NCBI GenBank assembly: GCA_942490535.1
Contig: CALNXQ010000001.1
Coordinates: 124,396 to 188,395, forward strand
Direction of reading: 5' to 3'
Origin: an uncultured Marinilabiliaceae bacterium
Lineage (GTDB): Bacteria > Bacteroidota > Bacteroidia > Bacteroidales > Marinilabiliaceae
DNA: 64,000 nt
Under the pieces are notes generated by a model. The model worked only from the letters and a program-made list of their open reading frames with translations, was not told the origin of the DNA and did no database searches. The first letter of the stretch is position 1, and every line of letters starts with the position of its first letter. Shown here one piece after another: positions 1-64,000 of the stretch. The position numbers and the translations under genes were made by a program.

Positions 1-1
1 T

Positions 2-649
2 GATAAAAACTGGGGCATCACAGCCAGTGACGATCCGGATGTGGGGTATCAGGAGCACCGGCCACAGCATAACGATAATGGTACCATTGCACCAACAGCT
101 GCATTAGGGAGTTTCCCTTACACGCCACAAGAATCAATGAAAGCCCTGAAATACTTCTACCGCGAGCGAGGGGCAGACCTGTTTGGACCCATGGGGTTTT
201 ACGATGCTTTTAACGATAATCAGAGTTGGGTGAAACAATCCTACCTGGCCATTGATCAGGGACCCATTCTTATTATGATGGAAAATCACCGAACAGGATT
301 GATCTGGAATACGGTGATGAAGGATGCAGATGTCAAAGCCGGATTGAAGAAACTAGGATATGAAAAGGTAGATACCTCTATAGGCAAGGGGCCTAAAGTC
401 AGAAAAGATGTGAAAGTGGTTCAGGAAGCGCAATCCAATCAATTTTCACTTTTATTTCCAGAGCCACTGGAAGCGCCTGTTGAAATAAATATTTATACCA
501 CGGATGGTGTTCTTGTTCAGCATGAAAGGATGGATGATACAGGGCGTAGTTCCGTGGCGGTAAATGTAGCCTCGTTGGGCTATGGGATCTACTTGTTTAC
601 AGTTTTAGCAGGGAACTCAATTTATGGTGGAAAATTTCTAAATAAGTAA
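2..649 (+). CDS. 5'-truncated (window edge) glucoamylase-like (alpha/alpha)6 glycoside hydrolase, GH144-like putative endo-beta-1,2-glucanase, with C-terminal T9SS (Por) sorting domain
   Basis: The reading frame is open back to the window edge; the track's 'start' is a GTG read as M. The C-terminal catalytic-region motifs (IAPTAAL..FPYTP, FYDAFN, IDQGPI, MENHR) are shared with the paralog at 3055..4428. The last ~70 aa (NIYTTDGVLV...GIYLFTVLAGNSIYGGKFLNK) fit the T9SS CTD pattern. Confidence 0.6.
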   Translation, partial: DKNWGITASDDPDVGYQEHRPQHNDNGTIAPTAALGSFPYTPQESMKALKYFYRERGADLFGPMGFYDAFNDNQSWVKQSYLAIDQGPILIMMENHRTGLIWNTVMKDADVKAGLKKLGYEKVDTSIGKGPKVRKDVKVVQEAQSNQFSLLFPEPLEAPVEINIYTTDGVLVQHERMDDTGRSSVAVNVASLGYGIYLFTVLAGNSIYGGKFLNK

Positions 650-659
650 AAGAGATAAA

Positions 660-2945
660 ATGAATAAGCTTAGTCTAGTCGGATTAATAGTCCTTTTTGT
701 GTGGGGATGTTCAGGTAATAACAGTGAACCGGTAGCAGCAAAGAATCAATGGAACGATCAGCCGGAAATGGATCGGTTTCTGGATTCATTAATGACGGAG
801 ATGACCCTGGAGGAGAAAATTGGTCAGACCGTATTATTTGCCAGTTGGTGGGATGTAACGGGTCCTGTTTCCGATAATAATATTGTGGAAGATGCGAAAC
901 AAGGTAAAGTGGGTGCTGTGTTTAATGCACTAACTGCTGATTTTATTTATCGCATGCAGAAGGAGGTGGTCGAAAATTCGCGTTTAGGAATACCCTTGTT
1001 ATTCGGATATGATGTGATTCACGGCTATGCCACAACATTTCCTACTCCTTTTGCCATGTCGGCTTCCTGGGATCCTATCCAAATTGAAAAAAGTTGCCGG
1101 GTGGCTGCTATTGAGGCCGCTGCAGACGGTTTGAATTGGACCTTTGCTCCCATGGTTGACATAGCTCGTGATCCAAGATGGGGACGGATTGCTGAAGGAG
1201 CCGGTGAAGATACTTATCTGGGAAGTGTCATTGCGGCTGCTCAGGTAAGAGGTTTTCAGGGAACTGATTTATCTGATGAGTCAACTTTATTAGCTTGTGC
1301 CAAACACTTTGCCGCTTACGGGGCTGCTCAGGCTGGCAGGGATTATCATACCGTGGATATCTCGGAACGTGTATTGCGCGAAGTATACCTGCCGCCATTT
1401 AAAGCCGCTTGTGATGCAGGTGTGGCCACCTATATGACTGCCTTTAATGAATTGGATGGCACACCATGTTCGGCCCATGAACACCTGTTAAATGATATTC
1501 TGAAGGAGAAGTGGGGCTTCAATGGATTTGTAGTGACGGACTATACTTCAATTAAAGAGATGGTTAATCACGGCAGTGTGGCTGATGAGAAAGAAGCAGG
1601 AGAAGCGTCTATGAATACAGGTGTTGATATGGATATGCAGAGTGGTATTTTTATGAATCATCTTAAGCAATCCGTTGAAGAGGGAAAAGTAAAGGAAGCC
1701 ACTGTCAACGAAGCTTGTCGTCGTATTCTGGAGATGAAATACCGGTTGGGACTATTTGAAGATCCTTATCGCTATTGTCGGCCGGATGCCGAAAAGCAAA
1801 ACAAAATAAAGAGCCCTGAGCATTTTGCATTGGCCCATGAAATGGCAAAAAAGAGTATTGTTTTGTTGAAGAATGAGGGAGGACTCTTGCCCTTAAAGAA
1901 GGATGTCCTTAAATCTGTAGCCTTAATCGGGCCAATGACAGATGAACAAAAACAACAGTTAGGTGCATGGCATACCACAGGTAAGCCCGAAACAGTAACA
2001 ACAATTCTAACAGCTTTTAAAGAGAAGTTAGGAACGGATACAAAAATATATACTGCCAAAGGATGTGATTGGGAAGGTGATGACCGTTCTGGGTTTGCTG
2101 AAGCTCTCGCACAAGCAAAAAAGGCCGAAGTAGTAGTGATGTGTATGGGTGAGCGTGAGAATATGGGAGGAGAAGCGGCCAGCCGTGTACATATTGATAT
2201 TCCTGTTATTCAAAAAGAATTGATCAAAGCCATCTATAAAACCGGTAAACCAATTGTCTTATTATTACACAACGGACGCCCGTTAACGATTACCTGGGAG
2301 AATGAAAATCTGCCAGCCATTGTGGAGTGTTGGCATTTGGGTAGCATGGCTGGCCCGGCCATTGCGGATGTGGTGTTTGGTGACCATAATCCTTCAGGAA
2401 AGCTGACCGCCACTTTTCCTAAACATTTAGGACAGGTACCTATTCATTACAACATGAAAAATACAGGGCGTCCTTATAATCCGAATGATCATTTTACAAC
2501 CCGTTACCAGGATTGCTCCAATGAGCCGCTCTATCCGTTTGGCTATGGGTTAAGTTACAGCTCGTTTGAGTATTCTGACATAAGCTTAGATAAAACAATT
2601 CTTGAACCGACGGGATCCATCCGGGCCACTGTTCAGGTAACCAATACCTCAGGGCATGATGGGGAGGAAGTGGTACAGCTTTATATCCGTGATTTGGTGG
2701 GTAGTGTTACTCGTCCGGTGAAGGAATTAAAAGGGTTTGATAAGGTGATGATTCCTGCACACAAAGCAGTAGAAGTAGTGTTTACGATAGAGGCTGAAGA
2801 TCTGGCTTTTTGGCGTAAGGATATGACTTTTGGCGCTGAGAAAGGAAGCTTTCAACTGTTCATCGGTACGAATAGTGATGTGGAACAAAATGTACTGTTT
2901 GAGTTGACCGAATCGGTGGATGTAGATCCGTATGTAGCCCGTTAA
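660..2945 (+). CDS. GH3 family beta-glucosidase (BglX-like), lipoprotein signal (LFVWGCSG)
   Basis: GH3 hallmarks are present: KHFAAYGA, GFNGFVVTDY, and a C-terminal fibronectin-like/GH3 C-domain. It starts 10 nt after the upstream GH144-like gene, consistent with an operon. Confidence 0.85.
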   Translation: MNKLSLVGLIVLFVWGCSGNNSEPVAAKNQWNDQPEMDRFLDSLMTEMTLEEKIGQTVLFASWWDVTGPVSDNNIVEDAKQGKVGAVFNALTADFIYRMQKEVVENSRLGIPLLFGYDVIHGYATTFPTPFAMSASWDPIQIEKSCRVAAIEAAADGLNWTFAPMVDIARDPRWGRIAEGAGEDTYLGSVIAAAQVRGFQGTDLSDESTLLACAKHFAAYGAAQAGRDYHTVDISERVLREVYLPPFKAACDAGVATYMTAFNELDGTPCSAHEHLLNDILKEKWGFNGFVVTDYTSIKEMVNHGSVADEKEAGEASMNTGVDMDMQSGIFMNHLKQSVEEGKVKEATVNEACRRILEMKYRLGLFEDPYRYCRPDAEKQNKIKSPEHFALAHEMAKKSIVLLKNEGGLLPLKKDVLKSVALIGPMTDEQKQQLGAWHTTGKPETVTTILTAFKEKLGTDTKIYTAKGCDWEGDDRSGFAEALAQAKKAEVVVMCMGERENMGGEAASRVHIDIPVIQKELIKAIYKTGKPIVLLLHNGRPLTITWENENLPAIVECWHLGSMAGPAIADVVFGDHNPSGKLTATFPKHLGQVPIHYNMKNTGRPYNPNDHFTTRYQDCSNEPLYPFGYGLSYSSFEYSDISLDKTILEPTGSIRATVQVTNTSGHDGEEVVQLYIRDLVGSVTRPVKELKGFDKVMIPAHKAVEVVFTIEAEDLAFWRKDMTFGAEKGSFQLFIGTNSDVEQNVLFELTESVDVDPYVAR

Positions 2946-2978
2946 TTGAAGCATCTATTTAATTAATTTGGATAGAAG

Positions 2979-3025
2979 AGCCCTTTGTTGATCGATGAAC
3001 GTTTGCAAAGGGCTTACTTTTTTTA
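2979..3025 (+). terminator. Rho-independent terminator after the GH3 gene
   Basis: A 9-bp stem AGCCCTTTG/CAAAGGGCT (2979-2987 / 3006-3014) is followed by a T-run at 3018-3025. The ORF-track start 2995 lies inside this hairpin and is therefore spurious. Confidence 0.6.
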
Positions 3026-3054
3026 TTCACGCTGTAGTAAAGAATTTAGATCAT

Positions 3055-4428
3055 ATGAAAGCTTTGATAAAAATAACAGAGAATATTAAAGTCATAACTG
3101 TTTATGTCCTTTCATTTTTTGTACTAATTGGGTGTTCCAAGGATGAAAAACCACCTGAATTTCCTGATATACCACCAATTGTTGAAGAGCCGGTTGAGAA
3201 AATACCAACCGAAGAATTATTGGAGCTTGTTCAAAAACGCACATTCAATTATTTCTGGGATTTTGCCGAGCCTGTCAGCGGGTGTGCCAGAGAACGCTCG
3301 CAGGATGATGCCTATGAAGGTCAGTCACCACGTTTAATAGCCACTGGAGCAACAGGGTTTGGGATATCGTGTTTTCCTGCTGCTGTTACCAGAGGTTGGA
3401 TTACCCGAGATGAGGCAATGGCTCGAATGAATAAAATATGTGCATTCCTGGAGAATTGTGAGCGCTATCATGGCGCTTACGGGCACTGGTATTATGGAGA
3501 TAATGGCCAAATCAGGCCTTTTTCCTGGCATGATGATGGAATTGATTTGGTGGAGACGGCCTTTTTGATGCAAGGGATGTTAATCAACAGACAATTCTTT
3601 GATGGTGATAAACAGGCAGAAATTGATCTTAGAAATAGAATTACTGCACTTTGGGAAGCGGTGGAATGGAATTTTTTTGATCCCGGAGATAACACCTTAA
3701 ACTGGCATTGGTCTCCCAATCATGCTTTCCATATGGGCATGAAAGTGGGAGGATGGAACGAGGCATTAATTGTATATGTTTTGGCAGCAGCTTCTCCAAC
3801 CCACACAATTGGTAGAGATACCTATGAAAATGGCTGGTTCGCCCACGGTGGTAAAATGTATAATGGAAAATCATTCTATGGAATACATTTACCCTTATCG
3901 ATTGACTTTGGAGGTCCTATGTTCTGGTCGCATTATTCCTTCATTGGTTTAGATCCCAGGAATTTGGAGGATCAGTATGCGAATTATTGGGAACAAGTGA
4001 CAGCTCATGCACTCATCAACTATTCCTATTGTCGGGAAAATCCTAAAGGCTATAAAGGGTATGGAGGCGATAGCTGGGGGCTCACATCAAGTGATAATTA
4101 CTTGGGATATGGAGGACATGAACCTGGAAATGATTTGGGCGTAATCGCCCCAACAGCTGCATTGGCATCTTTCCCCTATACTCCTAAGCAATCCTTAAAA
4201 GCTCTGGAATATTTCTACTATGAAAAGAATACTAAATTATGGGGAGAATATGGTTTTTATGACGCTTTCTCGGAGCATTATAATTGGTATTCCAATGGGT
4301 ATATTGGTATTGACCAGGGACCAATTGTAGCTATGATCGAAAATTACAGAACCCAATTGCTGTGGAATCTTTTTATGGCCGATCAGGAGGTTAAAGATGG
4401 CCTGACAAAATTAGGATTTGGTTTCTAG
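3055..4428 (+). CDS. Glucoamylase-like (alpha/alpha)6 glycoside hydrolase, GH144-like putative endo-beta-1,2-glucanase, lipoprotein
   Basis: The start was reassigned to the M of MKALIKITEN...VLSFFVLIGCSKDE, which is a lipobox. It is a paralog of the truncated ORF at 2..649 (about 60% identical over the shared C-terminal region). The GH144-GH3 pairing is known from Chitinophaga beta-1,2-glucan loci. Confidence 0.6.
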   Translation: MKALIKITENIKVITVYVLSFFVLIGCSKDEKPPEFPDIPPIVEEPVEKIPTEELLELVQKRTFNYFWDFAEPVSGCARERSQDDAYEGQSPRLIATGATGFGISCFPAAVTRGWITRDEAMARMNKICAFLENCERYHGAYGHWYYGDNGQIRPFSWHDDGIDLVETAFLMQGMLINRQFFDGDKQAEIDLRNRITALWEAVEWNFFDPGDNTLNWHWSPNHAFHMGMKVGGWNEALIVYVLAAASPTHTIGRDTYENGWFAHGGKMYNGKSFYGIHLPLSIDFGGPMFWSHYSFIGLDPRNLEDQYANYWEQVTAHALINYSYCRENPKGYKGYGGDSWGLTSSDNYLGYGGHEPGNDLGVIAPTAALASFPYTPKQSLKALEYFYYEKNTKLWGEYGFYDAFSEHYNWYSNGYIGIDQGPIVAMIENYRTQLLWNLFMADQEVKDGLTKLGFGF

Positions 4429-4532
4429 TCATGATAAACGGCTAATTGATTTCAATTGTAATCCAAAACACAGGATAGGTTCGTTTTGATGTTGGAGACC
4501 AGTACGAACCGTTCTGCTTTTTAATAAATGAT

Positions 4533-6530
4533 ATGAGAACGTTAATGTACGCGCTTTGGAGCATGGCTCTATTGCTTGGTGCTTCAGCCGTGTTTAGTAG
4601 TTGCACGTCCCAAACACCGCTTCACACGATTTCGTCGCCTAACAGAAATGTAAGTGTTGATTTTGGGCTCGATACGATAGGACAACCTTTTTATCAGGTC
4701 TGGTATGACGGCCAATCCGTGATACAAAAGTCGGATATGGGCTTTATTTTGACTGGTGGAAGGTCGTTAAATAACCGGTTTGCGCTGGACGATAAAATTG
4801 TAAACCATGTAGATGAGGTATGGGAGAATTATTGGGGGCAACGCCAGTATATCCGTAATAACTATTCCGAAGCCGTTTATTCACTGAGGCATGACTTAGG
4901 CACATTAAAGGTGTTTTTTAGGGTGTATGACGATGGTGTGGGATTTCGCTATGAGATAGAAGCCAATCAAGGATGCGAGATTGCGATTGCTGATGAATGT
5001 ACTTCTTTTAATTTGTCGTCCGATGCCCAAAGCTGGTGGATTCCGGTGGATGATGATAGCTATGAGAAATTTTATGAGTACACAACGGTGGAGGCTGTTG
5101 ATTCGATACAAACCCCATTTACCATTGAATTGGCTGAGGATATGTATGCGTGCATTCATGAGGCTGCCCTCCTCGATTTCCCTTCCATGACCTTGAAGAA
5201 AGATGAAAGCGGTCAGATAAGAAGCCGTCTGGTGCCCTCATCAAAAGGGATTGCTGCTAATGGCGGAGATAAGGTTAGGAGTCCATGGCGCACCATTACT
5301 TTGGGGCATCGTGCTATTGATTTGGTCAACTCAAACCTTATTGAAAACCTGAATGAAGCACCTCAGCAAGATTTCTCATGGGTGAAGCCCCTTAAGTACA
5401 TGGGTATTTGGTGGGAAATGCACCTGGGATTAAAATCCTGGTCGCCCGGTGATAAACATGGGGCTACAACAGCACATGCCAAAGAAATGATCGATTTTGC
5501 CGCGGCCAATAGTATGAACGGTTTGTTGGTGGAAGGGTGGAATCTTGGATGGGAACAGTGGAAGGATTTTGATTATTGTCAACCTTATCCAGATTACGAT
5601 TTGGAGGCCGTGGTAAAATATGGGCAGTCGAAAGGCGTGGACATTATTATTCACAACGAAACAGCAGGGTATGTAGAAGAATATGAAAAGCAGATCCCTG
5701 AGGCCTTTGATTATTATCAGAAGCTCGGTATTAAATACATTAAAACCGGGTATGTAGGCCCCATTAAAAATGGGGAGCCGCATCATGGGCAGTACATGGT
5801 GAATCATTATCAGTATGTGCTGGAAGAAGCGGCTAAACGCGGTATCTGCATCATTGGGCATGAGCATATCAAACCCACCGGACTACACCGCACCTGGCCT
5901 AATTTATTGGCTGTTGAATCGGCCCGGGGACAGGAATATAATGCTCCCTGGGCACCGGAAAACAATCCGGTGGCTCATTCCCTCATCTTGCCGTTTACGC
6001 GCTTGATGGGTGGCCCGATGGATTATACACCCGGCCTCTTCGACTTAACCTACGAGCAACATGGCATCAGCAATAAACGGGCTTATTCTACTCTGGCTCA
6101 TCAATTGGCACTCTATGTTGTTTATTCCAGTCCGGCTCAGATGGCCTGTGATTTACCTCAAAACTATAAGGATCATCCCGCATTTGAGTTCATCCGTCAG
6201 GTACCGCTGAATTGGAGTAAAAGCATCTATCTGGAGGGTGAAATTGGCCAATGCCTGATGGTAGCCCGAAAGTCGCGTGAAAAAGATAGTTGGTTTTTAG
6301 GTGCAATGAACGGCGATGGGGAACGAAACATTGAGATATCGCTTGATTTTCTGGATGGCCACTGTCAATATGAAGCCATTGTTTATAAAGATGGAGAGCT
6401 CACAGACTGGCAGAATAATCCGCAGGAAATATTGATCGATCATCAAAAGGTAGATCTCAATTCCACATTGCAGTTAAGATTGGGTGCCGGAGGTGGGTGT
6501 GCCATAATATTGAGGCCCTGCAAGGATTAA
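4533..6530 (+). CDS. GH97 family alpha-glucosidase (SusB-like), lipoprotein
   Basis: It has a lipoprotein signal (AVFSSC). Its size (665 aa) and the N-terminal beta-sandwich pattern (SPN.NVSVDFGLDT.GQPFYQVWYDGQ) followed by a TIM-barrel region are typical of GH97. Confidence 0.7.
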   Translation: MRTLMYALWSMALLLGASAVFSSCTSQTPLHTISSPNRNVSVDFGLDTIGQPFYQVWYDGQSVIQKSDMGFILTGGRSLNNRFALDDKIVNHVDEVWENYWGQRQYIRNNYSEAVYSLRHDLGTLKVFFRVYDDGVGFRYEIEANQGCEIAIADECTSFNLSSDAQSWWIPVDDDSYEKFYEYTTVEAVDSIQTPFTIELAEDMYACIHEAALLDFPSMTLKKDESGQIRSRLVPSSKGIAANGGDKVRSPWRTITLGHRAIDLVNSNLIENLNEAPQQDFSWVKPLKYMGIWWEMHLGLKSWSPGDKHGATTAHAKEMIDFAAANSMNGLLVEGWNLGWEQWKDFDYCQPYPDYDLEAVVKYGQSKGVDIIIHNETAGYVEEYEKQIPEAFDYYQKLGIKYIKTGYVGPIKNGEPHHGQYMVNHYQYVLEEAAKRGICIIGHEHIKPTGLHRTWPNLLAVESARGQEYNAPWAPENNPVAHSLILPFTRLMGGPMDYTPGLFDLTYEQHGISNKRAYSTLAHQLALYVVYSSPAQMACDLPQNYKDHPAFEFIRQVPLNWSKSIYLEGEIGQCLMVARKSREKDSWFLGAMNGDGERNIEISLDFLDGHCQYEAIVYKDGELTDWQNNPQEILIDHQKVDLNSTLQLRLGAGGGCAIILRPCKD

Positions 6531-6652
6531 TCAATTTATTCAGTAAAAAAATAAACATCTTAATTAAGTGAGGAGTTACTTGGGTAAGCTTGAGTAGTTT
6601 CTCACTTTTTTTATCAGTTTAGTAAAGTATATGGTGGGGATTTATTGCCTTG

Positions 6653-6682
6653 TTGTTTCTTTGACTGAAATAGCTACTTTTG
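6653..6682 (+). promoter_or_regulatory. Bacteroidota sigmaA-type promoter (TTG-N19-TACTTTTG) for the 6699 gene
   Basis: TTG at 6653-6655, a 19-nt spacer, and the -7 box TACTTTTG at 6675-6682 match the TAnnTTTG consensus. The predicted TSS is about 10 nt upstream of the ATG. Confidence 0.5.
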
Positions 6683-6698
6683 CAACATAATTCATTGA

Positions 6699-7166
6699 AT
6701 GGAAGTAGCAATGACTGATAAAGGGAGTACACATCAATACGCATTTAAAATTATACCTGAAAAAAGATTGATCCTGGAGGTTCATGGCGGATTGAGCAAT
6801 CTGGAAGCTGCTATATCCATTAAGAAGGAGGAGGTGCAGCACGAATTATTTTCATCAGAGTATAATATCTTATCTGATGTGAGGGCATTACGGTTTAATT
6901 TGAAGAGCCGCGATGCCCATGGATTATTTGAGTATGTTTCCGGCCAGCCAGATATAACCAGTAATCAGCGAAAAGTAGCCTTTCTGACTAGTGAATCGGA
7001 TCAGGTCGCCATCACAACGGTATATAAAATGTTACACAAGAAAGACCATGGTCGATACCGCGTTTTCTCTACTCTGGAGTATGCCTTAATTTGGTTACAT
7101 CTCGATTGGACGGAAGAGGAGTTAACCTGTGAATTAGAGGCAATGGGCGAGGGTTTGAATCCATAG
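6699..7166 (+). CDS. Hypothetical small cytoplasmic protein, STAS/SpoIIAA-like fold suspected; paralog of 54621..55025
   Basis: There is no signal peptide. It shares a C-terminal EAxxWL-type motif (LEYALIWL vs REAAMEWL) and overall organisation with the 134-aa ORF at 54621..55025. An alternative start is M at 6711. Confidence 0.45.
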   Translation: MEVAMTDKGSTHQYAFKIIPEKRLILEVHGGLSNLEAAISIKKEEVQHELFSSEYNILSDVRALRFNLKSRDAHGLFEYVSGQPDITSNQRKVAFLTSESDQVAITTVYKMLHKKDHGRYRVFSTLEYALIWLHLDWTEEELTCELEAMGEGLNP

Positions 7167-7221
7167 AAGATCCCATGATGGAAGAGAGCGTGTTTTTGCC
7201 TATAAATAATCGTTGTGATTG

Positions 7222-7241
7222 AGACAAGGCATGCCTTGTCT
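7222..7241. other. 20-bp perfect palindrome AGACAAGGCATGCCTTGTCT
   Basis: Read directly from the sequence; it lies 56 nt downstream of the stop of the 6699 gene and has no following T-run. Confidence 0.8.
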
Positions 7242-7525
7242 GTAACCTATTCCCGCATTGGCCATCATTCATCCCCTTCTCATCATTCCCACCAATTCCA
7301 TCAGATCCTGCAGGTCCGTCGTCCCCATTATTTCCAATTAAATAAATATTACTTGTGTTATGTTCAATTAGGTTCTTGTTAGATACGCCCTCTAGGTGTA
7401 TGTGCAAACGCACTCGCATGTGTGCATGCACCGCTTCAATGGTGTATCTACTCGTAGGTGTCTGGTGTACCCAGGTGCTGGTTGGTGGTGCATGCATAAG
7501 TAGGTTCGTGGTGTAGGCTTTTATT

Positions 7526-7558
7526 AAAAGGACCAGTATCCAAAGTCCTGGTCCTTTT
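7526..7558. terminator. Bidirectional intrinsic terminator (convergent genes)
   Basis: An 11-bp perfect stem AAAAGGACCAG/CTGGTCCTTTT with an 11-nt loop is flanked by A-run and T-run. It sits between the + gene ending at 7166 and the - gene ending at 7575. Confidence 0.7.
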
Positions 7559-7574
7559 CGAATCAGCAACCGGT

Positions 7575-8288
7575 TTATTCCACAATCAATAAGTGATCAA
7601 ACCGGGTAGTACGTGGTTCTTTCAAAGTTGTGCGACTGGCTGTGAACTGAGTCACAATTTCCAATTCGTATTCACCTTGTGGAAGGGCAGGTATCATTAC
7701 CATCAATTCTTTCCGTTCATTCTTTACTATTTGTGGGCATTTAATGCGATTATCGTCAGCCTGGCTGATGAGGTAAACACCATTATCGGCATGTTCGCCG
7801 GTAATTTTAATTTTCTCTCCCTTAATGATGATCACGTTGTTAGGCGTGATGAGGCTGTCTTCGCTATTCGTGAGGCTATCAATAACCTTACCAATCACTG
7901 GATCAACAGTGGCTACACCCAAAATATCTACATCTACCGCTTGCAAAGCACTGCGCAATTGGGCACCTGGTGTGAAAGAGGCCGTCACTTTGTGCTCCTT
8001 TTTATCAAAGCGGTTCGTTGCTCCCTGGAAACTACCGTTTACACCCACACGGGCATAGCAAACGCCATTGTTGACGGCAAATCCCTCGGCTAGTTTACTT
8101 ACTTTTAATCGGTCAGTGCGGCTGAGTATCTCCAAAATGGCTTCTTCTTTATACTCCGTTCCCTCTTCAACCAGCAGTTGTGCCAACTCTTTATTGGTTA
8201 AAATGCCGTTTGTTTTAACTTTTCCATAGTAATCATTGGGGCTCGAGGTGAGCTGGTTGTCGTACAACCAAATGTTTAGTTTATTCAT
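7575..8288 (-). CDS. HU-like DNA-binding domain fused to a DUF4469-like (Ig-like) domain protein
   Basis: The N-terminal ~90 aa resemble Bacteroidota HU-family proteins (NGILTNKELAQLLVEEGTEYKEEAILEIL...). The C-terminal beta-rich region resembles DUF4469. This architecture is common in Bacteroidota. Confidence 0.5.
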   Translation of the reverse strand: MNKLNIWLYDNQLTSSPNDYYGKVKTNGILTNKELAQLLVEEGTEYKEEAILEILSRTDRLKVSKLAEGFAVNNGVCYARVGVNGSFQGATNRFDKKEHKVTASFTPGAQLRSALQAVDVDILGVATVDPVIGKVIDSLTNSEDSLITPNNVIIIKGEKIKITGEHADNGVYLISQADDNRIKCPQIVKNERKELMVMIPALPQGEYELEIVTQFTASRTTLKEPRTTRFDHLLIVE

Positions 8289-8761
8289 ATTTTAATTGTT
8301 TTGTTTGGACCCCGGTTGAGTGGGGCATATGTTTATTATAAAAAAGTTAAGGTGAATAATTTATAAATGCAATTGGGTAATAGCATTTGCCAAAGGCTTT
8401 TTTCTGTGCCTCCTGTTTCTGTCTCCCTCCCGCTGTTTTGATTTGTTTTTTGAAAGGAGTACTGCATTTGGTGATACTTCCGATGCAGGTTGTAGTATAT
8501 GAGATAGTTGTAGTGTAATCTAATGTTCAGTTCCGTCACATATAGTTCATATTTTCATTATTCGTGGCGATTGTTAACCATATTTTCTAACTTGAAGGAT
8601 GATTATTCAGGTACAGGGAGTTGGTGGATAAGAGGGGGGAGGCTGGCTGATATAATTTTCAACCTGGACAAATCAGTAGAGACCGGTGAATGTGAAAACG
8701 CACTGTTTAATAAGAAAAGACCTTTATCAGTTATCAATAATTATTAACTAACACATCTCCT

Positions 8762-10243
8762 ATGAAAGAAAAGAAAAACAGGCCGGAGCTGAGTCGACGG
8801 CGCTTTCTGACCAATGCAGGGCTGGCCGCTGCCGGCTTAACTATTCTACCGGCTCATGTGGTGAGTGGCCTCGGGTACAGAGCTCCCGGCGACAAACTAA
8901 ACATTGCCGGTGTAGGCGTTGGCGGCCGTGGATTAGGGGTTTTAAAAGCCATGAAGAGTGAAAATATGGTGGCCCTTTGCGATGTGGACTGGAAATATGC
9001 CCAGGGTGCCTTTGCCACCTTTCCAAAGGCAAAAAAATATTGGGACTGGCGCAAGATGTTTGATGAGATGGGTGACTCCATCGATGCCGTAGTGGTGGCC
9101 ACAGCTGATCATACACATGCCATCATTGCCGCGCATGCCATTACAATGGGTAAGCATGTGTATGTGGAAAAACCACTGACACATACGGTTTATGAGTCGC
9201 GCTTACTAACTAACCTGGCTGCTCATTACAAAGTGGCTACTCAAATGGGAAATCAGGGGGCTTCCCTGGAAGATGTGGCCTTTACCACTGAATGGATACA
9301 GAATGGTGAGATCGGTGAGGTACGTAAAGTGGAGGCTTTTACGGATCGTCCCATCTGGCCCCAGGGATTGAACCGCCCGGAAGAGGCACAGCAGATACCA
9401 GATACTTTTAATTGGGATCTGTTTGTTGGGCCCGCTAAGATGCGGCCTTACCATGCCATATACACGCCCTGGAATTTCAGGGGATGGTGGGATTTTGGAA
9501 CAGGTGCTTTGGGCGATATGGCCTGCCATATTTTGCATCCGGTGTTTAAAGGTCTCAACCTGGGCTATCCCACTAAAGCGCAAGGTAGTTCCACCTTATT
9601 GTTGACTGATGCCGCGCCAACAGCTCAAAAGGTCAGGTTAGTTTTTCCGGAGCGTCCTAAGGTTGGAAGAGTGAAAATGCCAGCAGTAGAAGTGCATTGG
9701 TACGATGGCGGCCTGCAGCCCCTAAAACCGCAAGGATGGCCCGCCGGAAGAGATATGAATAACAATGGTGGTGGTGTGTTGTTCCATGGTTCAAAAGATA
9801 CCCTGGTATGTGGGTGCTATGGCAAGGATCCCTGGTTGTTGTCTGGCCGTATCCCCAAGGTTGAAAAAACGTTACCACGCATAAAAACAAGTCATGAGAT
9901 GGATTGGGTGCGTGCCTGTAAAGAATCCCCTGAAAATCGGATAGAAACCTTGTCGCCCTTCAGTGAAGCCGGACCCTTCAATGAAATGGTGGTGATGGGA
10001 GTTTTAGCTGTTCGTTTGCAATCGCTCAATAAAGAATTGGAGTGGGATGGTGCCAATATGCGTTTTACCAATATTGGTGATCATGAAACCATTCGCACAG
10101 TTATTAAAGACGGATTTAAAATTCATGATGGCCATCCTACATTCGATAAGGAGTGGACCGACAAAACAAATGCCAATGCCTTTGCTGCCGAGTTGATTAA
10201 GCATACCTACCGGGAGGGTTGGTCGTTACCGGCCATGCCCTAA
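8762..10243 (+). CDS. Gfo/Idh/MocA family NAD(P)-dependent oxidoreductase with twin-arginine (TAT) signal; GH109-like / glycoside 3-dehydrogenase-like
   Basis: The N-terminus carries a TAT motif (SRRRFLTNAGLAAAGLTIL). A Rossmann GxGxxG-like segment (IAGVGVGGRG) is present. Its size is ~490 aa, and the first gene of a trio with DUF1080 and TIM-barrel genes. Confidence 0.75.
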   Translation: MKEKKNRPELSRRRFLTNAGLAAAGLTILPAHVVSGLGYRAPGDKLNIAGVGVGGRGLGVLKAMKSENMVALCDVDWKYAQGAFATFPKAKKYWDWRKMFDEMGDSIDAVVVATADHTHAIIAAHAITMGKHVYVEKPLTHTVYESRLLTNLAAHYKVATQMGNQGASLEDVAFTTEWIQNGEIGEVRKVEAFTDRPIWPQGLNRPEEAQQIPDTFNWDLFVGPAKMRPYHAIYTPWNFRGWWDFGTGALGDMACHILHPVFKGLNLGYPTKAQGSSTLLLTDAAPTAQKVRLVFPERPKVGRVKMPAVEVHWYDGGLQPLKPQGWPAGRDMNNNGGGVLFHGSKDTLVCGCYGKDPWLLSGRIPKVEKTLPRIKTSHEMDWVRACKESPENRIETLSPFSEAGPFNEMVVMGVLAVRLQSLNKELEWDGANMRFTNIGDHETIRTVIKDGFKIHDGHPTFDKEWTDKTNANAFAAELIKHTYREGWSLPAMP

Positions 10244-10304
10244 GTAGATTCTTTTCAGACATCGTTAGGAGGCAATTGAAATCATTCATACTAAAATAAA
10301 TCAG

Positions 10305-11114
10305 ATGAAAAATAGAGTATTCCTAGTTTTAGCAGTCGTTGTTTTTGGGATCACTTCATGTATGCAGAAAACCAAACAGACGAGTGAGGAGGAAACTAAA
10401 ATGAATATCGAACAAAAAGTGGAAGAAAGAGCAGAGCTGAATAGTTTGACCAAAGCAGAGATGGCCGATGGGTGGCAATTGTTATTCAATGGCAAAACAA
10501 CAGAAGGATGGCGTAATTATGCCAAAACTACTTTCCCGGATGGGTGGGATATCACCGAAGAGGGTGCCTTGCATTGCCCGGGCTCCGGACGCGGTGAAGC
10601 CGGCGGAAAAGATCGCGGTGATATTATTTATGGTGAGAAGCAGTATGGCAATTTTCACCTGAAGTTGGAGTGGAAGATTTCAGAAGGAGGGAACTCCGGA
10701 ATCTTTTATTTAGGACAAGAGAGTGATGAATTTGATTACATCTGGATGACGGCTCCGGAAATGCAAATTTTGGATAATGAGAATCATCCCGATGCACAAG
10801 CCGGTATCAAAGGCAATCGCCAGGCAGGCTCATTGTATGATCTGTATGCCGCCACACCTCAAAATGCCAAGCCGGCAGGTGAGTGGAATAGTGCAGAGAT
10901 AAAAGTTTACAAAGGTTCGGTTTGGCACATTCAAAATGGAGAGACAGTAGTAGAATACCACCTATGGACTCCGGAATGGAATGAGCTGGTAGCCGGCAGT
11001 AAATTCCCAGGCTTGAATGCCAATTGGGCGGAGGTGGCCACGGAAGGATACATTGGGTTGCAAGATCATGGCGACGATGTGTGGTTTCGAAATATTAAAA
11101 TTAAAGAGTTATGA
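10305..11114 (+). CDS. DUF1080 (3-keto-disaccharide hydrolase-like, concanavalin-like fold) secreted protein
   Basis: A lipoprotein-like signal is present (VFGITSC). DUF1080 motifs are seen: GW..LFNGK...GW, GNSGIFY, GLQDHGDDVWFRNIKIK. Confidence 0.75.
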   Translation: MKNRVFLVLAVVVFGITSCMQKTKQTSEEETKMNIEQKVEERAELNSLTKAEMADGWQLLFNGKTTEGWRNYAKTTFPDGWDITEEGALHCPGSGRGEAGGKDRGDIIYGEKQYGNFHLKLEWKISEGGNSGIFYLGQESDEFDYIWMTAPEMQILDNENHPDAQAGIKGNRQAGSLYDLYAATPQNAKPAGEWNSAEIKVYKGSVWHIQNGETVVEYHLWTPEWNELVAGSKFPGLNANWAEVATEGYIGLQDHGDDVWFRNIKIKEL

Positions 11115-11962
11115 CCCGGAAAATACTATACACGGGCTTGATTCTTCTGGTAATAGGTATGCTAATGAGTAGTTATTTACAGTATTCGAAGAAAGAAGTT
11201 GGTTTACAGTTATGGTCGGTGCGCGAGGATATGAAAAAAGATGCAGCGGCTACCATCGCTGCTATCGGTCAAATGGGTTATTCTTTTGTGGAGGCCGCTG
11301 GTTATGCAGATGGGATGTTTTATGGCATGGAGCCAATGGTGTTTAAGCATTTGTTGGCTGATAACGGCTTACAGTTTATGGCTTCACATACCGGGCAGTC
11401 TTTGCCGGATGCGGATCATTGGGAATCTACCATGAATTGGTGGGAGGAGTGCATCGAAGCCCATGTCAAAGCCGGGGTACACTACATTGTTCAGCCCTCT
11501 ATGGATAAGAAGGGCTACGGCTCATTGGCTGATCTGAAACGCTATTGCGACTATTTTAATGCCATTGGTGAAAAATGCAATGCCAAAGGTATCCGGTTTG
11601 GGTATCACAATCACGACCGGGAGTTTGAAACGGTGGAAGGTGTGGTGCGCTATGATTACATGCTTCAGAATACAGATCCTGAAAAAGTCATGTTTCAATT
11701 GGATTTATATTGGATCATGAAAGGCGGAAAAGAAGCCATCACTTATTTCAACACTTATCCGGGGCGTTTTGAATTGTGGCATGTGAAAGATGAAAAAGAA
11801 CTGGGTGAGAGTGGTCTGATGGACTTTGAACCCATTTTTAAGGCTTCCGAATTATCCGGCATGCAACATTTCATTGTGGAGGTAGAGCGCTATAATTATG
11901 AGCCGCTTGAGAGTGTTAAAAAAAGTCTGAACTTCCTATTGGAAGCCAGCTATGTGCAGTGA
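11111..11962 (+). CDS. Sugar phosphate isomerase/epimerase (xylose-isomerase-like TIM barrel) family protein
   Basis: Overlaps the upstream gene by 4 nt (ATGA), suggesting translational coupling. The N-terminal TM/signal and the pattern (GLQLWSVRED, FGYHNH, LWHVKD) fit AP-endonuclease-2/XylA-like TIM barrels. Confidence 0.7.
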   Translation: MTRKILYTGLILLVIGMLMSSYLQYSKKEVGLQLWSVREDMKKDAAATIAAIGQMGYSFVEAAGYADGMFYGMEPMVFKHLLADNGLQFMASHTGQSLPDADHWESTMNWWEECIEAHVKAGVHYIVQPSMDKKGYGSLADLKRYCDYFNAIGEKCNAKGIRFGYHNHDREFETVEGVVRYDYMLQNTDPEKVMFQLDLYWIMKGGKEAITYFNTYPGRFELWHVKDEKELGESGLMDFEPIFKASELSGMQHFIVEVERYNYEPLESVKKSLNFLLEASYVQ

Positions 11963-12033
11963 AAAGCACCAGATAAAAAGAGAAAGGGGCCTCTGCTGGA
12001 GGTCCCTTTACTTTTCAATCGAATAATTAAAAT

Positions 12034-13002
12034 TTACTTTTGCAGACTATGTTTAGAGATAAACAATTTTTTAAAGTTCCTGTCCTGCTGTTCTTCAAAT
12101 ACGCTCCCCTTATTTTGAGTGCTTGTAAGCTGTACGTGTTCACCTTCAAATTGGGCTTGTATTTCAATGATATTCATCTGGTCATCCTGAATTTTTACCT
12201 TATGCGTAAAGTGTGTGGGCAGTTCATCGGTAAATGCATTCCCGTTTAATGATGACAGAGTAGACAGGTAAGAAGCAACAGCTACAGAATCCAGAGGTAA
12301 ACCATCACACATCCAGATATTCTCATTTTTTACCATCGTAAAAGAGCTATCGGCCGGATATTCAAAGGTCAGTTTGCTGATGGTTGAAGAGTTTGTTTTT
12401 ATCAGTTGCTTATTTCGGAATGCATTGGCGTCCCGATTAATGGAGCTTCCTAAGAAACCTTCAACGGCAAATACTTCAGGTTCATTTTCACTGCGTACGT
12501 AGGTAGTCATCGTGCCTCTTGGTCCCTGATAGTAGGGTTTTTGATTCATCATGGGGGCTTGCTTAGCTTGTAAATAGGAGAATTTACCAATGTGCAGTCT
12601 GGCCAATTCACCGTCATGTCCCATTAACGTTACTACGGATGCCAGCGAGTCTGTTAAGTCAAATTTGGCCCATTTCTCTTTTGAGCGTGCTGCTAATCGT
12701 ATTGGCTTTAGCCCATTCACTTGATTCAGGAGCTTGGAAATAACCGATGCATCCCCGTTGTACGTATTGCCATTGGCTAAAACCTGCCAGGCATCATCTT
12801 CTTTTTTCAACTCAATGGATTCGCCATTCAATACTCTTGGTTGAAGCAGGATGGCTGTTACCTGATTCTTATCTAATTCGAAAAGAACACTTTTCAACGT
12901 GTTGGTGTCTTTGGTATTGTCGTATATTTTAGTTCCTGCGGTCAGGATGAGCAGTGTGATAAAAACTGTAAGTAACGTTTTTAGACTTAATTTTCTATAC
13001 AT
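12034..13002 (-). CDS. DUF4340-like protein (GldG-associated), signal-anchored
   Basis: It is the last gene of the gldA-gldF-gldG operon and overlaps gldG by 8 nt. The N-terminus is a hydrophobic anchor. Confidence 0.5.
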   Translation of the reverse strand: MYRKLSLKTLLTVFITLLILTAGTKIYDNTKDTNTLKSVLFELDKNQVTAILLQPRVLNGESIELKKEDDAWQVLANGNTYNGDASVISKLLNQVNGLKPIRLAARSKEKWAKFDLTDSLASVVTLMGHDGELARLHIGKFSYLQAKQAPMMNQKPYYQGPRGTMTTYVRSENEPEVFAVEGFLGSSINRDANAFRNKQLIKTNSSTISKLTFEYPADSSFTMVKNENIWMCDGLPLDSVAVASYLSTLSSLNGNAFTDELPTHFTHKVKIQDDQMNIIEIQAQFEGEHVQLTSTQNKGSVFEEQQDRNFKKLFISKHSLQK

Positions 13003-14494
13003 GGTTTTCCCCCTTTCTTTTTAGTCGTGTGTATTTTCTCTTCTGGTAACGGTAAATCCCAATGGCAACAATGATTAGCAATGGAAGAGCGAAGTTGAAT
13101 AGTTTAAGAAAGCGCTTATCGGCCTCGTCGAGTTGGTCGAGTGGACGTATTTTAACCTGTTTTGATCGAAGCTGAATGAGTCCGGTATCATCGCTCATGT
13201 AATCAATGGCATTGACCACGAAATTGGCATTGTCCGGTTGGATTTGACGCATCGTTTCGCCGGCGCCATTGATGGCCAGGTCACCATCTGTAATCACCAC
13301 CATTTTGGAGGTATTCTCTTCGAGCAAACCTGCCACAGTAATTTTTGCTTTTGTAAAGTCCTTTTCCTGCCATTGGCGTTCAATGTTGAAATACACAGGC
13401 GTGGGTTGTGTGCCCGACTTATCAGATGTGAACACCAACGGTGTAAAGGTTTTTGAGCTATCGCCGTTAAAACTCAGGGAACTTCCGAATTGCATAACCA
13501 TCGTACCCAGTCCTTGGGTAATAGGATGTTCAGCAAAATTTGACAAAACCGGAAGGTAGGGGAAGCTGATGGGACGGTTCACAGTAAACATGCCCTGGCG
13601 TTGTTGTACGTTGATGCTCCCACAATTCGCATCCAGAATAAAATCGTCGCCGATGCTTAAGCCTTTACTTGATAGCCAATCGGTCATTCCGGTGTGTTTA
13701 GATACCCCCAACCCTTGTTGCAATTGTGCGTCTACCCGATTGAATGAGATGAATAAGTTTCCTCCTTGCTTGAGGTAATCTTCAATGTATTTGAAATGTT
13801 CGGCCGGGATGGTGTCCTGTGGATTGATCCAGGCCAGTGATTTGTATTTGCTGAGATTAATACTGTCTGATAAAAGGACTTCCTCCGGCACATATAAAAC
13901 CGCCAGTCCCTGGGTGACTTGAAGCAATTGGTCCAAGCCTGGTTCGCCATGCCCGGAAATAAATCCAATGGCATCTTTTTCTGGAAGGGTCATTTTTTTG
14001 ATGGCGGTGGTTAAGGCATATTCCATTTGAGCCCCGGACTGTATAAATGGGATGGTTTCAGATAATTCGCCAATTTGGATGACTGCTCCCATAAAAGCCT
14101 TCTTGGTGGTGGACTGGTCCTTCTCCCGCGCTTGAATCATGACGGTTTGGATGCCAGCTTCCACAGCTTTTTGTTCCTGCGCAGCATCTTCATTGGGATT
14201 GATAAACTCATAAACGACCTGTTGGTGCGACCGGGAAGCATATTCTGAAAGCAGATCTTTAAAATCATTTTTTAATTGATCAAATTGAGGTTGAAGGCCT
14301 TCTGAGAAATAGGCCGTAACCGTTACGGGCTCGCTGATACCTTCCAGGATGTCCTTTGTGGTTTCGCTTAGTGTATGGCGCTGATCCTCCGTAAAGTCGA
14401 GGCGAAAAAAGTACCTTGAGGCCAACACGTTAATAAGGATCATAATCCCTAACACTAAGATGATATAGTATTTAATCTGACGCTTATTCAACAT
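12995..14494 (-). CDS. gldG: Gliding-motility-associated ABC transporter substrate-binding/auxiliary protein GldG
   Basis: It has N- and C-terminal TM segments (C-terminal LLIIVAIGIYRY), is ~500 aa, and sits downstream of gldF. Confidence 0.7.
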   Translation of the reverse strand: MLNKRQIKYYIILVLGIMILINVLASRYFFRLDFTEDQRHTLSETTKDILEGISEPVTVTAYFSEGLQPQFDQLKNDFKDLLSEYASRSHQQVVYEFINPNEDAAQEQKAVEAGIQTVMIQAREKDQSTTKKAFMGAVIQIGELSETIPFIQSGAQMEYALTTAIKKMTLPEKDAIGFISGHGEPGLDQLLQVTQGLAVLYVPEEVLLSDSINLSKYKSLAWINPQDTIPAEHFKYIEDYLKQGGNLFISFNRVDAQLQQGLGVSKHTGMTDWLSSKGLSIGDDFILDANCGSINVQQRQGMFTVNRPISFPYLPVLSNFAEHPITQGLGTMVMQFGSSLSFNGDSSKTFTPLVFTSDKSGTQPTPVYFNIERQWQEKDFTKAKITVAGLLEENTSKMVVITDGDLAINGAGETMRQIQPDNANFVVNAIDYMSDDTGLIQLRSKQVKIRPLDQLDEADKRFLKLFNFALPLLIIVAIGIYRYQKRKYTRLKRKGENHV

Positions 14495-14505
14495 GATTGA
14501 ATGGT

Positions 14506-15237
14506 TTAGTGGATGTTACGTTTAACAAGTGATAATTCGGATGCGATTAAGCCAAATAGGATGATGGATCCGAAATAGATGAGGTTTTTACTGTCAATAA
14601 CCCCTTGAGTGATGTTGTAATAATGGTATCGGATGTCCAGGTAAGATAACACATCACCGGTAACGCCCGAAAAAGCTGAGGCACTGATGCCGAATATGAT
14701 CTGGAAAAAGATGCCTATTATTAAGGCCACCAAAAACGCCACTATCTGGTTGGAAGTAATGCTACTGGCAAAAATACCCAGACTGATGTAGGCAGCGCTC
14801 ATCAACAATAAACCTAAATACCCGGTCCATACAGATCCATGATCGATGGGGCCGATGGAAGCAATCGAAATGTAATAGGGAAGTGTCAGGACCAGGGAAA
14901 TGACAATCAGTAAGAAGGTGGACAGGAATTTTCCGGTGACCACTTGCCAGTCTGAAACAGGCTTGGTCAATAAGAGTTCGATGGTGCCTGTTTTATATTC
15001 CTCGGCCATTTGTTTCATGGTAAGGGCCGGTATGAAGATAAACAGAGTCCAGTACGCAATGCCAAAAAAGGGCTGCATGGTGGCGCGGTTGATGAAAAAT
15101 ACGTCGTTGTTGCCATATAACCAGGTGAAAAAGCCGCTCAAACCCAGGAAAACGACAATTAATATATAAGCCATAAGGGAATCAAAATACCCTTTCAGCT
15201 CTTTTTTAGTAATGATCCAAATTTGTTTCATTGTCAA
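14506..15237 (-). CDS. gldF: ABC-2 type permease GldF
   Basis: Six predicted TM helices, between gldA and gldG. Confidence 0.7.
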   Translation of the reverse strand: MTMKQIWIITKKELKGYFDSLMAYILIVVFLGLSGFFTWLYGNNDVFFINRATMQPFFGIAYWTLFIFIPALTMKQMAEEYKTGTIELLLTKPVSDWQVVTGKFLSTFLLIVISLVLTLPYYISIASIGPIDHGSVWTGYLGLLLMSAAYISLGIFASSITSNQIVAFLVALIIGIFFQIIFGISASAFSGVTGDVLSYLDIRYHYYNITQGVIDSKNLIYFGSIILFGLIASELSLVKRNIH

Positions 15238-15318
15238 AGCATTAAATATTTTAAGACCGAATGATTGATGAATCCAATCAATTCAGAAGATTGAATATAG
15301 ATTCATAGAATGAAGGTG

Positions 15319-16251
15319 CTAATTTTCCTGAGTCAAGTCGCGGAATATGTCCTCCAGATTTTTTTCTACCGGCGTCAATTGAGTCAGGTACCAGCCTTTG
15401 GATGCACACAAGTCAAAAATGGCTTTACAGGACGAGACTTGTGGTAGGCTTTCTACTTCGTAAGTTGATTGACTGCCTTCAGCGAAAGAAACGACCTCCG
15501 TTTCGCTCAACTGATTTAAAGCAGAATATACATCATTTCTATCCCCACCTTCAATGGCGACTTTCAATATCTCTTTTCCCTGGGCTTTATTCCGAAGTTC
15601 TTTGGGGGTGCCGTCGGCCACAATTTTACCCTTATTGATAATCAGGACGCGGTCGCATGTCGCCTCCACCTCGGCCAGGATGTGAGAACTCAGAATGACC
15701 GTTTTTTCTTTACCGATCTCCTTAATCAGCTCCCTGATCTCAATGATTTGATTGGGATCCAGGCCTGTGGTGGGTTCATCGAGAATCAACACTTCTGGTT
15801 CATGAATCAGAGCTTGTGCCAAACCAACTCGTTGACGATACCCCTTCGATAATTCGCCAATCTTTTTGTGTTTTTCGTCGCCCAGGCCACAGATCCTGAC
15901 CATTTTTTCGACTTGTGATTTCAAATCGTTCTTTTTAACGCCTTGTAATTCGCCAATAAACGACAGGTAATCCATGATTGGCATTTCTAAATACAAGGGG
16001 TTGTTTTCGGGCAAATAGCCGATGTTTTGCTTGACTTCATCGGGATTTTGAAGTACTGATTTACCACCAACAGTGATATCGCCATTATTGGGTGTGATGT
16101 AACAGGTAATCGCCTTCATGGTGGTGGTTTTACCGGCGCCGTTTGGTCCCAGGAAACCTAGAATTTCACCTGTTTTAACCTCGAATGACAAGTCGTCCAG
16201 AGCTTTTTGGCCACCGTACGTTTTTGTTATTCCCTTTACGCAAATGTCCAT
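15319..16251 (-). CDS. gldA: ABC transporter ATP-binding protein GldA
   Basis: The Walker A motif (GPNGAGKTT), ABC signature (LSKGYRQRVGLA) and Walker B motif (LILDEPTTGLD) are all present. Confidence 0.8.
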   Translation of the reverse strand: MDICVKGITKTYGGQKALDDLSFEVKTGEILGFLGPNGAGKTTTMKAITCYITPNNGDITVGGKSVLQNPDEVKQNIGYLPENNPLYLEMPIMDYLSFIGELQGVKKNDLKSQVEKMVRICGLGDEKHKKIGELSKGYRQRVGLAQALIHEPEVLILDEPTTGLDPNQIIEIRELIKEIGKEKTVILSSHILAEVEATCDRVLIINKGKIVADGTPKELRNKAQGKEILKVAIEGGDRNDVYSALNQLSETEVVSFAEGSQSTYEVESLPQVSSCKAIFDLCASKGWYLTQLTPVEKNLEDIFRDLTQEN

Positions 16252-16281
16252 TTTATTTGAGTCTAATAATTATTAAAAGCT

Positions 16282-16289
16282 CAAAAATA
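16282..16289 (-). promoter_or_regulatory. -7 promoter box (TATTTTTG on minus strand) for the gldAFG operon
   Basis: The plus-strand CAAAAATA is about 31 nt upstream of the gldA start and matches TAnnTTTG. Confidence 0.4.
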
Positions 16290-16448
16290 AAATGCAGGTG
16301 AAATATCAAAAAATAAATAACTCATTTTAACCTCTTTTTAACGCAACTTATGTTTGGTAATCGAAGCTTGTAGTGGTGGTGCTGATTATTGAATACATTG
16401 AGTATTTTCAGAACGGAAGTTGTATCGAAGATGTGATAAACAAAAAAA

Positions 16449-16467
16449 GCCGCTGATAATCAGCGGC
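16449..16467. terminator. Intrinsic terminator hairpin immediately 3' of tRNA-Leu (bidirectional)
   Basis: GCCGCTGAT-A-ATCAGCGGC is a perfect 9-bp stem, flanked by A-run and T-run. Confidence 0.65.
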
Positions 16468-16472
16468 TTTTG

Positions 16473-16556
16473 TGCCCAGAACAGGACTCGAACCTGCACG
16501 TCCTTGCGAACACTGGTCCCTGAAACCAGCGCGTCTACCAATTTCGCCACCTGGGC
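16473..16556 (-). tRNA. tRNA-Leu (anticodon CAG), 84 nt, CCA not encoded
   Basis: I folded the cloverleaf manually. The acceptor is GCCCAGG/TCTGGGC, the anticodon stem-loop is CTGGT-TTCAGGG-ACCAG, and there is a long variable arm and a GGTTCGAGTCC T-arm. Confidence 0.85.
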
Positions 16557-16582
16557 GTGGGTCGTTGTTTCCAACAGCGGTG

Positions 16583-16590
16583 CAAATATA
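16583..16590 (-). promoter_or_regulatory. -7 promoter box (TATATTTG on minus strand) for tRNA-Leu
   Basis: It lies about 25 nt upstream of the mature tRNA 5' end. Confidence 0.4.
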
Positions 16591-16788
16591 GCAAAATTAG
16601 GGAATGCACCTGCATTGCATAAGGAAAAAAGTTATCCTCAATGTAAAAGTCCTTGGAAACTACGCTATTTCTTTTTTATCTGATACCTCTAAAGTGCTTG
16701 AAAACCCTTTCGGAGGTGATAGGATAAAAAAAAACACCCGACCAGAAAGAATTCCGATCAGGTGTTTAATGTATCTTAATCGTTCTCT

Positions 16789-18975
16789 TTAAAGATTCCT
16801 AAACAAGTAATCCGCTTTCATCTGATACAAGTGACTGCGAACATTACCCCCATAAATACTATGGTTGCGGTTCGGATAGGCAAACATATCAAATTGTTTT
16901 CCGGCCTGAACCAATCGATCCACATACTCCATTACATTTTGGAAATGGACATTGTCATCGGCGGTTCCGTGAATCAGGAATAGGCGACCACTCAAATCTT
17001 CCACATGGTTGATGGGGCTGTTGTCGTCATACCCATTGGCGTTTTCACGCGGGCGACGCATGTAACGCTCGGTGTACACCGAATCGTAATAGCGCCAGTT
17101 AGTCACTGGAGCCACTGCAATACCTACTTTAAATGCATCTGATTTACTCAAGCAAAGAGAGGTCATGAAACCACCATAGCTCCATCCCCAGATGCCAATG
17201 CGGTTACCGTCAATATAATCCAGAGAAGCCAGGTATTTGGCGCCTTCAATCTGATCGTCAGACTCCAACTTACCCAGTTTCATATAGGTGCATTTGCGGA
17301 ATGCTTCACCGCGGGCACCAGTACCCCGAGGGTCGATACAAACCACCATGTAGTCATTGGCTGCTAGATATTGTTCCCATCCAATGCCCCAGCGGTCTAG
17401 TACCTGTTGTGAGTTTGGCCCGCTGTATTGTGTCATTAAAACGGGGTATTGCTTATTGGCATCGAAGTTCAACGGTTTCACCATCCAGCCATTCAATTCA
17501 ACGCCTTCGCTGGTTTTAAAACGGAAGAACTCTTTGGGGCTAATTTCGAAATCAGTTAAACGTTTTTTCAGTGCTTCATTTTCTTCCAATACGCGAATTT
17601 GTTTGCCTTTACCATCGTGCAAAGTCACTAATGTTGGCGTATTAACATTGGAAAAATAATTGATGTAATATTTAAACCCTTTGCTGAAAGCTGCGCTGTT
17701 TGTGCCTTCCTGAGTTGAGAAGGCCATGCTTTTTTTGCCATCGGTACGAATAGCATAGACTTCACGGCGCATGGGCGATTGGGCTGCCGCCTGGTAGTAG
17801 AACATGCGGGTTTGAGCATTGTATCCCATGTATTCAGTGACATCCCAGTTTCCTTTTGTAATTTGTGCCACCTGACGGCCTGCCAGGGTATAAAGGTAGA
17901 TGTGGTTATATCCATCCATCTCACCCACATATACAAAGTGTTTGCCATCCTCCAGAAACTGTAGGTTATCCAATACATCAGATTCGATGTAGAACTCATT
18001 GCGATGTGTAAAAACGGCATTGGCAACTCCCGAAGCCGTATTGGCAATCAATAGATCCAACTGATTTTGATGGCGGTTCATGCGGATGATTCCCAGTTTA
18101 CCGCCTTCTTTGGTAAAGCGCACTCGTGGAATGTAGATATCTGTTTCTTCGCCAATGTTCATGGTTTTGGTGGTTCTGTTCTTAATGTTAAACACGTGAA
18201 CACTAACCACTGAATTATCCTGACCGGCCTTGGGATATTTAAACTTGTATTGGTCGGGATACAAAGCGTTGGCTTCGTTGTTGGGATGAGAAGCCTGGTA
18301 AACCGGGAAAGAGAATTCTTTAACATTGGATTCATCGAAACGCACAAAGGCAATTTCTTCGCTGTTGGCCGACCAGTCATAAGCCTGGTTGTAGCCAAAT
18401 TCTTCTTCGTAAACCCAGTCGGGTGCTCCGTTAATGATTTTGTTGAATTCACCATCGGTAGTGATGGCGCTTTCTGTACCGAACTTTAGCTTTTTCAGGA
18501 ATAAATCATTGTCACGCATGTAGGCGACCATTTCTCCATTGGGTGAGAAGGTAGCGATTTGTTGTTTGCCACTATCTGATAATGCTTCCAGTTCTTTTCT
18601 CTCAATGTCATAGACGTAGTAATTGGCTTTGAAAGAGTGGCGGTAAATACTTTCACTATTGGTATATAGCAATAGTTTGGTTTCATTGCCATTGAACTCA
18701 TAACCTTCGATGGTTTCGACAGGACAGTTCTCCAATTCTTCCAGATTGATAATGGTGCCCACTTTATTGCCTGATGCATAGGCGAATTTCTCAACGCGTT
18801 TTCCTTTTTCAAGCGTGGTAAAATGAATCCCGTCATTCATTGATCTCAAACCACGGACGGAACGGGCATAAAAAGAATAGTTCTTATTAATGTCGTCAAG
18901 AGAGACTTTCTTTTTTTGTGCCGTTACCATATACGGCATCAATAAGGCAGTCAAAACGAATAATAAATGTTTCAT
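16789..18975 (-). CDS. S9B family dipeptidyl-peptidase IV / prolyl tripeptidyl peptidase, secreted
   Basis: It has a signal peptide, an N-terminal DPP-IV beta-propeller region, and a C-terminal alpha/beta hydrolase with the GWSYGG nucleophile elbow. Confidence 0.85.
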   Translation of the reverse strand: MKHLLFVLTALLMPYMVTAQKKKVSLDDINKNYSFYARSVRGLRSMNDGIHFTTLEKGKRVEKFAYASGNKVGTIINLEELENCPVETIEGYEFNGNETKLLLYTNSESIYRHSFKANYYVYDIERKELEALSDSGKQQIATFSPNGEMVAYMRDNDLFLKKLKFGTESAITTDGEFNKIINGAPDWVYEEEFGYNQAYDWSANSEEIAFVRFDESNVKEFSFPVYQASHPNNEANALYPDQYKFKYPKAGQDNSVVSVHVFNIKNRTTKTMNIGEETDIYIPRVRFTKEGGKLGIIRMNRHQNQLDLLIANTASGVANAVFTHRNEFYIESDVLDNLQFLEDGKHFVYVGEMDGYNHIYLYTLAGRQVAQITKGNWDVTEYMGYNAQTRMFYYQAAAQSPMRREVYAIRTDGKKSMAFSTQEGTNSAAFSKGFKYYINYFSNVNTPTLVTLHDGKGKQIRVLEENEALKKRLTDFEISPKEFFRFKTSEGVELNGWMVKPLNFDANKQYPVLMTQYSGPNSQQVLDRWGIGWEQYLAANDYMVVCIDPRGTGARGEAFRKCTYMKLGKLESDDQIEGAKYLASLDYIDGNRIGIWGWSYGGFMTSLCLSKSDAFKVGIAVAPVTNWRYYDSVYTERYMRRPRENANGYDDNSPINHVEDLSGRLFLIHGTADDNVHFQNVMEYVDRLVQAGKQFDMFAYPNRNHSIYGGNVRSHLYQMKADYLFRNL

Positions 18976-19156
18976 GATTTATCTGTTTTTTTATTTAATT
19001 GCACATAAGGTGGGTAAGGCCCATGAAAACTTTACCTCAGAGTCAAAACTACAAAATAAGCCATGGATAAAACAAGGGGATTTGACAGTATTGTTAAATT
19101 GTGTCCATGAAAGTGTAATTTTTCAAGATAGTGCCGCTGCTTTCAGCTGTTTTATA

Positions 19157-19164
19157 TATCTTTG
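19157..19164 (+). promoter_or_regulatory. -7 promoter box TATCTTTG upstream of thrS
   Basis: It matches TAnnTTTG and lies 31 nt upstream of the thrS ATG. The same TATCTTTGC motif occurs upstream of dapB (22532-22539) and argS (47107-47114). Confidence 0.45.
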
Positions 19165-19194
19165 CGTGTTTTTTAAAATCAATGAAGCAGAAGC

Positions 19195-21144
19195 ATGATA
19201 AAAATCACATTTCCTGACCTGAGTGTCAGAGAGTTTAATGAAGGCGTAACCGGTTTAGAGATAGCGGGTAGCATTAGTTCACGCCTGGCTAAGGAGGTAT
19301 TGGCAATAAGTGTTAACGATTCCATTATGGATTTGACGCGCCCCATTACCACGGATGCCACGATTAAACTTCATAAGTGGGATGATGCGGAAGGCAAACA
19401 TGCGTTTTGGCATTCATCGGCTCACTTGTTGGCCGAAGCCATTGAAGCGCTTTATCCGGGAACGAAATTTGGAATCGGACCAACCATTGAAAATGGATTT
19501 TATTACGATATAGATACTCCAGAAGGGGTTGTGATCAAAGATTCGGACTTGCCAAAGGTTGAAAAGAAAATGAAAGAGTTGGCCAGTCAGAAAAATGACT
19601 ATCTACGTGAAGAGGTGTCCAAGCAGGAAGCTTTGGATTTCTTTGGTAAAAAAGACGAAACGTACAAAGTTGAATTGATCAATGAGCTGGAAGATGGTAC
19701 CATCTCGTTTTACAAGCAAGGTAATTTCACCGATTTGTGTCGGGGGCCACACTTGCCGTCTACAGCACCCATCAAGGCTGTTAAGTTATTGAGTGTAGCG
19801 GGTGCCTATTGGAGAGGCGATGAGAAACGGAAACAATTGACACGTATTTATGGTGTTTCGTTCCCAAAGGCAAAAATGCTGGAAGAGCATTTGTTGTTGT
19901 TGGAAGAAGCTATGAAACGCGATCACCGGAAGATTGGTAAAGAATTGGAGTTGTTTGCATTTTCGCAGAAAGTTGGTCAGGGGTTGCCATTGTGGTTGCC
20001 TAAAGGAGCCAGGCTGCGCGAGCGTTTGGAAAACTTCCTCAAGAAAGTGCAGAGTCGATATGGGTACGAGCCGGTGATTACCCCTCATATTGGAAATAAA
20101 GAGTTGTATGTGACGTCCGGGCATTATGCCAAGTATGGTAAGGATTCGTTCCAGCCAATCAATACGCCTGCTGAAGGGGAGGAATTCTTGCTGAAGCCCA
20201 TGAATTGTCCGCACCACTGCGAGATTTATAAAGTAAAGCCACGCTCTTATAAGGATTTACCCATCCGTTTTGCAGAGTTTGGAACGGTATACCGTTATGA
20301 GCAAAGTGGTGAGTTGCATGGGTTGACAAGGGTAAGAGGATTTACTCAGGATGATGCGCATTTGTTCTGTCGTCCGGATCAGTTGAAAGATGAATTTAAA
20401 AAAGTAATCGATATTATTCTGTATATCTTTAAAGCATTGGATTTTAAAGAATACATTACGCAGGTTTCATTGCGCGACAAGGAGGATCATTCCAAATACA
20501 TCGGAAGTGATGAGAATTGGGATAAGGCTGAACAAGCGATTATTGAAGCGTGTGAGGAGAAGGGAATGAATACCATCATTGAGTATGGTGAGGCTGCATT
20601 CTATGGTCCTAAGTTGGATTTTATGGTGAAGGATGCATTGGGACGTAAATGGCAGTTGGGAACCATTCAGGTGGATTATAACTTGCCAGAGCGTTTCGAA
20701 CTGGAGTATATTGGTAGTGATAATCAAAAACACCGTCCCGTGATGATTCACCGGGCTCCATTTGGTAGTATGGAACGTTTCGTGGCTGTGTTAATAGAAC
20801 ATACAGCAGGAAAATTCCCATTATGGTTAACGCCTGAGCAGGTAGTGATATTACCGATCAGTGAAAAACATAATGAGTATGCAAAAAAAGTTTTGAATTT
20901 CCTGAATAATTCCGATATTCGTGCCGTTCTGGATGACCGTAATGAGAAAATCGGTAAAAAGATCAGGGACAATGAATTAAAGCGTATTCCTTACTTGCTG
21001 GTTGTCGGTGAAAAAGAAGCCGAGGAGAACAAAGTTGCTGTTCGTCGTCAGGGAGAAGGGGATCAAGGCGTGATGTCACCAGAAGATTTTGTTAACTTCA
21101 TCAATCAGGAAGTGGACAAGATGCTTTCTGAAATTGAAAATTAG
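19195..21144 (+). CDS. thrS: Threonyl-tRNA synthetase
   Basis: It has the TGS/N-terminal domain, the class II catalytic core (motifs around FRLSG.HRAPFGS) and a C-terminal anticodon-binding domain, in 649 aa. Confidence 0.95.
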
Positions 21145-21172
21145 TATTCACTAAATTAAGGAGGGTTTAACA

Positions 21173-21736
21173 ATAGCTAGACCAAACAAAAGACAGGTAA
21201 GACCTAAGAAAGAAGAACCGGCTCATCGAATTAATCGATTGATCAGGGTTCCTCAGGTAAGGTTAGTCGGTGATAACATCGAAAACCCGGGGGTATTTCC
21301 GACAGTAGAAGCCTTGAAAATGGCTGATGAACAGGATTTGGATTTGGTAGAAATTTCACCAAAGGCCGATCCGCCAGTATGTAAGATTACAGATTACCAG
21401 AAATTCCTTTATCAGCAAAAGAAAAAGCAGAAGGAAATGAAGGCAAAAGCTGTGAAAGTAATCGTTAAAGAGATCCGTTTTGGACCAAATACCGACGATC
21501 ACGATTATCAGTTTAAGTTGAGGCATGCTGAAAAGTTCTTGGAAGAAGGAGCGAAAGTAAAGGCTTTTGTGTTCTTTAAAGGCCGTTCGATATTGTTTAA
21601 GGACAAAGGCGAGATTTTGTTGTTACGTTTTGCTCAGGATCTGGAAGAGATCGGAAAAGTAGAGCAACTTCCCAAATTGGAAGGTAAGCGCATGATCATG
21701 TTTATGGCTCCTAAAGCATCGGCTAAGAAGAAATAA
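21173..21736 (+). CDS. infC: Translation initiation factor IF-3, predicted non-AUG (ATA) start preceded by a strong Shine-Dalgarno
   Basis: The track ORF starts at TTG 21239. The frame is open upstream to a TAA at 21152. TAAGGAGG at 21156-21163 is followed 9 nt later by an in-frame ATA at 21173. The extension encodes ARPN..., matching the E. coli IF3 N-terminus (TARPNRIN), and the C-terminal IF3 domains are clear. Confidence 0.8.
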
Positions 21737-21768
21737 GGCCAATTTTTATAACTAAATATATAGGAATA

Positions 21769-21966
21769 ATGCCAAAAATGAAAACGAACTCCAGTGCGAA
21801 GAAGAGATTCACAATCACTGGGAGTGGAAAAATTAAGAGGAAGCACGCGTTTAAAAGTCACATCTTGACTAAGAAATCAACAAAGCGTAAGAGAAACTTG
21901 ACGTATGCAGGCACTGTTCACAAAGCTGATGAATCAAACATCAAGCTGTTATTGAACATGAAGTAA
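21769..21966 (+). CDS. rpmI: 50S ribosomal protein L35
   Basis: The protein starts [14 protein letters not shown]..., is 65 aa and basic. Confidence 0.9.
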
Positions 21967-22064
21967 GCGTTCTTCTTAAAAGAGAAATTAATTAATTTAA
22001 CCAGAGTGAATTAGCCGAAAGATCCCGTTGGTCGGGACGCTAACCATTCGAAAATGATTTAGAA

Positions 22065-22415
22065 ATGCCAAGATCAGTAAATCATGTTGCGTCGAGAGAG
22101 AGACGTAGAAAGTTGTTGAAGAAAACCAAAGGTTACTTTGGTAGAAGAAAAAATGTTTGGACTGTTGCGAAAAATACCTATGAAAAAGGTTTGCAGTATG
22201 CGTACCGCGACAGAAAGAAGAAGAAAAGTAATTTCAGAGCATTGTGGATTATGCGTATTAACGCAGCCGCTCGCTTGGAAGGAGTTTCGTATAGTAAGTT
22301 AATGGGTATGTTGCACAAAGAGAACATCGAAATTAACCGCAAAGTTTTGGCTGACCTTGCTGTGAATCATCCTGAAGCTTTTAAAGCTGTAGTGAAAAAA
22401 GCTATGAATGCTTAA
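22065..22415 (+). CDS. rplT: 50S ribosomal protein L20
   Basis: The protein starts [26 protein letters not shown]..., is 116 aa, and is in the classical infC-rpmI-rplT order. Confidence 0.9.
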
Positions 22416-22443
22416 TTCAACGATTCGCTTAATAATATATTAT

Positions 22444-22468
22444 AAAGGAGGCTTAGGCCTCCTTTTTT
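22444..22468 (+). terminator. Rho-independent terminator after rplT
   Basis: AAAGGAGGC-TTAG-GCCTCCTTT is a 9-bp stem, followed by a TTTTTT run. Confidence 0.75.
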
Positions 22469-22570
22469 GCTTTATTTAAGTCCGGGTTTTAACTTATCAC
22501 TGTTTCATACCCGATACTTGTGCTCTTTTTTTATCTTTGCTCTTATAAGATAAAATAAGTAGAAGAGCGC

Positions 22571-23287
22571 ATGAAGATAGCATTGATAGGATATGGGAAA
22601 ATGGGCAAGGAGATTGAGAAAATTGCCCTGGATCGTGGTCATGAAATTGTGACTGTTATTGATGTTTCCACCAATGGGTCCTTTGACGACGAAGCTTTTA
22701 AATCGGCCGATGTCGCCATTGAGTTCACCCGGCCTGAAGCGGCCTACGATAATTACCTCCAATGCTTCAATAAAAATATACCGGTTGTGTCCGGGACTAC
22801 CGGTTGGTTAGATCATCTAGAAGATATTAAGAAGCGGTGTGCTACGGATAAAAAGACCTTCTTTTATGCCTCCAATTTTAGTTTAGGTGTCAATATTTTC
22901 TTCGAGATTAACAAGCAGTTGGCGCGCCTTATGAATAAAGTGCAAGAGTATGAAGTAAGTATGGAAGAGGTACATCATACTCAAAAATTAGATGCGCCAA
23001 GCGGAACTGCCATTACACTGGCAGAAGGGATTATTGAAAATCTGGAGCGAAAAAATAATTGGGCCAGTGAGACGGCAGATAAAGCGGATGAAATTGCTAT
23101 TAAGGCTTTCCGTGAAGGCGATGTGCCGGGTATTCACACCGTGAAATACGATTCTTCGGTGGACGAAATTGTGATTCATCACAGTGCTAAATCGCGAAAG
23201 GGATTTGCGCTGGGTGCTGTCTTGGCCGCTGAATTTGTGAAAGGCAAGACGGGTTTTTTATCCATGAAAGATTTATTAAACTTCTAA
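22571..23287 (+). CDS. dapB: 4-hydroxy-tetrahydrodipicolinate reductase
   Basis: The N-terminus MKIALIGYGKMGKEI is a Rossmann motif. It is 238 aa and in the conserved Bacteroidota dapB-lepB arrangement. Confidence 0.85.
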   Translation: MKIALIGYGKMGKEIEKIALDRGHEIVTVIDVSTNGSFDDEAFKSADVAIEFTRPEAAYDNYLQCFNKNIPVVSGTTGWLDHLEDIKKRCATDKKTFFYASNFSLGVNIFFEINKQLARLMNKVQEYEVSMEEVHHTQKLDAPSGTAITLAEGIIENLERKNNWASETADKADEIAIKAFREGDVPGIHTVKYDSSVDEIVIHHSAKSRKGFALGAVLAAEFVKGKTGFLSMKDLLNF

Positions 23288-23299
23288 CCTTAATTAAAT

Positions 23300-24730
23300 A
23301 TGATGCAAAACATACCTATGGCTCGATGGATTAAATTTGGTATTGCCAGTTTAGTTTTCATCTTGTGGGTAATTTGGGTGGGTAACTTCTGGTTACTACT
23401 GTTATATCCTTTACTTTTTGATGCTTATATCACCAAGAAAGTACCTTGGGATTTTTGGAAAAAACAAAAAGATGGTCAAAAACCCAATAAAGTTATTGAA
23501 TGGATCGATGCATTAGTGTTTGCATTGGTTGCTGTCTATCTCATTAATATCTTCTTGTTTCAAAACTATAAGATACCAACAAGCTCTTTAGAGAAATCCT
23601 TGTTGGTGGGTGATCATTTATTTGTAAGTAAAGTCAGTTTTGGGCCACGCATGCCCAATACGCCCATTGCTTTCCCATTGGTTCAAAACACTTTTCCCGT
23701 CATCAACACCAAGTCGTATTCTAGTTGGCCCCATTGGGACTATAAAAGGCTGGCTGGTTTTGGTGATGTAAAGCGAGACGATATTGTGGTGTTTAATTTT
23801 CCTGCTGGTGATTCGGTGCCTTTTAAAGTAACCAATCCGGATATCTATAATTTATCCATGGAGGTTGGCATTGGAGAAGCAGCTCGTAATTCTAAATTAC
23901 TGCCCACTCAACCATTCAATTCAGCCTGGGAGCGTAATAATTACTTCCGTAGTATCGGTCGGAAAATAATCGATAACAATGAAGCTTCTTATGGAGAGGT
24001 GCTGTATCGGCCGGTTGATCGCCGTGATAATTATGTGAAACGTTGTGTGGCTCTGCCAGGCGATGTGTTTGAAATTCGAAGCAACCAGATTTACATCGAT
24101 GGGGAGAAAGTGAATAATCCGGAAGGTTTGCAGCATAATTATACCGTTACTACTGATGGAACAACCTTAAATGATCGTTTCTTTGATAAAATTGGTGTGG
24201 CGAAGGATGATCAAATGGGTATGTCGCCCAATTACTTTTTGCCCTTAACTGCTGCTCAGCTTGAGCAAGTAAAAGGATTTAGTTTCATTAAAAGTGTGAG
24301 AGTGCAGGAAATGAAACCCGATTCAAGTGGGTTGCAAACCTTTCCACATAGTCCGGACTATAACTGGAGCCGTGATAATTATGGGCCTTTAAAGATGCCC
24401 GCAGCTGGCGAGACGGTCGCATTAGACCTGAAGAATCTGGTTTTGTACGATCGCATCATCACAGCCTATGAAGGCAATACTTTAAAAGTTAAAGAGGGTG
24501 ATGTTTTTATCAATGGCGAAAAGGCAGATTCCTATACCTTTAAAATGAATTATTACTTTATGTTAGGTGATAATCGGCATAAATCAGCGGATTCACGTTT
24601 CTGGGGTTTTGTACCGGAAGATCATATTGTTGGAAAGCCCATTTTAGTTTGGCTTTCATTGGATAAGGATAAAAGCTTTCCAGCCAGTATTCGGTGGAAT
24701 CGGTTTTTTAAGATCGTACATAATAATTAA
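23300..24730 (+). CDS. lepB: Signal peptidase I (S26A), long Bacteroidota form, copy 1
   Basis: Box B PTSSLEKSL retains the Ser nucleophile position, box D YVKRCVALPGD retains the general-base Lys, and box E GDNRHKSADSRFWG is present. The probable start is the second ATG at 23303, by comparison with copy 2. Confidence 0.8.
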   Translation: MMQNIPMARWIKFGIASLVFILWVIWVGNFWLLLLYPLLFDAYITKKVPWDFWKKQKDGQKPNKVIEWIDALVFALVAVYLINIFLFQNYKIPTSSLEKSLLVGDHLFVSKVSFGPRMPNTPIAFPLVQNTFPVINTKSYSSWPHWDYKRLAGFGDVKRDDIVVFNFPAGDSVPFKVTNPDIYNLSMEVGIGEAARNSKLLPTQPFNSAWERNNYFRSIGRKIIDNNEASYGEVLYRPVDRRDNYVKRCVALPGDVFEIRSNQIYIDGEKVNNPEGLQHNYTVTTDGTTLNDRFFDKIGVAKDDQMGMSPNYFLPLTAAQLEQVKGFSFIKSVRVQEMKPDSSGLQTFPHSPDYNWSRDNYGPLKMPAAGETVALDLKNLVLYDRIITAYEGNTLKVKEGDVFINGEKADSYTFKMNYYFMLGDNRHKSADSRFWGFVPEDHIVGKPILVWLSLDKDKSFPASIRWNRFFKIVHNN

Positions 24731-24742
24731 ACAACATATAAA

Positions 24743-24770
24743 GAAGTTTCCCTTGGAAACTTCTTTTTTT
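24743..24770 (+). terminator. Intrinsic terminator after lepB copy 1
   Basis: GAAGTTTCC-CTT-GGAAACTTC is a 9-bp perfect stem, followed by TTTTTTT. Confidence 0.7.
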
Positions 24771-24817
24771 CTATGCAGTTGAAAGCTACAATTAATTTCG
24801 AACCCTAATTAATTATA

Positions 24818-26245
24818 ATGCAAAACATACCTATGTCGCGATGGATTAAATTTGGTATATCCAGTTTAGTATTCATTTTGTGGGTAATTTGGGTGGGTAA
24901 CTTCTGGTTTCTATTGATATATCCATTATTATTTGATGCCTATATTACCAAGAAAATACCGTGGAATTTTTGGAAGAAACGAAAGGATGGTCAAAAACCA
25001 AGTGCGGTAATTGAATGGATTGATGCTTTGGTATTCGCACTGGTTGCTGTTTATCTAATCAATATTTTCTTGTTTCAGAACTATAAGATACCCACCAGTT
25101 CACTGGAGAAGTCATTATTGGTGAATGATCACTTGTTCGTGAGTAAAGTGAGTTATGGTCCTCGTATGCCGAATACTCCCATTGCTTTTCCGTTGGTGCA
25201 GAACACATTTCCAATTACCAAGAGCAAGTCTTATTCCAGTTGGCCCCATTGGGATTACAAGCGCCTGGCTGGTTTTGGAGATGTGAAAAGGGATGATATT
25301 GTGGTGTTTAATTTCCCGACCGGTGATTCCGTACCAGTTAAGCAGACGAATCCGGATATTTATATTTTATCCATGGAAATAGGCGTTAATGAGGTCGCTC
25401 GTAATTCCCAATTGATACCCTCTCAATCATTTAATTCAGCTTGGGAGCGTAATCAGTATTTTAGAGGAATTGGCCGACGTATTATTGAAAACAATGAAGC
25501 TTCCTATGGTGAAATAGTATACCGTCCAGTGGATCGTCGTGATAATTACGTAAAACGATGTGTGGCTTTACCTGGTGATCTGTTTGAAATGCGAAGCAAT
25601 CAGATCTATATTAATGGTGAAAAGGTATCTAATCCGGAAGGATTACAGCATAACTACACCGTTATTACGGATGGAACGACCCTCAATGAACGTTTCTTTG
25701 AGAAAATTGGGATAGCAAAGGCAGATCAGATGGGTATGTCACCCAAATACTTTTTGCCGCTTACAAGTGCTCAGCTGGAACAGGTGAAAGGATGTAAGTT
25801 TGTTGAAAGTGTGACGGTTCAGGAAACGAAACCGGATTCAAGTGGTTTGCAAATCTTTCCGTACAGCCCGGATTACAACTGGAGCCGCGATAATTATGGA
25901 CCATTAAAAATACCCGTTGCGGGAGAGACTGTAGAGTTGAATACTAAGAATTTGGTGTTGTATGATCGTATTATTACAGCATATGAGGGAAATACCTTAG
26001 CTATGAAGGAGGGTGAGATTTTTATCAATGGTGAAAAGGCGAGCTCTTATACGTTTAAAATGAATTACTATTTTATGTTAGGTGATAATCGTCAAAAATC
26101 TGCTGATTCGCGCATGTGGGGTTTTGTGCCGGAAGATCATATTGTCGGAAAACCTATTTTAGTATGGCTTTCTTACGATAAAGATAAAGGATTTCCAGCC
26201 AATATTCGCTGGGACAGGTTTTTTAAGATCGTACATAAATACTAA
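24818..26245 (+). CDS. lepB: Signal peptidase I (S26A), long form, copy 2 (tandem paralog, ~85% identical to copy 1)
   Basis: It is collinear with copy 1 along its whole length, and boxes B, D and E are conserved. Confidence 0.8.
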   Translation: MQNIPMSRWIKFGISSLVFILWVIWVGNFWFLLIYPLLFDAYITKKIPWNFWKKRKDGQKPSAVIEWIDALVFALVAVYLINIFLFQNYKIPTSSLEKSLLVNDHLFVSKVSYGPRMPNTPIAFPLVQNTFPITKSKSYSSWPHWDYKRLAGFGDVKRDDIVVFNFPTGDSVPVKQTNPDIYILSMEIGVNEVARNSQLIPSQSFNSAWERNQYFRGIGRRIIENNEASYGEIVYRPVDRRDNYVKRCVALPGDLFEMRSNQIYINGEKVSNPEGLQHNYTVITDGTTLNERFFEKIGIAKADQMGMSPKYFLPLTSAQLEQVKGCKFVESVTVQETKPDSSGLQIFPYSPDYNWSRDNYGPLKIPVAGETVELNTKNLVLYDRIITAYEGNTLAMKEGEIFINGEKASSYTFKMNYYFMLGDNRQKSADSRMWGFVPEDHIVGKPILVWLSYDKDKGFPANIRWDRFFKIVHKY

Positions 26246-26258
26246 ATTAGTTATAAAT

Positions 26259-26285
26259 AAGTTTTCATTGGAAACTTCTTTTTTC
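26259..26285 (+). terminator. Degenerate copy of the lepB terminator after copy 2
   Basis: AAGTTT-TCATTGG-AAACTT is followed by a T-run. It is homologous to 24743-24770 but has a weakened stem. Confidence 0.4.
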
Positions 26286-26286
26286 T

Positions 26287-27465
26287 ATGCAGTTGAAAAA
26301 AATCATCGGTTATATATTGCTGCTAGGGTTTCTGGTTCTTTCATGTTGGAGCCGCAGCTGGATCATCTTTGGCCTGTTAATAATAGGTTGTGTATACGTT
26401 TGGCATCCTTCAGCGAATAAAGTATTGTTAAATAAATGGCGACAGCTTCCGCTTAAACAACGAAAGAGGTGGGAGTGGTTACCCCTTGTAAGTGGGGGAG
26501 TCATTTTGATTTGGTTCGTAAATAGTTTTTTATTCAGTGTGTATACCATTCATTCATCCTCCATGGTGCCTGCCTTGTCATCCGGAACGGTTTTGGTTAT
26601 GAATAAATTCAAAACTGGTTCAGCGCGTTCCATTAATTCGCCGGATAATTATTATCGTTTGGGTGGATTACGGGGTTTTGAGAGGGGGGATGTGGTTATT
26701 TTTCATTTTCCTGAAGCCGATACAGTTTTTGAAGAGCATCCCTATGAGAACTACTATTTTAAGCAGAGGCAATACAGTGTAACCAAAACCTTTAATCCCA
26801 TGCTCCGCAACAAGGTGTTGTTTCAACCGGTTTCTGAACGACCCTTGTTTATAAAGCGAATTGTTGCATTACCTGGCGATACCGTGCAGATTGTGGACGG
26901 GAATATCCGTGTGAATAGAATTGTATCGGATGTTAATTCAGATGCTGTGGAGAAGTATGTATTGAATGAGGATGCCCCTACCAAGATCAAGGAAAAGGTC
27001 ATTGGTTTGGCACAGACCCATTACAAAGAAAAGGATCATCAGATAGTGGAAATACTCCAAAGAAAAGTTGAATCAAATGGGTTTGAAGCCTTCCTGGAAA
27101 GGGATGGAGATCCGCTTAATATGCCCGATGCCTACGTATTTCCATTTTCCTCCTATTATTTTTGGAATGCTTCTTATTGGGGGCCGATAGTGGTGCCCAT
27201 GAAAGGTTCCTCTGTAAATTTATCGTTGCGTGAGTTGCCAATTTATCGTCGAATTATTGAAACCTATGAAGGGAATCAGCTTGAAGTTGATGGGGCGGTC
27301 ATAAAAATTAATGGAAGTCCTGTTACTAATTATACTTTTAAAATGAATTACTACTGGGTAGCTGGTGATAATCGGCCGCATTCCTTTGATAGCCGGTACT
27401 GGGGTTTCGTACCCGAGAATCACATGGTCGGCACGGTAAGTGCCGTATCATTTCGAAATCAATAA
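26287..27465 (+). CDS. Signal peptidase I (S26A), short divergent third paralog
   Basis: Box B SSSMVPAL, box D FIKRIVALPGD and box E GDNRPHSFDSRYWG are present, and the N-terminus is a TM anchor. Confidence 0.75.
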   Translation: MQLKKIIGYILLLGFLVLSCWSRSWIIFGLLIIGCVYVWHPSANKVLLNKWRQLPLKQRKRWEWLPLVSGGVILIWFVNSFLFSVYTIHSSSMVPALSSGTVLVMNKFKTGSARSINSPDNYYRLGGLRGFERGDVVIFHFPEADTVFEEHPYENYYFKQRQYSVTKTFNPMLRNKVLFQPVSERPLFIKRIVALPGDTVQIVDGNIRVNRIVSDVNSDAVEKYVLNEDAPTKIKEKVIGLAQTHYKEKDHQIVEILQRKVESNGFEAFLERDGDPLNMPDAYVFPFSSYYFWNASYWGPIVVPMKGSSVNLSLRELPIYRRIIETYEGNQLEVDGAVIKINGSPVTNYTFKMNYYWVAGDNRPHSFDSRYWGFVPENHMVGTVSAVSFRNQ

Positions 27466-27541
27466 AAAGGTGTAAATATATCCTTGAGTTTTATTAATTT
27501 GCATAGATAACCTAATGGTGGTTATCTAAAAGAGTATTGGT

Positions 27542-27793
27542 ATGAAAAAGTCATTTTGGATATTTGTCGTATTATCGATTCTTATTGTTGTTTTTTCTGT
27601 AAAAAATGCCCAATTGGTGTGGGTTGATGTTTTATTTACCAGATTGGAGATATCTTTGGCCTTTCTTGTAATTCTGGTTTTTATTATCGGGTTGGTGATA
27701 GGAGCGCTTTTTGTGTTCTTTTCAAAACGGGTAAAAGCTACAAAACTTAAAAAAGCAGAGACGACTACATTAGATGAATCGACAGAACAATAG
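27542..27793 (+). CDS. LapA/DUF1049-like small two-TM membrane protein
   Basis: It is 83 aa with two hydrophobic helices and a charged C-terminal tail. Confidence 0.45.
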   Translation: MKKSFWIFVVLSILIVVFSVKNAQLVWVDVLFTRLEISLAFLVILVFIIGLVIGALFVFFSKRVKATKLKKAETTTLDESTEQ

Positions 27794-28412
27794 AATTTTT
27801 CCATCCGTTTATTTAGGATCTGTTCACTATTATGCCCACTTGATACAGTCAGAGGCGCCAATCATTGAACAGTTCGATTTTTATCAAAGAAAGACTGCCC
27901 GCAACAGGTGTTTCATTGCAGGTGCCAATGGTCCGATGGCCTTGTCCATTCCGGTGGTTCATACCAAACAATCGAAGTTACTGACCCGTGATGTTCGTAT
28001 TAGTTATGATGAACACTGGCAAAAGCAGCATGAACGGTCAATTATTTCGGCCTATAATTCATCGCCTTTTTTAGAATATTATTGGGATGAATTCGCGCTA
28101 TTCTATCAAAAAAGGTTTGATTTTCTTGTCGACTTTAATAGGGGATTGATGGAAGTTATTTTGGATCATTTAGAGGTAGAGTCACATTTAAAACGGAGCC
28201 AGGAATATGCGGATGTGCCGGAAGAGTTGGATTTTAGATCGTTGGTAAACATTAAATTTCCCCTGGACAAAGACAGTCATTATAAGGTGCAGCCTTACCG
28301 GCAAGTATTTGCTGAGAAATACCCATTTGAACCTAATTTAAGTATTCTCGACTTACTCTTTAATAAGGGCCCGGAAGCCATTGATGTGTTAGAGGCATCT
28401 ATTGTAAAATAA
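27774..28412 (+). CDS. WbqC-like family protein
   Basis: The N-terminal pattern (IFPSVYLGSVHYYAHLIQSE...ARNRCFIAGANGPMALSIPV) resembles the WbqC family. It overlaps the upstream small ORF by 20 nt. Confidence 0.55.
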   Translation: MNRQNNRIFPSVYLGSVHYYAHLIQSEAPIIEQFDFYQRKTARNRCFIAGANGPMALSIPVVHTKQSKLLTRDVRISYDEHWQKQHERSIISAYNSSPFLEYYWDEFALFYQKRFDFLVDFNRGLMEVILDHLEVESHLKRSQEYADVPEELDFRSLVNIKFPLDKDSHYKVQPYRQVFAEKYPFEPNLSILDLLFNKGPEAIDVLEASIVK

Positions 28413-28448
28413 TACTTTTCCAAAGTTCAGGACTTTGGAAAAAGTAAT

Positions 28449-28874
28449 TTATAGTTGCTGGATCGCTTCGGCAATGATTTTGGCATGATCGAAGGCCAGT
28501 CTTGGCAATTCATTGAGCGGAAACCACCTGGCGTCTGCCGCATCGTCCTGACCGGTGGCCGGCAATTCCATATTTACGCGGCCCATGTAAACCACAGAAA
28601 TGGTGCGGTGTCTTGGATCGCGGTCTACCGCTCCATAGGTTTTTAGCTGGCTGATTTCCACGTTGGTGATGCCGGTTTCTTCTTGCAGTTCGCGGAGTGC
28701 CGCCGTTTTTAAATCTTCACCCATGTCCACAAAACCACCGGGCAGAGCCCAGTGGTTTTTAAATGGTTCGTTGGCTCTTTGGATTAAGAGTATTTTAGGA
28801 TCGTACGCACTATCGGTTATTAATGCAACATCGGTTGTTACAGCGGGTCTGGGGTATTCGTAGCAATAGCTCAT
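28449..28874 (-). CDS. NUDIX hydrolase
   Basis: It carries a Nudix box, GGFVDMGEDLKTAALRELQEETGI. Confidence 0.8.
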   Translation of the reverse strand: MSYCYEYPRPAVTTDVALITDSAYDPKILLIQRANEPFKNHWALPGGFVDMGEDLKTAALRELQEETGITNVEISQLKTYGAVDRDPRHRTISVVYMGRVNMELPATGQDDAADARWFPLNELPRLAFDHAKIIAEAIQQL

Positions 28875-29674
28875 TCAATGACACGTTTAATAATGCGTAA
28901 TTTGTGGCTGTAGCTTTTCCGGTCGTTATCGAAAATACCCTGATGATCCAGTTTGTCAATGCGCACACGGCCTGAAGCGTGGATTATCTGACCTTTGCCC
29001 AAACATAACCCAACATGCGTAATGTGACCTTCAGCATTGTCGAAAAATGCCAGATCACCTGCTTGGGCTTCTTCTACAAAGCTCACGTTTTGACCCAAAT
29101 TAACTTGTTGTGAAGCATCCCTGGGGAGTTGATAGCCTGCGATTTTATAGACGATCTGAACAAAGCCCGAACAGTCAATGCCATAAAAATTGCGGCCACC
29201 CCAGAGGTAGGGAGTATTTATAAATGATTTTGAAATCTCGTTGATGCTGCCCGTGGGTTTGTCAATAGGATAGTTGCCGGATAAGTAATATTGGCGATAC
29301 CCCATTTGAAAGCAGTTGCGATCCTGGCAATTAAAGTAAATAGCACTGCCTCCCGGAACAAAGAGTGTTGAGTTATCAGCCTCGCAAATGACTTTTATAA
29401 ACGGGCCTGGTGCAATCCATTTATCCGCGTTTTCCCATTTTTCAACCAGTGTAGCGGGAAGATGGTCAATGAGTTTTGAGTCAATCCATCCCTTATAGTG
29501 GTCAAAATGGGATTGTATCCGGCTCCATTTCTCTTCCGCTTGAAGAATGGTAAATGCTTCTCCAAATAAGAGCTGAGTGACCATCTCGGCCTGTTCTTCC
29601 GGTTGTTTTCGAACCGGAATAAAGCCATATGTACAGATCGATGTTTTCATAGTATTAAATTCAATAGGGCGCAA
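28871..29674 (-). CDS. C40 (NlpC/P60) family peptidase with N-terminal SH3b-like domain (YkfC-like)
   Basis: The catalytic Cys is in GIDCSGFV and the His is in ITHVGLCLG. It overlaps the downstream NUDIX gene by 4 nt. Confidence 0.75.
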   Translation of the reverse strand: MRPIEFNTMKTSICTYGFIPVRKQPEEQAEMVTQLLFGEAFTILQAEEKWSRIQSHFDHYKGWIDSKLIDHLPATLVEKWENADKWIAPGPFIKVICEADNSTLFVPGGSAIYFNCQDRNCFQMGYRQYYLSGNYPIDKPTGSINEISKSFINTPYLWGGRNFYGIDCSGFVQIVYKIAGYQLPRDASQQVNLGQNVSFVEEAQAGDLAFFDNAEGHITHVGLCLGKGQIIHASGRVRIDKLDHQGIFDNDRKSYSHKLRIIKRVIE

Positions 29675-29787
29675 AGTAGGCGCTTTTTTAAATTAACTCA
29701 AATGTTGAAAAGTTAAATTATTCAAAAAATCTAAGCTTTTACCTATTTTTGATCATTATATTGCACCATTCATAAAACTGAATCTTC

Positions 29788-31950
29788 ATGATCGATCATA
29801 TTTCGCGTTTTTGGAATAGTTATTATAAGCCCGTTTCCCGTATTATCATGTTTGTTGTGGCGGTGGGCTTTATTACTTATTTGCTACCTAAAACCAGTAA
29901 GTTTGGGTACGAATACATTCGGGGGATGCCCTGGAAACATTCCGTATTGATTGCGCAGTTTGATTTTCCCATTTACAAGACCCAGGAAGAATTAAAATCG
30001 GAAACAGATAGCTTGCTTCAAAACTTCAGACCTTATTTTACTAAGGATACAGCGGTTTTTGAGAAAATGGCACAACGGTTTCATCAGGAGGTGGATCAAT
30101 TTATTGTGGCCAATACTACTCAGTTTTCGGCCCTGGCTCAATTTTACAAAAAGGATACCTCTTATTTCGATTATGTCAAGCATCGGATTGATGCGGGGCT
30201 TAAGCAAGTGTACGATGAAGGTATTATCGTTTTACCGGAAGCCTATGCGCCGGTTCCTACCTTTGAATTTATGTTGATTCAGGGGGCCTATGTAGAACCT
30301 TTTGAACTCTCTGAAGTGAATTTGCAGGCCGACGCTTATCAACAGCTTCGCATGCAGGGATTAGGTGTGTTTTTAGCCGATACAACTAAACTGGGTCAGC
30401 TGGTGCATCATTTTGTGTCGGAGTTGTCACTGAATAAATACATTGAAGCCAACATAATCTTTGATCAAAGTCGCACGGCAGAGGAGCAACAGAATTTACA
30501 AAACAACATTTCCTTAACAGCTGGTCGTGTGCTGGCCGGACAACGCATTATTGATCAAGGCGAAATTGTCAATGACCAAACGGCTAAGGTTCTGGATTCC
30601 TTAAAACGTGATTTTGAGTCCGGACTAACACAGGCTTCCAGTTTCTACCTTATTTTAGGCGGGCAATTCTTAATCATCAGTTTGCTCTTTGGGGTGATTT
30701 ACCTGTTTCTGTATTATTTCCGGCGTGATGTCTATGAGCAGGTGGGATCTATCGGATTTTTGATGCTCATTATGATTTTGCTGATTTCATTGGCCAATTT
30801 GGGTCGTCTGTTCCCGCAATTTCCATTTTACATCATCCCATTTGCCATTTTGCCCATTATCGTCCGTACTTTTTTCGACAGTCGACTGGCCTTTTTTATC
30901 TATGTAATCACCATTTTAATCAGTGCTTTTTTTGCCGATAGTAGTTTTCAGTTTGTTTTTCTTCAGATACCAACCGGATTAATTGCCATGTTTAGCTTGT
31001 TCCGCATGGTACGCAGAAGTCACATAGTACGAGCGGCGCTTTTTATTTTTCTGACTTATTCCTTGTTTTACACCGCCTTGTCGTTGTGGCAGGAAGGGGA
31101 TGTGACAAAAATTGATTGGCACATGTTTGGCCATTTTGCGGCAAACGGTATTATGGTGCTCATGGTGTATCCTTTAATTTGGATTTTTGAACGCTTGTTT
31201 GGCTTTCTCTCTGATGTTACTTTAGTGGAGCTGGCTGATACCAACCATCCCATTTTACGCAAGTTGGCTGAAGCAACACCCGGTACCTTTCAGCACAGTG
31301 TGCAAGTCGGTAATTTGGCTCAGGAAGTGGCCTATAAATTAGATGCCAATCCGGCTTTGGTTAGGGCTGGTGCCATGTACCACGACATTGGTAAGATGGC
31401 CTCTCCCATGTTCTTTACTGAAAACCAGGCATCCGGTTTGAATCCGCACAATGAACTGGATTTTGAGGAGAGTGCCCTGATTGTGATTAATCACATTGAA
31501 AATGGCGTTCGGCTGGCGACTAAGCATAAATTACCAAGGCAGATTATTGATTTTATTGTCACCCACCAGGGAACTACAAAAACACGCTATTTCTATAATT
31601 CGTTCATTAATAAATACCCGGACCGGGTACCCGATATTAGTATGTTCTCCTATCCGGGACCTACGCCTTTCACCAAAGAAACAGCCATTTTGATGATGGC
31701 CGACTCCATTGAGGCAGCCTCTCGTAGTTTGAAGAGTTATTCCGACGATGAGATCGATAAATTGGTGGAGAAAATTGTAGGGATGCAGATTGAGGAAGAT
31801 CAATTTATTGATGCCCCCATCACGTTTAAGGAAATATCCATTGCCAAAGAGGTATTTAAGAGTAAGCTGAAAAATATTTATCATGCTCGCATTGAGTATC
31901 CGTCGATCAATAAGAAGGGATTCAAAAAAGGAAAGCACAGCAATAAATAA
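29788..31950 (+). CDS. 7TM receptor with intracellular HD/HDIG metal-dependent phosphohydrolase domain (7TMR-HD)
   Basis: It has a large N-terminal extracytoplasmic region, about 7 TM helices (residues ~290-480), and a C-terminal HD domain (HSVQVGNLA...AMYHDIGK). Confidence 0.75.
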   Translation: MIDHISRFWNSYYKPVSRIIMFVVAVGFITYLLPKTSKFGYEYIRGMPWKHSVLIAQFDFPIYKTQEELKSETDSLLQNFRPYFTKDTAVFEKMAQRFHQEVDQFIVANTTQFSALAQFYKKDTSYFDYVKHRIDAGLKQVYDEGIIVLPEAYAPVPTFEFMLIQGAYVEPFELSEVNLQADAYQQLRMQGLGVFLADTTKLGQLVHHFVSELSLNKYIEANIIFDQSRTAEEQQNLQNNISLTAGRVLAGQRIIDQGEIVNDQTAKVLDSLKRDFESGLTQASSFYLILGGQFLIISLLFGVIYLFLYYFRRDVYEQVGSIGFLMLIMILLISLANLGRLFPQFPFYIIPFAILPIIVRTFFDSRLAFFIYVITILISAFFADSSFQFVFLQIPTGLIAMFSLFRMVRRSHIVRAALFIFLTYSLFYTALSLWQEGDVTKIDWHMFGHFAANGIMVLMVYPLIWIFERLFGFLSDVTLVELADTNHPILRKLAEATPGTFQHSVQVGNLAQEVAYKLDANPALVRAGAMYHDIGKMASPMFFTENQASGLNPHNELDFEESALIVINHIENGVRLATKHKLPRQIIDFIVTHQGTTKTRYFYNSFINKYPDRVPDISMFSYPGPTPFTKETAILMMADSIEAASRSLKSYSDDEIDKLVEKIVGMQIEEDQFIDAPITFKEISIAKEVFKSKLKNIYHARIEYPSINKKGFKKGKHSNK

Positions 31951-32137
31951 TAAAATGACCTTTCCGGAGAATTCATCTCCGGAAAGGCTATTTTTAGGTT
32001 GTTGTCTTATTGCAATGCTCAATTAAGCTAATGGTTCTTATGAAAGGCTTCTAATAATCTGGCGTAAAATCCTAAAGTGGAAAGTAAATTCCTTTGGGTG
32101 GCAAAGCCTAAAAAAATTACGAAGGGGAAGAGGGTGT

Positions 32138-32812
32138 TTACTCAAACGCTGCCCACAAACGCTCAAATTCTTTTTTGTATTGATCAATAGCTTTGGGATC
32201 GTTGGTTTCCAATATATTCTCCTGGTTGTATTCCGAAGCACTGCGGGTCCAGTTATAACTGCCGGTTAGCAAGAGGGTGTCATCAAACACCGCGAACTTA
32301 TGATGCATGTGGTGGGGCGAATCATCCATCTTGACTTTGGCACCCCGGTCTTTCAGAAATTCGATGTCGCTGCCCTTATCCATGGTTTTATCATCATCGG
32401 TAATGATGCGTACCGTCACACCTTTGTTGAGGGCATAAAGAATTTTATCACGAATACGATCATCGCTGATGGTGAATACGCAAATATCTATTTTGCGGGT
32501 GGCGCTGCCGATGTTAACATTAATGGTGTCCAAACAAGCCGTCCCCGGACTGAAAAAGGATTTTGAGTAAATGCCGGTGTCGGTTTTGGGGAGAATAAGT
32601 TTATTGGCTTCTTCGAGCCAGTCCACGATTTGTTCATTTTTAAAGTCACTGACTCGTTCCCTGGCCAGTTTGAAAATTTTACTTCGTAACCAGGTGAGTT
32701 CATCTTTAGACAGGTGTTTTTCCTGAAGAACTGCTTTTAGCGCTTTCTTTTCACCGCGCGTCAGAATGGCATCTTCCAATGAGGTTTTCAGATGCTCAAG
32801 AGTTTCTTTCAT
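32138..32812 (-). CDS. Phospholipase D-like (single HKD motif) family protein, putative Nuc-like nuclease, cytoplasmic
   Basis: The HKD motif is HHKFAVFDDTLLLTGSYNWT. There is no signal peptide. The N-terminal ~80 aa are helical and of unknown function. Confidence 0.6.
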   Translation of the reverse strand: MKETLEHLKTSLEDAILTRGEKKALKAVLQEKHLSKDELTWLRSKIFKLARERVSDFKNEQIVDWLEEANKLILPKTDTGIYSKSFFSPGTACLDTINVNIGSATRKIDICVFTISDDRIRDKILYALNKGVTVRIITDDDKTMDKGSDIEFLKDRGAKVKMDDSPHHMHHKFAVFDDTLLLTGSYNWTRSASEYNQENILETNDPKAIDQYKKEFERLWAAFE

Positions 32813-32826
32813 AAGTGGGATTTAGA

Positions 32827-33564
32827 TTATAATTTCTTAAATAGTTCTTTTAATTGGAGCTCCATCTCATCCATACGCGCTTCACTGGATTTATGTCCGG
32901 CCTGGCGGGTTAAAATCAGGTGGATGGGATACAGGTAGTCAGCCTCCTTTGGGTTGATGTAATAGGGTGATCGGGTGTTGGAGGCTAAAAGGAGTTGATT
33001 GTTTGCTAAAAATATTAGTTCGCTAATAAAAATGGCATTGTTCTGTTTGAGTAACCAAAGGCCGGTGGGACTCTCAGTGCTTTTGTCATCGGTGCGCACA
33101 ACTACGGTATCTCCATTGTTAAGGTGAGCGGCTTTCAGGACGATGTGTTGTTCGTTGATGTGAACTGCCAGGTAGTTGCCGGGTGTAGTCATGGGTAAAC
33201 TGATGGACTGATTGCAAGTGCTGAGTGCTGTTTCCAGATCTTGATTTAAAAGATCCCTGGTCAGGCACAGTGGCATCTCATGTATAGAGAATAAGGGTGG
33301 CGAAGGGGAGGGTTTAAAGATGGGTTCGGTGTTCAGGTTAAAGTGATAAAGATCGTTTACAGTGAGTTCCTTATTAATTAATTGATCAATGGTGATGCTA
33401 AAATGATTAGCTATTTGGATTATTATTTCCAGTTTGGGTTCGGCCCGTCCTTCTTCGTACGATCCTATGCTAGCTCTTGATAATCCGAATATTTCAGCAA
33501 ATACAGCTTGACTGATTTTTTTAATTGAACGGATTTTGCGAATATTTTTTCCAAAAAAACTCAT
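32827..33564 (-). CDS. XRE-family HTH transcriptional regulator with C-terminal S24/LexA-like domain (catalytic dyad not evident)
   Basis: The N-terminal HTH_XRE is IRKIRSIKKISQAVFAEIFGLSRASIGSYEEGRAEP. The C-terminal half is a beta-rich LexA-like region without a recognisable GDSM/Lys dyad. Confidence 0.6.
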   Translation of the reverse strand: MSFFGKNIRKIRSIKKISQAVFAEIFGLSRASIGSYEEGRAEPKLEIIIQIANHFSITIDQLINKELTVNDLYHFNLNTEPIFKPSPSPPLFSIHEMPLCLTRDLLNQDLETALSTCNQSISLPMTTPGNYLAVHINEQHIVLKAAHLNNGDTVVVRTDDKSTESPTGLWLLKQNNAIFISELIFLANNQLLLASNTRSPYYINPKEADYLYPIHLILTRQAGHKSSEARMDEMELQLKELFKKL

Positions 33565-33626
33565 AAATAAATGCTAAAATAATTTGCACAAATAAAATTA
33601 CTTCCTATATTTGCTACTGTGGTTGT

Positions 33627-33635
33627 CAAAAATAG
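33627..33635 (-). promoter_or_regulatory. Candidate -7 box (TATTTTTG on minus strand) for the XRE-PLD operon
   Basis: The plus-strand CAAAAATAG is about 65 nt upstream of the XRE start. Confidence 0.3.
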
Positions 33636-33765
33636 TGATTTGAAACCAAAAATGCTAATTTATTTGTCAATTGGCGAAGGGTGCTGCTAACGAATGGTAC
33701 TTAATAGTATGAATTATTTTTTATCTAAATTCAGAGCCTTATATAATTAATTAAACACACAGCAA

Positions 33766-34161
33766 ATGGACAAACATTTTAAAAAAGTAAAAAACTACCT
33801 GTTGGAACTCAATTGTGAAATTGTTTCAGAGAATGAAGAAGATGGGGTGTTTGTAGTGAACAAAGAGGAGGAAGGCATTAAAAATCTGGTTCTGGGTTGT
33901 GCCGATCCGTTGTTGCTTATGGAGCAATTCATTTTTGAAATGAATCATGACTCTTTAGAGGTGTTTAAACTGCTACTGATGAAAAACAGGGACATTGTGC
34001 ATGGCGCCTTTGTACTGGATGAAACCGGCCGAAAGGTGATCTTCCGGGATACGTTGCAAATCGAAAACCTCGATTTAAATGAGGTGGAGGGATCTATTAA
34101 CTCATTGAGCTTGTTGCTCAGTGAATATGGGGATGAAATCATTAGGTTGTCAAATCAATAA
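33766..34161 (+). CDS. Small acidic cytoplasmic protein, possibly YbjN-like (T3SS-chaperone-like fold)
   Basis: It is 131 aa with no TM segments. Alternating hydrophobic patterns give a YbjN-like impression. It is the first gene of the pspA cluster and ends 12 nt before pspA. Confidence 0.35.
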   Translation: MDKHFKKVKNYLLELNCEIVSENEEDGVFVVNKEEEGIKNLVLGCADPLLLMEQFIFEMNHDSLEVFKLLLMKNRDIVHGAFVLDETGRKVIFRDTLQIENLDLNEVEGSINSLSLLLSEYGDEIIRLSNQ

Positions 34162-34172
34162 TAATTTGTAAC

Positions 34173-34880
34173 ATGAATATATTTAGTCGACTTTTTCGAA
34201 TTGGACAAGCAGAAGCACATTCTGCAGTGGATAAACTGGAAGATCCCATCAAAATGACCGAACAAGGGATCCGGGATCTCAAACAGCATCTGGATGAAAG
34301 TCTGAAAGCGTTTGCTGAAGTAAAGGCACTGGCCATTCGGTCACGCAACGATATGGAGTCTAGCCGCAAGCGTGCCAAAGATTATGAGGCCAAAGCAATT
34401 CTTCTATTGAAGAAAGCTGAGCAGGGGGCTATTGCTGCTGATGAAGCCGACCGACTGGCGACTGAAGCCCTGGCTAAAAAAGAAGAGGATGTGCAATTTG
34501 CCGCACAGAAGCAGGCTGAAGTGCAAAAATTTGATGTGAATATTGCGCAGTTAGATGCCAATATTAAAAAGTTAAGGTCAAAGATCAGTACCTATGAAAA
34601 TGAATTGCGCACTCTTCAGGCCCGCGTGAAAGTGAGTCAGGCCACTAAAAATATCAATAAACAAATGGCGCAGGTCGATCCTTCCAGTACCATTAGTATG
34701 TTGGAAAAAATGAAGGAGAAGGTGAATCAGGAAGAAGCGCTGGCCGAAGCATATGGTGATATTGCCAATGAATCCAAGAGTTTGGATGATGAAATCGCAG
34801 CGGCGATAGGAGATACCAATAAAGTGGCAGCCAGTGATGCGCTGGCTCAATTAAAAGAGAAATTAAGTAAAAAAGAATAG
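34173..34880 (+). CDS. pspA: PspA/IM30 (Vipp1, ESCRT-III-like) family protein
   Basis: The N-terminus MNIFSRLFRIGQAEAHSAVDKLEDPIKMTEQGIRDL... is a canonical PspA/IM30 start, followed by coiled-coil regions. Confidence 0.85.
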   Translation: MNIFSRLFRIGQAEAHSAVDKLEDPIKMTEQGIRDLKQHLDESLKAFAEVKALAIRSRNDMESSRKRAKDYEAKAILLLKKAEQGAIAADEADRLATEALAKKEEDVQFAAQKQAEVQKFDVNIAQLDANIKKLRSKISTYENELRTLQARVKVSQATKNINKQMAQVDPSSTISMLEKMKEKVNQEEALAEAYGDIANESKSLDDEIAAAIGDTNKVAASDALAQLKEKLSKKE

Positions 34881-34887
34881 TCTGCTG

Positions 34888-34922
34888 AAAGGTACATCCG
34901 AAAGGGTGTATCTTTCTTTTTT
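34888..34922 (+). terminator. Putative intrinsic terminator/attenuator after pspA
   Basis: An imperfect stem AAAGGTACATCC-GAAA-GGGTGTATCTTT (10 of 12 bp) is followed by CTTTTTTG. Confidence 0.45.
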
Positions 34923-35216
34923 GTCTACAAGGCAGGTAATAAATAGTTATATGAAAAGATGTGAGATAAAAAGCGGATTCCCTAACTGTATTTAACCCAA
35001 TATTTGTATTTTTGTCTCGCATCTCCGATCTGGGAGGTGTCCTCAATAAGCGTTCTTTGTTATCTCGTCCAGGTTATGTCACCCTTGATTACTGAATTTT
35101 TCAGTGGTTTTAATATTTCTTACGTCATTTGTAATGAGCCTGGCGCGTTCTAGCGTTGTACATTATTGGGCGACATCACCGGATCTGTTTTGAAACCAAA
35201 CGTTAACTCTACTCTT

Positions 35217-35873
35217 ATGATGGAACTATTTCAAGCTGCATTTGCAGGGGTGAACCTCATTCCCACCATTTTACTATTGCTGATTCTGGTGTATTGGTTA
35301 TTCGTCATCATAGGCGCCCTGGACATGGATTTTCTTGATATGGATGTCGATAGCGGAGATGTAGATGCTGATGTGGACTCCGACGTGGACACTGATTCAG
35401 ATCTGGGGTCTGCAGCCTTTTTAAATTCTATTCTTACCTTTTTTAACCTGGGTAAGATGCCGTTTATGGTCTGGCTGAGTTTCCTGTTTATTCCCATGTG
35501 GTGTATTTCACTGCTCATGAATTACTTTCTGATGAACGGCTCCTTTCTGCTTTCGTTGCTTTATTTAATTCCCAATCTTATTGTTAGTTTGATGGTGTCA
35601 AAAGTACTGACTACACCGGTGGCTGCACTGTTTGCAAAATTGAAGCACAATGCGGAGGATAGCTTTAAATATGCAGGCAAGGTATGCACAGCTTTAATGC
35701 AAACCGATCATCAAAAATACGGGCAGGCCGAGATTCATCATGAAGGCAATACGTTTCGCATTACGATTCTGACCAAAGAAGATGGGATTCGCTTGCAAAA
35801 AGGTGAAACCGGATTAGTGATTGATTTTCTAGAAGATAAAAAATGTTATTTAGTAGAACCCTATAAATTATAA
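35217..35873 (+). CDS. YqiJ/NfeD-like membrane protein (DUF1449-like) with C-terminal OB-fold
   Basis: It has several TM helices, an acidic D/V-rich loop (DMDVDSGDVDADVDSDVDTDSD) and a C-terminal beta-barrel region (GKVCTALMQTDHQKYGQAEIHHEGNTFRITIL). The start at 35217 (MMELFQ) is preferred over the track's 35166. It lies 3 nt upstream of the flotillin gene, as in E. coli yqiJK. Confidence 0.6.
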   Translation: MMELFQAAFAGVNLIPTILLLLILVYWLFVIIGALDMDFLDMDVDSGDVDADVDSDVDTDSDLGSAAFLNSILTFFNLGKMPFMVWLSFLFIPMWCISLLMNYFLMNGSFLLSLLYLIPNLIVSLMVSKVLTTPVAALFAKLKHNAEDSFKYAGKVCTALMQTDHQKYGQAEIHHEGNTFRITILTKEDGIRLQKGETGLVIDFLEDKKCYLVEPYKL

Positions 35874-35876
35874 AGA

Positions 35877-38084
35877 ATGGAATTTGTTGAAAGTTTAGGT
35901 GTTTCGGTGATTGTTCTATTTGCTGTTGTGGCTTTTGGAATATTGGCACTGATCGTAAAAACCTATCGTAAAGCCACACAAGGTCAGGCCTTGGTAAGAA
36001 CCGGTGCATTCGGAACAAAAGTTTCGTTTTCGGGGATGTTTGTTATTCCGGTTCTTCACCGCATGGAGATTATGGATATCACGCTTAAAACCATTGTTAT
36101 TGAAAGAGCAGGTAAAGAAGGCTTGATTTGTATGGATAATATGCGTGCTGATATCAAGGTGAACTTTTTTGTGCGGGTTAATAAAACCGGTGAGGATGTT
36201 GTGCAGGTGGCGCAGTCCATTGGTTGTCCGCGTGCTTCTGATCAAAAAGCGTTGGTGGATTTGTTTGATGCCAAATTTTCCGAGGCTTTAAAAACCGTGG
36301 GTAAACAATTTGAATTTGTGGAATTGTATAATTCCCGTGACAAATTCAAACATGAAATACTGAATATCATTGGCACCGACCTGAACGGTTACATCCTGGA
36401 TGATTGTGCCATTGACTTTTTGGAGCAAACTCCCTTAAGTTCTTTATCAGAAGATAATATTCTGGATGCAGAAGGTATTAAAAAGATTGTTGAGCTGACT
36501 GCCAGACAAAAGATATTATCCAATCAAATTGCACGCGATAAGGAGAAAACCATTACCAAGCAGGATGTGGAGGCGCGCGAAACGGTGTTGGAGTTAGAGC
36601 GTCAGTTAGCTGAATCGGAAGAGAACCAGCGACGCGAAGTGGCTAATATTAAAGATCGTCAGAATGCAGAAATAGCCAAGGTGGCGCAGGAACAACGCCT
36701 GATTGCTGAAAAAGCACGGATTGCCACAGAAGAAGAAGTGGCAGTAACAGAAAAGAACAAAGAGCGCCAGATTGTGATTGCAGAGAAGAATCGCGAAAAA
36801 GTTGAACTGGTCGAGACAGAGGCTGTGGAGCAGGATCGGGCTTTGAAGCAAACAGAACGCGAAAAAGTAGTGGCGTTGGCTCAGATTGCCAAAGAGAAAG
36901 AGCTGGAGATGCAGCGTAAAGAAATTCAGGAAGTGATTCGTGAGCGGGTGGAAGTAGAAAAAGCCACGGTTGCGGAACAGGAGAAAATTAAAGATACGCA
37001 GGAATTTGCCACAGCCGATCGGGCCAAGAAAGTGGCGATTACCACGGCTGAAATGGATGCTGAAGAGGCATTTGTGCGCGAGATTAAATCAGCTGAGGCC
37101 ACTAAAAATGCGGCTGAACACATCGCTAAAACCAAGTTGATTCAGGCGGAAGCTGAATATGCAGCTGCGGGTAAACACGCAGAAGCCACCAAAATTCTGG
37201 CTGAAGCAAAAGCGGCTGAAGCGGCAGCTTTAGGAATCGCCGAAGCCCAAGTGATTGAAGCGAAAGCGAAAGCCTTAGAGATTCAGGGAACCAATGAGGC
37301 CAAAGTAATGGAGGTGAAAGCCAAAGCGGAAGCAACTGGTGTGAAAGCGAAAGCCGAGGCAGATGCTGACGCAGCTAAAAATGTAGGAGTGGCTGCCGCC
37401 ATGGTCGTCAAAGCGAAAGCAGAAGCGGATGCTGAAGCTACCAAAAATGTAGGCGTTGCAGAAGCGGAAGTCATCAAAGCAAAAGCGGTGGCTGCCGAAG
37501 AAAAAGGACAGGCTGAGAACAAGGTGTTGGAAGAGCGCTACGCTGTGGAAGCCAAGGGTATCGAAGAAAAAGGGATGGCCATGAAGAAACTGGATTCTGT
37601 TGGTCGTGACCACGAGGAGTTCAAGTTGAAACTTGATATGGAGAAAGAATTGGAGCTGGCACGCATCCGCATTCAGAAAGATATTGCTGATGCTCAGGCC
37701 CAGGTGATTGCCGAAGCTTTGAGAGCTGCCAATATTGATATTGTGGGTGGCGAAACCATGTTCTTTGATAAAATTATCGGTTCAATCACACAAGGAAAGC
37801 AGGTGGATAAGATTGTGAACAACAGCCAAATCATTTCTGAAATAAAAGATCATTTCTTTGATGGTTCGGATGGTAAGAGCTTTAAAGAGCAAATCAATAG
37901 TTTTATTAGCCAGTTTGGGTTGTCATCCGAGGATGTGAAAAATCTGTCCATTAGTGCATTGCTTTATAAAATGATGCAGGCCAATAAGGATCAGAAAACT
38001 GAAGGAGTTTTGAACAACCTGAGTGAAATAGCCAAGTCATTAGGTGTTTCTGAGAAAACAGCTGGTTTCTTAGGAATCGTTTAA
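35877..38084 (+). CDS. Flotillin/SPFH (band 7) family protein, YqiK-like, extended (735 aa)
   Basis: It has an N-terminal TM helix and an SPFH domain (residues ~40-220), followed by a long coiled-coil with Ala/Glu/Lys-rich flotillin repeats. Confidence 0.8.
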   Translation: MEFVESLGVSVIVLFAVVAFGILALIVKTYRKATQGQALVRTGAFGTKVSFSGMFVIPVLHRMEIMDITLKTIVIERAGKEGLICMDNMRADIKVNFFVRVNKTGEDVVQVAQSIGCPRASDQKALVDLFDAKFSEALKTVGKQFEFVELYNSRDKFKHEILNIIGTDLNGYILDDCAIDFLEQTPLSSLSEDNILDAEGIKKIVELTARQKILSNQIARDKEKTITKQDVEARETVLELERQLAESEENQRREVANIKDRQNAEIAKVAQEQRLIAEKARIATEEEVAVTEKNKERQIVIAEKNREKVELVETEAVEQDRALKQTEREKVVALAQIAKEKELEMQRKEIQEVIRERVEVEKATVAEQEKIKDTQEFATADRAKKVAITTAEMDAEEAFVREIKSAEATKNAAEHIAKTKLIQAEAEYAAAGKHAEATKILAEAKAAEAAALGIAEAQVIEAKAKALEIQGTNEAKVMEVKAKAEATGVKAKAEADADAAKNVGVAAAMVVKAKAEADAEATKNVGVAEAEVIKAKAVAAEEKGQAENKVLEERYAVEAKGIEEKGMAMKKLDSVGRDHEEFKLKLDMEKELELARIRIQKDIADAQAQVIAEALRAANIDIVGGETMFFDKIIGSITQGKQVDKIVNNSQIISEIKDHFFDGSDGKSFKEQINSFISQFGLSSEDVKNLSISALLYKMMQANKDQKTEGVLNNLSEIAKSLGVSEKTAGFLGIV
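37344..37475 (+). repeat. Two tandem 66-nt (22-aa) repeats inside the flotillin gene
   Basis: The encoded repeats are KAKAEADADAAKNVGVAAAMVV and KAKAEADAEATKNVGVAEAEVI, and the nucleotide copies are about 80% identical. Confidence 0.7.
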
Positions 38085-38096
38085 GACCAGAATATT

Positions 38097-38122
38097 GGGG
38101 TGAATACACGAGTATTCACCCC
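38097..38122 (+). promoter_or_regulatory. Very stable hairpin between the flotillin and giant ATPase genes
   Basis: GGGGTGAATAC-ACGA-GTATTCACCCC is a perfect 11-bp stem with a tetraloop. No T-run follows. Confidence 0.6.
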
Positions 38123-38191
38123 GATCTCTTTGAGGGGATCTATACTTTCCGGAATGCATAATTTAACCAATCACAATAAATCGAAAAGGAT

Positions 38192-41100
38192 ATGTCAGAC
38201 GATCAGGTGATGAATACAGACAGCGTCCAGCTGGAGGAAGGAACCTATGAAATTATTAAGAATCGCCTTCGCAAGCATGGGGATGATCTGAATGAACGAC
38301 TTGATAAACTGAATGCGGCGCGCAAAGAAGTCTTTGGTTCCATCGAAACTACATTGGTCGCTACCGATCGCATTACGACCGATAATAACTGTTCGCCGGC
38401 AGATATGGTGGCCTTTGGTAATTTGATGTTGTTTGGCTACAATGTTACCATTGGTTTGAAAACAAAAACCACACCCCAGGATGTGTTTAGTATCTATAGA
38501 TACGGTGATCATACCTTTGCCAAACAGAAATCTGAACTCATCAGTGATCCTCAGTTTCTAAAGGACTTTGATAACCTATACGAGTATTATAAAATCACCA
38601 CATTTATAAAGTTTGCCGTCATCGGCCCGCACTTGTTCATGGTGTTCAGAACTGGTAAAGGAGTTGATGACATTAAAGCCTTCAAATGGCTCATTATTGG
38701 GGAGCAATTGCAATACCTGGGAAATCGCAGTACTCATGAATATGTATTTCCCGATCAGCATGAATTTCAGTGGAAGAAAACAACCCGTGACATGTACGTG
38801 TATGGAGAGCATCCGCATGTATCCATTGAAGATATTGTATTTGTAGAAACGGTGGGGGGCGATTTAACCATTAAGGTGGAAGATAATACCAATTCAGGAT
38901 TGGGTATATTGGCGGAAGATGTAGAGGTGAAGGAGCAGACCCTGGATGATGCAGAGATGTACTATGCCATTATTGGTAACCTGGTGGTGTTAAAGATTAA
39001 ACCGTATCAGGAGAAGGCATATCGTTACTTTGTTTATAATTCCAAGGTTCAGGAAGCCAAACGGATTGATGCGTTGGAAGATTCATGTGTATTGCTGCCG
39101 GACAACCAGGGTTTGATCTTTGCCAATGGTTATTACCTTCAAAATGGTCAATACAAGTTATTTGATAATCAGGTGGAAGATTTACTCTTCGAAACCAAAT
39201 ATGCCTCAGTGAATGGGGAGGATTATTTATATGTTTTCTATAATCAGCAATTTGGTACGTATGTATTGTTGATTTATAATTTGATTACCCAGCGCATAGA
39301 GACGCCTCTTTTATGTAATGGCTACTCCATTTTTGATAACGGGGAACTCTGCTACTTCAAAGGGCAGGAAGAAGAATCCCGGAATCATGCCATTCAGGTG
39401 TGGCAAACGCCTTTTGTAAGTACAAATTTTGAGTTGCCCACAGCTAATAACTCCCGCTTGTATAAAATCGGCAACAAGGATATTGTGCGTGCCATGGCAG
39501 AATGTAATGAGGTATTGATTCTTATTCGCAAGGAAGACTCCTACGCCAATTTATATGTGGATTTGGTCAAGCGCTCAACGAATATCATGGATTCCTATTA
39601 CTGGATTGATGAAACGGAGGCCTTTCACTTGAATCAGCCTTTAGTAGCCATAAAAAAATCGGCAGCATCGGCCATTAATGAATTTGAGAAGGTAAAAACC
39701 ATCCGTAAGGATACCAAAGATAAAGTTCAACAAACCCGCCAGAAGGTTGAGGAAATCTTTAAGCACATTACAAAGCAGCAATTTACCGATATTAATCGCT
39801 TTGTCGATCTCCTGGCTGCTTTGCGTGCTGTACGGGGTGAAGTGATTAGTCTGAAGGAATTGCGCTACGTCGACTTAGGGTTTGTCAAAGAGCTGGAGGT
39901 TTCTGTAGAAGAGAAAACGAAACGTCTTTCGCAGGATTGTGTCCGTTTTTTGTTGCGAGATGATGCACTTAATAGTTATAAGAAGCGCGTTGATGAGATC
40001 CGGAATGGGGTAAAAGCCATTGCCAAGGTGAAAGAAGCGGATGAGTTGGCCGATGAAATACTCAAGGTAGCCAATCAGTTGGAAATGCTCATTGACATTG
40101 TGAGTAATCTGAAAATTGAGGATGCCACTCAAACTACGCAGATTATTAATAATATTTCGGAGGTGTATTCACAATTCAACCAGATCAAGGCGGAATTGAA
40201 AAAGCAACGGAAAAACCTTCGTTCCGTAGAAGCGCAGGCTGAATTTGCGTCTCAACTAAAGCTGGTGGAGCAGGGAATGGTGAATTATCTGGATTTATGT
40301 GATTCACCTGGCAAAACCGATGAGTACCTTTCTAAATTGATGGTTCAACTGGAAGAGCTGGAAGGGAAGTTTAGCGATTTCGAGGAATTTATCGATAAGG
40401 TTGCACAACGACGTGAGGAGGTTTACAATGCTTTTGAATCCAAAAAGCTCAACCTGGTCGAAACGCGTAACCGCCGGACCACAGCCCTTCAGTCTTCTGC
40501 TGAGCGGATTTTAAAAGCCATTCGAAGCCGGGTGTCCAAGTTTAAGGATGTCAATGACGTAAATGGCTATTTCGCCTCTGATTTGATGATTGAAAAGGTC
40601 CGCGATGTCATCGCTGAGCTGAAAGCTATGGATGATAACATCAAAGCCGATGATCTTGAGAGTAAACTCAAATCGGTTAAAGAAGAGACTGTGCGGCAAA
40701 TTAAAGACCGCCTGGAGTTGTTTGAAGAGGGTGCCAATATCATCAAATTCGGCAATCATAAGTTTTCGGTGAATGTGCAGCAGCTGGAACTCTCCATGGT
40801 GAATCGCGACAATCAGATGTTCTATCACTTATCGGGGACTAATTTTTTTGAGGCTGTCAAAAGTGAATCGTTTTTGGCCACAAAAAATGTATGGAACCAA
40901 GTGTTGCCTTCGGAAGATAGTTCTGTATATCGAAGTGAGTTTTTGGCCTATCATATTTTTCAGGCTGCCCAACAGTCCGTTAATGGCACTGAACCTGGGG
41001 TGAAGGAACTTTCGGCCTATAATTCGGAGGAGTTACAGGCATATGTGCAGAAGTTCATGTCGGTACGATATAATGAAGGGTATTCAAAAGGAATCCACGA

Positions 41101-43087
41101 TGAAGATGCCCGTACCATCTTAGCAGCCTGCCTTCAAGTGAATGAAAATGCAGATCTGCTTTGTTATGCAGCGCAGGCGAGAGCCTGTGCGGAGTATTTC
41201 TGGAGGATATATCTGAGTGAACAGCAACGTAATGAATTAAATTACAATTTAAAAGGGGCGGGTCTTATCTTAAAAGTATTTCCACGTACCAGGCAGTTTG
41301 ATTACCTGCAGGAGACGTTAAAAAGGCGAATGCATGATTTTTTATCGGGCATCAACTTATTTGATGCGCGAATCACTGATGAAGCGGCTGGATATCTGTT
41401 TTATGAGATGACGCGGGGTGATCAGTTTATTCTATCTGGAGTGGGCAACGAAATTCTGAATACATTCTATAGTTATCTGAGAAAAAGTCAGGCTATTGGG
41501 CATTACGAGAATTCACTTAAGCCGCTGAAGGCTCAGCCAGATCAGGCCTTGCAATTGATTCGTAGCTGGCTGAATGCGTTTTTCGATGATGCCGGTGGGG
41601 ATCGGGAATATTTGGATGAATGTGCCATGACTTTGTTATTGGAATCGATGGATAGTAAGAAGCTAATTGATCAATCGGTGAAATTGGAATTAAAAGGATT
41701 GAAAGGGTCTCATGGCCTCATAAAAGAAGATTCCTATGCTTTTGATTACAATGCTTTCATGGCACGGTTAAAGGAATTCTCTACGGTAAAGTCGGAGCAG
41801 TTTAATCAATACAATGCATTGAAAAAAAAGTTAGTAGAAGACTTTGCTTATGACCTGCGGTTAAATGAATTTAAACCAAGGGTGTTAACTTCCTTTGTGC
41901 GAAATAAATTGATTGATAAGGTGTATTTACCACTAATCGGGAATAACCTGGCCAAGCAAATTGGGGCCGAAGGGGAAGGGAAACGGACGGACTTAATGGG
42001 AATGTTGCTGTTGATTTCTCCTCCTGGATATGGTAAAACCACGTTGATGGAATATCTGGCCAGTCGTTTGGGGATTATCTTTATGAAGATCAACGGACCA
42101 TCCATTGGACATGCCATTACATCGTTGGATCCCTCTGAAGCAGCCAATGCAGCCGCTCGGGAGGAGTTGGAGAAACTAAATCTGGCCTTTGAGATGGGAG
42201 ATAACGTCATGATCTATCTGGACGATATTCAGCATTGTAACCCGGAGTTTTTACAGAAATTTATTTCCCTTTGTGATGCCCAGCGTAAGATTGAAGGCGT
42301 CTATAAAGGAAGGAGTAAAACCTATGATTTTCGGGGTAAGAAAGTATGTGTGGTGATGGCTGGTAATCCATATACTGAAAGTGGCGACAAGTTTAAAATA
42401 CCGGATATGTTAGCCAACCGGGCTGATATCTATAACATAGGTGATATATTGGGTGGGTCTGAAGAGGAGTTTAAATTGAGTTATATCGAGAACTCTTTAA
42501 CATCCAATCCGGCATTAAATAAGTTGGCTTCTAAAAGTCAAAAGGACTTATATACGCTCATTAGCATTGCCAGTACCGGTAAAAAAGATGGTTTTGAGTT
42601 TGAGTCCAGTCATACCCCCGATGAGATTGCTGAATATGTGGATGTGTTGAAAAAGCTAATCCTTGCCCGCGATGTGATTTTGAAAGTCAATCAGGCATAT
42701 ATTCACTCCGCAGCTCAGGCGGATGAGCACAGGACCGAGCCACCATTTAAATTGCAAGGTTCCTATCGGGATATGAATAAAATATCCGAAAAGGTACTTG
42801 CGGTGATGAATGAGAAAGAGATGGAAACTCTTATTTTGTCACATTACCAGAATGAAGCGCAAACCTTAACCACAGGTGCAGAGGCTAATATGTTAAAATT
42901 TAAAGAGATGTACGAAGTGATTACGCCGGATGAGAAACAACGCTGGGAAGCAATTAAAGAGTCCTTTGTCAGAAGTAATCGCCTGAAAGGAATGGGGGAC
43001 AATGATCAAACTACCCACATGATAGTACAAATGGAAGAAATAGCAAAAGGTGTCATTGGTATTAAGGATGTCATGAGCCAACAATAG
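38192..43087 (+). CDS. Giant (1631 aa) multidomain protein: N-terminal beta-rich region, central coiled-coil, C-terminal AAA_5 (MoxR/dynein-like) ATPase module
   Basis: The Walker A motif is ISPPGYGKTTL (~aa 1265). The Walker B-like motif is VMIYLDDIQHCNPE. Sensor 1 is VVMAGNPY, and the arginine-finger region is ANRADIYNIGD. About 500 aa between residues 480 and 1000 are heptad-rich coiled-coil. Residues 1-450 are beta-rich and of unknown fold. No TM segments are present. Confidence 0.6.
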   Translation: MSDDQVMNTDSVQLEEGTYEIIKNRLRKHGDDLNERLDKLNAARKEVFGSIETTLVATDRITTDNNCSPADMVAFGNLMLFGYNVTIGLKTKTTPQDVFSIYRYGDHTFAKQKSELISDPQFLKDFDNLYEYYKITTFIKFAVIGPHLFMVFRTGKGVDDIKAFKWLIIGEQLQYLGNRSTHEYVFPDQHEFQWKKTTRDMYVYGEHPHVSIEDIVFVETVGGDLTIKVEDNTNSGLGILAEDVEVKEQTLDDAEMYYAIIGNLVVLKIKPYQEKAYRYFVYNSKVQEAKRIDALEDSCVLLPDNQGLIFANGYYLQNGQYKLFDNQVEDLLFETKYASVNGEDYLYVFYNQQFGTYVLLIYNLITQRIETPLLCNGYSIFDNGELCYFKGQEEESRNHAIQVWQTPFVSTNFELPTANNSRLYKIGNKDIVRAMAECNEVLILIRKEDSYANLYVDLVKRSTNIMDSYYWIDETEAFHLNQPLVAIKKSAASAINEFEKVKTIRKDTKDKVQQTRQKVEEIFKHITKQQFTDINRFVDLLAALRAVRGEVISLKELRYVDLGFVKELEVSVEEKTKRLSQDCVRFLLRDDALNSYKKRVDEIRNGVKAIAKVKEADELADEILKVANQLEMLIDIVSNLKIEDATQTTQIINNISEVYSQFNQIKAELKKQRKNLRSVEAQAEFASQLKLVEQGMVNYLDLCDSPGKTDEYLSKLMVQLEELEGKFSDFEEFIDKVAQRREEVYNAFESKKLNLVETRNRRTTALQSSAERILKAIRSRVSKFKDVNDVNGYFASDLMIEKVRDVIAELKAMDDNIKADDLESKLKSVKEETVRQIKDRLELFEEGANIIKFGNHKFSVNVQQLELSMVNRDNQMFYHLSGTNFFEAVKSESFLATKNVWNQVLPSEDSSVYRSEFLAYHIFQAAQQSVNGTEPGVKELSAYNSEELQAYVQKFMSVRYNEGYSKGIHDEDARTILAACLQVNENADLLCYAAQARACAEYFWRIYLSEQQRNELNYNLKGAGLILKVFPRTRQFDYLQETLKRRMHDFLSGINLFDARITDEAAGYLFYEMTRGDQFILSGVGNEILNTFYSYLRKSQAIGHYENSLKPLKAQPDQALQLIRSWLNAFFDDAGGDREYLDECAMTLLLESMDSKKLIDQSVKLELKGLKGSHGLIKEDSYAFDYNAFMARLKEFSTVKSEQFNQYNALKKKLVEDFAYDLRLNEFKPRVLTSFVRNKLIDKVYLPLIGNNLAKQIGAEGEGKRTDLMGMLLLISPPGYGKTTLMEYLASRLGIIFMKINGPSIGHAITSLDPSEAANAAAREELEKLNLAFEMGDNVMIYLDDIQHCNPEFLQKFISLCDAQRKIEGVYKGRSKTYDFRGKKVCVVMAGNPYTESGDKFKIPDMLANRADIYNIGDILGGSEEEFKLSYIENSLTSNPALNKLASKSQKDLYTLISIASTGKKDGFEFESSHTPDEIAEYVDVLKKLILARDVILKVNQAYIHSAAQADEHRTEPPFKLQGSYRDMNKISEKVLAVMNEKEMETLILSHYQNEAQTLTTGAEANMLKFKEMYEVITPDEKQRWEAIKESFVRSNRLKGMGDNDQTTHMIVQMEEIAKGVIGIKDVMSQQ

Positions 43088-43091
43088 TTAG

Positions 43092-43988
43092 TTACTTTTT
43101 TTGTGTTTCAGAATCCGGTGGGTAGTGTCTTCCTGCCGGTTTCTTTTTTTGTTCAAACAGGCCAAAGCGATCGGTAATCAAACCAATGATTTCATTGGCA
43201 GTGGTTTCAATAGGTTTGTTTGTTACATTGATAATGGTGAACCCGCCGCGTTCAAACACAAAATGGGCATGTCGGATTTCCTGCTTCACAAAGTCAGGAT
43301 CCACATAATGGGTGTTGGTAGTATTTTGCATTTGCTCCAATCGTTTTTGGCGCATTGATAAGAGGGTGGACAGGTTAATATTAAGGCCAAAAACCCGGCG
43401 TGGATCAAGCTTAAACAACTCTGGTGGGGGCGCAATACCTTTCACCAACGGAACATTGGCTACTTTCCAGCCAAACATTGACATATAGACGCTTAATGGT
43501 GTTTTTCCTGCTCTGGAAACACCGGTCAGAATGATTTCAGCATCAAATAGACGGTTTGTGTTTACCCCATCGTCATGATTCAAGGCGTATTCAATGGCTT
43601 CGATGCGTTCGTAGTATTGGGCATTAATGCGACGGTACAGCCCGGGCACATTAACCGAAACCAATCCTAGTTTATTTTCCAGGAAGTTGGCCAAATCCCC
43701 CATTAGATCAATTTGATTTACCTCACATTCTTTACAAGTTGCTATTAAAAATTCACGCAGGTGGGCATTCACCATCGTGTGCACAATTAAACCATTATGA
43801 CGTTTCACACGGTTAACAACTTCCTTTATTTTGGCATCTGTTTGTACATTTGGAATGATGTTCACATGCACTTTGTTGTCGGGATACTGAATGAGTAACC
43901 CTCGCACCAGGGTGTGTCCGGCCACTCCTTTACCACCTGAGATGATGAATAGCGGCACTTGTTGAGATAAATCAGACTTATCCATCAA
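43092..43988 (-). CDS. ppsR: PEP synthase / pyruvate phosphate dikinase regulatory protein (bifunctional kinase-pyrophosphorylase, DUF299)
   Basis: The P-loop-like motif GVSRAGKTPLSVYMS and the N-terminal IISGGKGVAGHT are seen. It is 298 aa. Confidence 0.75.
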   Translation of the reverse strand: MMDKSDLSQQVPLFIISGGKGVAGHTLVRGLLIQYPDNKVHVNIIPNVQTDAKIKEVVNRVKRHNGLIVHTMVNAHLREFLIATCKECEVNQIDLMGDLANFLENKLGLVSVNVPGLYRRINAQYYERIEAIEYALNHDDGVNTNRLFDAEIILTGVSRAGKTPLSVYMSMFGWKVANVPLVKGIAPPPELFKLDPRRVFGLNINLSTLLSMRQKRLEQMQNTTNTHYVDPDFVKQEIRHAHFVFERGGFTIINVTNKPIETTANEIIGLITDRFGLFEQKKKPAGRHYPPDSETQKK

Positions 43989-44161
43989 AACAAGTTACAG
44001 TAAATTAAAAAGATTGTAAAGTTGTTATTTTAATCGGGGAATAGATTTTTCTAAGTGATGAAATCTATCTTTTTATAAGATAATTTGAAAAGGTTAAAGA
44101 TATAAGCCAACTTTGTAAATTAGATACGTAACCATTCGCTGGTTGTACTTGTTAAAAGGTT

Positions 44162-44803
44162 ATGGTTGTGGTGCGAAGACTTTTTATTGTATTTTCTTTT
44201 TTGGTTTGGACTTTTGTTCACTTGAGTGGGCAAAGTATAACATTCAAAACACGCGAAAATGGTTATTTTCGTGAGGTATTTGGGGTGGATAAGAATGATA
44301 CAACCTTGAGAAAGGGACGTTATTTTCATTATTATAAAGGCCGAATCATTGAGAAAGGACGGTATCTTGACAATCGTCAAATTGGTAAATGGCAATATTT
44401 CAACTTGAATAATATCCTGGAATATGAATATGATTACGATCATGAAAAAGTAGTGCGCATTGCAGGAACCGAACCACGTGAATTGGCTAAAGGTACGCCA
44501 TGCATGTTCAAAGGCAGCCCGCTTATTCCATATCTGTTTATCGTAGGCCATCTGAATTACCCCGAGCAGGCCAAAGAACTTGATATATCAGGAGAAGTAG
44601 AGCTTGGGTTGCGAATTTTAAAAGATGGTCGTATTCACAGTTACTATTTGTCCAAAAAATTACATCCTATCCTCGATCGGGCAGTGATGCAGGTAGCAAG
44701 CAAAATACCCTCCGAATGGGAGTTTTTAGCGGCAACACGGATGGGAAGCCCAATTGATGGCGAGTATAGAATTGCCATTCAGTTTGAATTGGATTCAAAA
44801 TAA
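44162..44803 (+). CDS. Secreted TonB C-terminal-domain protein with N-terminal MORN-like repeats
   Basis: It has a signal peptide. The C-terminal ~80 aa match the TonB_C pattern (NYPEQAKELDISGEVELGLRILKDGRIHSYYLSKKLHPILDRAVMQVASKIP..W). Confidence 0.55.
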   Translation: MVVVRRLFIVFSFLVWTFVHLSGQSITFKTRENGYFREVFGVDKNDTTLRKGRYFHYYKGRIIEKGRYLDNRQIGKWQYFNLNNILEYEYDYDHEKVVRIAGTEPRELAKGTPCMFKGSPLIPYLFIVGHLNYPEQAKELDISGEVELGLRILKDGRIHSYYLSKKLHPILDRAVMQVASKIPSEWEFLAATRMGSPIDGEYRIAIQFELDSK

Positions 44804-44819
44804 TCTAAATATTTTTCTG

Positions 44820-46958
44820 CTATCCATGTAAGCAGCAATCAATAAAATCTACTAATTCCGACTCATTTGTTAGTGTTAAGATGTTATTTTTACTTGCTGT
44901 ATCAGGTGATGCCCCATCCGGGTCGAAAAATGCAAGGAGATTGGTTGGAATGATTTCAAACAGCTTGTCAAGTCTTTCTTCTTTGGGTTTAGTTTGTAAG
45001 AGAATGCCAGCAATTGGATTGGCAATGGGGATGTTTTGGAGTTCTGTGTCGTTGAATATTTTAATGATCTGATGATTACCGGAAGATTGAATGACGGGTA
45101 ACTCTGGTGCATTAGTATCCTCGCAATAATACATTATCGTTTTGAGATCTCTAGGGTCTATCTCCTGTCTGGATCCTTCAGAAGGGAGTATCAGGTGGAA
45201 GGTGGAACCGACATGTTCTTGTGATTCTACCCACAGAAATCCATTCAAGTGACGGGCCAGTTGTTGACTCATGCTCAATCCCAAGCCGGCTCCCCCGAAT
45301 TCTCGGTTATTGTCCTCATCGGCTTGCCTGAATTTATGGAATATTTTTGCGATCTTAGCTTGTGGAATACCAATGCCGGTATCGGTTACAAAAAAATCAA
45401 TGGATCCATCCGGACGATAAGTATAGCCTAATTTAACGTCTCCGGTATAGGTAAATTTAACCGCGTTATTTAGTAGGTTGCGCAGGATTTGTGCAATGCG
45501 TTCTTGATCTGAATATATAGGTGGTAAGCTGGAGATTCCAATAGGTGAAGTAAGTGAAAAACTGAGGTCGGGTTTGCTTTTTAAGAGTTCAAGGGTAGCT
45601 GTTTTTAGATCTTCCAATAACTGTTCCGGGTTTAGTACTTCGTTTTTAAGCTGAATTTGTCCGGTTTCAATTTTTGAAAATTCAATGATGTCATCTAATA
45701 AATTGAGTAACTCTTGTGCACTGTTTTTGACAATTTGATGAAATTCACGCCGCTCCGAGTGCGATAATTGCGAGTCGCACATTAATTCCGAAAATCCCAT
45801 GATACTGTTCATTGGAGTGCGTACCTCGTGGGACATATTGGCCAGAAAATTGGATTTTAGACGATCTGATTCCTCCGCTTTTTTCTGAGCTATGATATAT
45901 TGTTGTTCAAACTGTACTCGATCTGTAACATCATTTATGATTAATATTTTTGCTTCTTGACCAAAGTAGTTAAAGTTTCGCATAGTGAGATCCACCGGTA
46001 TCGTTTTATCTCCAATCGTGAATGAATGGCCAGTTAATTGACATTTGGTATTGGCTTCTACAGCATCCTTAAAGCAATCACTAAACTCATTTTGCAATGA
46101 GAACGGAATAAAATGGTGAATGTTTTTCTGTTTGAGTTCTTCAAAACTCATAGTTGTTAATTGTGTCGCTAGGCTGTTGGTATCCAGTATGCGTCCGGTA
46201 ATGTCTGTGATAAATATAGCCGAAGTACTCTGGTTAATCATATAACGAAAGTAATTGATGCGCACCTTAAGATCTTCTACTTTTGTTTCAAGGTGTGTGA
46301 CGTCTTCACTAACAATAAATAGGAGACTGGAATTATTATGAATTGGCGTTTGAGTCACTTTTAGTAATAAATGGTTATTGGTTTTATAAAGGGCTGAATT
46401 TTTTATGGCATGCGTTGATGCTAAAATTTCCCCGGGTTGTAATTTTAATAACTCTTTCCAGTGGCGACTTAAAATTGTTTTAAAGGATTGTTGGGTGGAT
46501 TGCTCAAATTGTTCGTTGAAAAATTGTGGTATGCCATCTGCATTTACAATGCATGCAGCATAGGGGATGAGATCAACAACTTGTTGCAGGTGTTCTTCTG
46601 AGATTTGAGTATCTTGATTTGACGGATGTGTAAGTTTTAGCTTTGCTGGTGGGCGACGCCTTGTTTTATTCGATCTTAGATTTACATAAAGAAATACAAC
46701 AATTGCCATTCCCAGAAGTACCGCCATTTGGATAAAAAGGGATCTAAATTCATTTACTTCCTTCGCGGTAAACTGATCGGCTTGCGCATCTTGGCCATAA
46801 GTGATTAATGAACACACGATAAATAAAGTGCAAGATAAAAATGATACTTTGTTTATCATTTTTTCAATATGTTTTTTCCAGTCCATAGTATTCAACAGTG
46901 AAACGAAATTATAAGTTTTAATAGAAAGTAAAAAATGAGGGAGGTAAGAATTCGTCAT
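44820..46958 (-). CDS. Sensor histidine kinase (TM anchor, PAS domain(s), HisKA, HATPase_c); orphan with no adjacent response regulator
   Basis: The H-box is MSHEVRTPMNSIMGF and the G-box is GGAGLGLSMSQQLA. The true start is probably internal (MDWKKH or MINKVS). Confidence 0.75.
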   Translation of the reverse strand: MTNSYLPHFLLSIKTYNFVSLLNTMDWKKHIEKMINKVSFLSCTLFIVCSLITYGQDAQADQFTAKEVNEFRSLFIQMAVLLGMAIVVFLYVNLRSNKTRRRPPAKLKLTHPSNQDTQISEEHLQQVVDLIPYAACIVNADGIPQFFNEQFEQSTQQSFKTILSRHWKELLKLQPGEILASTHAIKNSALYKTNNHLLLKVTQTPIHNNSSLLFIVSEDVTHLETKVEDLKVRINYFRYMINQSTSAIFITDITGRILDTNSLATQLTTMSFEELKQKNIHHFIPFSLQNEFSDCFKDAVEANTKCQLTGHSFTIGDKTIPVDLTMRNFNYFGQEAKILIINDVTDRVQFEQQYIIAQKKAEESDRLKSNFLANMSHEVRTPMNSIMGFSELMCDSQLSHSERREFHQIVKNSAQELLNLLDDIIEFSKIETGQIQLKNEVLNPEQLLEDLKTATLELLKSKPDLSFSLTSPIGISSLPPIYSDQERIAQILRNLLNNAVKFTYTGDVKLGYTYRPDGSIDFFVTDTGIGIPQAKIAKIFHKFRQADEDNNREFGGAGLGLSMSQQLARHLNGFLWVESQEHVGSTFHLILPSEGSRQEIDPRDLKTIMYYCEDTNAPELPVIQSSGNHQIIKIFNDTELQNIPIANPIAGILLQTKPKEERLDKLFEIIPTNLLAFFDPDGASPDTASKNNILTLTNESELVDFIDCCLHG

Positions 46959-47106
46959 TCTTCTTATTTAACAAAGGTGTTTGGTGCAACGGCAAAGGAT
47001 ATCAGGAGATCGTTAAATAAAATTAAAAACTAATAAATGTACTTGTTTATCGGGTTTTCATCTCTGCAATGTAACATGGTAATAGTCCTGAAATGCTTAT
47101 CTTTAT

Positions 47107-47114
47107 TATCTTTG
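47107..47114 (+). promoter_or_regulatory. -7 promoter box TATCTTTG upstream of argS
   Basis: It matches TAnnTTTG and lies 38 nt upstream of the argS ATG at 47153. Confidence 0.4.
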
Positions 47115-47152
47115 CGTTTCGAAAAATAACGCTCACATTAAATAGGAATAGA

Positions 47153-48946
47153 ATGGGAATTGAAAGTCAGATCAAAGCTTCTGTGGTAAAAGCGGTTCAG
47201 GAGTTGTATGGTGAAACGATTGAGGCCGACTCAGTTCAGTTGCAATTAACCCGAAAAGATATGACAGGGGATTATACCGTTGTGGTATTTCCACTTTTAA
47301 AAGTATCAAAAAAAAATCCGGTTGAAACGGGGAATGAAATCGGGGAATTTCTGAAAAAAGACTGCGGTGATGTGGCGCAGTTTGCGGTTATTAAAGGATT
47401 CTTGAACTTGGTATTATCCCATTCTTACTGGGTGAATCTGCTTAATCGTATTTCCGATATTGAAAATCATGGCATTAAACGAGCTGATGAGAATTCACCT
47501 TTGGTAATGATTGAATATTCTTCGCCAAATACAAATAAACCCTTGCACCTGGGGCATATTCGAAATAATTTACTCGGTTTTTCATTGGCACGTGTTGTAG
47601 AAGCCAATGGTAATAAGGTGGTAAAGACAAATATTGTCAATGATCGGGGAATTCATATTTGTAAGTCGATGTTGGCTTGGAAAAAGTGGGGCGAAGGTCA
47701 GACACCTGAATCAACTGGAAAGAAAGGGGATCACCTGGTGGGTGATTTCTATGTGAAATTTGATCAGGAGTATAAGAAAGAGCAGAAAGAATTGATGGAT
47801 GCCGGTCAAAGCAAAGAAGAGGCAGAAGCCAGCTCACCATTGATGAAAGAAGCACGTGAGATGTTGCGTTTATGGGAGGCCCATGATACGGAAGTGTTTG
47901 GGCTGTGGAAAATGATGAATGAATGGGTGTACGCAGGTTTTGATGTGACTTATAAGACCATGGGTGTTGGCTTCGATAAAATCTACTACGAATCGGATAC
48001 TTATAAGGTTGGCCGTGACATGGTTATGGAAGGGCTGGATAAAGGTGTTTTCTATCGTCGCGAAGATAACAGTGTTTGGTCCAATCTGGAAAATGATGGG
48101 CTGGATGAGAAGTTGTTATTGCGTGCCGATGGAACTAGTGTATATATGACCCAGGATATTGGGACGGCTAAATTGCGTTATGACGATTACAACATTGATA
48201 AAATGGTGTATGTGGTAGGTAACGAGCAAAATTATCACTTTAAGGTATTAGCTTTGTTATTGGATAAGTTAGGTCTGGAGTGGGGTAAGGATTTAGTTCA
48301 CTTCTCATATGGCATGGTAGAGTTACCGGAGGGGAAAATGAAATCTCGCGAAGGAACTGTGGTGGATGCTGATGATTTGATGGAGGAGATGGTGAATACA
48401 GCCCGGGATATGTCTAAAGAGTTGGGTAAATTGGAAGGGTATTCTGAAGAGGAAGCTGAGCAGGTCTATCGCACGATTGCTTTGGGAGCGTTGAAATATT
48501 TCATCCTGAAGGTTGATCCGCGCAAGAACATGACCTTTGATCCCAAGGAGTCCATTGATTTCAATGGAAATACCGGACCGTTTATTCAATATACATACGC
48601 GCGTATTAACTCCGTTGTTCGCAAGGCAATTGACAAAGGATTTGATGCACCTGATTATGCCAATACGAATGTTGAATTAAGAGAAAAGGAAGTTCAGCTC
48701 ATGAGTATGTTGGCCAATTTCCCCAATGTAGTGGCTGAAGCTGGAAATGTGTATAGTCCTGCTATTATCGCAAATTACGCATATGACTTGGCGAAAGAAT
48801 TTAATCAGTTCTATCATGGATCACCCATAGCTTTTGAGGAAGATGAAGATATACGAGGCATGCGATTGGTATTGTGTAAAAACATTGGAAAGACCATTAA
48901 AAATGCGATGTGGATGTTAGGTATTGATGTGCCTGATCGCATGTAA
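47153..48946 (+). CDS. argS: Arginyl-tRNA synthetase
   Basis: The HIGH motif is in PNTNKPLHLGHIRNNL, and there is a class I core with the DALR anticodon-binding C-terminus. The start was trimmed from 47093 to the internal Met that matches ArgS N-termini. Confidence 0.9.
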   Translation: MGIESQIKASVVKAVQELYGETIEADSVQLQLTRKDMTGDYTVVVFPLLKVSKKNPVETGNEIGEFLKKDCGDVAQFAVIKGFLNLVLSHSYWVNLLNRISDIENHGIKRADENSPLVMIEYSSPNTNKPLHLGHIRNNLLGFSLARVVEANGNKVVKTNIVNDRGIHICKSMLAWKKWGEGQTPESTGKKGDHLVGDFYVKFDQEYKKEQKELMDAGQSKEEAEASSPLMKEAREMLRLWEAHDTEVFGLWKMMNEWVYAGFDVTYKTMGVGFDKIYYESDTYKVGRDMVMEGLDKGVFYRREDNSVWSNLENDGLDEKLLLRADGTSVYMTQDIGTAKLRYDDYNIDKMVYVVGNEQNYHFKVLALLLDKLGLEWGKDLVHFSYGMVELPEGKMKSREGTVVDADDLMEEMVNTARDMSKELGKLEGYSEEEAEQVYRTIALGALKYFILKVDPRKNMTFDPKESIDFNGNTGPFIQYTYARINSVVRKAIDKGFDAPDYANTNVELREKEVQLMSMLANFPNVVAEAGNVYSPAIIANYAYDLAKEFNQFYHGSPIAFEEDEDIRGMRLVLCKNIGKTIKNAMWMLGIDVPDRM

Positions 48947-49025
48947 AAAAATAGAATTGTTCACTATTTAAAGGCTACCTGTAAGGGTGGCCTTTGTGTT
49001 TTTAAGTCGAAGTGTAGGTCTGTAA

Positions 49026-51917
49026 TTACGCTAAAGGTAATGCAATAGCGAAACAACTTCCTTTTCCCGGTTCACTGGAAACAGCTATGGATCCCCCTTG
49101 TTTCTCAATAAATTCTTTACACAGGATGAGGCCCAGACCAGTGCCGGTTTCTTTGTTCGTACCAGGGGTTGAATAATTGGACTCAATTTTAAACAGTTTC
49201 GCTAGCTCCTTTTTTTCAATGCCAATACCGGTGTCTGAAATGGAGATGATTGCTTTGTTTCTGTTTGTTTTTGTGGTGATGGTAATGAATCCGTTTTCGG
49301 GGGTGAACTTAATGGCATTGGAAAGTAGATTGCGAATCACGGTTTCTAGCATGTGTTTATCGCCCAATAAAAAAAGGTTGGGCTCTAAATGTGTTTGGAT
49401 GTGAATGTTTTTCGTATCAAAACCTGTTTGAAAAAAAACAACTAGATTGTTTATGATGACACCAATGTCATGTCTTTTTAATGAAATTTGAATTCTACCG
49501 GTTTGTGTTCGCGACCATTCCAATAAGTTTGTAAGGAGATTGTTACTGTGATTGGTGGCTTGTAAAATCAATTTACTGAAGCGTTCTACTTCTGTAAATC
49601 GATTATGTTTAACGCGATCAATCATTAATTCAGAAAATCCCAGAATTACATTGAAGGGTGCCCGCAGGTCATGGGCAATGATGGAAAAGAACTTGTCTTT
49701 AGTGGCATTCAAGGCTATAAGTTGCTTATTTTGAGCAAGTATTTTTTCTCTCGTCTTTTTCTGTTCAGTGACGTCGCGAATCATGGCAAAGGCTGAGGTT
49801 GGCTGCCTGTTTTCATCGTATTGTACTTCCGCTGAGAGCATCACGTCAATGACCTCTCCTGTTTTTTTTACAAATTCGAATTCTAAATCCTTTATTTCTC
49901 CGATTTTAAATAGAGAGGATATTTTTACCGAAGCTTTTTTTCTTGAGGATTCCGTCAGGAATTCAACTGATTTTTTGCCCAATACTTCGTCCTGTTTATA
50001 CCCCAGCTTATTGAGCCAATATTGATTCACCGAGATGAGTTGCCCCTCCATGTTTATGGCATGCATCATAATCGGAGTGTTGTCATAGAGTTTTTTGAGT
50101 TGCTGTTCACTTTTGCGAATGCGTTGCTCAATTTGCTTGCGTTCAGTAACGTCTACAAAGGTTGTGATTTGGTCGTTGCCCAATGACTCAAAGCTAAATT
50201 CGATGACGCGATCAGTCCCGTCTTTACAGCGAACAAGTCCTTCCATGGGTCGGAATTTTTTGTGCCTGGATGTACAAAGTTCGACTTCGTTATCCCATCT
50301 GCGCAAAATGTCTGCTCTGTATTTTGGATCAGGGTAGGCCAAAAGAAACCAGTGATTAATGGTGGGGATGTCCTGGAGGGTGTAGCCAAAGAGTTCAATA
50401 AATTTGTGGTTGAGCATTTGTATCGTATTATCTTTTTGACTTATTGCAATACCAATAGGTGATGAGTCCAGGTAAGTATGCAGTTTATTTTGACTGTAAA
50501 TCAGGGCTAACTCAGTTGCCCTGCGTTGAGTAATGTCGGATGCATAACCTTCAATGATAACGTCATTATTGATTGTTTTTTTGTTGGTGATTCTATCATG
50601 AAGCCAAATCCATTTTCCTTGAGCTGATTGTACCCTATATTCCAGGTCAATGATTTTATCAAAAATGTCATTTTCGATGGCATCTTTCACTGCAGGTAGA
50701 TCATCCGGATGAATGGCTGCGTTCCATTTAAACGGGTTTTTTAATAAGTCGTTAGGCTCGAATCCAAGAATATCCCTAACGCGGGGCGACCAGTATAAAG
50801 CACCGCGTTTTTTAGAATAGAGGTAGATGATATCAGGTGAGTTCTCAACTAATTTTTTAAAGCGTTCCTCGCTATAAAGTAATTCTTGTTCGATTCTCTT
50901 TTGTTCAGTTATTTCGTTTATTACACCAACAAAGTATATCGGTTCTCCGTTGTCATAGATGAACGAAACAGATAAGTCAACCCAAATCGTTTTACCTTTT
51001 TTTGTGATGTATCTTTTTTCATAACTAATCTCATGCAGATGAGCATTTATTGCATCAGATAATTTCTTCTGCTCTGAATCAATATCGTCCGGATGGGTGT
51101 ACTCTTTAAAATTCATCTGTAATAATTCTTCCGAGCTATAACCGGTTATTTTTTCATAGGCTTTATTTACAGTTAAAAGCTGACCCGAAACGGCTGTGAA
51201 TGCAATTCCGGAAATGAGGTTGTCAAAAATACTCCGAAAACGTTGGTCTCTCTCCTGAATCGCTTTTTTGATTTCTTGCTTTTGTTGTGATTGCTTAATG
51301 AGTAAATTTTTATATCCAATATCTGCGATTATTTGTGCTAATCCGGCATAAAAATGGATGAGGCTATCCACTTTTGGGCGGGGGAGTATGGGAACTTGAT
51401 CAAGTTTATTGAAGTAGTCAACTTTGTCAAAACCATATTTTTCCGCTTGCTGTTCAAAGAAGTGTCGATCGATCGGCTCATCATCATAAAAGAATTGACC
51501 AAAGAAAATGTATGCCACATTATTGTTGTTAATAATGATGGGGCAAGCAAAGTCCCATAAACCATTTTTACATTTGTAGGTAATGGGATGGTTAGGAGTT
51601 TGTTGAGAGAAAAAAGCATCGCTGATCTTGCAGTTCTGACATGATGCCTGATTAACCCGATGGTACTTTGTGCAAATCTCTTGCCAGCCTAATCCGATCA
51701 GAATGTTATTGTCCTGGTCACCAATCGCAATGGCATAACCCGTCAGTTTGTGAAAATGATCCAATAAATTTCTGAGCTGATCAATATCAATCAGTTCCGT
51801 CAGTGAAAGGGGAGCGTCTGTTTGTGACGGTTGTACCTCTTTTTTTAGATGGTTTAATTCCGTCTCCAGCAGTTCCTTTTCCCTTTGTAGTTCTTCGTAT
51901 GTAGGACGTTTTTTCAT
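49026..51917 (-). CDS. Cytoplasmic multi-sensor histidine kinase: N-terminal coiled-coil, PocR-like Cys-rich sensor domain, three PAS domains, HisKA, HATPase_c
   Basis: The Cys/His-rich segment is CTKYHRVNQASCQNCK...KCKNGLWDFACP. The H-box is IAHDLRAPFNVILGF and the G-box is GTGLGLILCKEF. No TM or receiver domain is present. Confidence 0.7.
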   Translation of the reverse strand: MKKRPTYEELQREKELLETELNHLKKEVQPSQTDAPLSLTELIDIDQLRNLLDHFHKLTGYAIAIGDQDNNILIGLGWQEICTKYHRVNQASCQNCKISDAFFSQQTPNHPITYKCKNGLWDFACPIIINNNNVAYIFFGQFFYDDEPIDRHFFEQQAEKYGFDKVDYFNKLDQVPILPRPKVDSLIHFYAGLAQIIADIGYKNLLIKQSQQKQEIKKAIQERDQRFRSIFDNLISGIAFTAVSGQLLTVNKAYEKITGYSSEELLQMNFKEYTHPDDIDSEQKKLSDAINAHLHEISYEKRYITKKGKTIWVDLSVSFIYDNGEPIYFVGVINEITEQKRIEQELLYSEERFKKLVENSPDIIYLYSKKRGALYWSPRVRDILGFEPNDLLKNPFKWNAAIHPDDLPAVKDAIENDIFDKIIDLEYRVQSAQGKWIWLHDRITNKKTINNDVIIEGYASDITQRRATELALIYSQNKLHTYLDSSPIGIAISQKDNTIQMLNHKFIELFGYTLQDIPTINHWFLLAYPDPKYRADILRRWDNEVELCTSRHKKFRPMEGLVRCKDGTDRVIEFSFESLGNDQITTFVDVTERKQIEQRIRKSEQQLKKLYDNTPIMMHAINMEGQLISVNQYWLNKLGYKQDEVLGKKSVEFLTESSRKKASVKISSLFKIGEIKDLEFEFVKKTGEVIDVMLSAEVQYDENRQPTSAFAMIRDVTEQKKTREKILAQNKQLIALNATKDKFFSIIAHDLRAPFNVILGFSELMIDRVKHNRFTEVERFSKLILQATNHSNNLLTNLLEWSRTQTGRIQISLKRHDIGVIINNLVVFFQTGFDTKNIHIQTHLEPNLFLLGDKHMLETVIRNLLSNAIKFTPENGFITITTKTNRNKAIISISDTGIGIEKKELAKLFKIESNYSTPGTNKETGTGLGLILCKEFIEKQGGSIAVSSEPGKGSCFAIALPLA

Positions 51918-52074
51918 GGGCCCGATACAGGCTTGTTATGGCACCATTAGATAACAAACCAAAAGATACGTAATAATCGGACAAATAAGAATCGAATAGA
52001 GAAGTTATTTATTGAATGATTCATATACTATCAATTCTTCGTTGGGATTGATAGATCAGGCAATTTTATGAAAT

Positions 52075-52470
52075 CTAATTGTTAACAGATCGTTCAAATT
52101 TTTTTCGTTGTTTATTGGCCCACCAGAAAAAACTAAACGGGGATAATAAAAGGGTCGGAAGGGTAGAGAAAAGAGGTTCGGGAGTTCCTTTGATGGAGTG
52201 AAGGATGTAAGTGAGTAAAGTGGCAAATAAGGTGGGTAATGTTACAGCAATGAGTATGGCACGGGTTCGCTCATCTATTTTGTGTACCAGGTTCTCCACA
52301 AACTTCATGGTGATACCACCCATAAAGAAAGTATACGAACCTTGTTTTAGCGCAGCAACAATCGATAAGTTAAACCCATGTGATGCATTTATGGTGTAAA
52401 TTAAAGATCCCATAAAAACCCCCCCAATGGTACCCATTAACGGATCAAAATATTTGTTGCGTCTAATCAT
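52075..52470 (-). CDS. Hypothetical small integral membrane protein (3-4 TM)
   Basis: Hydrophobicity only; no recognisable family. Confidence 0.4.
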   Translation of the reverse strand: MIRRNKYFDPLMGTIGGVFMGSLIYTINASHGFNLSIVAALKQGSYTFFMGGITMKFVENLVHKIDERTRAILIAVTLPTLFATLLTYILHSIKGTPEPLFSTLPTLLLSPFSFFWWANKQRKKFERSVNN

Positions 52471-52679
52471 CTAGTAAAATTGATGTTTGGAATTTATTTA
52501 CTATAATTCAGCAAAGATAAAAAAATTAACCGTAGGTTAAATTTTAAGCGTTTGGTTTAGATTTTTACATGGTTGTACTGGACTCTTTTAGAGGGGATCT
52601 TGCTCGGGAAAGAATTTTACAAATTATCTAAATCGATTAATTGGTCGCCAATAAATTATTAAAAATACTTTCAGATATT

Positions 52680-53741
52680 TTAGTGAAGTTCAAATTCTAC
52701 CATTAGCGCTTTATGATCCGATGGCCAAATATTGAGGGGTGTTACGATGGGATCTTCGGTCTTCTGAACCTCCCGTTTACCGTACGCAACAGTTCCAACC
52801 GGACCCACTATGCTGGCACTTTTTAAGGTCAGGTTGGTATGGGGATAATAAAAAATGTAATCGATTCGATCACGGTCATCGGCTTCCGGCGCCCAGGCTA
52901 GTTTTTCAATGGGCACATGGACACAATCTGCCGGATATGTAAATCCGGGGTGGGTCACTGGATTTTGGTACAGTTCTCGGTAAGCATCTTTCAGACCTGC
53001 GTTTTCTATCAGTGTCGTGGTAAGCCAGGGAACAACCATTCCATTGTGATCATACATATTTCTATTGGCTGCCACCCAGTCGAGGTGCGATGGTTCATTT
53101 AAATCGCCTCCCAATATAACGATGCGACCTTGTTCATGTTCTTTTCTAGCATCCGCAAGAAAAAGTTGGATTGCATCATCCCGTTGAGATGCTGCGTTAT
53201 CATAGAGGATTGTATCCACATCTGAAACCTGCTTATCCAGTTTAATCCAAGTTGTTCCGCAATAACCCCGGGGCAGGTATAAAGCACAATGCCGGTAATC
53301 CAGATGCGCGGTGTAGATGGCAACCAGATGGCCATTCATATCTGCTACCGCCTTGTATATGCTCCCGTGATCATCTTTTTCCGGGAAAATGGTGGTGCTA
53401 TCAATAAGTGGATAGCGACTGAGAATACCGGAATCATAACTGTAGAAAGTGTAAAACTGGTGTCCATGTTGTTTTAAGGAGGCTACAATTCGGTCGCAGA
53501 ATCGGGTTTGGTTGTAATTTCGGACTTCGCTTAACGTCACAAAATCAGCCTCTGAGCGGATGATCTCATCAACAATGGCTTGATAACCATCTTCTACAAC
53601 AGTGCCTTCTTGCCAAATATTAAACTGTAATACTTTTAATGATTGAGTTCGGGAGCAACTAAACAGCGTTACAATCAATGCAATTCCCAGGAGTTTACGT
53701 CGGTATATCATTATCTTATTATTTGATTCCAAATGTAACAA
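52680..53741 (-). CDS. Endonuclease/exonuclease/phosphatase (EEP) family protein, lipoprotein
   Basis: The EEP pattern is seen (LQFNIW...TLSEV, catalytic His/Asp near the C-terminus SDHKALMVEF). A lipobox (LFSCS) is present after the internal start MIYRRK. Confidence 0.65.
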   Translation of the reverse strand: MLHLESNNKIMIYRRKLLGIALIVTLFSCSRTQSLKVLQFNIWQEGTVVEDGYQAIVDEIIRSEADFVTLSEVRNYNQTRFCDRIVASLKQHGHQFYTFYSYDSGILSRYPLIDSTTIFPEKDDHGSIYKAVADMNGHLVAIYTAHLDYRHCALYLPRGYCGTTWIKLDKQVSDVDTILYDNAASQRDDAIQLFLADARKEHEQGRIVILGGDLNEPSHLDWVAANRNMYDHNGMVVPWLTTTLIENAGLKDAYRELYQNPVTHPGFTYPADCVHVPIEKLAWAPEADDRDRIDYIFYYPHTNLTLKSASIVGPVGTVAYGKREVQKTEDPIVTPLNIWPSDHKALMVEFELH

Positions 53742-53925
53742 TAGTTGTTTAAAGGAATTGTTGGTTAATATGAATTAAACTGAAGTTATATAATATGGTG
53801 GATATTTATGTGTTATAAGGATAGGCGAGCAGATGTGCATATAAAAACCGCTATAAATGGGCGATAAAATGACTCTATGATTTGATATTTTAAACAATAT
53901 TGTTGAGATTGGTATCGTTTATTAA

Positions 53926-54549
53926 ATGTATTACTATTCTGAAATAATAGATGGAATGAAGGACTTAACGTTTTTAACACTATTACTCCTCATTGGTTGG
54001 GCCCCTTTAAAGGCACAAACAACCGAAGAAGTGGATCCAATGACATCAGGCACGATTCAAGAGCAGTTTGATTATGTGATTAAGAAATCAAGTAGCTACG
54101 AGGATTTCAAAGTAGTGAGATTGAAATCACTTAATCAATTGAAATCACATGCTTCAGATAGTATCCTTCAATTGAGGAATGCCCAAAAGATCTCTCAACG
54201 TGAAATTCGTGCAGGTATCCAAAAGATCGATTCATTAAATGCAATTGTTTCAGATGTGAGAGGGCAACTGCAGGCGGCTGTCAAATCGAAAAATGCGCTC
54301 GTTTTTTTAGGAATGGAGTTGGGTAAAACCCTTTATAACTCGATCATGTGGGCTTTGGTTTTCATTTTGATGGCCATCACAATTGGCATGTTTTTGATGT
54401 TTAAGCGAGGCCATCATGTAACCAAAGAAACGAAAACGCGCCTAGCTGAAGTGGAGGCTGAGTTTGAAAATCATCGGAAAACGGCTTTACGCCGTGAACA
54501 GAAATTAGCGCGCGAATTAATGGATGAGCGTATGAAAGGTAAAATGTAA
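53926..54549 (+). CDS. Hypothetical secreted, membrane-anchored coiled-coil protein
   Basis: It has a signal peptide (internal start MKDLTFLTLLLL), a coiled-coil, one C-terminal TM segment and a basic tail. Confidence 0.45.
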   Translation: MYYYSEIIDGMKDLTFLTLLLLIGWAPLKAQTTEEVDPMTSGTIQEQFDYVIKKSSSYEDFKVVRLKSLNQLKSHASDSILQLRNAQKISQREIRAGIQKIDSLNAIVSDVRGQLQAAVKSKNALVFLGMELGKTLYNSIMWALVFILMAITIGMFLMFKRGHHVTKETKTRLAEVEAEFENHRKTALRREQKLARELMDERMKGKM

Positions 54550-54620
54550 AATCAATTTGTTAATCAAAATACAAAGATCCTTGTTTACTAACAGGGATCT
54601 TTTTTGTTGTAAATTGAGGT

Positions 54621-55025
54621 CTATTCGTCGGCTGTTAACCATTCCATCGCTGCTTCACGGGTTGAGAAATTCTCTCGTTTCGTGATGGAATTTTCCGGTA
54701 GCCAGGAAAATAGCATGGTGTAGGCCGTCACCTTGGGATCTGTGACATAGAAGGCCGTTCTCACGTCTTTGAATTTTTCGGTGGCTGCTTCTGCCAATTT
54801 TGATAATTTTGAAATATCATTCAGATGTAAAACGAGATCCGCTTCTGTCAGATCGTAAAAGATGCGCAGGTTTTCAGGCAGGTTTTCTAAATTCTTAAAG
54901 TCATGGATGAACTCAATTAAGTCTTCCAAAGTCACTTTTTGGGTAAAGGAAACATGCAGGATATGGTCGATGTAGGCATATGATATCATAATTGGTTTAG
55001 CTAAGGGGCGAATAAAAAGGTTCAT
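54621..55025 (-). CDS. Hypothetical STAS/SpoIIAA-like small protein, paralog of 6699..7166
   Basis: It shares the overall pattern and the C-terminal ...EAAMEWL motif with the 6699 gene product. It is translationally coupled (4-nt overlap) to the upstream 170-aa ORF. Confidence 0.45.
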   Translation of the reverse strand: MNLFIRPLAKPIMISYAYIDHILHVSFTQKVTLEDLIEFIHDFKNLENLPENLRIFYDLTEADLVLHLNDISKLSKLAEAATEKFKDVRTAFYVTDPKVTAYTMLFSWLPENSITKRENFSTREAAMEWLTADE

Positions 55026-55534
55026 TGTTTGGCAATCCAGTTTCTGAACGGCTCCGAAATTAATATGCTTTGCAATACATTAATGGTGGTTTGTCCGGGC
55101 AAATCTTTTAAAAATTTCTCTACCTCACTGGATTCCAAATTGGTGGTAGATAAGATGGATTTTAAGCGTTTCAGGGCTGCTCCGGTTAGCTCATCTTCCA
55201 GGGGGGTCCACACAAAATTCAAATCGGCTCCCGATTCGCCAGTGTCCTGAGTGCTTTTGTCAGCCGTCATTTCCATTTCCCGGATGATCATGGATAAGGT
55301 GGATTTGCAATCGGTTTTGACCGGGTCAGACACACCTGATTCGTCGCGAAGAGCCCAGCTACTATAGGCATAGTCAATTTTTTCAATCGCTTTTATTTGT
55401 GGCGCATGCATGCCCAAATAGGATTCTAAAACCAAACAAGTGGCCTTTTTCCACGAGGATAAGTCAAAGGTGCGCTCGTCAACTTTTTGGAGTTGCTCTT
55501 TAAGTAGGGTGATATAGGATTCTTTCTGGCTCAT
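55022..55534 (-). CDS. Hypothetical cytoplasmic protein (170 aa), partner of the STAS-like ORF
   Basis: It is an ORF with coding-like composition and a 4-nt overlap with the downstream gene. No family was recognised. Confidence 0.4.
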   Translation of the reverse strand: MSQKESYITLLKEQLQKVDERTFDLSSWKKATCLVLESYLGMHAPQIKAIEKIDYAYSSWALRDESGVSDPVKTDCKSTLSMIIREMEMTADKSTQDTGESGADLNFVWTPLEDELTGAALKRLKSILSTTNLESSEVEKFLKDLPGQTTINVLQSILISEPFRNWIAKQ

Positions 55535-55591
55535 GATTGCCTTTTAATTAGATAGGTCTGATATTGTTGATGAAAAATAACAAAAAATGCT

Positions 55592-56008
55592 ATGAAGACG
55601 ATTTTATGTGGATTGTTTTTGATAACAATGCCTTTTATAGGGATGACTGCACAAAAAACCAATGTAAGAGAAACGGACAAACTAATGGTTGTTTGGACTA
55701 GTGGCGACCCGGATGTGGCTCTTAAAGTCTGTTTTATGTATGCCCACGCTGCCCGGCGAATGGAGTGGTTTAAGGAGGTTACATTAATTGTATGGGGACC
55801 ATCGGCCAAGTTATTGACTGAAAATGAGGAAGTGAAAAATAAATTGATGCAGATGATAGCTGATGGGGTGGTGGTGGAAGCCTGCGTGAATTGTGCAGAT
55901 ATGTATGGTGTAAGTGACCAGCTGCGCCACCTGGGAATCGATGTGAAAGGCATGGGAAAACCGCTGACTGAACGCTTGAAAGCCGGTTGGTGCCAGTTGA
56001 ATTTTTAG
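55592..56008 (+). CDS. DsrE/DsrF-like family protein with signal peptide
   Basis: It has a DsrE-like fold pattern (VVWTSGDP...GVVVEACVNCADMYG) and an N-terminal signal. Confidence 0.5.
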   Translation: MKTILCGLFLITMPFIGMTAQKTNVRETDKLMVVWTSGDPDVALKVCFMYAHAARRMEWFKEVTLIVWGPSAKLLTENEEVKNKLMQMIADGVVVEACVNCADMYGVSDQLRHLGIDVKGMGKPLTERLKAGWCQLNF

Positions 56009-56067
56009 TAAAAAAAACGCGAAGGAAATAACTGATTCCTTCGCGTAATATCTATTGAAACATTTTC

Positions 56068-57294
56068 TTATTCGAATTGAGCAAATGTGCTTTTAATCAC
56101 ATCAAGTGCTTCGCGTAATTGCGTTTCGTTAATCACCAATGGAGGGGCAAAACGGATGATGTTTCCATGGGTTGGTTTGGCAATTAAACCATTTTCCTTC
56201 ATGGCCACACAGACATCCCATGCTGTTTTTCCATTTTTATTTCTAATCACCACCGCATTTAGTAAACCCTTACCGCGTACCAGTTCAATCATATCTGATT
56301 TCACATTCGATAGTTCTTCGCGGAAGATTTTACCTAAGCGTTCAGCATTTTCAGCTAATTTTTCATCTTTCACCACTTCTAAAGCGGCAATGGCTACTTT
56401 ACAGCCCAGTGGGTTTCCACCGTAAGTAGAACCGTGCTCACCTGGTTTGATGGCCAACATCACATCGTCATCAGCTAACACCGCTGATACCGGGAAGACT
56501 CCACCTGAAATGGCTTTACCCAGGATCAATACATCCGGACGAACGCCTTCGTGATCACAAGCTAACAGTTTTCCGGTACGAGCAATACCTGTTTGTACTT
56601 CATCTGCCATGAACAGTACATTTTTCGCCTTACACATCTCAAAGGCCTTTTTCAGGTAACCATCACCCGGTACAAATACGCCAGCCTCACCTTGAATAGG
56701 CTCCACCAGGAATCCCGCTACATTCGGATCTTCCAGTTCTTTAGCCAAAGCATCCAGGTCATTGTAAGGTACGGTTACAAAACCTGGTGTGTAAGGACCA
56801 AATCCTTTGTATGAATCCGGATCAGTGGACATGGAAATAATGGATATGGTACGGCCATGGAAGTTACCTTCGCAAACAATAATTTTAGCCTGGTTTTCAG
56901 GTACCCCTTTTCTTTCGTAGGCCCATTTCCGACACAGCTTCAACGCCGTCTCATCGGCTTCAGCTCCGGTATTCATTGGCAACACTTTGTCGAATCCGAA
57001 GTACTTGGTGATGTACTCTTCAAATTCACCTAAAACACTGCTGTAGAAAGCACGGGAAGTAAGGGTTAAGTCTTGTGCCTGATCAGTCAACGCTTTGATG
57101 ATTCGGGGGTGACAGTGACCTTGGTTAACAGCTGAGTAAGCCGAAAGGAAGTCGAAGTATTTCTTACCATCCACATCCCATACATAGATGCCTTCGCCTT
57201 TTTCTAGTACTACTGGAAGTGGGTGATAGTTGTGTGCACCATATTTGTCCTCGCGGTCAATGTAATCTTGTTGTGTCATTTTCTTCTCTGTCAT
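56068..57294 (-). CDS. rocD: Ornithine--oxo-acid aminotransferase (class III PLP aminotransferase)
   Basis: The PLP-Lys region is in [35 protein letters not shown], and the N-terminus is OAT-like. Confidence 0.8.
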
Positions 57295-57455
57295 AACTAC
57301 GGATTTAGTTCTGTAAACTTTTATTTGGTTTGAAACAAAAATAGCGGATTAAACCAATTATAAAACAGTTTAAAAGCTGAGTTTTATCAGATTTACGAAA
57401 ATAGTTCAACAGCCATTCTTCGCGCGCCAGGGATGGGTCTGTAACTTCCCAAGCC

Positions 57456-59885
57456 TTAAAAGGCGGCCGATAACTTGACGTTAAAACGGCGGGATGTCAG
57501 GTAATTGGGGACGGCATATTGGCGGTTGTGCACATCCGAGATCCAAAAGTAAGAGATGGTGTTGTTGATATCAAACAAATTAAAGATCTCTACTCCTAAC
57601 CAACAATCCTTAATAAAGCTATTGGGATTGGGATGCCGGCCTCTCAAATCCTTTGAAAAGCCAATGTCGACACGCCGATAGGCCGGCATGCGGTTGGTGG
57701 CCAGGTAACGGGGTGACTGGGGTGGCCCAAAGGGTAAGCCTGTGCCATACAACAGATTCAGATGCACTTTAAACGTTGGATTATTGGGCATGTAATCCTG
57801 GAAGAACAAAGAGAAATTAACACGTTGATCCGAGGGCCTGGGTACATAGCCCGGATAAATCATTTGGCCGTCGCCATCTATATAGAAGTCGTCTTCCAGA
57901 TCTTCCTCGGTCTTCATGAATGACAGGTTGGCCCAGGATTCTACGCCGGGCACGAATTCGCCATGTATTTTTAAGTCAATACCGGCTGCATAACCCTTCG
58001 CATTGTTTTTGCCGGAGTAACGGATACGGACGTTATCAACCTGGTAAGGGATGAGGTCGGTCATGTATTTATAATAGGCCTCAGTTGTAAATTTAAAGGG
58101 GCGGCCATTTACGTCGAAGATATAATCATACCCACCTACCAGCTGATAGGATTTTTGCGCTTGGATGTCCGGATTTAAATCGCCTGCCGGAGTGCGTAGT
58201 TCTTTATACAGGGGCGATTGGTAATAGATGCCGGTGGCCAGCCGGTAGCGTTTATTTTTATTACCTGATGGATAATACAGGAGGTTCAGGCGCGGACTAA
58301 TGAGCAATTCATTATTGTAATCCCAATAATTCACACGGATGCCGCCATTGACTAACAGAATACCACTGTTGAGTTCCCATTTGTATTCATCCTGAAGATA
58401 GGCGGTCACCCGGTTACTGGCGGTTTCCAAATCGGCATTGTAGGAATAGACCAGCTTCACTTCTTTATCGGAATAGGGGAGCGAGTAACCAGCTGAATCA
58501 CGCATCTCCCACTCATTGAGAAAATACTTAAACCGTTCGTGCTGATATTTGACCTCCCAGGTGAGCAGGTGCTCGTTTAATTGGTGTTTGCCCTGAACGG
58601 CCACATTTTGGATGATGCCCAATAAATCGTTGCGGGCATGTTCCAGGTGACTGCCAACACCAATGTTTTGAATACCGTCAATTTCTGGCGCAGGCTCATT
58701 GTCCATGGGTTCGATGTTTTGTAACGAGTATTGTCCCAGAATGTCATAGGTTTCCTCTTCGTAAGTGCGATAGCCTGAAGCTGAAAGTTTGTATTGATTG
58801 GTAACATTAGGCATGTGTTTGATGGAGATGGCTCCCAGACCCGTTTGAAACAAGTCTTTTTCCTGGCCTTTAAAAACTACATATAGTTTTTTTGCTTCCT
58901 GTATCGTGCCAAATACTGTTTCGCGATCAACCGGCTCAAAATTGTAGGCGTTTTGCGAATAGTAACCCAATGCTTCCACTTGCCAATTTTCATTAATGGT
59001 ATAGGTGATGAAAGATTGGGCATCGAAAAAGACAGGATTGTAATCACCTGATACATCCAAAGTACCCAAAAGGTATTTGTTGGTTTTGTAGCGAAGGCCG
59101 GTGATGGCCGATAGTTTGCCATTTTTTGTACTGCCTTCAACGTGGCCGGAGGCACCAAGCAGGCTTGCTTGCATACTTCCTTGAAGCGCTTTGGGTTGCT
59201 TGTAGCGCACATCCAATACCGATGACATTTTATCGCCATACTGGGCTTCAAAACCACCGGGCGAAAATTTTAAGGAGGAGACCAAATCCGGATTGATAAA
59301 ACTCAAGCCTTCCTGCTGTCCCGAGCGAATTAAAAAGGGCCGATAGATCTCAATGTCGTTGACGTAAACCAGGTTTTCATCGTAATTACCGCCCCGCACA
59401 CGGTATTGTGAACTTAATTCGTTGTTGGAAGCCACCCCCATTTGACTCTTCACCAGGCCTTCAATGTTGCCACCCGATGCATCCGGAAGGGCTTTAATGA
59501 GTTTGGGATCAATTTTGGTGAAGCTTTGATCCTTGATCTCACCGGTTACTTCAACCTGGTCGATCACTTCTTGTTTGGCCTCCAATACAATGATCATGTT
59601 TTTCAAGTCCCCTATCTGGCGAATTTCAATCTCCCGGGAGGCATATCCAATATAAGAAGTGACCAGCGTAAAGGGCAGTGGAGTTTGGGTCGCAAACGAA
59701 AAATGGCCGTTCTGATCGGTGATGGTACCATCTGGTCTGTCTTTTAAGGTAATGTTCACAAATTCCAATGGGTGATGGAGTGAATCAGTTACCTGACCGG
59801 AAAGCAGGTGTTTCTCCTGAGCGAAAAGCAGGGCTCCGGGTAGACAAAGAAGAATGATCAGAAAGATTAGGACGTATTTATTCAT
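57456..59885 (-). CDS. TonB-dependent outer membrane receptor with N-terminal carboxypeptidase-regulatory-like domain
   Basis: It has a signal peptide, a CarbopepD_reg-like region (LSGQVTDS...NITLKDRPDGTITDQNGHFSF), a plug and barrel, and a C-terminal aromatic residue (F). Confidence 0.8.
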   Translation of the reverse strand: MNKYVLIFLIILLCLPGALLFAQEKHLLSGQVTDSLHHPLEFVNITLKDRPDGTITDQNGHFSFATQTPLPFTLVTSYIGYASREIEIRQIGDLKNMIIVLEAKQEVIDQVEVTGEIKDQSFTKIDPKLIKALPDASGGNIEGLVKSQMGVASNNELSSQYRVRGGNYDENLVYVNDIEIYRPFLIRSGQQEGLSFINPDLVSSLKFSPGGFEAQYGDKMSSVLDVRYKQPKALQGSMQASLLGASGHVEGSTKNGKLSAITGLRYKTNKYLLGTLDVSGDYNPVFFDAQSFITYTINENWQVEALGYYSQNAYNFEPVDRETVFGTIQEAKKLYVVFKGQEKDLFQTGLGAISIKHMPNVTNQYKLSASGYRTYEEETYDILGQYSLQNIEPMDNEPAPEIDGIQNIGVGSHLEHARNDLLGIIQNVAVQGKHQLNEHLLTWEVKYQHERFKYFLNEWEMRDSAGYSLPYSDKEVKLVYSYNADLETASNRVTAYLQDEYKWELNSGILLVNGGIRVNYWDYNNELLISPRLNLLYYPSGNKNKRYRLATGIYYQSPLYKELRTPAGDLNPDIQAQKSYQLVGGYDYIFDVNGRPFKFTTEAYYKYMTDLIPYQVDNVRIRYSGKNNAKGYAAGIDLKIHGEFVPGVESWANLSFMKTEEDLEDDFYIDGDGQMIYPGYVPRPSDQRVNFSLFFQDYMPNNPTFKVHLNLLYGTGLPFGPPQSPRYLATNRMPAYRRVDIGFSKDLRGRHPNPNSFIKDCWLGVEIFNLFDINNTISYFWISDVHNRQYAVPNYLTSRRFNVKLSAAF

Positions 59886-60229
59886 CGCATAAAAATAGGA
59901 ATGATCAGCAATTATAAAAAACAGTTTTTTATGGATTTTAGTATCTCGATGGTTTAATTGAGACGCAATGATATTTTAAATGGGGAGGAAGTCAGCCGCT
60001 AAAAATGAAGAGGCATTCCTGAAAGTCATCGGACATCCTGCTTAAGTGAGCGCTATAAACCCCTTAGCGTGCACATTTTTGTGTGAAGTGCTCGCTATAG
60101 GATGCCAAGTCCCCGCTTATCGGAGTTTAGTCTTCGCCAGGTTCATTCAGTATGATTTGATGGGATCACATCGATGTCATTTGAAAAGAAAAGGAAGTCA
60201 TTTATCTTTAGCCCGATTTAAACAGATAA

Positions 60230-61207
60230 ATGATGAAGACACATAAACTATTGATCATGTTAGCCATTCCGAAGGAGGGATTTGAAGCCATCTTACCGGA
60301 TTGGGAACTGGTCTACCCCGAAGAGGAAGCATTCACACAAGAGGAGTTGAAAGAAAAAATAGCTGATTGTGAGGCCGTGGTGACCGTGTATGGCCATAAG
60401 CTAAGTAATGAGGTGATAGATGCTGCTCCCCACCTGAAGATGATTGCCAATTTTGGGGCTGGATTTGATAATATTGATGTCAGCTACGCCACTTCCAAAG
60501 GTATTTTAGTGACCAATAGTCCCGATCCGGTAACTGAACCGACAGCCGAATTGGCTATGGGATTAATGATTTCTGTCGCGCGGCGCATGGGTGAAATGAA
60601 TAACCGTTTGCGCACCAAAGGTGAAATAACCTGGGGGGTGATGCGTAACCTGAGTACAACCCTGGTCGGGAAGCGCTTAGGTATTGTTGGTATGGGTGCT
60701 ATTGGTAAGGCTTTGGCCCGACGGGCTTTGGCATCGGGCATGGATATTGTTTACCACAATCGCACCCGGGTGGAGGAAACTGTGGAGGCTGAATTAAAAG
60801 CCGCTTATGTATCGCTGGAGGAGCTGTTGAAAACGGCCGATGTGGTTTCTTTAAACATGCCGCTGACGCCTGATACCAAGCACATGATTGGTAAAGCTGA
60901 GCTGGAAATGATGAAGCCAAGCGCTTATCTGGTGAATACGGCGCGTGGCCCGGTGGTGGATGAGCAGGCTTTAATTGAGGCCTTGGAGACAGAAGAAATT
61001 GCAGGTGTCGGTCTGGATGTGTATGAGCGTGAACCCACGATTCCGGAAGCGTATATGAAGATGCACAATGTGGCACTTATGCCGCATTTGGGCACGGCGA
61101 CACATGAAACGCGAAGAGAAATGTCAGTGGTGGTGGCTCAGAATATCAAGGATTATTTTAGTGGGAAGGTGCCCAGTAATCCGGTGAATAAAACCGTTTT
61201 GACCTAA
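60230..61207 (+). CDS. D-isomer-specific 2-hydroxyacid dehydrogenase (glyoxylate/hydroxypyruvate reductase-like)
   Basis: The NAD-binding motif is GIVGMGAIGKALARRA, and the catalytic R/E/H pattern is in the C-terminal half. Confidence 0.8.
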   Translation: MMKTHKLLIMLAIPKEGFEAILPDWELVYPEEEAFTQEELKEKIADCEAVVTVYGHKLSNEVIDAAPHLKMIANFGAGFDNIDVSYATSKGILVTNSPDPVTEPTAELAMGLMISVARRMGEMNNRLRTKGEITWGVMRNLSTTLVGKRLGIVGMGAIGKALARRALASGMDIVYHNRTRVEETVEAELKAAYVSLEELLKTADVVSLNMPLTPDTKHMIGKAELEMMKPSAYLVNTARGPVVDEQALIEALETEEIAGVGLDVYEREPTIPEAYMKMHNVALMPHLGTATHETRREMSVVVAQNIKDYFSGKVPSNPVNKTVLT

Positions 61208-61248
61208 AAATAGAGAGGGTGTCCATTCTTTTGGACACCCTCTGTTTG

Positions 61249-64000
61249 TTATTCCGGCTTCATCACAATCTCAATGCGACTGTCGGCTTTTAAAAATTCG
61301 TTGGCTTTCTTCTGGATGGATTCCCGGCTTAATCCTTCCACCACTTTGTCATAGTTGTCGTTGCTAATAAAATACTGACCTGATTTATAGGCTTCCCTTA
61401 GCTGGTCGAGCATAAAGTAATTTTGTTTCAGGTTGTTTTCTTTATCTTTTATCAGATACTCTTTGGTTTTCTGTAATTCCTCTGCAGTAGGACCTTCTTC
61501 CATCAACTTTTTAATGTCGTTTTGCAGTACACCCTTTAAGTGATCGGCTTTTTCGGGATCACAATCAAATTGCATGTTCATAGAATAGGACGGAACCGGT
61601 TTGTTTTTCAGGCTGCCATAAACGCCAACACCGTAGGATCCTCCTTCGTCTTCACGTACCGACTCTACAAATCGCATTTTTAAGATATAACTGATGGCAC
61701 TGTGGTATTGCTGGTTTTCGGCAGAATAATCTGCTTCGCCATGATAGCTCACAAAAACGGTTGATTTGGGGGTTTCCATCGCCCGGGTGAATGATTTTTG
61801 AGTCACTCCCTTGGGTGGACGGATGTGCCAGTCTTTTAACTGATCATCGGCCTGGCCCGAAACGGGTAAACTTCCTATGTACTGCTCCAGCAGCGGCTTG
61901 AGGGCGGCATTGTCAATGGCGCCTAAAAACAGGAATGTGAAATGCTCCGGTTGGGCGTAGCGTTCGCGGGCCATGGCAAAGGTTTGATCTGCTTTTACGG
62001 CATCGTAATCTTCAACATTACGGGGCATTTTGCGGGGGTGGTAATTGTTCGTAATGGCAGTGATGGAATCACGCATAGTGGTGCGCGGATCGCTTTGCTT
62101 ATTCATTAACACCTGCTTCTGGCGTTCCACAATGCCTGAAAATTGACTGTGATCCGTTCCCTGGTTAGTGAAATACAAGTGAATCATTTGCAAGGCTGTT
62201 TCCAGGTCTTTTTTTGTAGAAGACCCAAATATACCTTCTTCCTCGTCATTCATCCACGGGTAAATGCGGAATTGTGTACCGGTCAGCTGTTTTTTGAGAT
62301 CCGTAGACGTGAATTCAGCAATACCCCCGGTGCTCATGCCAACAGGGATCATCTCGGCCATCACCAGGTTCTCGGTGTCAAATACATTGTAACCACCCCA
62401 GCTAAAGGCGGAGAACATGATTTCATCTTCCTTGTTGTCGGTGAATTGTGTAACGACTTTAATGCCATTGGAGAGCGTCCATTCGGTGGCATTTAAATCC
62501 TCCCGGTACACTTCTTTAGTGACCGAACCCGGTGTTGGAAGGGGTTCCATTAAGGCGCGTTCCACAAAATCATCTTTATAAGGCTCTAATTCTGTTTCGA
62601 CGACTTTGGTATAAGCCGCTTTAAGCTCTGCTTCGTCAGGAATAATAAAACCTTCTTTTTCCGGACCATGTACAACTAATACACGATTTTCATCAGTGAT
62701 TAAGCGGGCTGAAACCTGGTTCACTTCTTCCAGTGTAATGGTTGGTAATACCGCCTGGTTATGGTAATAGCTGGCTTCCGGACCCGGATAGGACATCTTA
62801 TACCCAAAATGACTTAAACAAGCATAGGCCATCTGTCTGGATTCTTGTTTGTCTTTTTCGTTAAATGCTTTTTCAGCACGCGACAAATATTCTTTTTTCG
62901 CCCGGTCCAGTTCGCCTTGCGTAAATCCGTGTTGCTTGACGCGTTCGTTTTCGGTCAATACTTCTTTGAAGCTGCGGATAGGATCGGCTGGCAATGCGGT
63001 AATGCGTAAAAAATAGGCATCGTTTTGTTGTGTCAGAAAACGATAATAGGAGTAGGCACTGATAAAAGCTGGGTCAGGTGTATTTAATTTTTCCTGTAAG
63101 CGCTTATTCAACATCGATGAAAACAGATTTCTCACCATGTTTGCCCGCTCATCTTCCCAGGTTTCACTTTTTTGATGCGGGTGTTTAATATAGAGGGTGA
63201 TATCGGTGGTGCGGGCCTCCTTATCTGTGGCAGAAGCAAAGAGTGTTTCCTGGTTATCCGGAATCAGCGATGAAACGCTTTTGGCAGGTGATTCAGGCTT
63301 TTCATAAGTCCCGAATAAATCCTTTATTTTCTGTTCAATCACGTCCGGATCAATGTCGCCTACTACAGCTACAGCCATTTGATCTGGACGATATTGGCTG
63401 GTGTAGTAATTGCGTAATTCTTGCTCCGGGCAATTGTCAATCACCTCTAATTCACCAATGATATTGTGTTTCGCATAGGGCGTTTCACCATACAATACGC
63501 TGTTTGTTTGATCACTCATGCGGCGATAGGCACCACCTCTTGTTCGCCATTCTTCATGAATAACACCTCTTTCCTTATTGATTTCGGCGTCGGTGTAATC
63601 CACTTCAAAGGCCCAGTTTTGGATCACCATTAAAGCTGTATCCACATAGGTGGCTTTGGTAGTAGGTACATTATTTAAAGTGTAGGCTGTCATGGTGTAA
63701 TTGGTGAAGGCATTTACACCTGCCCCAAAGGAGACGCCAATGGATTGCATGTAATTGATAATGTCTTTGTCGGGGAAATCTTTGGTGCCATTGAAGGCCA
63801 TGTGTTCGCAAAAGTGGGCCAACCCGTTTTGTTCTGGAGTTTCATGAATGGCACCCGTATTGACAATCAGGTAGAAGAAAGCCCGTTCTTCAGGTAACTT
63901 GTTTTGCCGGATGAAATAGGTCAGGCCGTTATCCAGCTCCCCGGTTCGAAAGGAAGGATCAAAAGGAACATCACCTGAAAAGTTGGCCGGTGACTGGGCC
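61249..64000 (-). CDS. M16 family zinc metallopeptidase (two-lobe pitrilysin-like), N-terminus beyond the window end
   Basis: The inverted zinc motif HxxEH (AHFCEHMAF) is at the track's 'start', so the gene extends upstream on the minus strand to the window end at 64000. It is >900 aa. Confidence 0.75.
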   Translation of the reverse strand, partial: AQSPANFSGDVPFDPSFRTGELDNGLTYFIRQNKLPEERAFFYLIVNTGAIHETPEQNGLAHFCEHMAFNGTKDFPDKDIINYMQSIGVSFGAGVNAFTNYTMTAYTLNNVPTTKATYVDTALMVIQNWAFEVDYTDAEINKERGVIHEEWRTRGGAYRRMSDQTNSVLYGETPYAKHNIIGELEVIDNCPEQELRNYYTSQYRPDQMAVAVVGDIDPDVIEQKIKDLFGTYEKPESPAKSVSSLIPDNQETLFASATDKEARTTDITLYIKHPHQKSETWEDERANMVRNLFSSMLNKRLQEKLNTPDPAFISAYSYYRFLTQQNDAYFLRITALPADPIRSFKEVLTENERVKQHGFTQGELDRAKKEYLSRAEKAFNEKDKQESRQMAYACLSHFGYKMSYPGPEASYYHNQAVLPTITLEEVNQVSARLITDENRVLVVHGPEKEGFIIPDEAELKAAYTKVVETELEPYKDDFVERALMEPLPTPGSVTKEVYREDLNATEWTLSNGIKVVTQFTDNKEDEIMFSAFSWGGYNVFDTENLVMAEMIPVGMSTGGIAEFTSTDLKKQLTGTQFRIYPWMNDEEEGIFGSSTKKDLETALQMIHLYFTNQGTDHSQFSGIVERQKQVLMNKQSDPRTTMRDSITAITNNYHPRKMPRNVEDYDAVKADQTFAMARERYAQPEHFTFLFLGAIDNAALKPLLEQYIGSLPVSGQADDQLKDWHIRPPKGVTQKSFTRAMETPKSTVFVSYHGEADYSAENQQYHSAISYILKMRFVESVREDEGGSYGVGVYGSLKNKPVPSYSMNMQFDCDPEKADHLKGVLQNDIKKLMEEGPTAEELQKTKEYLIKDKENNLKQNYFMLDQLREAYKSGQYFISNDNYDKVVEGLSRESIQKKANEFLKADSRIEIVMKPE

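Follow-up and report, generated by a model that had tools for sequence, protein, structure and literature searches.

Genes for type I signal peptidase (SPase I) are already known to occur as tandem paralogues. Listeria monocytogenes has three neighboring signal peptidase genes, sipX, sipY, and sipZ, with one major enzyme (PMC4010754), and in Streptomyces lividans SipY is the major enzyme, the loss of which can be compensated by SipW, SipX, and SipZ (PMC8724576). In S. aureus, the adjacent S26 paralogues spsA and spsB arose by duplication, and SpsA is inactive, having lost both catalytic residues (PMC10849702). In E. coli and A. baumannii, arylomycins select for lepB amplified in tandem; the arrays are unstable and increase the dosage of this essential signal peptidase (PMC7817135). 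A paper on the Bacteroidetes Q-rule (PMC5837995) contains nothing on SPase I paralogues.

The locus analyzed here lies in a window of 64,000 nt (the whole stretch of DNA that was studied) from an uncultured Marinilabiliaceae bacterium (assembly GCA_942490535.1, contig CALNXQ010000001.1, positions 124,396–188,395, forward strand). This source organism is a marine, Gram-negative member of the Bacteroidota near Carboxylicivirga. The gene order is dapB, lepB (copy A), an 87-nt spacer, lepB (copy B), and lepC, all on the + strand.

22571–23287, + strand: dapB, 4-hydroxy-tetrahydrodipicolinate reductase (Pfam DapB_N/DapB_C; TIGR00036 above cutoff)
23303–24730, + strand: lepB copy A, 475-aa S26 signal peptidase I (PF10502, 131.2 bits; TIGR02227, 124.5 bits)
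24818–26245, + strand: lepB copy B, 475-aa S26 signal peptidase I (PF10502, 137.3 bits; TIGR02227, 134.2 bits)
26287–27465, + strand: lepC, 392-aa second S26 signal peptidase paralogue (PF10502, 113.6 bits; TIGR02227, 95.7 bits)

Like the Listeria and Streptomyces Sip clusters, for which overlapping function is known, this locus holds several paralogous S26 signal peptidases. It differs from those Gram-positive clusters in that the host is a Gram-negative member of the Bacteroidota, the predicted enzymes are of the long (∼475 aa) Bacteroidales type, and the youngest pair is still 86% identical with a duplication junction that can be reconstructed. Unlike SpsA, both long enzymes keep the catalytic residues Ser95 and Lys246 as well as box E and are under purifying selection. 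The head-to-tail multiplication of lepB resembles that selected by arylomycins, but those amplifications are recent, identical, unstable, and laboratory-selected, whereas the window has a fixed two-copy state that is 20% diverged and common to two lineages. The window shares its locus and gene family with the ancestral Bacteroidales arrangement, dapB-lepB-lepC(-lapA-wbqC); within our sample, only the window lineage and a sister lineage have a recent extra long gene and thus three S26 genes after dapB. The pair is a clean but ordinary instance of gene-family growth. We give a probability of about 0.88 to a single ∼2.1-kb tandem duplication in a common ancestor, followed by decay of the junction, with both lepB genes kept as active enzymes.

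A tandem duplication of the long lepB was the core of the original prediction, and it is borne out in the window. A repeat search found direct repeats spaced 1515 nt, with units arranged head to tail, and local alignment of 23275–24784 with 24791–26298 gave 1516 columns at 80.4% identity with 14 gap columns, all of them outside the coding sequences (CDSs) or at CDS edges. The CDSs (23303–24730 and 24818–26245) align codon for codon without a gap at 79.8% nucleotide and 86% amino acid identity, and their differences at codon positions 1, 2, and 3 number 53, 28, and 207. The repeat is thus real. The predicted nucleotide identity of ∼85% is actually that of the proteins (85–86%), the nucleotide value being ∼80%, and the homology upstream of the ATG extends ∼28 nt rather than ∼15 nt, taking in the last dapB codons and the stop.

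23275–24784, + strand: repeat unit 1, dapB tail, lepB copy A, terminator hairpin, and lepC-start remnant (local alignment, repeat search)
24791–26298, + strand: repeat unit 2, dapB-tail remnant, lepB copy B, weaker hairpin, and true lepC start (local alignment, repeat search)

The products of copies A and B and of lepC all exceed the curated cutoffs for type I signal peptidase (MEROPS S26A), which are 22.9 bits for PF10502 and 47 bits for TIGR02227, and a search of the 64-kb window found no other S26 gene. The lepC protein is 29% identical to copies A and B and is the product of a duplication much older than the A/B pair. Copy A has an alternative ATG at 23300, but its start is probably the second ATG (23303), which corresponds to the start in copy B and in every outgroup orthologue. 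A lookup of the exact sequence of copy B returned zero matches in a collection that lacks the window genome itself.

The retention of the Ser/Lys dyad and box E in both copies, as predicted, was confirmed by alignment to E. coli LepB structures (PDB chains 1t7d and 9nlo). Ser95 (codons at 23585–23587 in copy A and 25100–25102 in copy B), Lys246 (24038–24040 and 25553–25555), and box E (GDNRHKSADSRFWGFVPE and GDNRQKSADSRMWGFVPE) align to E. coli Ser90, Lys145, and GDNRDNSADSRYWGFVPE. In box B, the IPTSS95L of both copies aligns with E. coli IPSGS90M, and IPTSSL is present in 108 of the 120 closest homologues. In box D (KRxxGxPGD), both copies read NYVK246RCVALPGD, aligned with DYIK145RAVGLPGD of E. 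coli. Box E (GDNxxxSxDSRxWG) reads GDNRHKSADSRFWGF in copy A, GDNRQKSADSRMWGF in copy B, and GDNRDNSADSRYWGF in E. coli; its usual Tyr (101 of 118 homologues) is Phe in copy A and Met in copy B, a residue found in 0 of the 118. A further change in copy B is G103N, in box B. As candidate N-terminal membrane anchors, each protein shows two hydrophobic stretches by sequence (approximately residues 10–38 and 64–86). Both 475-codon ORFs are intact and complete in their catalytic residues, and we infer that both enzymes are active and expressed.

The candidate transcription signals of the locus are as follows.

22532–22539, + strand: TATCTTTG, a −7 promoter motif of the Bacteroidetes type; the dapB ATG follows 32 nt downstream (pattern scan)
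24740–24773, + strand: intrinsic-terminator-like 12-bp hairpin AAAGAAGTTTCC/GGAAACTTCTTT and T-run, after copy A (terminator scan)
26259–26284, + strand: weaker 8-bp hairpin AAGTTTTC/GGAAACTT and T-run, directly before the lepC ATG (RNA fold)

The Bacteroidetes −7 consensus is TAnnTTTG. The motif TATCTTTG lies downstream of the rplT terminator hairpin (22444–22465, terminator scan) and is likely the start of a dapB-lepB transcript. The hairpin after copy A has an RNA fold centroid of −15.5 kcal/mol (z = −4.3), and of the 8 single-copy outgroups shown, 6 have a hairpin and T-run at the equivalent position. The hairpin before lepC is at −4.8 to −5.8 kcal/mol (z = −0.14) and was not called by the terminator scan. 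No clear promoter was seen for copy B, which lies behind the strong hairpin and T-run, and a near-consensus −7 motif (TAATTTCG) occurs at 24793 inside the A-B spacer. Transcription of copy B would presumably come from read-through past the hairpin that follows copy A, or else start at a weak spacer promoter. A σ70 scan (19 matches versus 18.9 expected) was uninformative; it does not extend to Bacteroidota promoters. An Rfam scan of the whole window found one tRNA and no match at the lepB locus.

It had also been predicted that the two copies are maintained by selection rather than decaying, and the dN/dS check agrees. By NG86, ω between A and B is 0.058 (with dS saturated at 1.5), and among orthologues it is 0.024–0.034 for A and 0.08–0.11 for B. 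When the window is compared with a collinear JGI metagenome contig (L082), copy A has 2 synonymous and 2 non-synonymous differences and copy B has 17 and 4. Both copies are therefore under strong purifying selection. Polarized substitutions number 28 on the B side and 14 on the A side, and copy B is the faster evolving of the two, with amino acid changes at ∼2 times the rate of copy A. We asked whether one copy, most likely B, could be redundant and being lost, or non-catalytic like S. aureus SpsA, which set an earlier example of a neighboring paralogue without activity (PMC10849702). In keeping with this, 16 of the 28 changes in B fall at outgroup-invariant sites, B has the G103N and box E Met replacements, and it is placed behind a terminator-like hairpin. 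However, the B ORF is intact in four assemblies (two of which, containing L001 and L002, may be one lineage), its Ser/Lys dyad and box E are kept, its ω among orthologues and its 17:4 ratio within the species indicate constraint, and it has survived beyond synonymous saturation. Loss or inactivity of B is therefore very unlikely, and retention of two active enzymes is the reading we carry forward.

To place the duplication, orthologous loci of relatives were compared for one versus two long lepB genes. Three contigs of a sister lineage (L001, L002, and L003; MAG16 JAEINY01 and two metagenome contigs, of which L001 and L002 may be one lineage) have the same duplication, including the three-gene array and the junction, whereas in ∼30 other Marinilabiliaceae loci (L004–L038, 11 of them from named Carboxylicivirga genomes) dapB is followed by a single long lepB and a shorter lepC. 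In trees of the six duplicated copies (Aw and Bw from the window; A1, B1, A3, and B3 from the sister lineage), these form one clade with 100% bootstrap that excludes every single-copy genome sampled. Bw, B1, and B3 group together (89%), Aw with Bw was recovered in 0%, and quartet sites favor A/B orthology across the lineages by 47:18:22. The monophyly of the six copies and the grouping of B copies across lineages indicate that one duplication preceded the split between the window and sister lineages, and the sampled loci place it after the divergence from the ∼30 single-copy Marinilabiliaceae and Carboxylicivirga genomes. The root within the six-copy clade is unstable, (Aw,A1,A3) being recovered only with codon positions 1+2 (75%), and the age relative to speciation rests on a modest phylogenetic signal because synonymous sites are saturated. 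The description of the duplication as ancient is relative: A/B synonymous sites are saturated (dS 1.5), but saturation is equal between sister orthologues (dapB dS 1.3), and the event came after divergence from the single-copy genomes.

The spacer between the copies contains a scar built from fragments of the neighboring genes, as had been predicted.

24771–24784, + strand: lepC-start remnant CTATGCAGTTGAAA, 2-nt leader and lepC codons 1–4, identical to 26285–26298
24773–24808, + strand: chimeric 11-codon mini-ORF, MQLKATINFEP and a stop, lepC codons 1–4 in-frame with decayed dapB C-terminal codons
24785–24817, + strand: decayed dapB tail (stop mutated from TAA to GAA) and lepB leader, ∼80% identical to 23270–23302

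The shared fragment at the lepC start is present, although it consists of a 2-nt leader and the first 12 nt of the gene (MQLK) and not its first 14 nt. The 11-codon remnant ORF is likewise present; it is in the frame of copy B and ends 9 nt before the B ATG. Among the relatives, this ORF is 19 codons long in L003 and its ATG is gone in L001, so that a role as a functional leader peptide, which we considered, is unsupported by the length, sequence, or start codon in those contigs. The mini-ORF is probably non-functional and should not be annotated as a gene.

The extent of the unit as originally predicted is contradicted by the relatives. Its ends had been placed immediately 5′ of lepB and 14 nt inside the gene that follows, but the A-B spacer of the relatives is 316 nt, versus 87 nt in the window, and holds lepC codons 1–15 and 122–145 (E = 1e-5 for residues 1–15 and 3e-9 for 122–145) and then dapB codons 181–238 (E = 1e-25 for ∼174–238). 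From these fragments, we conclude that the original unit was ∼2.1 kb, from approximately dapB codon 181 to approximately lepC codon 145. The 3′ end of dapB, whose codons recur in that spacer, and the 5′ part of lepC accordingly lay inside it, and the 87-nt spacer is the residue left by later deletion. The dapB fragments are 70–81% identical with indels, which fits long neutral decay; the notion that they are too well preserved for the dS of the gene was dropped. The boundaries of this old duplication can be reconstructed because the sister lineages keep stages of junction decay (∼2.1 kb, 316 nt, and 87 nt).

Another possibility considered was that the second lepB is a xenologue, taken up from a different Marinilabiliaceae species and integrated next to the lepB already present. 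The 80% identity of the copies resembles between-lineage divergence, B orthologues are closer at synonymous sites (dS 0.78–0.88) than A orthologues or dapB (1.3–1.5), and copy B has five times the within-species differences of copy A; together these points could mean that B-region DNA moved between lineages. Such a later homologous exchange of B between the sister lineages is possible, but it is distinct from the origin of the copy, and the acquisition itself is highly improbable, as the six copies form one clade excluding all sampled single-copy genomes (100% bootstrap) and the junction derives from resident flanking genes in the order expected of tandem duplication (lepC′ then ′dapB).

Independent duplications in the window and MAG16 lineages were a further alternative. 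Across sampled Bacteroidales loci, one (24 loci), two (48 loci), or three S26 genes lie downstream of dapB, and in several lineages two long S26 genes stand there as an older tandem pair; this locus has repeatedly yielded new S26 paralogues, with arrays of differing ages. The very different spacer lengths (87 versus 316 nt) also fit parallel events. Against this, the B copies group across lineages, Aw with Bw is never recovered, quartet sites favor orthology, and the window spacer has both kinds of remnant (lepC start and dapB tail) in the order seen in the relatives, which makes parallel events exceedingly improbable. An assembly artefact, in which two strain or species haplotypes of a single lepB locus were stitched head to tail, has a negligible probability even though the relatives derive from metagenome assemblies and two of the lineages come from consecutively numbered JGI datasets (Ga0193952 and Ga0193953), because the array occurs in four independent assemblies (ENA, two from JGI, and NCBI), the junction holds specific dapB and lepC fragments rather than a simple repeat boundary, the copies are 20% diverged with B copies of different lineages grouping together, and L082 matches window positions 22526–26443 (dapB, A, spacer, B, and the lepC start) at 99.1% identity with zero gaps and an identical spacer.

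In the single-duplication reading, a ∼2.1-kb segment was duplicated in tandem in an ancestor common to the window organism and the sister lineage. Illegitimate recombination within a short, partly homologous stretch (TTTTCnnGAAGnnGAT) would have joined its ends to give dapB, lepB (A), a lepC′::′dapB junction, lepB (B), and lepC. The truncated junction fragments would then have decayed, with an internal deletion leaving 316 nt in the sister lineage and a deletion in the window lineage, possibly at TGAAA(G) microhomology, leaving 87 nt in which lepC codons 1–4 are in-frame with the last dapB codons and followed by the lepB leader. The microhomologies at both junctions are tentative, as they are read from diverged sequence. 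Strong purifying selection has preserved both full-length lepB genes, presumably as active type I signal peptidases, and gene conversion or constraint would keep the end tracts alike (the opening 150 nt of the CDS, the terminator together with the remnant of the lepC start, and, for L003, the entire 3′ half).

The benefit of the pair may be extra or partly specialized signal-peptide processing capacity. It is doubtful, but conceivable, that A and B divide the secretome or that the duplication was fixed as a doubled LepB dosage against a natural arylomycin-like SPase I inhibitor. Copy B, with lineage-conserved changes beside its active-site boxes (G103N and the box E Met), could prefer a subset of preproteins, and dosage protection against an inhibitor in a sediment community may follow the route of laboratory arylomycin resistance. 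If either is true, the locus would be a dated instance, from nature, in which a Gram-negative bacterium turned an essential housekeeping protease with one gene copy into a two-enzyme system. For annotation, the locus has two predicted functional lepB genes and lepC, not a gene with a pseudogene and not a misassembly. Its practical value is small; it is a tidy case study that also illustrates asymmetric divergence of copies and gene-conversion tracts at repeat ends.

The signature of gene conversion between the copies is present in L003, where A3 and B3 group in the 3′ half (96% bootstrap) and a 68-nt tract that starts at the hairpin and takes in the lepC remnant is the same at both positions, L003-specific variants included. 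In the window, the two units differ over the final 35 nt of the repeat by a single indel, and a window-specific variant common to both scar positions is found at one site only (CAG versus CAT), while the A1 remnant also has TTGAAA. Gene conversion or constraint probably explains this identity better than passive preservation or slow decay, and terminator constraint or retention could account for it in place of conversion. At the other end of the repeat, third-position identity among the six copies is 80% in the first 150 nt of the CDS, versus 56–70% elsewhere and 49–50% for outgroups.

In this part of the window, the gene order is thrS, infC, rpmI, rplT, dapB, copy A, copy B, lepC, a LapA-domain gene, and wbqC, where copies A and B are adjacent long lepB genes for S26 signal peptidase I and lepC is a third, shorter S26 gene. 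The array comprises the following features:

22571-23287, dapB
23303-24730, copy A, S26 gene of 475/476 codons
24773-24808, remnant ORF in the spacer between copies A and B
24818-26245, copy B, S26 gene of 475/476 codons
26287-27465, lepC, S26 gene of 392 codons

The tandem duplication of the long lepB proposed in the original prediction was borne out by local alignment (23275-24784 pairs with 24791-26298 at 80.4% identity), by a repeat search that found direct repeats spaced by 1515 nt, and by the gap-free, codon-for-codon alignment of the two coding sequences. The nucleotide identity of these coding sequences is 79.8%, with third codon positions accounting for 207 of the 288 differences, and the encoded proteins are 86% identical; the 85% nucleotide identity originally reported is the protein figure, the actual nucleotide value being 80%. 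The observation as a whole was confirmed, and its interpretation was supported in part. The lepC protein is only 29% identical to either long copy. Repeat homology begins ∼28 nt 5' of the lepB start, taking in the final dapB codons and the dapB stop, and continues 3' of lepB across a hairpin and T-run to a final motif, CTATGCAGTTGAAA, which consists of 2 nt of leader followed by lepC codons 1-4.

An artefactual origin of the array was rejected, as a 3918-nt JGI metagenome contig (L082) is collinear with window positions 22526-26443 at 99.1% identity without gaps and has an identical 87-nt spacer, and three contigs from relatives, L001 (ENA), L002 (JGI), and L003 (NCBI MAG16, JAEINY01), each contain dapB, two 476-codon S26 genes, and lepC in the same order, with ∼91% protein identity to copy A.

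The duplicated unit was originally proposed to start just 5' of lepB and to end 14 nt inside the next gene, which is refuted by the spacers between copies A and B in L001 and L003. These are 316-324 nt long and contain three fragments detected by tblastn:

lepC residues 1-15 (E = 1e-5)
lepC residues 122-145 (E = 3e-9)
dapB residues about 174-238 (E = 1e-25)

The dapB fragment is frameshifted and matches the intact gene at 70-81% identity. The switch from lepC to dapB occurs at ...DVVLYNF/CEGDVPGIH..., where both parents share the patch TTTTCnnGAAGnnGAT. Since these spacers retain pieces of both neighbors, the duplicated unit spanned ∼2.1 kb, with its ends near dapB codon 181 and near lepC codon 145. 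The predicted junction scar is nevertheless present, as the 87-nt spacer of the window has been reduced to lepC codons 1-4, the final codons of dapB, and the lepB leader. Its lepC and dapB pieces meet at TGAAAG, and the presence of this hexamer in both parents (lepC, ...CAGTTGAAA; dapB, ...CCATGAAAG) suggests a microhomology-mediated deletion that would have fused the two remnants in frame.

To place the duplication, neighbor-joining trees were built from the six duplicated copies (A and B of the window, L001, and L003) and six single-copy outgroups. All six duplicated copies fall into a single clade (100% bootstrap), the three B copies cluster (89%, all positions), and a grouping of the window's own A and B was never recovered in these trees. 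Quartet site patterns (Aw,A1|Bw,B1, for the window and L001) favored orthology by 47:18:22. In every one of the loci L004-L038, from ∼30 Marinilabiliaceae including Carboxylicivirga sediminis, mesophila, taeanensis, marina, fragile, caseinilyticus, and linearis, a single long lepB lies between dapB and lepC. Together, the trees, the quartet patterns, and these single-copy relatives indicate one duplication, which took place in an ancestor shared by the window and MAG16 lineages, once that ancestor had diverged from the sampled single-copy Carboxylicivirga. Copies A and B have saturated synonymous sites (dS 1.54), and saturation is equal for orthologues compared across the two lineages (dapB, 1.33; A, 1.49; lepC, 2.1). 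The description of the duplication as ancient therefore needs qualifying, as the event is of great absolute age but preceded the lineage split by little. The Carboxylicivirga sp. McD6.26 MAG has two long-lepB loci on separate contigs, L012 (JAOARW010000085.1) and L017 (JAOARW010000064.1), one with the usual dapB/lepC/wbqC neighbors and the other with none of them; a dispersed additional copy and a mixed bin are both possible explanations.

The ends of the repeat have been homogenized to different extents. In L003, A3 and B3 (its copies A and B) cluster over the 3' half of lepB (96% bootstrap), and the two positions match completely along 68 nt that start at the hairpin and reach into the remnant of lepC, L003-specific variants included; the 16 nt directly 3' of the stop codon still cluster by position. 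The clustering and the shared L003-specific variants identify this as gene conversion between these copies. In the window, the repeat ends in 35 nt that differ between the copies by a single indel. Over the first 150 nt of the coding sequence, third-position identity is 80% among the six copies, compared with 56-70% over the rest of the gene and 49-50% for outgroups. All six copies are near-identical over the tail of dapB, the spacer of 12 nt, and lepB as far as nt ∼150 (23258-23450 and 24791-24965 in the window), a stretch that is not especially conserved among outgroups. The end identity in the window could reflect conversion (a hot spot) or lineage-specific constraint at the nucleotide level.

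The claim that both copies are under selection held. The NG86 omega is 0.058 between A and B, 0.024-0.034 among A orthologues, and 0.08-0.11 among B orthologues. Relative to L082, 2 of the 4 differing sites in copy A and 17 of the 21 in copy B are synonymous, the latter proportion showing that copy B is currently under purifying selection. Alignment to E. coli LepB structures mapped Ser95 (IPTSSL vs E. coli IPSGS90M), Lys246 (NYVKR vs DYIK145R), and box E to the same positions in A and B. The serine nucleophile is followed by Leu (23585-23590 and 25100-25105), not Met as in E. coli SGSM, and IPTSSL is the norm of the clade (108 of the 120 closest homologues).

Amino acid differences between A and B amount to 0.20-0.24 per site in family-specific inserts vs 0.05-0.12 in boxes B-E. 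When polarized with outgroups, 28 changes are derived in B (16 at outgroup-invariant sites) and 14 in A (6 at such sites), an approximately two-fold asymmetry (chi-square about 4.7). Among the substitutions common to all B copies are G103N (box B) and a Met in box E, at a position where 101 of 118 homologues have Tyr and none has Met. Within-species differences from L082 are five times more numerous in copy B than in copy A, and dapB has 6 in 717 nt; between lineages, dS is lower for B orthologues (0.78-0.88) than for A orthologues or dapB (1.3-1.5). This combination of higher B divergence from L082 and lower B dS between lineages may indicate that the B region recombined or introgressed between related lineages.

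A consensus is known for the Bacteroidetes −7 motif. A motif of this type, TATCTTTG, lies 5' of dapB at 22532, and a near-consensus one, TAATTTCG, is found at 24793 in the spacer before copy B. A 12-bp hairpin and T-run (centroid −15.5 kcal/mol, z = −4.3) follow copy A, and a weak hairpin follows copy B. Both in the window (26259-26289) and in 6 of 8 single-copy outgroups examined (L004, L006, L007, L013, L019, and L021), a terminator-like hairpin and T-run end 0-30 nt short of the lepC ATG, an arrangement that is conserved although its sequence is not. The mechanism that expresses lepC in these outgroups, read-through or other, would have fed copy B too once the duplication had occurred. An Rfam scan of the whole 64-kb window gave one family match only, a tRNA gene at 16473-16556 (−).

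Signal peptidase I paralogues are already known as neighbors in Listeria (sipXYZ; PMC4010754), as multiple, mutually compensating genes in Streptomyces (SipW/X/Y/Z; PMC8724576), and as the adjacent spsA/spsB pair of S. aureus, in which SpsA is inactive (PMC10849702), and arylomycin resistance can arise in the laboratory through tandem amplification of lepB (PMC7817135); the window duplication is a well-resolved further case. The dapB-linked S26 array of Bacteroidales contains one to three genes. At ten loci from other Bacteroidales (L039, L042, L054, L058, L059, L065, L066, L069, L074, and L077), dapB is followed by an older tandem pair of long S26 genes (430-470 aa), 35-43% and about 50% identical to copy A; these pairs are independent duplications at the dapB locus. 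A further contig, L061 (CAWEFA010000113.1), has dapB-lep-lep followed by inverted lep fragments and dapB, a palindrome suggestive of either an inverted duplication or an artefact of assembly.

Follow-up and report, generated by a model that had tools for sequence, protein, structure and literature searches.

Gene Content of the Locus

The window, by which we mean the whole stretch of 64,000 nucleotides analysed from an uncultured Marinilabiliaceae bacterium, holds a run of five genes for a CesT/Tir-like protein, PspA/IM30, a YqiJ-like protein, an SPFH/flotillin-like protein and a giant AAA+ ATPase (Table 1). An earlier note on this DNA had given the same positions for the five genes, all on the + strand, and these were matched exactly by the open reading frame (ORF) list. 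Its description of the locus as one co-directional cluster was not supported, as a strong terminator-like hairpin follows pspA and the divergent genes for an XRE-HTH regulator and a PLD-superfamily protein lie outside the five-gene run.

TABLE 1. Genes, protein domains and putative regulatory features of the locus (positions in the window).
Feature	Position	Strand	Details
PLD-superfamily gene	32138..32812	-	224 aa; PLDc_2 at 4.9e-32
XRE-HTH regulator gene	32827..33564	-	245 aa; HTH_3 at 1.7e-9
Putative divergent promoter/operator region	33565..33765	none	Motif and direct repeat, from sequence
CesT/Tir-like gene	33766-34161	+	131 aa; ORF list
PspA/IM30 gene	34173-34880	+	235 aa; ORF list
Terminator-like hairpin, 3' of pspA	34887..34925	+	Terminator scan and RNA fold
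YqiJ-like ORF	35166-35873	+	235 aa from TTG; likely ATG start at 35217, giving 218 aa
SPFH/flotillin-like gene	35877-38084	+	735 aa; ORF list
Two tandem stem-loops, flotillin-ATPase spacer	38098..38140	+	Inverted repeat and fold
Giant AAA+ ATPase gene	38192-43087	+	1631 aa; ORF list
Beta-propeller-like domain (DUF3686 core)	38351..39406	+	ATPase residues 54-405
Helical bundles/coiled coil incl. DUF7902 (aa 591-675)	39449..40720	+	ATPase residues 420-843; AF2 secondary structure
AAA+ core	41969..42601	+	ATPase residues ~1260-1470

Protein Families and Domain Architecture

The family assignments made in the earlier note stood. For the first protein, there called "YbjN-like", the match to YbjN itself was weak (0.0059, below the YbjN cutoff), and CesT_Tir_1 (PF22550) matched over the full length at 3e-56. 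In 23 Bacteroidota loci pspA is preceded by a gene of this kind, and the CesT/Tir-like, YbjN-related chaperone-fold protein is presumed to be a partner of PspA. The PspA protein matched PspA_IM30 at 9.4e-43 and belongs to the bacterial ESCRT-III superfamily. An amphipathic-helix-like sequence, MNIFSRLFRIGQAEA, could be seen by eye at its N-terminus. Assignment as a canonical PspA equivalog was rejected, with the NCBIfam PspA equivalogs far under cutoff (60.5 bits vs 243).

The putative YqiJ/NfeD assignment of the third protein comes from sub-threshold or partial profile matches. YqiJ_N was found at 3.5e-4, slightly under the cutoff, and was matched by 9 of the 21 orthologs (best 1e-6), while NfeD (PF01957), used for the OB-fold, was matched by only one of the 21, at 0.005. 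As read from the sequence, the protein has three transmembrane (TM) segments, an acidic D-rich loop and a C-terminal beta-rich domain.

Scanned at full length, the 735-aa protein was without a Pfam match even at E = 10, yet residues 1–250 alone matched Band_7 at 9.2e-11 (42.5 bits vs a cutoff of 23.6). The Band_7 cutoff is also exceeded by two orthologs (L016 and L066), and the profile of the flotillin-like family matched QmcA (8z5g), an SPFH protein, within its coiled coil at 5e-5. The protein starts with a TM anchor, followed by Band_7 (aa 33–172); next comes a long coiled coil, rich in Ala, Glu and Lys and with repeats inside it, and then a C-terminal domain that is conserved. Judged from these matches the SPFH part of the earlier "SPFH/flotillin" name is right; the "flotillin" part, which we keep as a label, has no profile behind it, and for the C-terminal part Pfam returned no family.

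The ATPase was matched in Pfam by DUF3686 at 5e-182, DUF7902 at 9.4e-28 and AAA/AAA_5 at ≈1e-6. It has more than 5,394 homologs, and its N-terminal domain forms 729 clusters at 50% identity. Among the best 150 DUF3686 matches listed, the long proteins (≈1,500–2,040 aa) bear DUF3686 at or near the N-terminus and the shorter ones are probably fragments. The C-termini of the ATPases bear variable repeat modules of the Ank and TPR types. The beta-propeller-like domain and the helical arm were seen in an AF2 model, for which Foldseek returned beta-propeller-containing proteins.

The AAA+ core has a Walker A motif GYGKTT (aa 1279–1284) and a Walker B motif IYLDD (aa 1341–1345), the latter ending in Asp-Asp and not Asp-Glu. 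D1344 and D1345 are invariant across phyla, which departs from the canonical hhhhDE. N1392 is a candidate sensor-1 residue and R1410 a candidate Arg-finger, and both are conserved among the orthologs, as is Walker A. A beta-hairpin precedes the sensor-1 strand, and a helical C-terminal region then runs to aa 1631. Given the Asp-Asp in Walker B, ATP may be hydrolyzed slowly, or the protein may be a nucleotide switch. The closest solved structures to the AAA+ core are NorQ and CbbQ, not Vps4, with a small margin over matches to Hsp100, dynein and Lon. Together with the Pfam result, this makes the AAA_5/MoxR class proposed in the earlier note probable. Neither a TM segment nor a peptidase domain was detected in the ATPase, a cytoplasmic protein, and the neighbors of its gene include no VWA domain and no conserved downstream gene.

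Divergent Regulator, Putative Operator Region and PLD Enzyme

The regulator consists of an XRE-type HTH, a LexA/CI-like S24-type C-terminal domain without the catalytic Ser, and a C-terminal helix. Its profile, built from 23 orthologs, matched LexA C-terminal domains weakly (E 0.015–0.04), and a GDSM motif is not conserved in the alignment. The intergenic region upstream of it may be a divergent promoter/operator, as it contains a Bacteroidetes-type promoter-like motif, read from the sequence as TTTG (33583–33586)-N19-TATATTTG (33606–33613), and a direct repeat TGCTA-N6-TTGTCAA at 33612–33629 and 33653–33670 that was picked up by a repeat finder. The repeat pattern occurs three times in the window with at most one mismatch (0.53 expected) and was not found in the other loci.

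A gap of 14 nt separates the PLD gene from the HTH gene that precedes it. The PLD protein has a single HKD and is predicted to be cytoplasmic, with neither a signal peptide nor a TM segment in its sequence. The best solved relative is mitochondrial cardiolipin hydrolase (MitoPLD/Zucchini) at 1.4e-25, compared with ≈1e-8 for Nuc/NucT. The same PLD family adjoins the system in six other loci (L002, L030, L070, L010, L069 and L077), in three different arrangements, and the protein counts as an accessory of the system.

Gene Spacing and Hairpins

The CesT-PspA gap is 11 nt in the window (median ≈13 nt over the loci) and the YqiJ-flotillin gap 3 nt; between PspA and YqiJ the median across loci is ≈20 nt. 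The hairpin after pspA resembles an intrinsic terminator, with a 13-bp stem and a T-run (-19.2 kcal/mol, z -4.6), and is missing in most other loci. It is likely an attenuator that sets cesT-pspA apart from yqiJ-flotillin-ATPase in this genome.

The loosest junction of the cluster is the one between the flotillin and ATPase genes, 107 nt in the window with a median of ≈206 nt, and 28 of the 69 gaps exceed 400 nt. Large gaps often hold unrelated inserted ORFs (mobile, toxin-antitoxin-like or other). This looseness makes separate transcription of the ATPase gene possible. The two stem-loops found here in the spacer (-27.1 kcal/mol, z -5.1) have no clear U-tract and may be a processing, stabilizing or attenuating element.

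Conservation Across Phyla

Loci from 80 genomes of at least seven phyla (Bacteroidota, Planctomycetota, Verrucomicrobiota, Desulfobacterota, Clostridia, Kiritimatiellota and Omnitrophota) were surveyed, 66 of them informative for flotillin and YqiJ and 62 for PspA, CesT, HTH and PLD. In 63 of 66 loci the gene immediately 5' of the ATPase gene, and on its strand, is that for the flotillin; only three ATPase genes have no flotillin gene nearby. With so many phyla represented, such a co-directional arrangement is far from chance. The YqiJ-like gene accompanies the ATPase gene in 60 of the 66. The core proteins share 55–72% identity across Bacteroidota and 45–53% with other phyla, with stable synteny, and the operon family is present in at least 564 species-level genomes of the collection scanned, from many phyla. 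The lengths of flotillin and ATPase do not co-vary (Spearman 0.06).

The remaining genes are distributed differently. PspA is linked to the ATPase in 24 of 62 loci, and CesT-like and HTH genes occur in 23 each, all within Bacteroidota, while PLD genes occur in six. The PspA and CesT genes are always accompanied by the divergent XRE-HTH regulator, which is present in 23/23 loci with a CesT-like gene; CesT without HTH was never seen among the 62 loci. As PspA and CesT are confined to these Bacteroidota loci, the ATPase tracks flotillin and YqiJ rather than PspA, and the evolutionary core is the YqiJ-flotillin-ATPase triad. The cluster is a genuine conserved functional unit, and the ATPase gene is syntenic with those for flotillin and YqiJ. 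The earlier note would have taken a lack of synteny between the ATPase gene and pspA/flotillin genes in other genomes as a refutation, and this refutation did not come about: linkage is near general for flotillin and YqiJ, and found in a minority of loci for PspA.

Relation to Known Systems

The earlier note presented the system as undescribed. This turned out to be incorrect, since comparative genomics published in 2020–2024 already described an operon of CesT/Tir-PspA, YqiJ/YuaF, band-7/flotillin and a beta-propeller/coiled-coil AAA+ protein (Ravi et al., mSystems 2024, preprint 2020, PMC11237479), with Dokdonia donghaensis ANH61663.1 as an example. That purely computational work read the operon as "membrane dynamics/chaperone-like assembly", and listed a PLD in some operons; its supplement contains the divergent regulator, entered as "cHTH+Protease". 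The locus studied here almost certainly belongs to this operon class. Gene order and domain architectures are the same, including the regulator and the optional PLD, and each single feature is found again (a CesT gene 5' of pspA, a YqiJ type with three TM segments, band-7/coiled coil, propeller-AAA+ and the divergent HTH regulator), so that nothing essential differs. The wider spread of the abbreviated YqiJ-flotillin-ATPase form also agrees with their report. Two details are different: the terminator-like hairpin after pspA in this genome, and the PLD gene, which here lies behind the regulator and belongs to a family recurring in Bacteroidota and Verrucomicrobiota loci, while Ravi et al. reported it for some Proteobacteria only. 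The related claim that no system of this composition has been characterized stands, as the literature searched yielded neither an experimental characterization nor any experimental test of the function of the operon.

As in the NfeD-SPFH pairs of model organisms (yqiJ-yqiK in E. coli, yuaF-floT in B. subtilis and nfeD-floA in S. aureus), the membrane protein gene is immediately upstream of the SPFH gene and tightly coupled to it. A giant AAA+ gene follows the pair here, unlike in those operons. YqiK and FloT are ≈500–550 residues long, and the flotillin of the present locus exceeds them by ≈200 residues owing to a longer coiled coil. FloA-NfeD has been described as an ATP-independent holder that stabilizes unfolded (membrane) proteins (PMC11222466), and SPFH proteins form cup-like oligomers and are tied to PspA in B. 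subtilis (2025 review; bioRxiv 2026.02.06.704340). The B. subtilis operon pspA-ydjGHI resembles this locus in having PspA near an SPFH protein (YdjI), but it lacks the ATPase.

That SPFH scaffolds can work together with AAA+ proteins at the inner membrane has a precedent in the complex of HflK/C with the AAA+ protease FtsH (PMC13220708), where an SPFH cage encloses the AAA+ machine. FtsH is a membrane-anchored protease, whereas the ATPase studied here appears MoxR-like and has no detectable anchor or peptidase domain. HflK/C faces the periplasm, and in this the flotillin, predicted to be cytoplasmic, is also different. Compared with MoxR chaperones (NorQ, CbbQ and RavA) the ATPase carries ≈1,250 additional N-terminal residues of propeller and helical domains, which makes it three to six times the size of the matched NorQ (254 aa) and CbbQ (267 aa) chains, and it further deviates from the MoxR family by its Asp-Asp Walker B and the lack of an adjacent VWA-domain partner gene.

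Alternative Explanations

The earlier note framed the ATPase by analogy with ESCRT-III and Vps4, which in its strongest form makes it a functional Vps4 analog that recycles or disassembles PspA polymers on damaged membranes. There is a likeness to the ESCRT-III/Vps4 systems of archaea and eukaryotes, in that a PspA polymer gene and an AAA+ gene share one co-directional cluster here and in the 24 Bacteroidota loci. The niche also seems open, as bacteria appear to lack a Vps4-like ATPase according to a 2025 review, and, in the view of Ravi et al. (PMC11237479), PspA may be encoded at another place in genomes that have no linked pspA. The framing is nevertheless not supported, and we regard PspA as the main substrate as unlikely. 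PspA is missing from 38 of the 62 informative loci, including every locus outside Bacteroidota, so the linkage is not obligate. ATPases from the PspA-less loci L003, L016, L036 and L040 are 1615–1652 aa long, compared with 1617–1681 aa for PspA-linked ones; the size being the same, no module specific to PspA is present. Vps4 is a classical-clade AAA ATPase with an N-terminal MIT domain, and the giant ATPase is not of this type: an MIT domain is absent from its Pfam matches, and its nearest structures are NorQ and CbbQ. In the window the terminator-like hairpin stands between pspA and the downstream genes.

A conflict or anti-phage system of the abortive-infection type, with the ATPase as sensor or switch and the PLD and membrane proteins as effectors, is more doubtful still. 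It would agree with the likeness of the adjoining PLD to DrmC, DpdK and MkoC and of the XRE-type HTH to RmrA, CapH and control proteins, as well as with the foreign ORFs in the flotillin-ATPase spacer and the variable repeats on the ATPase C-termini. However, a search of the five core proteins with PADLOC (2023) gave nothing significant: the best match was mad8 at 0.0023 over the P-loop region only, CesT, YqiJ and flotillin returned nothing, and PspA and the ATPase had only marginal coiled-coil or P-loop matches. The PLD is rare among the loci and nearer to cardiolipin hydrolase than to the Nuc nucleases, and the high core conservation and stable synteny are more in keeping with a housekeeping or stress module than with a defense island, which would evolve fast. 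Least credible of all is that the giant protein acts in DNA repair and sits among membrane genes incidentally, although homologs in NCBI and UniRef are named "DNA repair ATPase", the Pfam entry for DUF3686 reads "ATPase involved in DNA repair" and weak RuvB matches exist in the P-loop region. These matches span only ≈45 residues around Walker A, profile searches of the ATPase found no DNA-binding, nuclease or helicase domains, and the nearly constant position right after the flotillin gene in many phyla speaks against coincidence. The literature searched mentions neither DUF3686 nor a "DNA repair ATPase" together with flotillin. The public annotation appears unsupported and may be misleading.

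Proposed Function

The best reading of the locus is a stress-inducible membrane-scaffold module in which the ATPase would remodel flotillin/YqiJ assemblies, PspA being an add-on of the Bacteroidota. Taking operon class and mechanism together, we give this explanation an even chance; the specific mechanism, taken by itself, falls somewhat short of that. Flotillin, with its N-terminal TM anchor and NfeD-type YqiJ partner, would build a large SPFH cage or microdomain at the cytoplasmic face of the inner membrane. The MoxR-like ATPase, presumably a ring oligomer, could dock onto it by its beta-propeller and long helical arm and use ATP to assemble, disassemble or unload scaffolds or client proteins. 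The Bacteroidota would have added a stress effector consisting of PspA as a membrane-sealing polymer of the ESCRT-III type and the CesT-like chaperone, which probably keeps PspA soluble. The divergently transcribed XRE/LexA-like repressor, which arrives with the PspA add-on, would control the locus. In some genomes, including this one, the MitoPLD-like HKD enzyme could locally modify cardiolipin-type lipids. With one hairpin after pspA and others ahead of the ATPase gene, expression in this genome probably falls in the order PspA > flotillin > ATPase.

More tentatively, and with the balance of probability against it, the giant ATPase could be a dedicated ATP-driven assembly and disassembly motor for flotillin (SPFH) cages that in Bacteroidota also couples to PspA polymers. 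If true, it would be the first ATP-dependent remodeler of bacterial scaffolds of the SPFH/ESCRT-III type, convergent with Vps4 and not homologous to it. This bears on how bacteria, which appear to have no ATPase of the Vps4 type, control both the assembly and the turnover of their flotillin cages and PspA/ESCRT-III polymers, and no candidate for the ATP-dependent partner is more obvious than this operon family. As the triad is the conserved core, the flotillin/YqiJ-ATPase axis is the first experimental target, while PspA, the CesT-like protein, the LexA-like regulator and the MitoPLD-like enzyme are to be regarded as lineage-specific accessories.

Conservation of the Gene Cluster

The alignment of ATPase homologs yielded 80 loci from species-representative genomes within Bacteroidota, Planctomycetota, Verrucomicrobiota, Desulfobacterota, Clostridia, Kiritimatiellota, and Omnitrophota, and the six-frame ORFs of each locus were searched with the proteins of the window. 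The flotillin gene lies directly upstream of the ATPase gene and on the same strand in 63 of the 66 loci for which 3 kb or more of upstream sequence is available, and a YqiJ-like gene is present in 60 of these 66. Flotillin is missing from three loci, in each of which the ATPase gene is an orphan in unrelated surroundings. The earlier note had staked its proposal on the ATPase gene being linked to flotillin genes in other genomes, and this linkage was found. As the flotillin/YqiJ synteny holds across loci, the cluster is real.

The same note had also counted PspA among the syntenic genes, and here the claim has to be narrowed. In the 62 loci whose upstream sequence extends to 6.5 kb or more, PspA was found in 24, CesT in 23, the divergent HTH regulator in 23, and the PLD protein in 6. 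All loci with PspA, CesT, or HTH belong to Bacteroidota, and CesT never occurs without HTH. The conserved core is thus YqiJ-flotillin-ATPase, while CesT-PspA and the regulator form a Bacteroidota-specific module. The gap sizes agree with this division: the median gap is 13 nt between CesT and PspA and 20 nt between PspA and YqiJ, the YqiJ-flotillin junction is tightly coupled, and the flotillin-ATPase spacer is looser (median ≈206 nt; >400 nt in 28/69). The lengths of the flotillin and the ATPase are not correlated (Spearman 0.06).

The flotillin-ATPase spacer is an insertion hotspot, in which unrelated ORFs occur (loci L003, L012, L016, L030, L038, L039, L050, L061, L068, L075, and others), some of them toxin-antitoxin-like or transposase-like by sequence and others small membrane proteins. 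The two genes remain adjacent and co-directional despite these heterogeneous insertions, and no extra conserved gene was found in the gap. Nor is any gene conserved downstream of the ATPase, except for a DUF4178/DUF350/spermidine-synthase-like set in five Bacteroidota loci. In these, four co-directional genes directly follow the ATPase gene (L002, 14989-19116; also L007, L031, L041, and L071). By sequence these genes appear to encode a DUF4178-like protein, a lipoprotein, a DUF350/YjfL-like membrane protein, and a 7TM spermidine-synthase-like protein. The set, which is absent from the window, corresponds to the second type of PspA-associated operon described by Ravi et al. (2024; PMC11237479).

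Gene Assignments in the Window

The five plus-strand ORFs of the earlier note agree exactly with the ORF list, and two divergent genes to their left also belong to the cluster. Its family assignments stood for the PspA/IM30 protein, the SPFH protein (through Band_7), and the 1631-aa AAA+ protein, and nearly so for YqiJ. The supposed YbjN-like protein has only a weak, sub-threshold YbjN match in Pfam and is of the CesT/Tir type instead.

Features of the cluster and its surroundings in the window
Feature	Position	Strand	Basis or remark
tRNA-Leu(CAG), sole tRNA of the window	16472-16556	-	Seemingly unrelated
7TM-receptor/HD-hydrolase protein, upstream flank	29788-31950	+	Seemingly unrelated
Cytoplasmic single-HKD PLD-superfamily protein	32138-32812	-	14 nt beyond the HTH gene
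Divergent XRE-type HTH regulator	32827-33564	-	
Bacteroidetes-type promoter-like motif TTTG-N19-TAnnTTTG	33583-33613		Overlapped by the direct repeat
Direct repeat TGCTA-N6-TTGTCAA	33612-33629 and 33653-33670		41 bp apart, divergent HTH/cesT promoter region
CesT/Tir-type protein	33766-34161	+	PF22550, 3e-56
PspA/IM30-family protein	34173-34880	+	9e-43
Terminator-like hairpin right after pspA	34887-34925	+	13-bp stem and T-run; -19.2 kcal/mol, z -4.6
3-TM protein with acidic loop	35166-35873	+	YqiJ_N match just below cutoff
Flotillin-like protein	35877-38084	+	Band_7 9.2e-11 on first 250 residues, above curated cutoff
Two tandem perfect stem-loops, flotillin-ATPase spacer	38098-38140	+	No clear U-tract; -27.1 kcal/mol, z -5.1
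Giant ATPase, 1631 aa	38192-43087	+	DUF3686 5e-182, DUF7902, one C-terminal AAA/AAA_5 domain
PpsR-type kinase/pyrophosphorylase, convergent downstream neighbor	43092-43988	-	Seemingly unrelated

The PspA/IM30-family protein is not the canonical PspA equivalog, and neither a second PspA operon nor paralogs of the system were found elsewhere within the window. The 3-TM protein probably starts at the ATG at 35217, and YqiJ_N is also matched by 9 of 21 orthologs of this protein.

The full-length flotillin gave no Pfam match even at E=10 and no PDB match by phmmer. Its identity was settled by a separate scan of residues 1-250 and with a profile of its orthologs, two of which also pass the Band_7 cutoff. 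The likeliest cause is that the HMMER composition-bias filter acts on the long Ala/Glu/Lys coiled coil, which holds internal repeats of the form KAKAEADA..KNVGVA..V.KAKA. A protein that escapes Pfam entire while its N-terminal part passes is a pitfall for annotation.

In the window the hairpin after pspA is followed by a 336-nt spacer; in most related loci pspA and yqiJ almost abut. The terminator is not conserved, as most relatives lack such a hairpin.

Regulator and PLD Protein

The C-terminal half of the HTH protein aligns weakly with the LexA S24 domain (E 0.015-0.04) and is without the catalytic Ser. The direct repeat in the promoter region is a candidate operator by its sequence and position. 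It is absent from the other loci, and no conserved operator was found in their HTH-cesT spacers. The enriched k-mers TTAGCAA/TTTGC were rejected as an operator, since they resemble generic Bacteroidetes promoter sequence.

Among solved structures, the PLD protein is much closer to eukaryotic mitochondrial cardiolipin hydrolase (MitoPLD/Zucchini; 1.4e-25), its best relative, than to bacterial Nuc/NucT (~1e-8). Its family adjoins the flotillin-ATPase system in three arrangements (L002, L030, and L070; L010; L069 and L077), in Bacteroidota and Verrucomicrobiota. Resemblance and recurrence together hint at local remodeling of phospholipid, possibly cardiolipin.

The Giant ATPase

The best homologs of the ATPase are a metagenome protein (90% identity) and a protein of Carboxylicivirga (72%), a member of the Marinilabiliaceae; these identities point to a relative of Carboxylicivirga as the source of the DNA. 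The N-terminal DUF3686 domain family comprises 729 50%-identity clusters. In the long proteins (about 1,500-2,040 aa) among the 150 best DUF3686-domain matches listed, the domain lies at or near the N-terminus; the shorter matches are probably fragments. AF2 models (pLDDT 81 and 83) divide the protein into a helix, an all-beta domain (aa 54-405), a ~420-residue helical bundle/coiled coil, a helical middle part, the AAA+ core, and a helical C-terminal part.

Walker A and the candidate sensor-1 Asn and Arg finger are invariant across phyla. Walker B reads Asp-Asp (D1344-D1345, window 42221-42226) rather than the canonical Asp-Glu, and does so in all aligned homologs from Bacteroidota, Planctomycetota, Verrucomicrobiota, Desulfobacterota, and Clostridia. 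MIT, peptidase, and DNA-binding domains were not found in the ATPase, nor was a VWA partner. In the other phyla the C-terminus is lengthened by variable extensions of 100-350 aa, with ankyrin repeats in a Desulfobacterales locus (L022, about 14861-15706) and TPR repeats in a Desulfococcaceae locus (L039, about 14327-14998). The remaining extensions gave sub-threshold matches only, and none contains a fused VWA domain.

Interpretation and Relation to Earlier Work

The best-supported reading of the locus is a stress-linked membrane-scaffold module. The conserved partners of the ATPase would be flotillin and YqiJ, whose assemblies it may remodel or unload at the expense of ATP, and PspA/CesT would be an add-on under a LexA-like repressor. 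We infer the ATP-driven step from the synteny, from the probable affinity of the AAA+ core to the chaperone-like MoxR group, and from precedents: HflK/C with FtsH (PMC13220708), FloA-NfeD, which holds unfolded proteins (PMC11222466), and B. subtilis, in which the recruitment of PspA depends on an SPFH protein. The earlier note had observed the cluster correctly and read the ATPase as a Vps4-like partner of PspA. This model is the weaker fit to a gene whose loci mostly lack PspA; it keeps some likelihood because the PspA-less genomes could encode PspA elsewhere. There is little support for a defense system, to which PADLOC made no assignment, or for a role in DNA repair, as the public name "DNA repair ATPase" would have it; homolog and literature searches gave no support for that name.

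Contrary to the earlier note, the composition is not new. It has already been published computationally, including the regulator and the PLD protein (Ravi et al., 2024; PMC11237479), with PLD in some operons and an abbreviated form more widely distributed. The context given in that supplement for Dokdonia donghaensis, "<-cHTH+Protease CesT_Tir-> ...", is the arrangement of the window. PspA with band-7/FloT, NfeD, and HTH regulators has been reported for Acidobacteriota (Popp et al., 2022). Experimental work on the operon was not found in the literature searched. According to a 2025 review, bacteria appear to have no Vps4-like ATPase. Searches on DUF3686, "DNA repair ATPase" with flotillin, MoxR with flotillin, and stress expression in Bacteroidota returned nothing relevant.

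To the published description of the system, the analysis adds the division of the cluster into core and accessory genes and, in the genome of the window, an internal terminator. It further refines the motor as probably MoxR-like rather than Vps4-like, with an invariant DD Walker B, and the accessory enzyme as MitoPLD-like.
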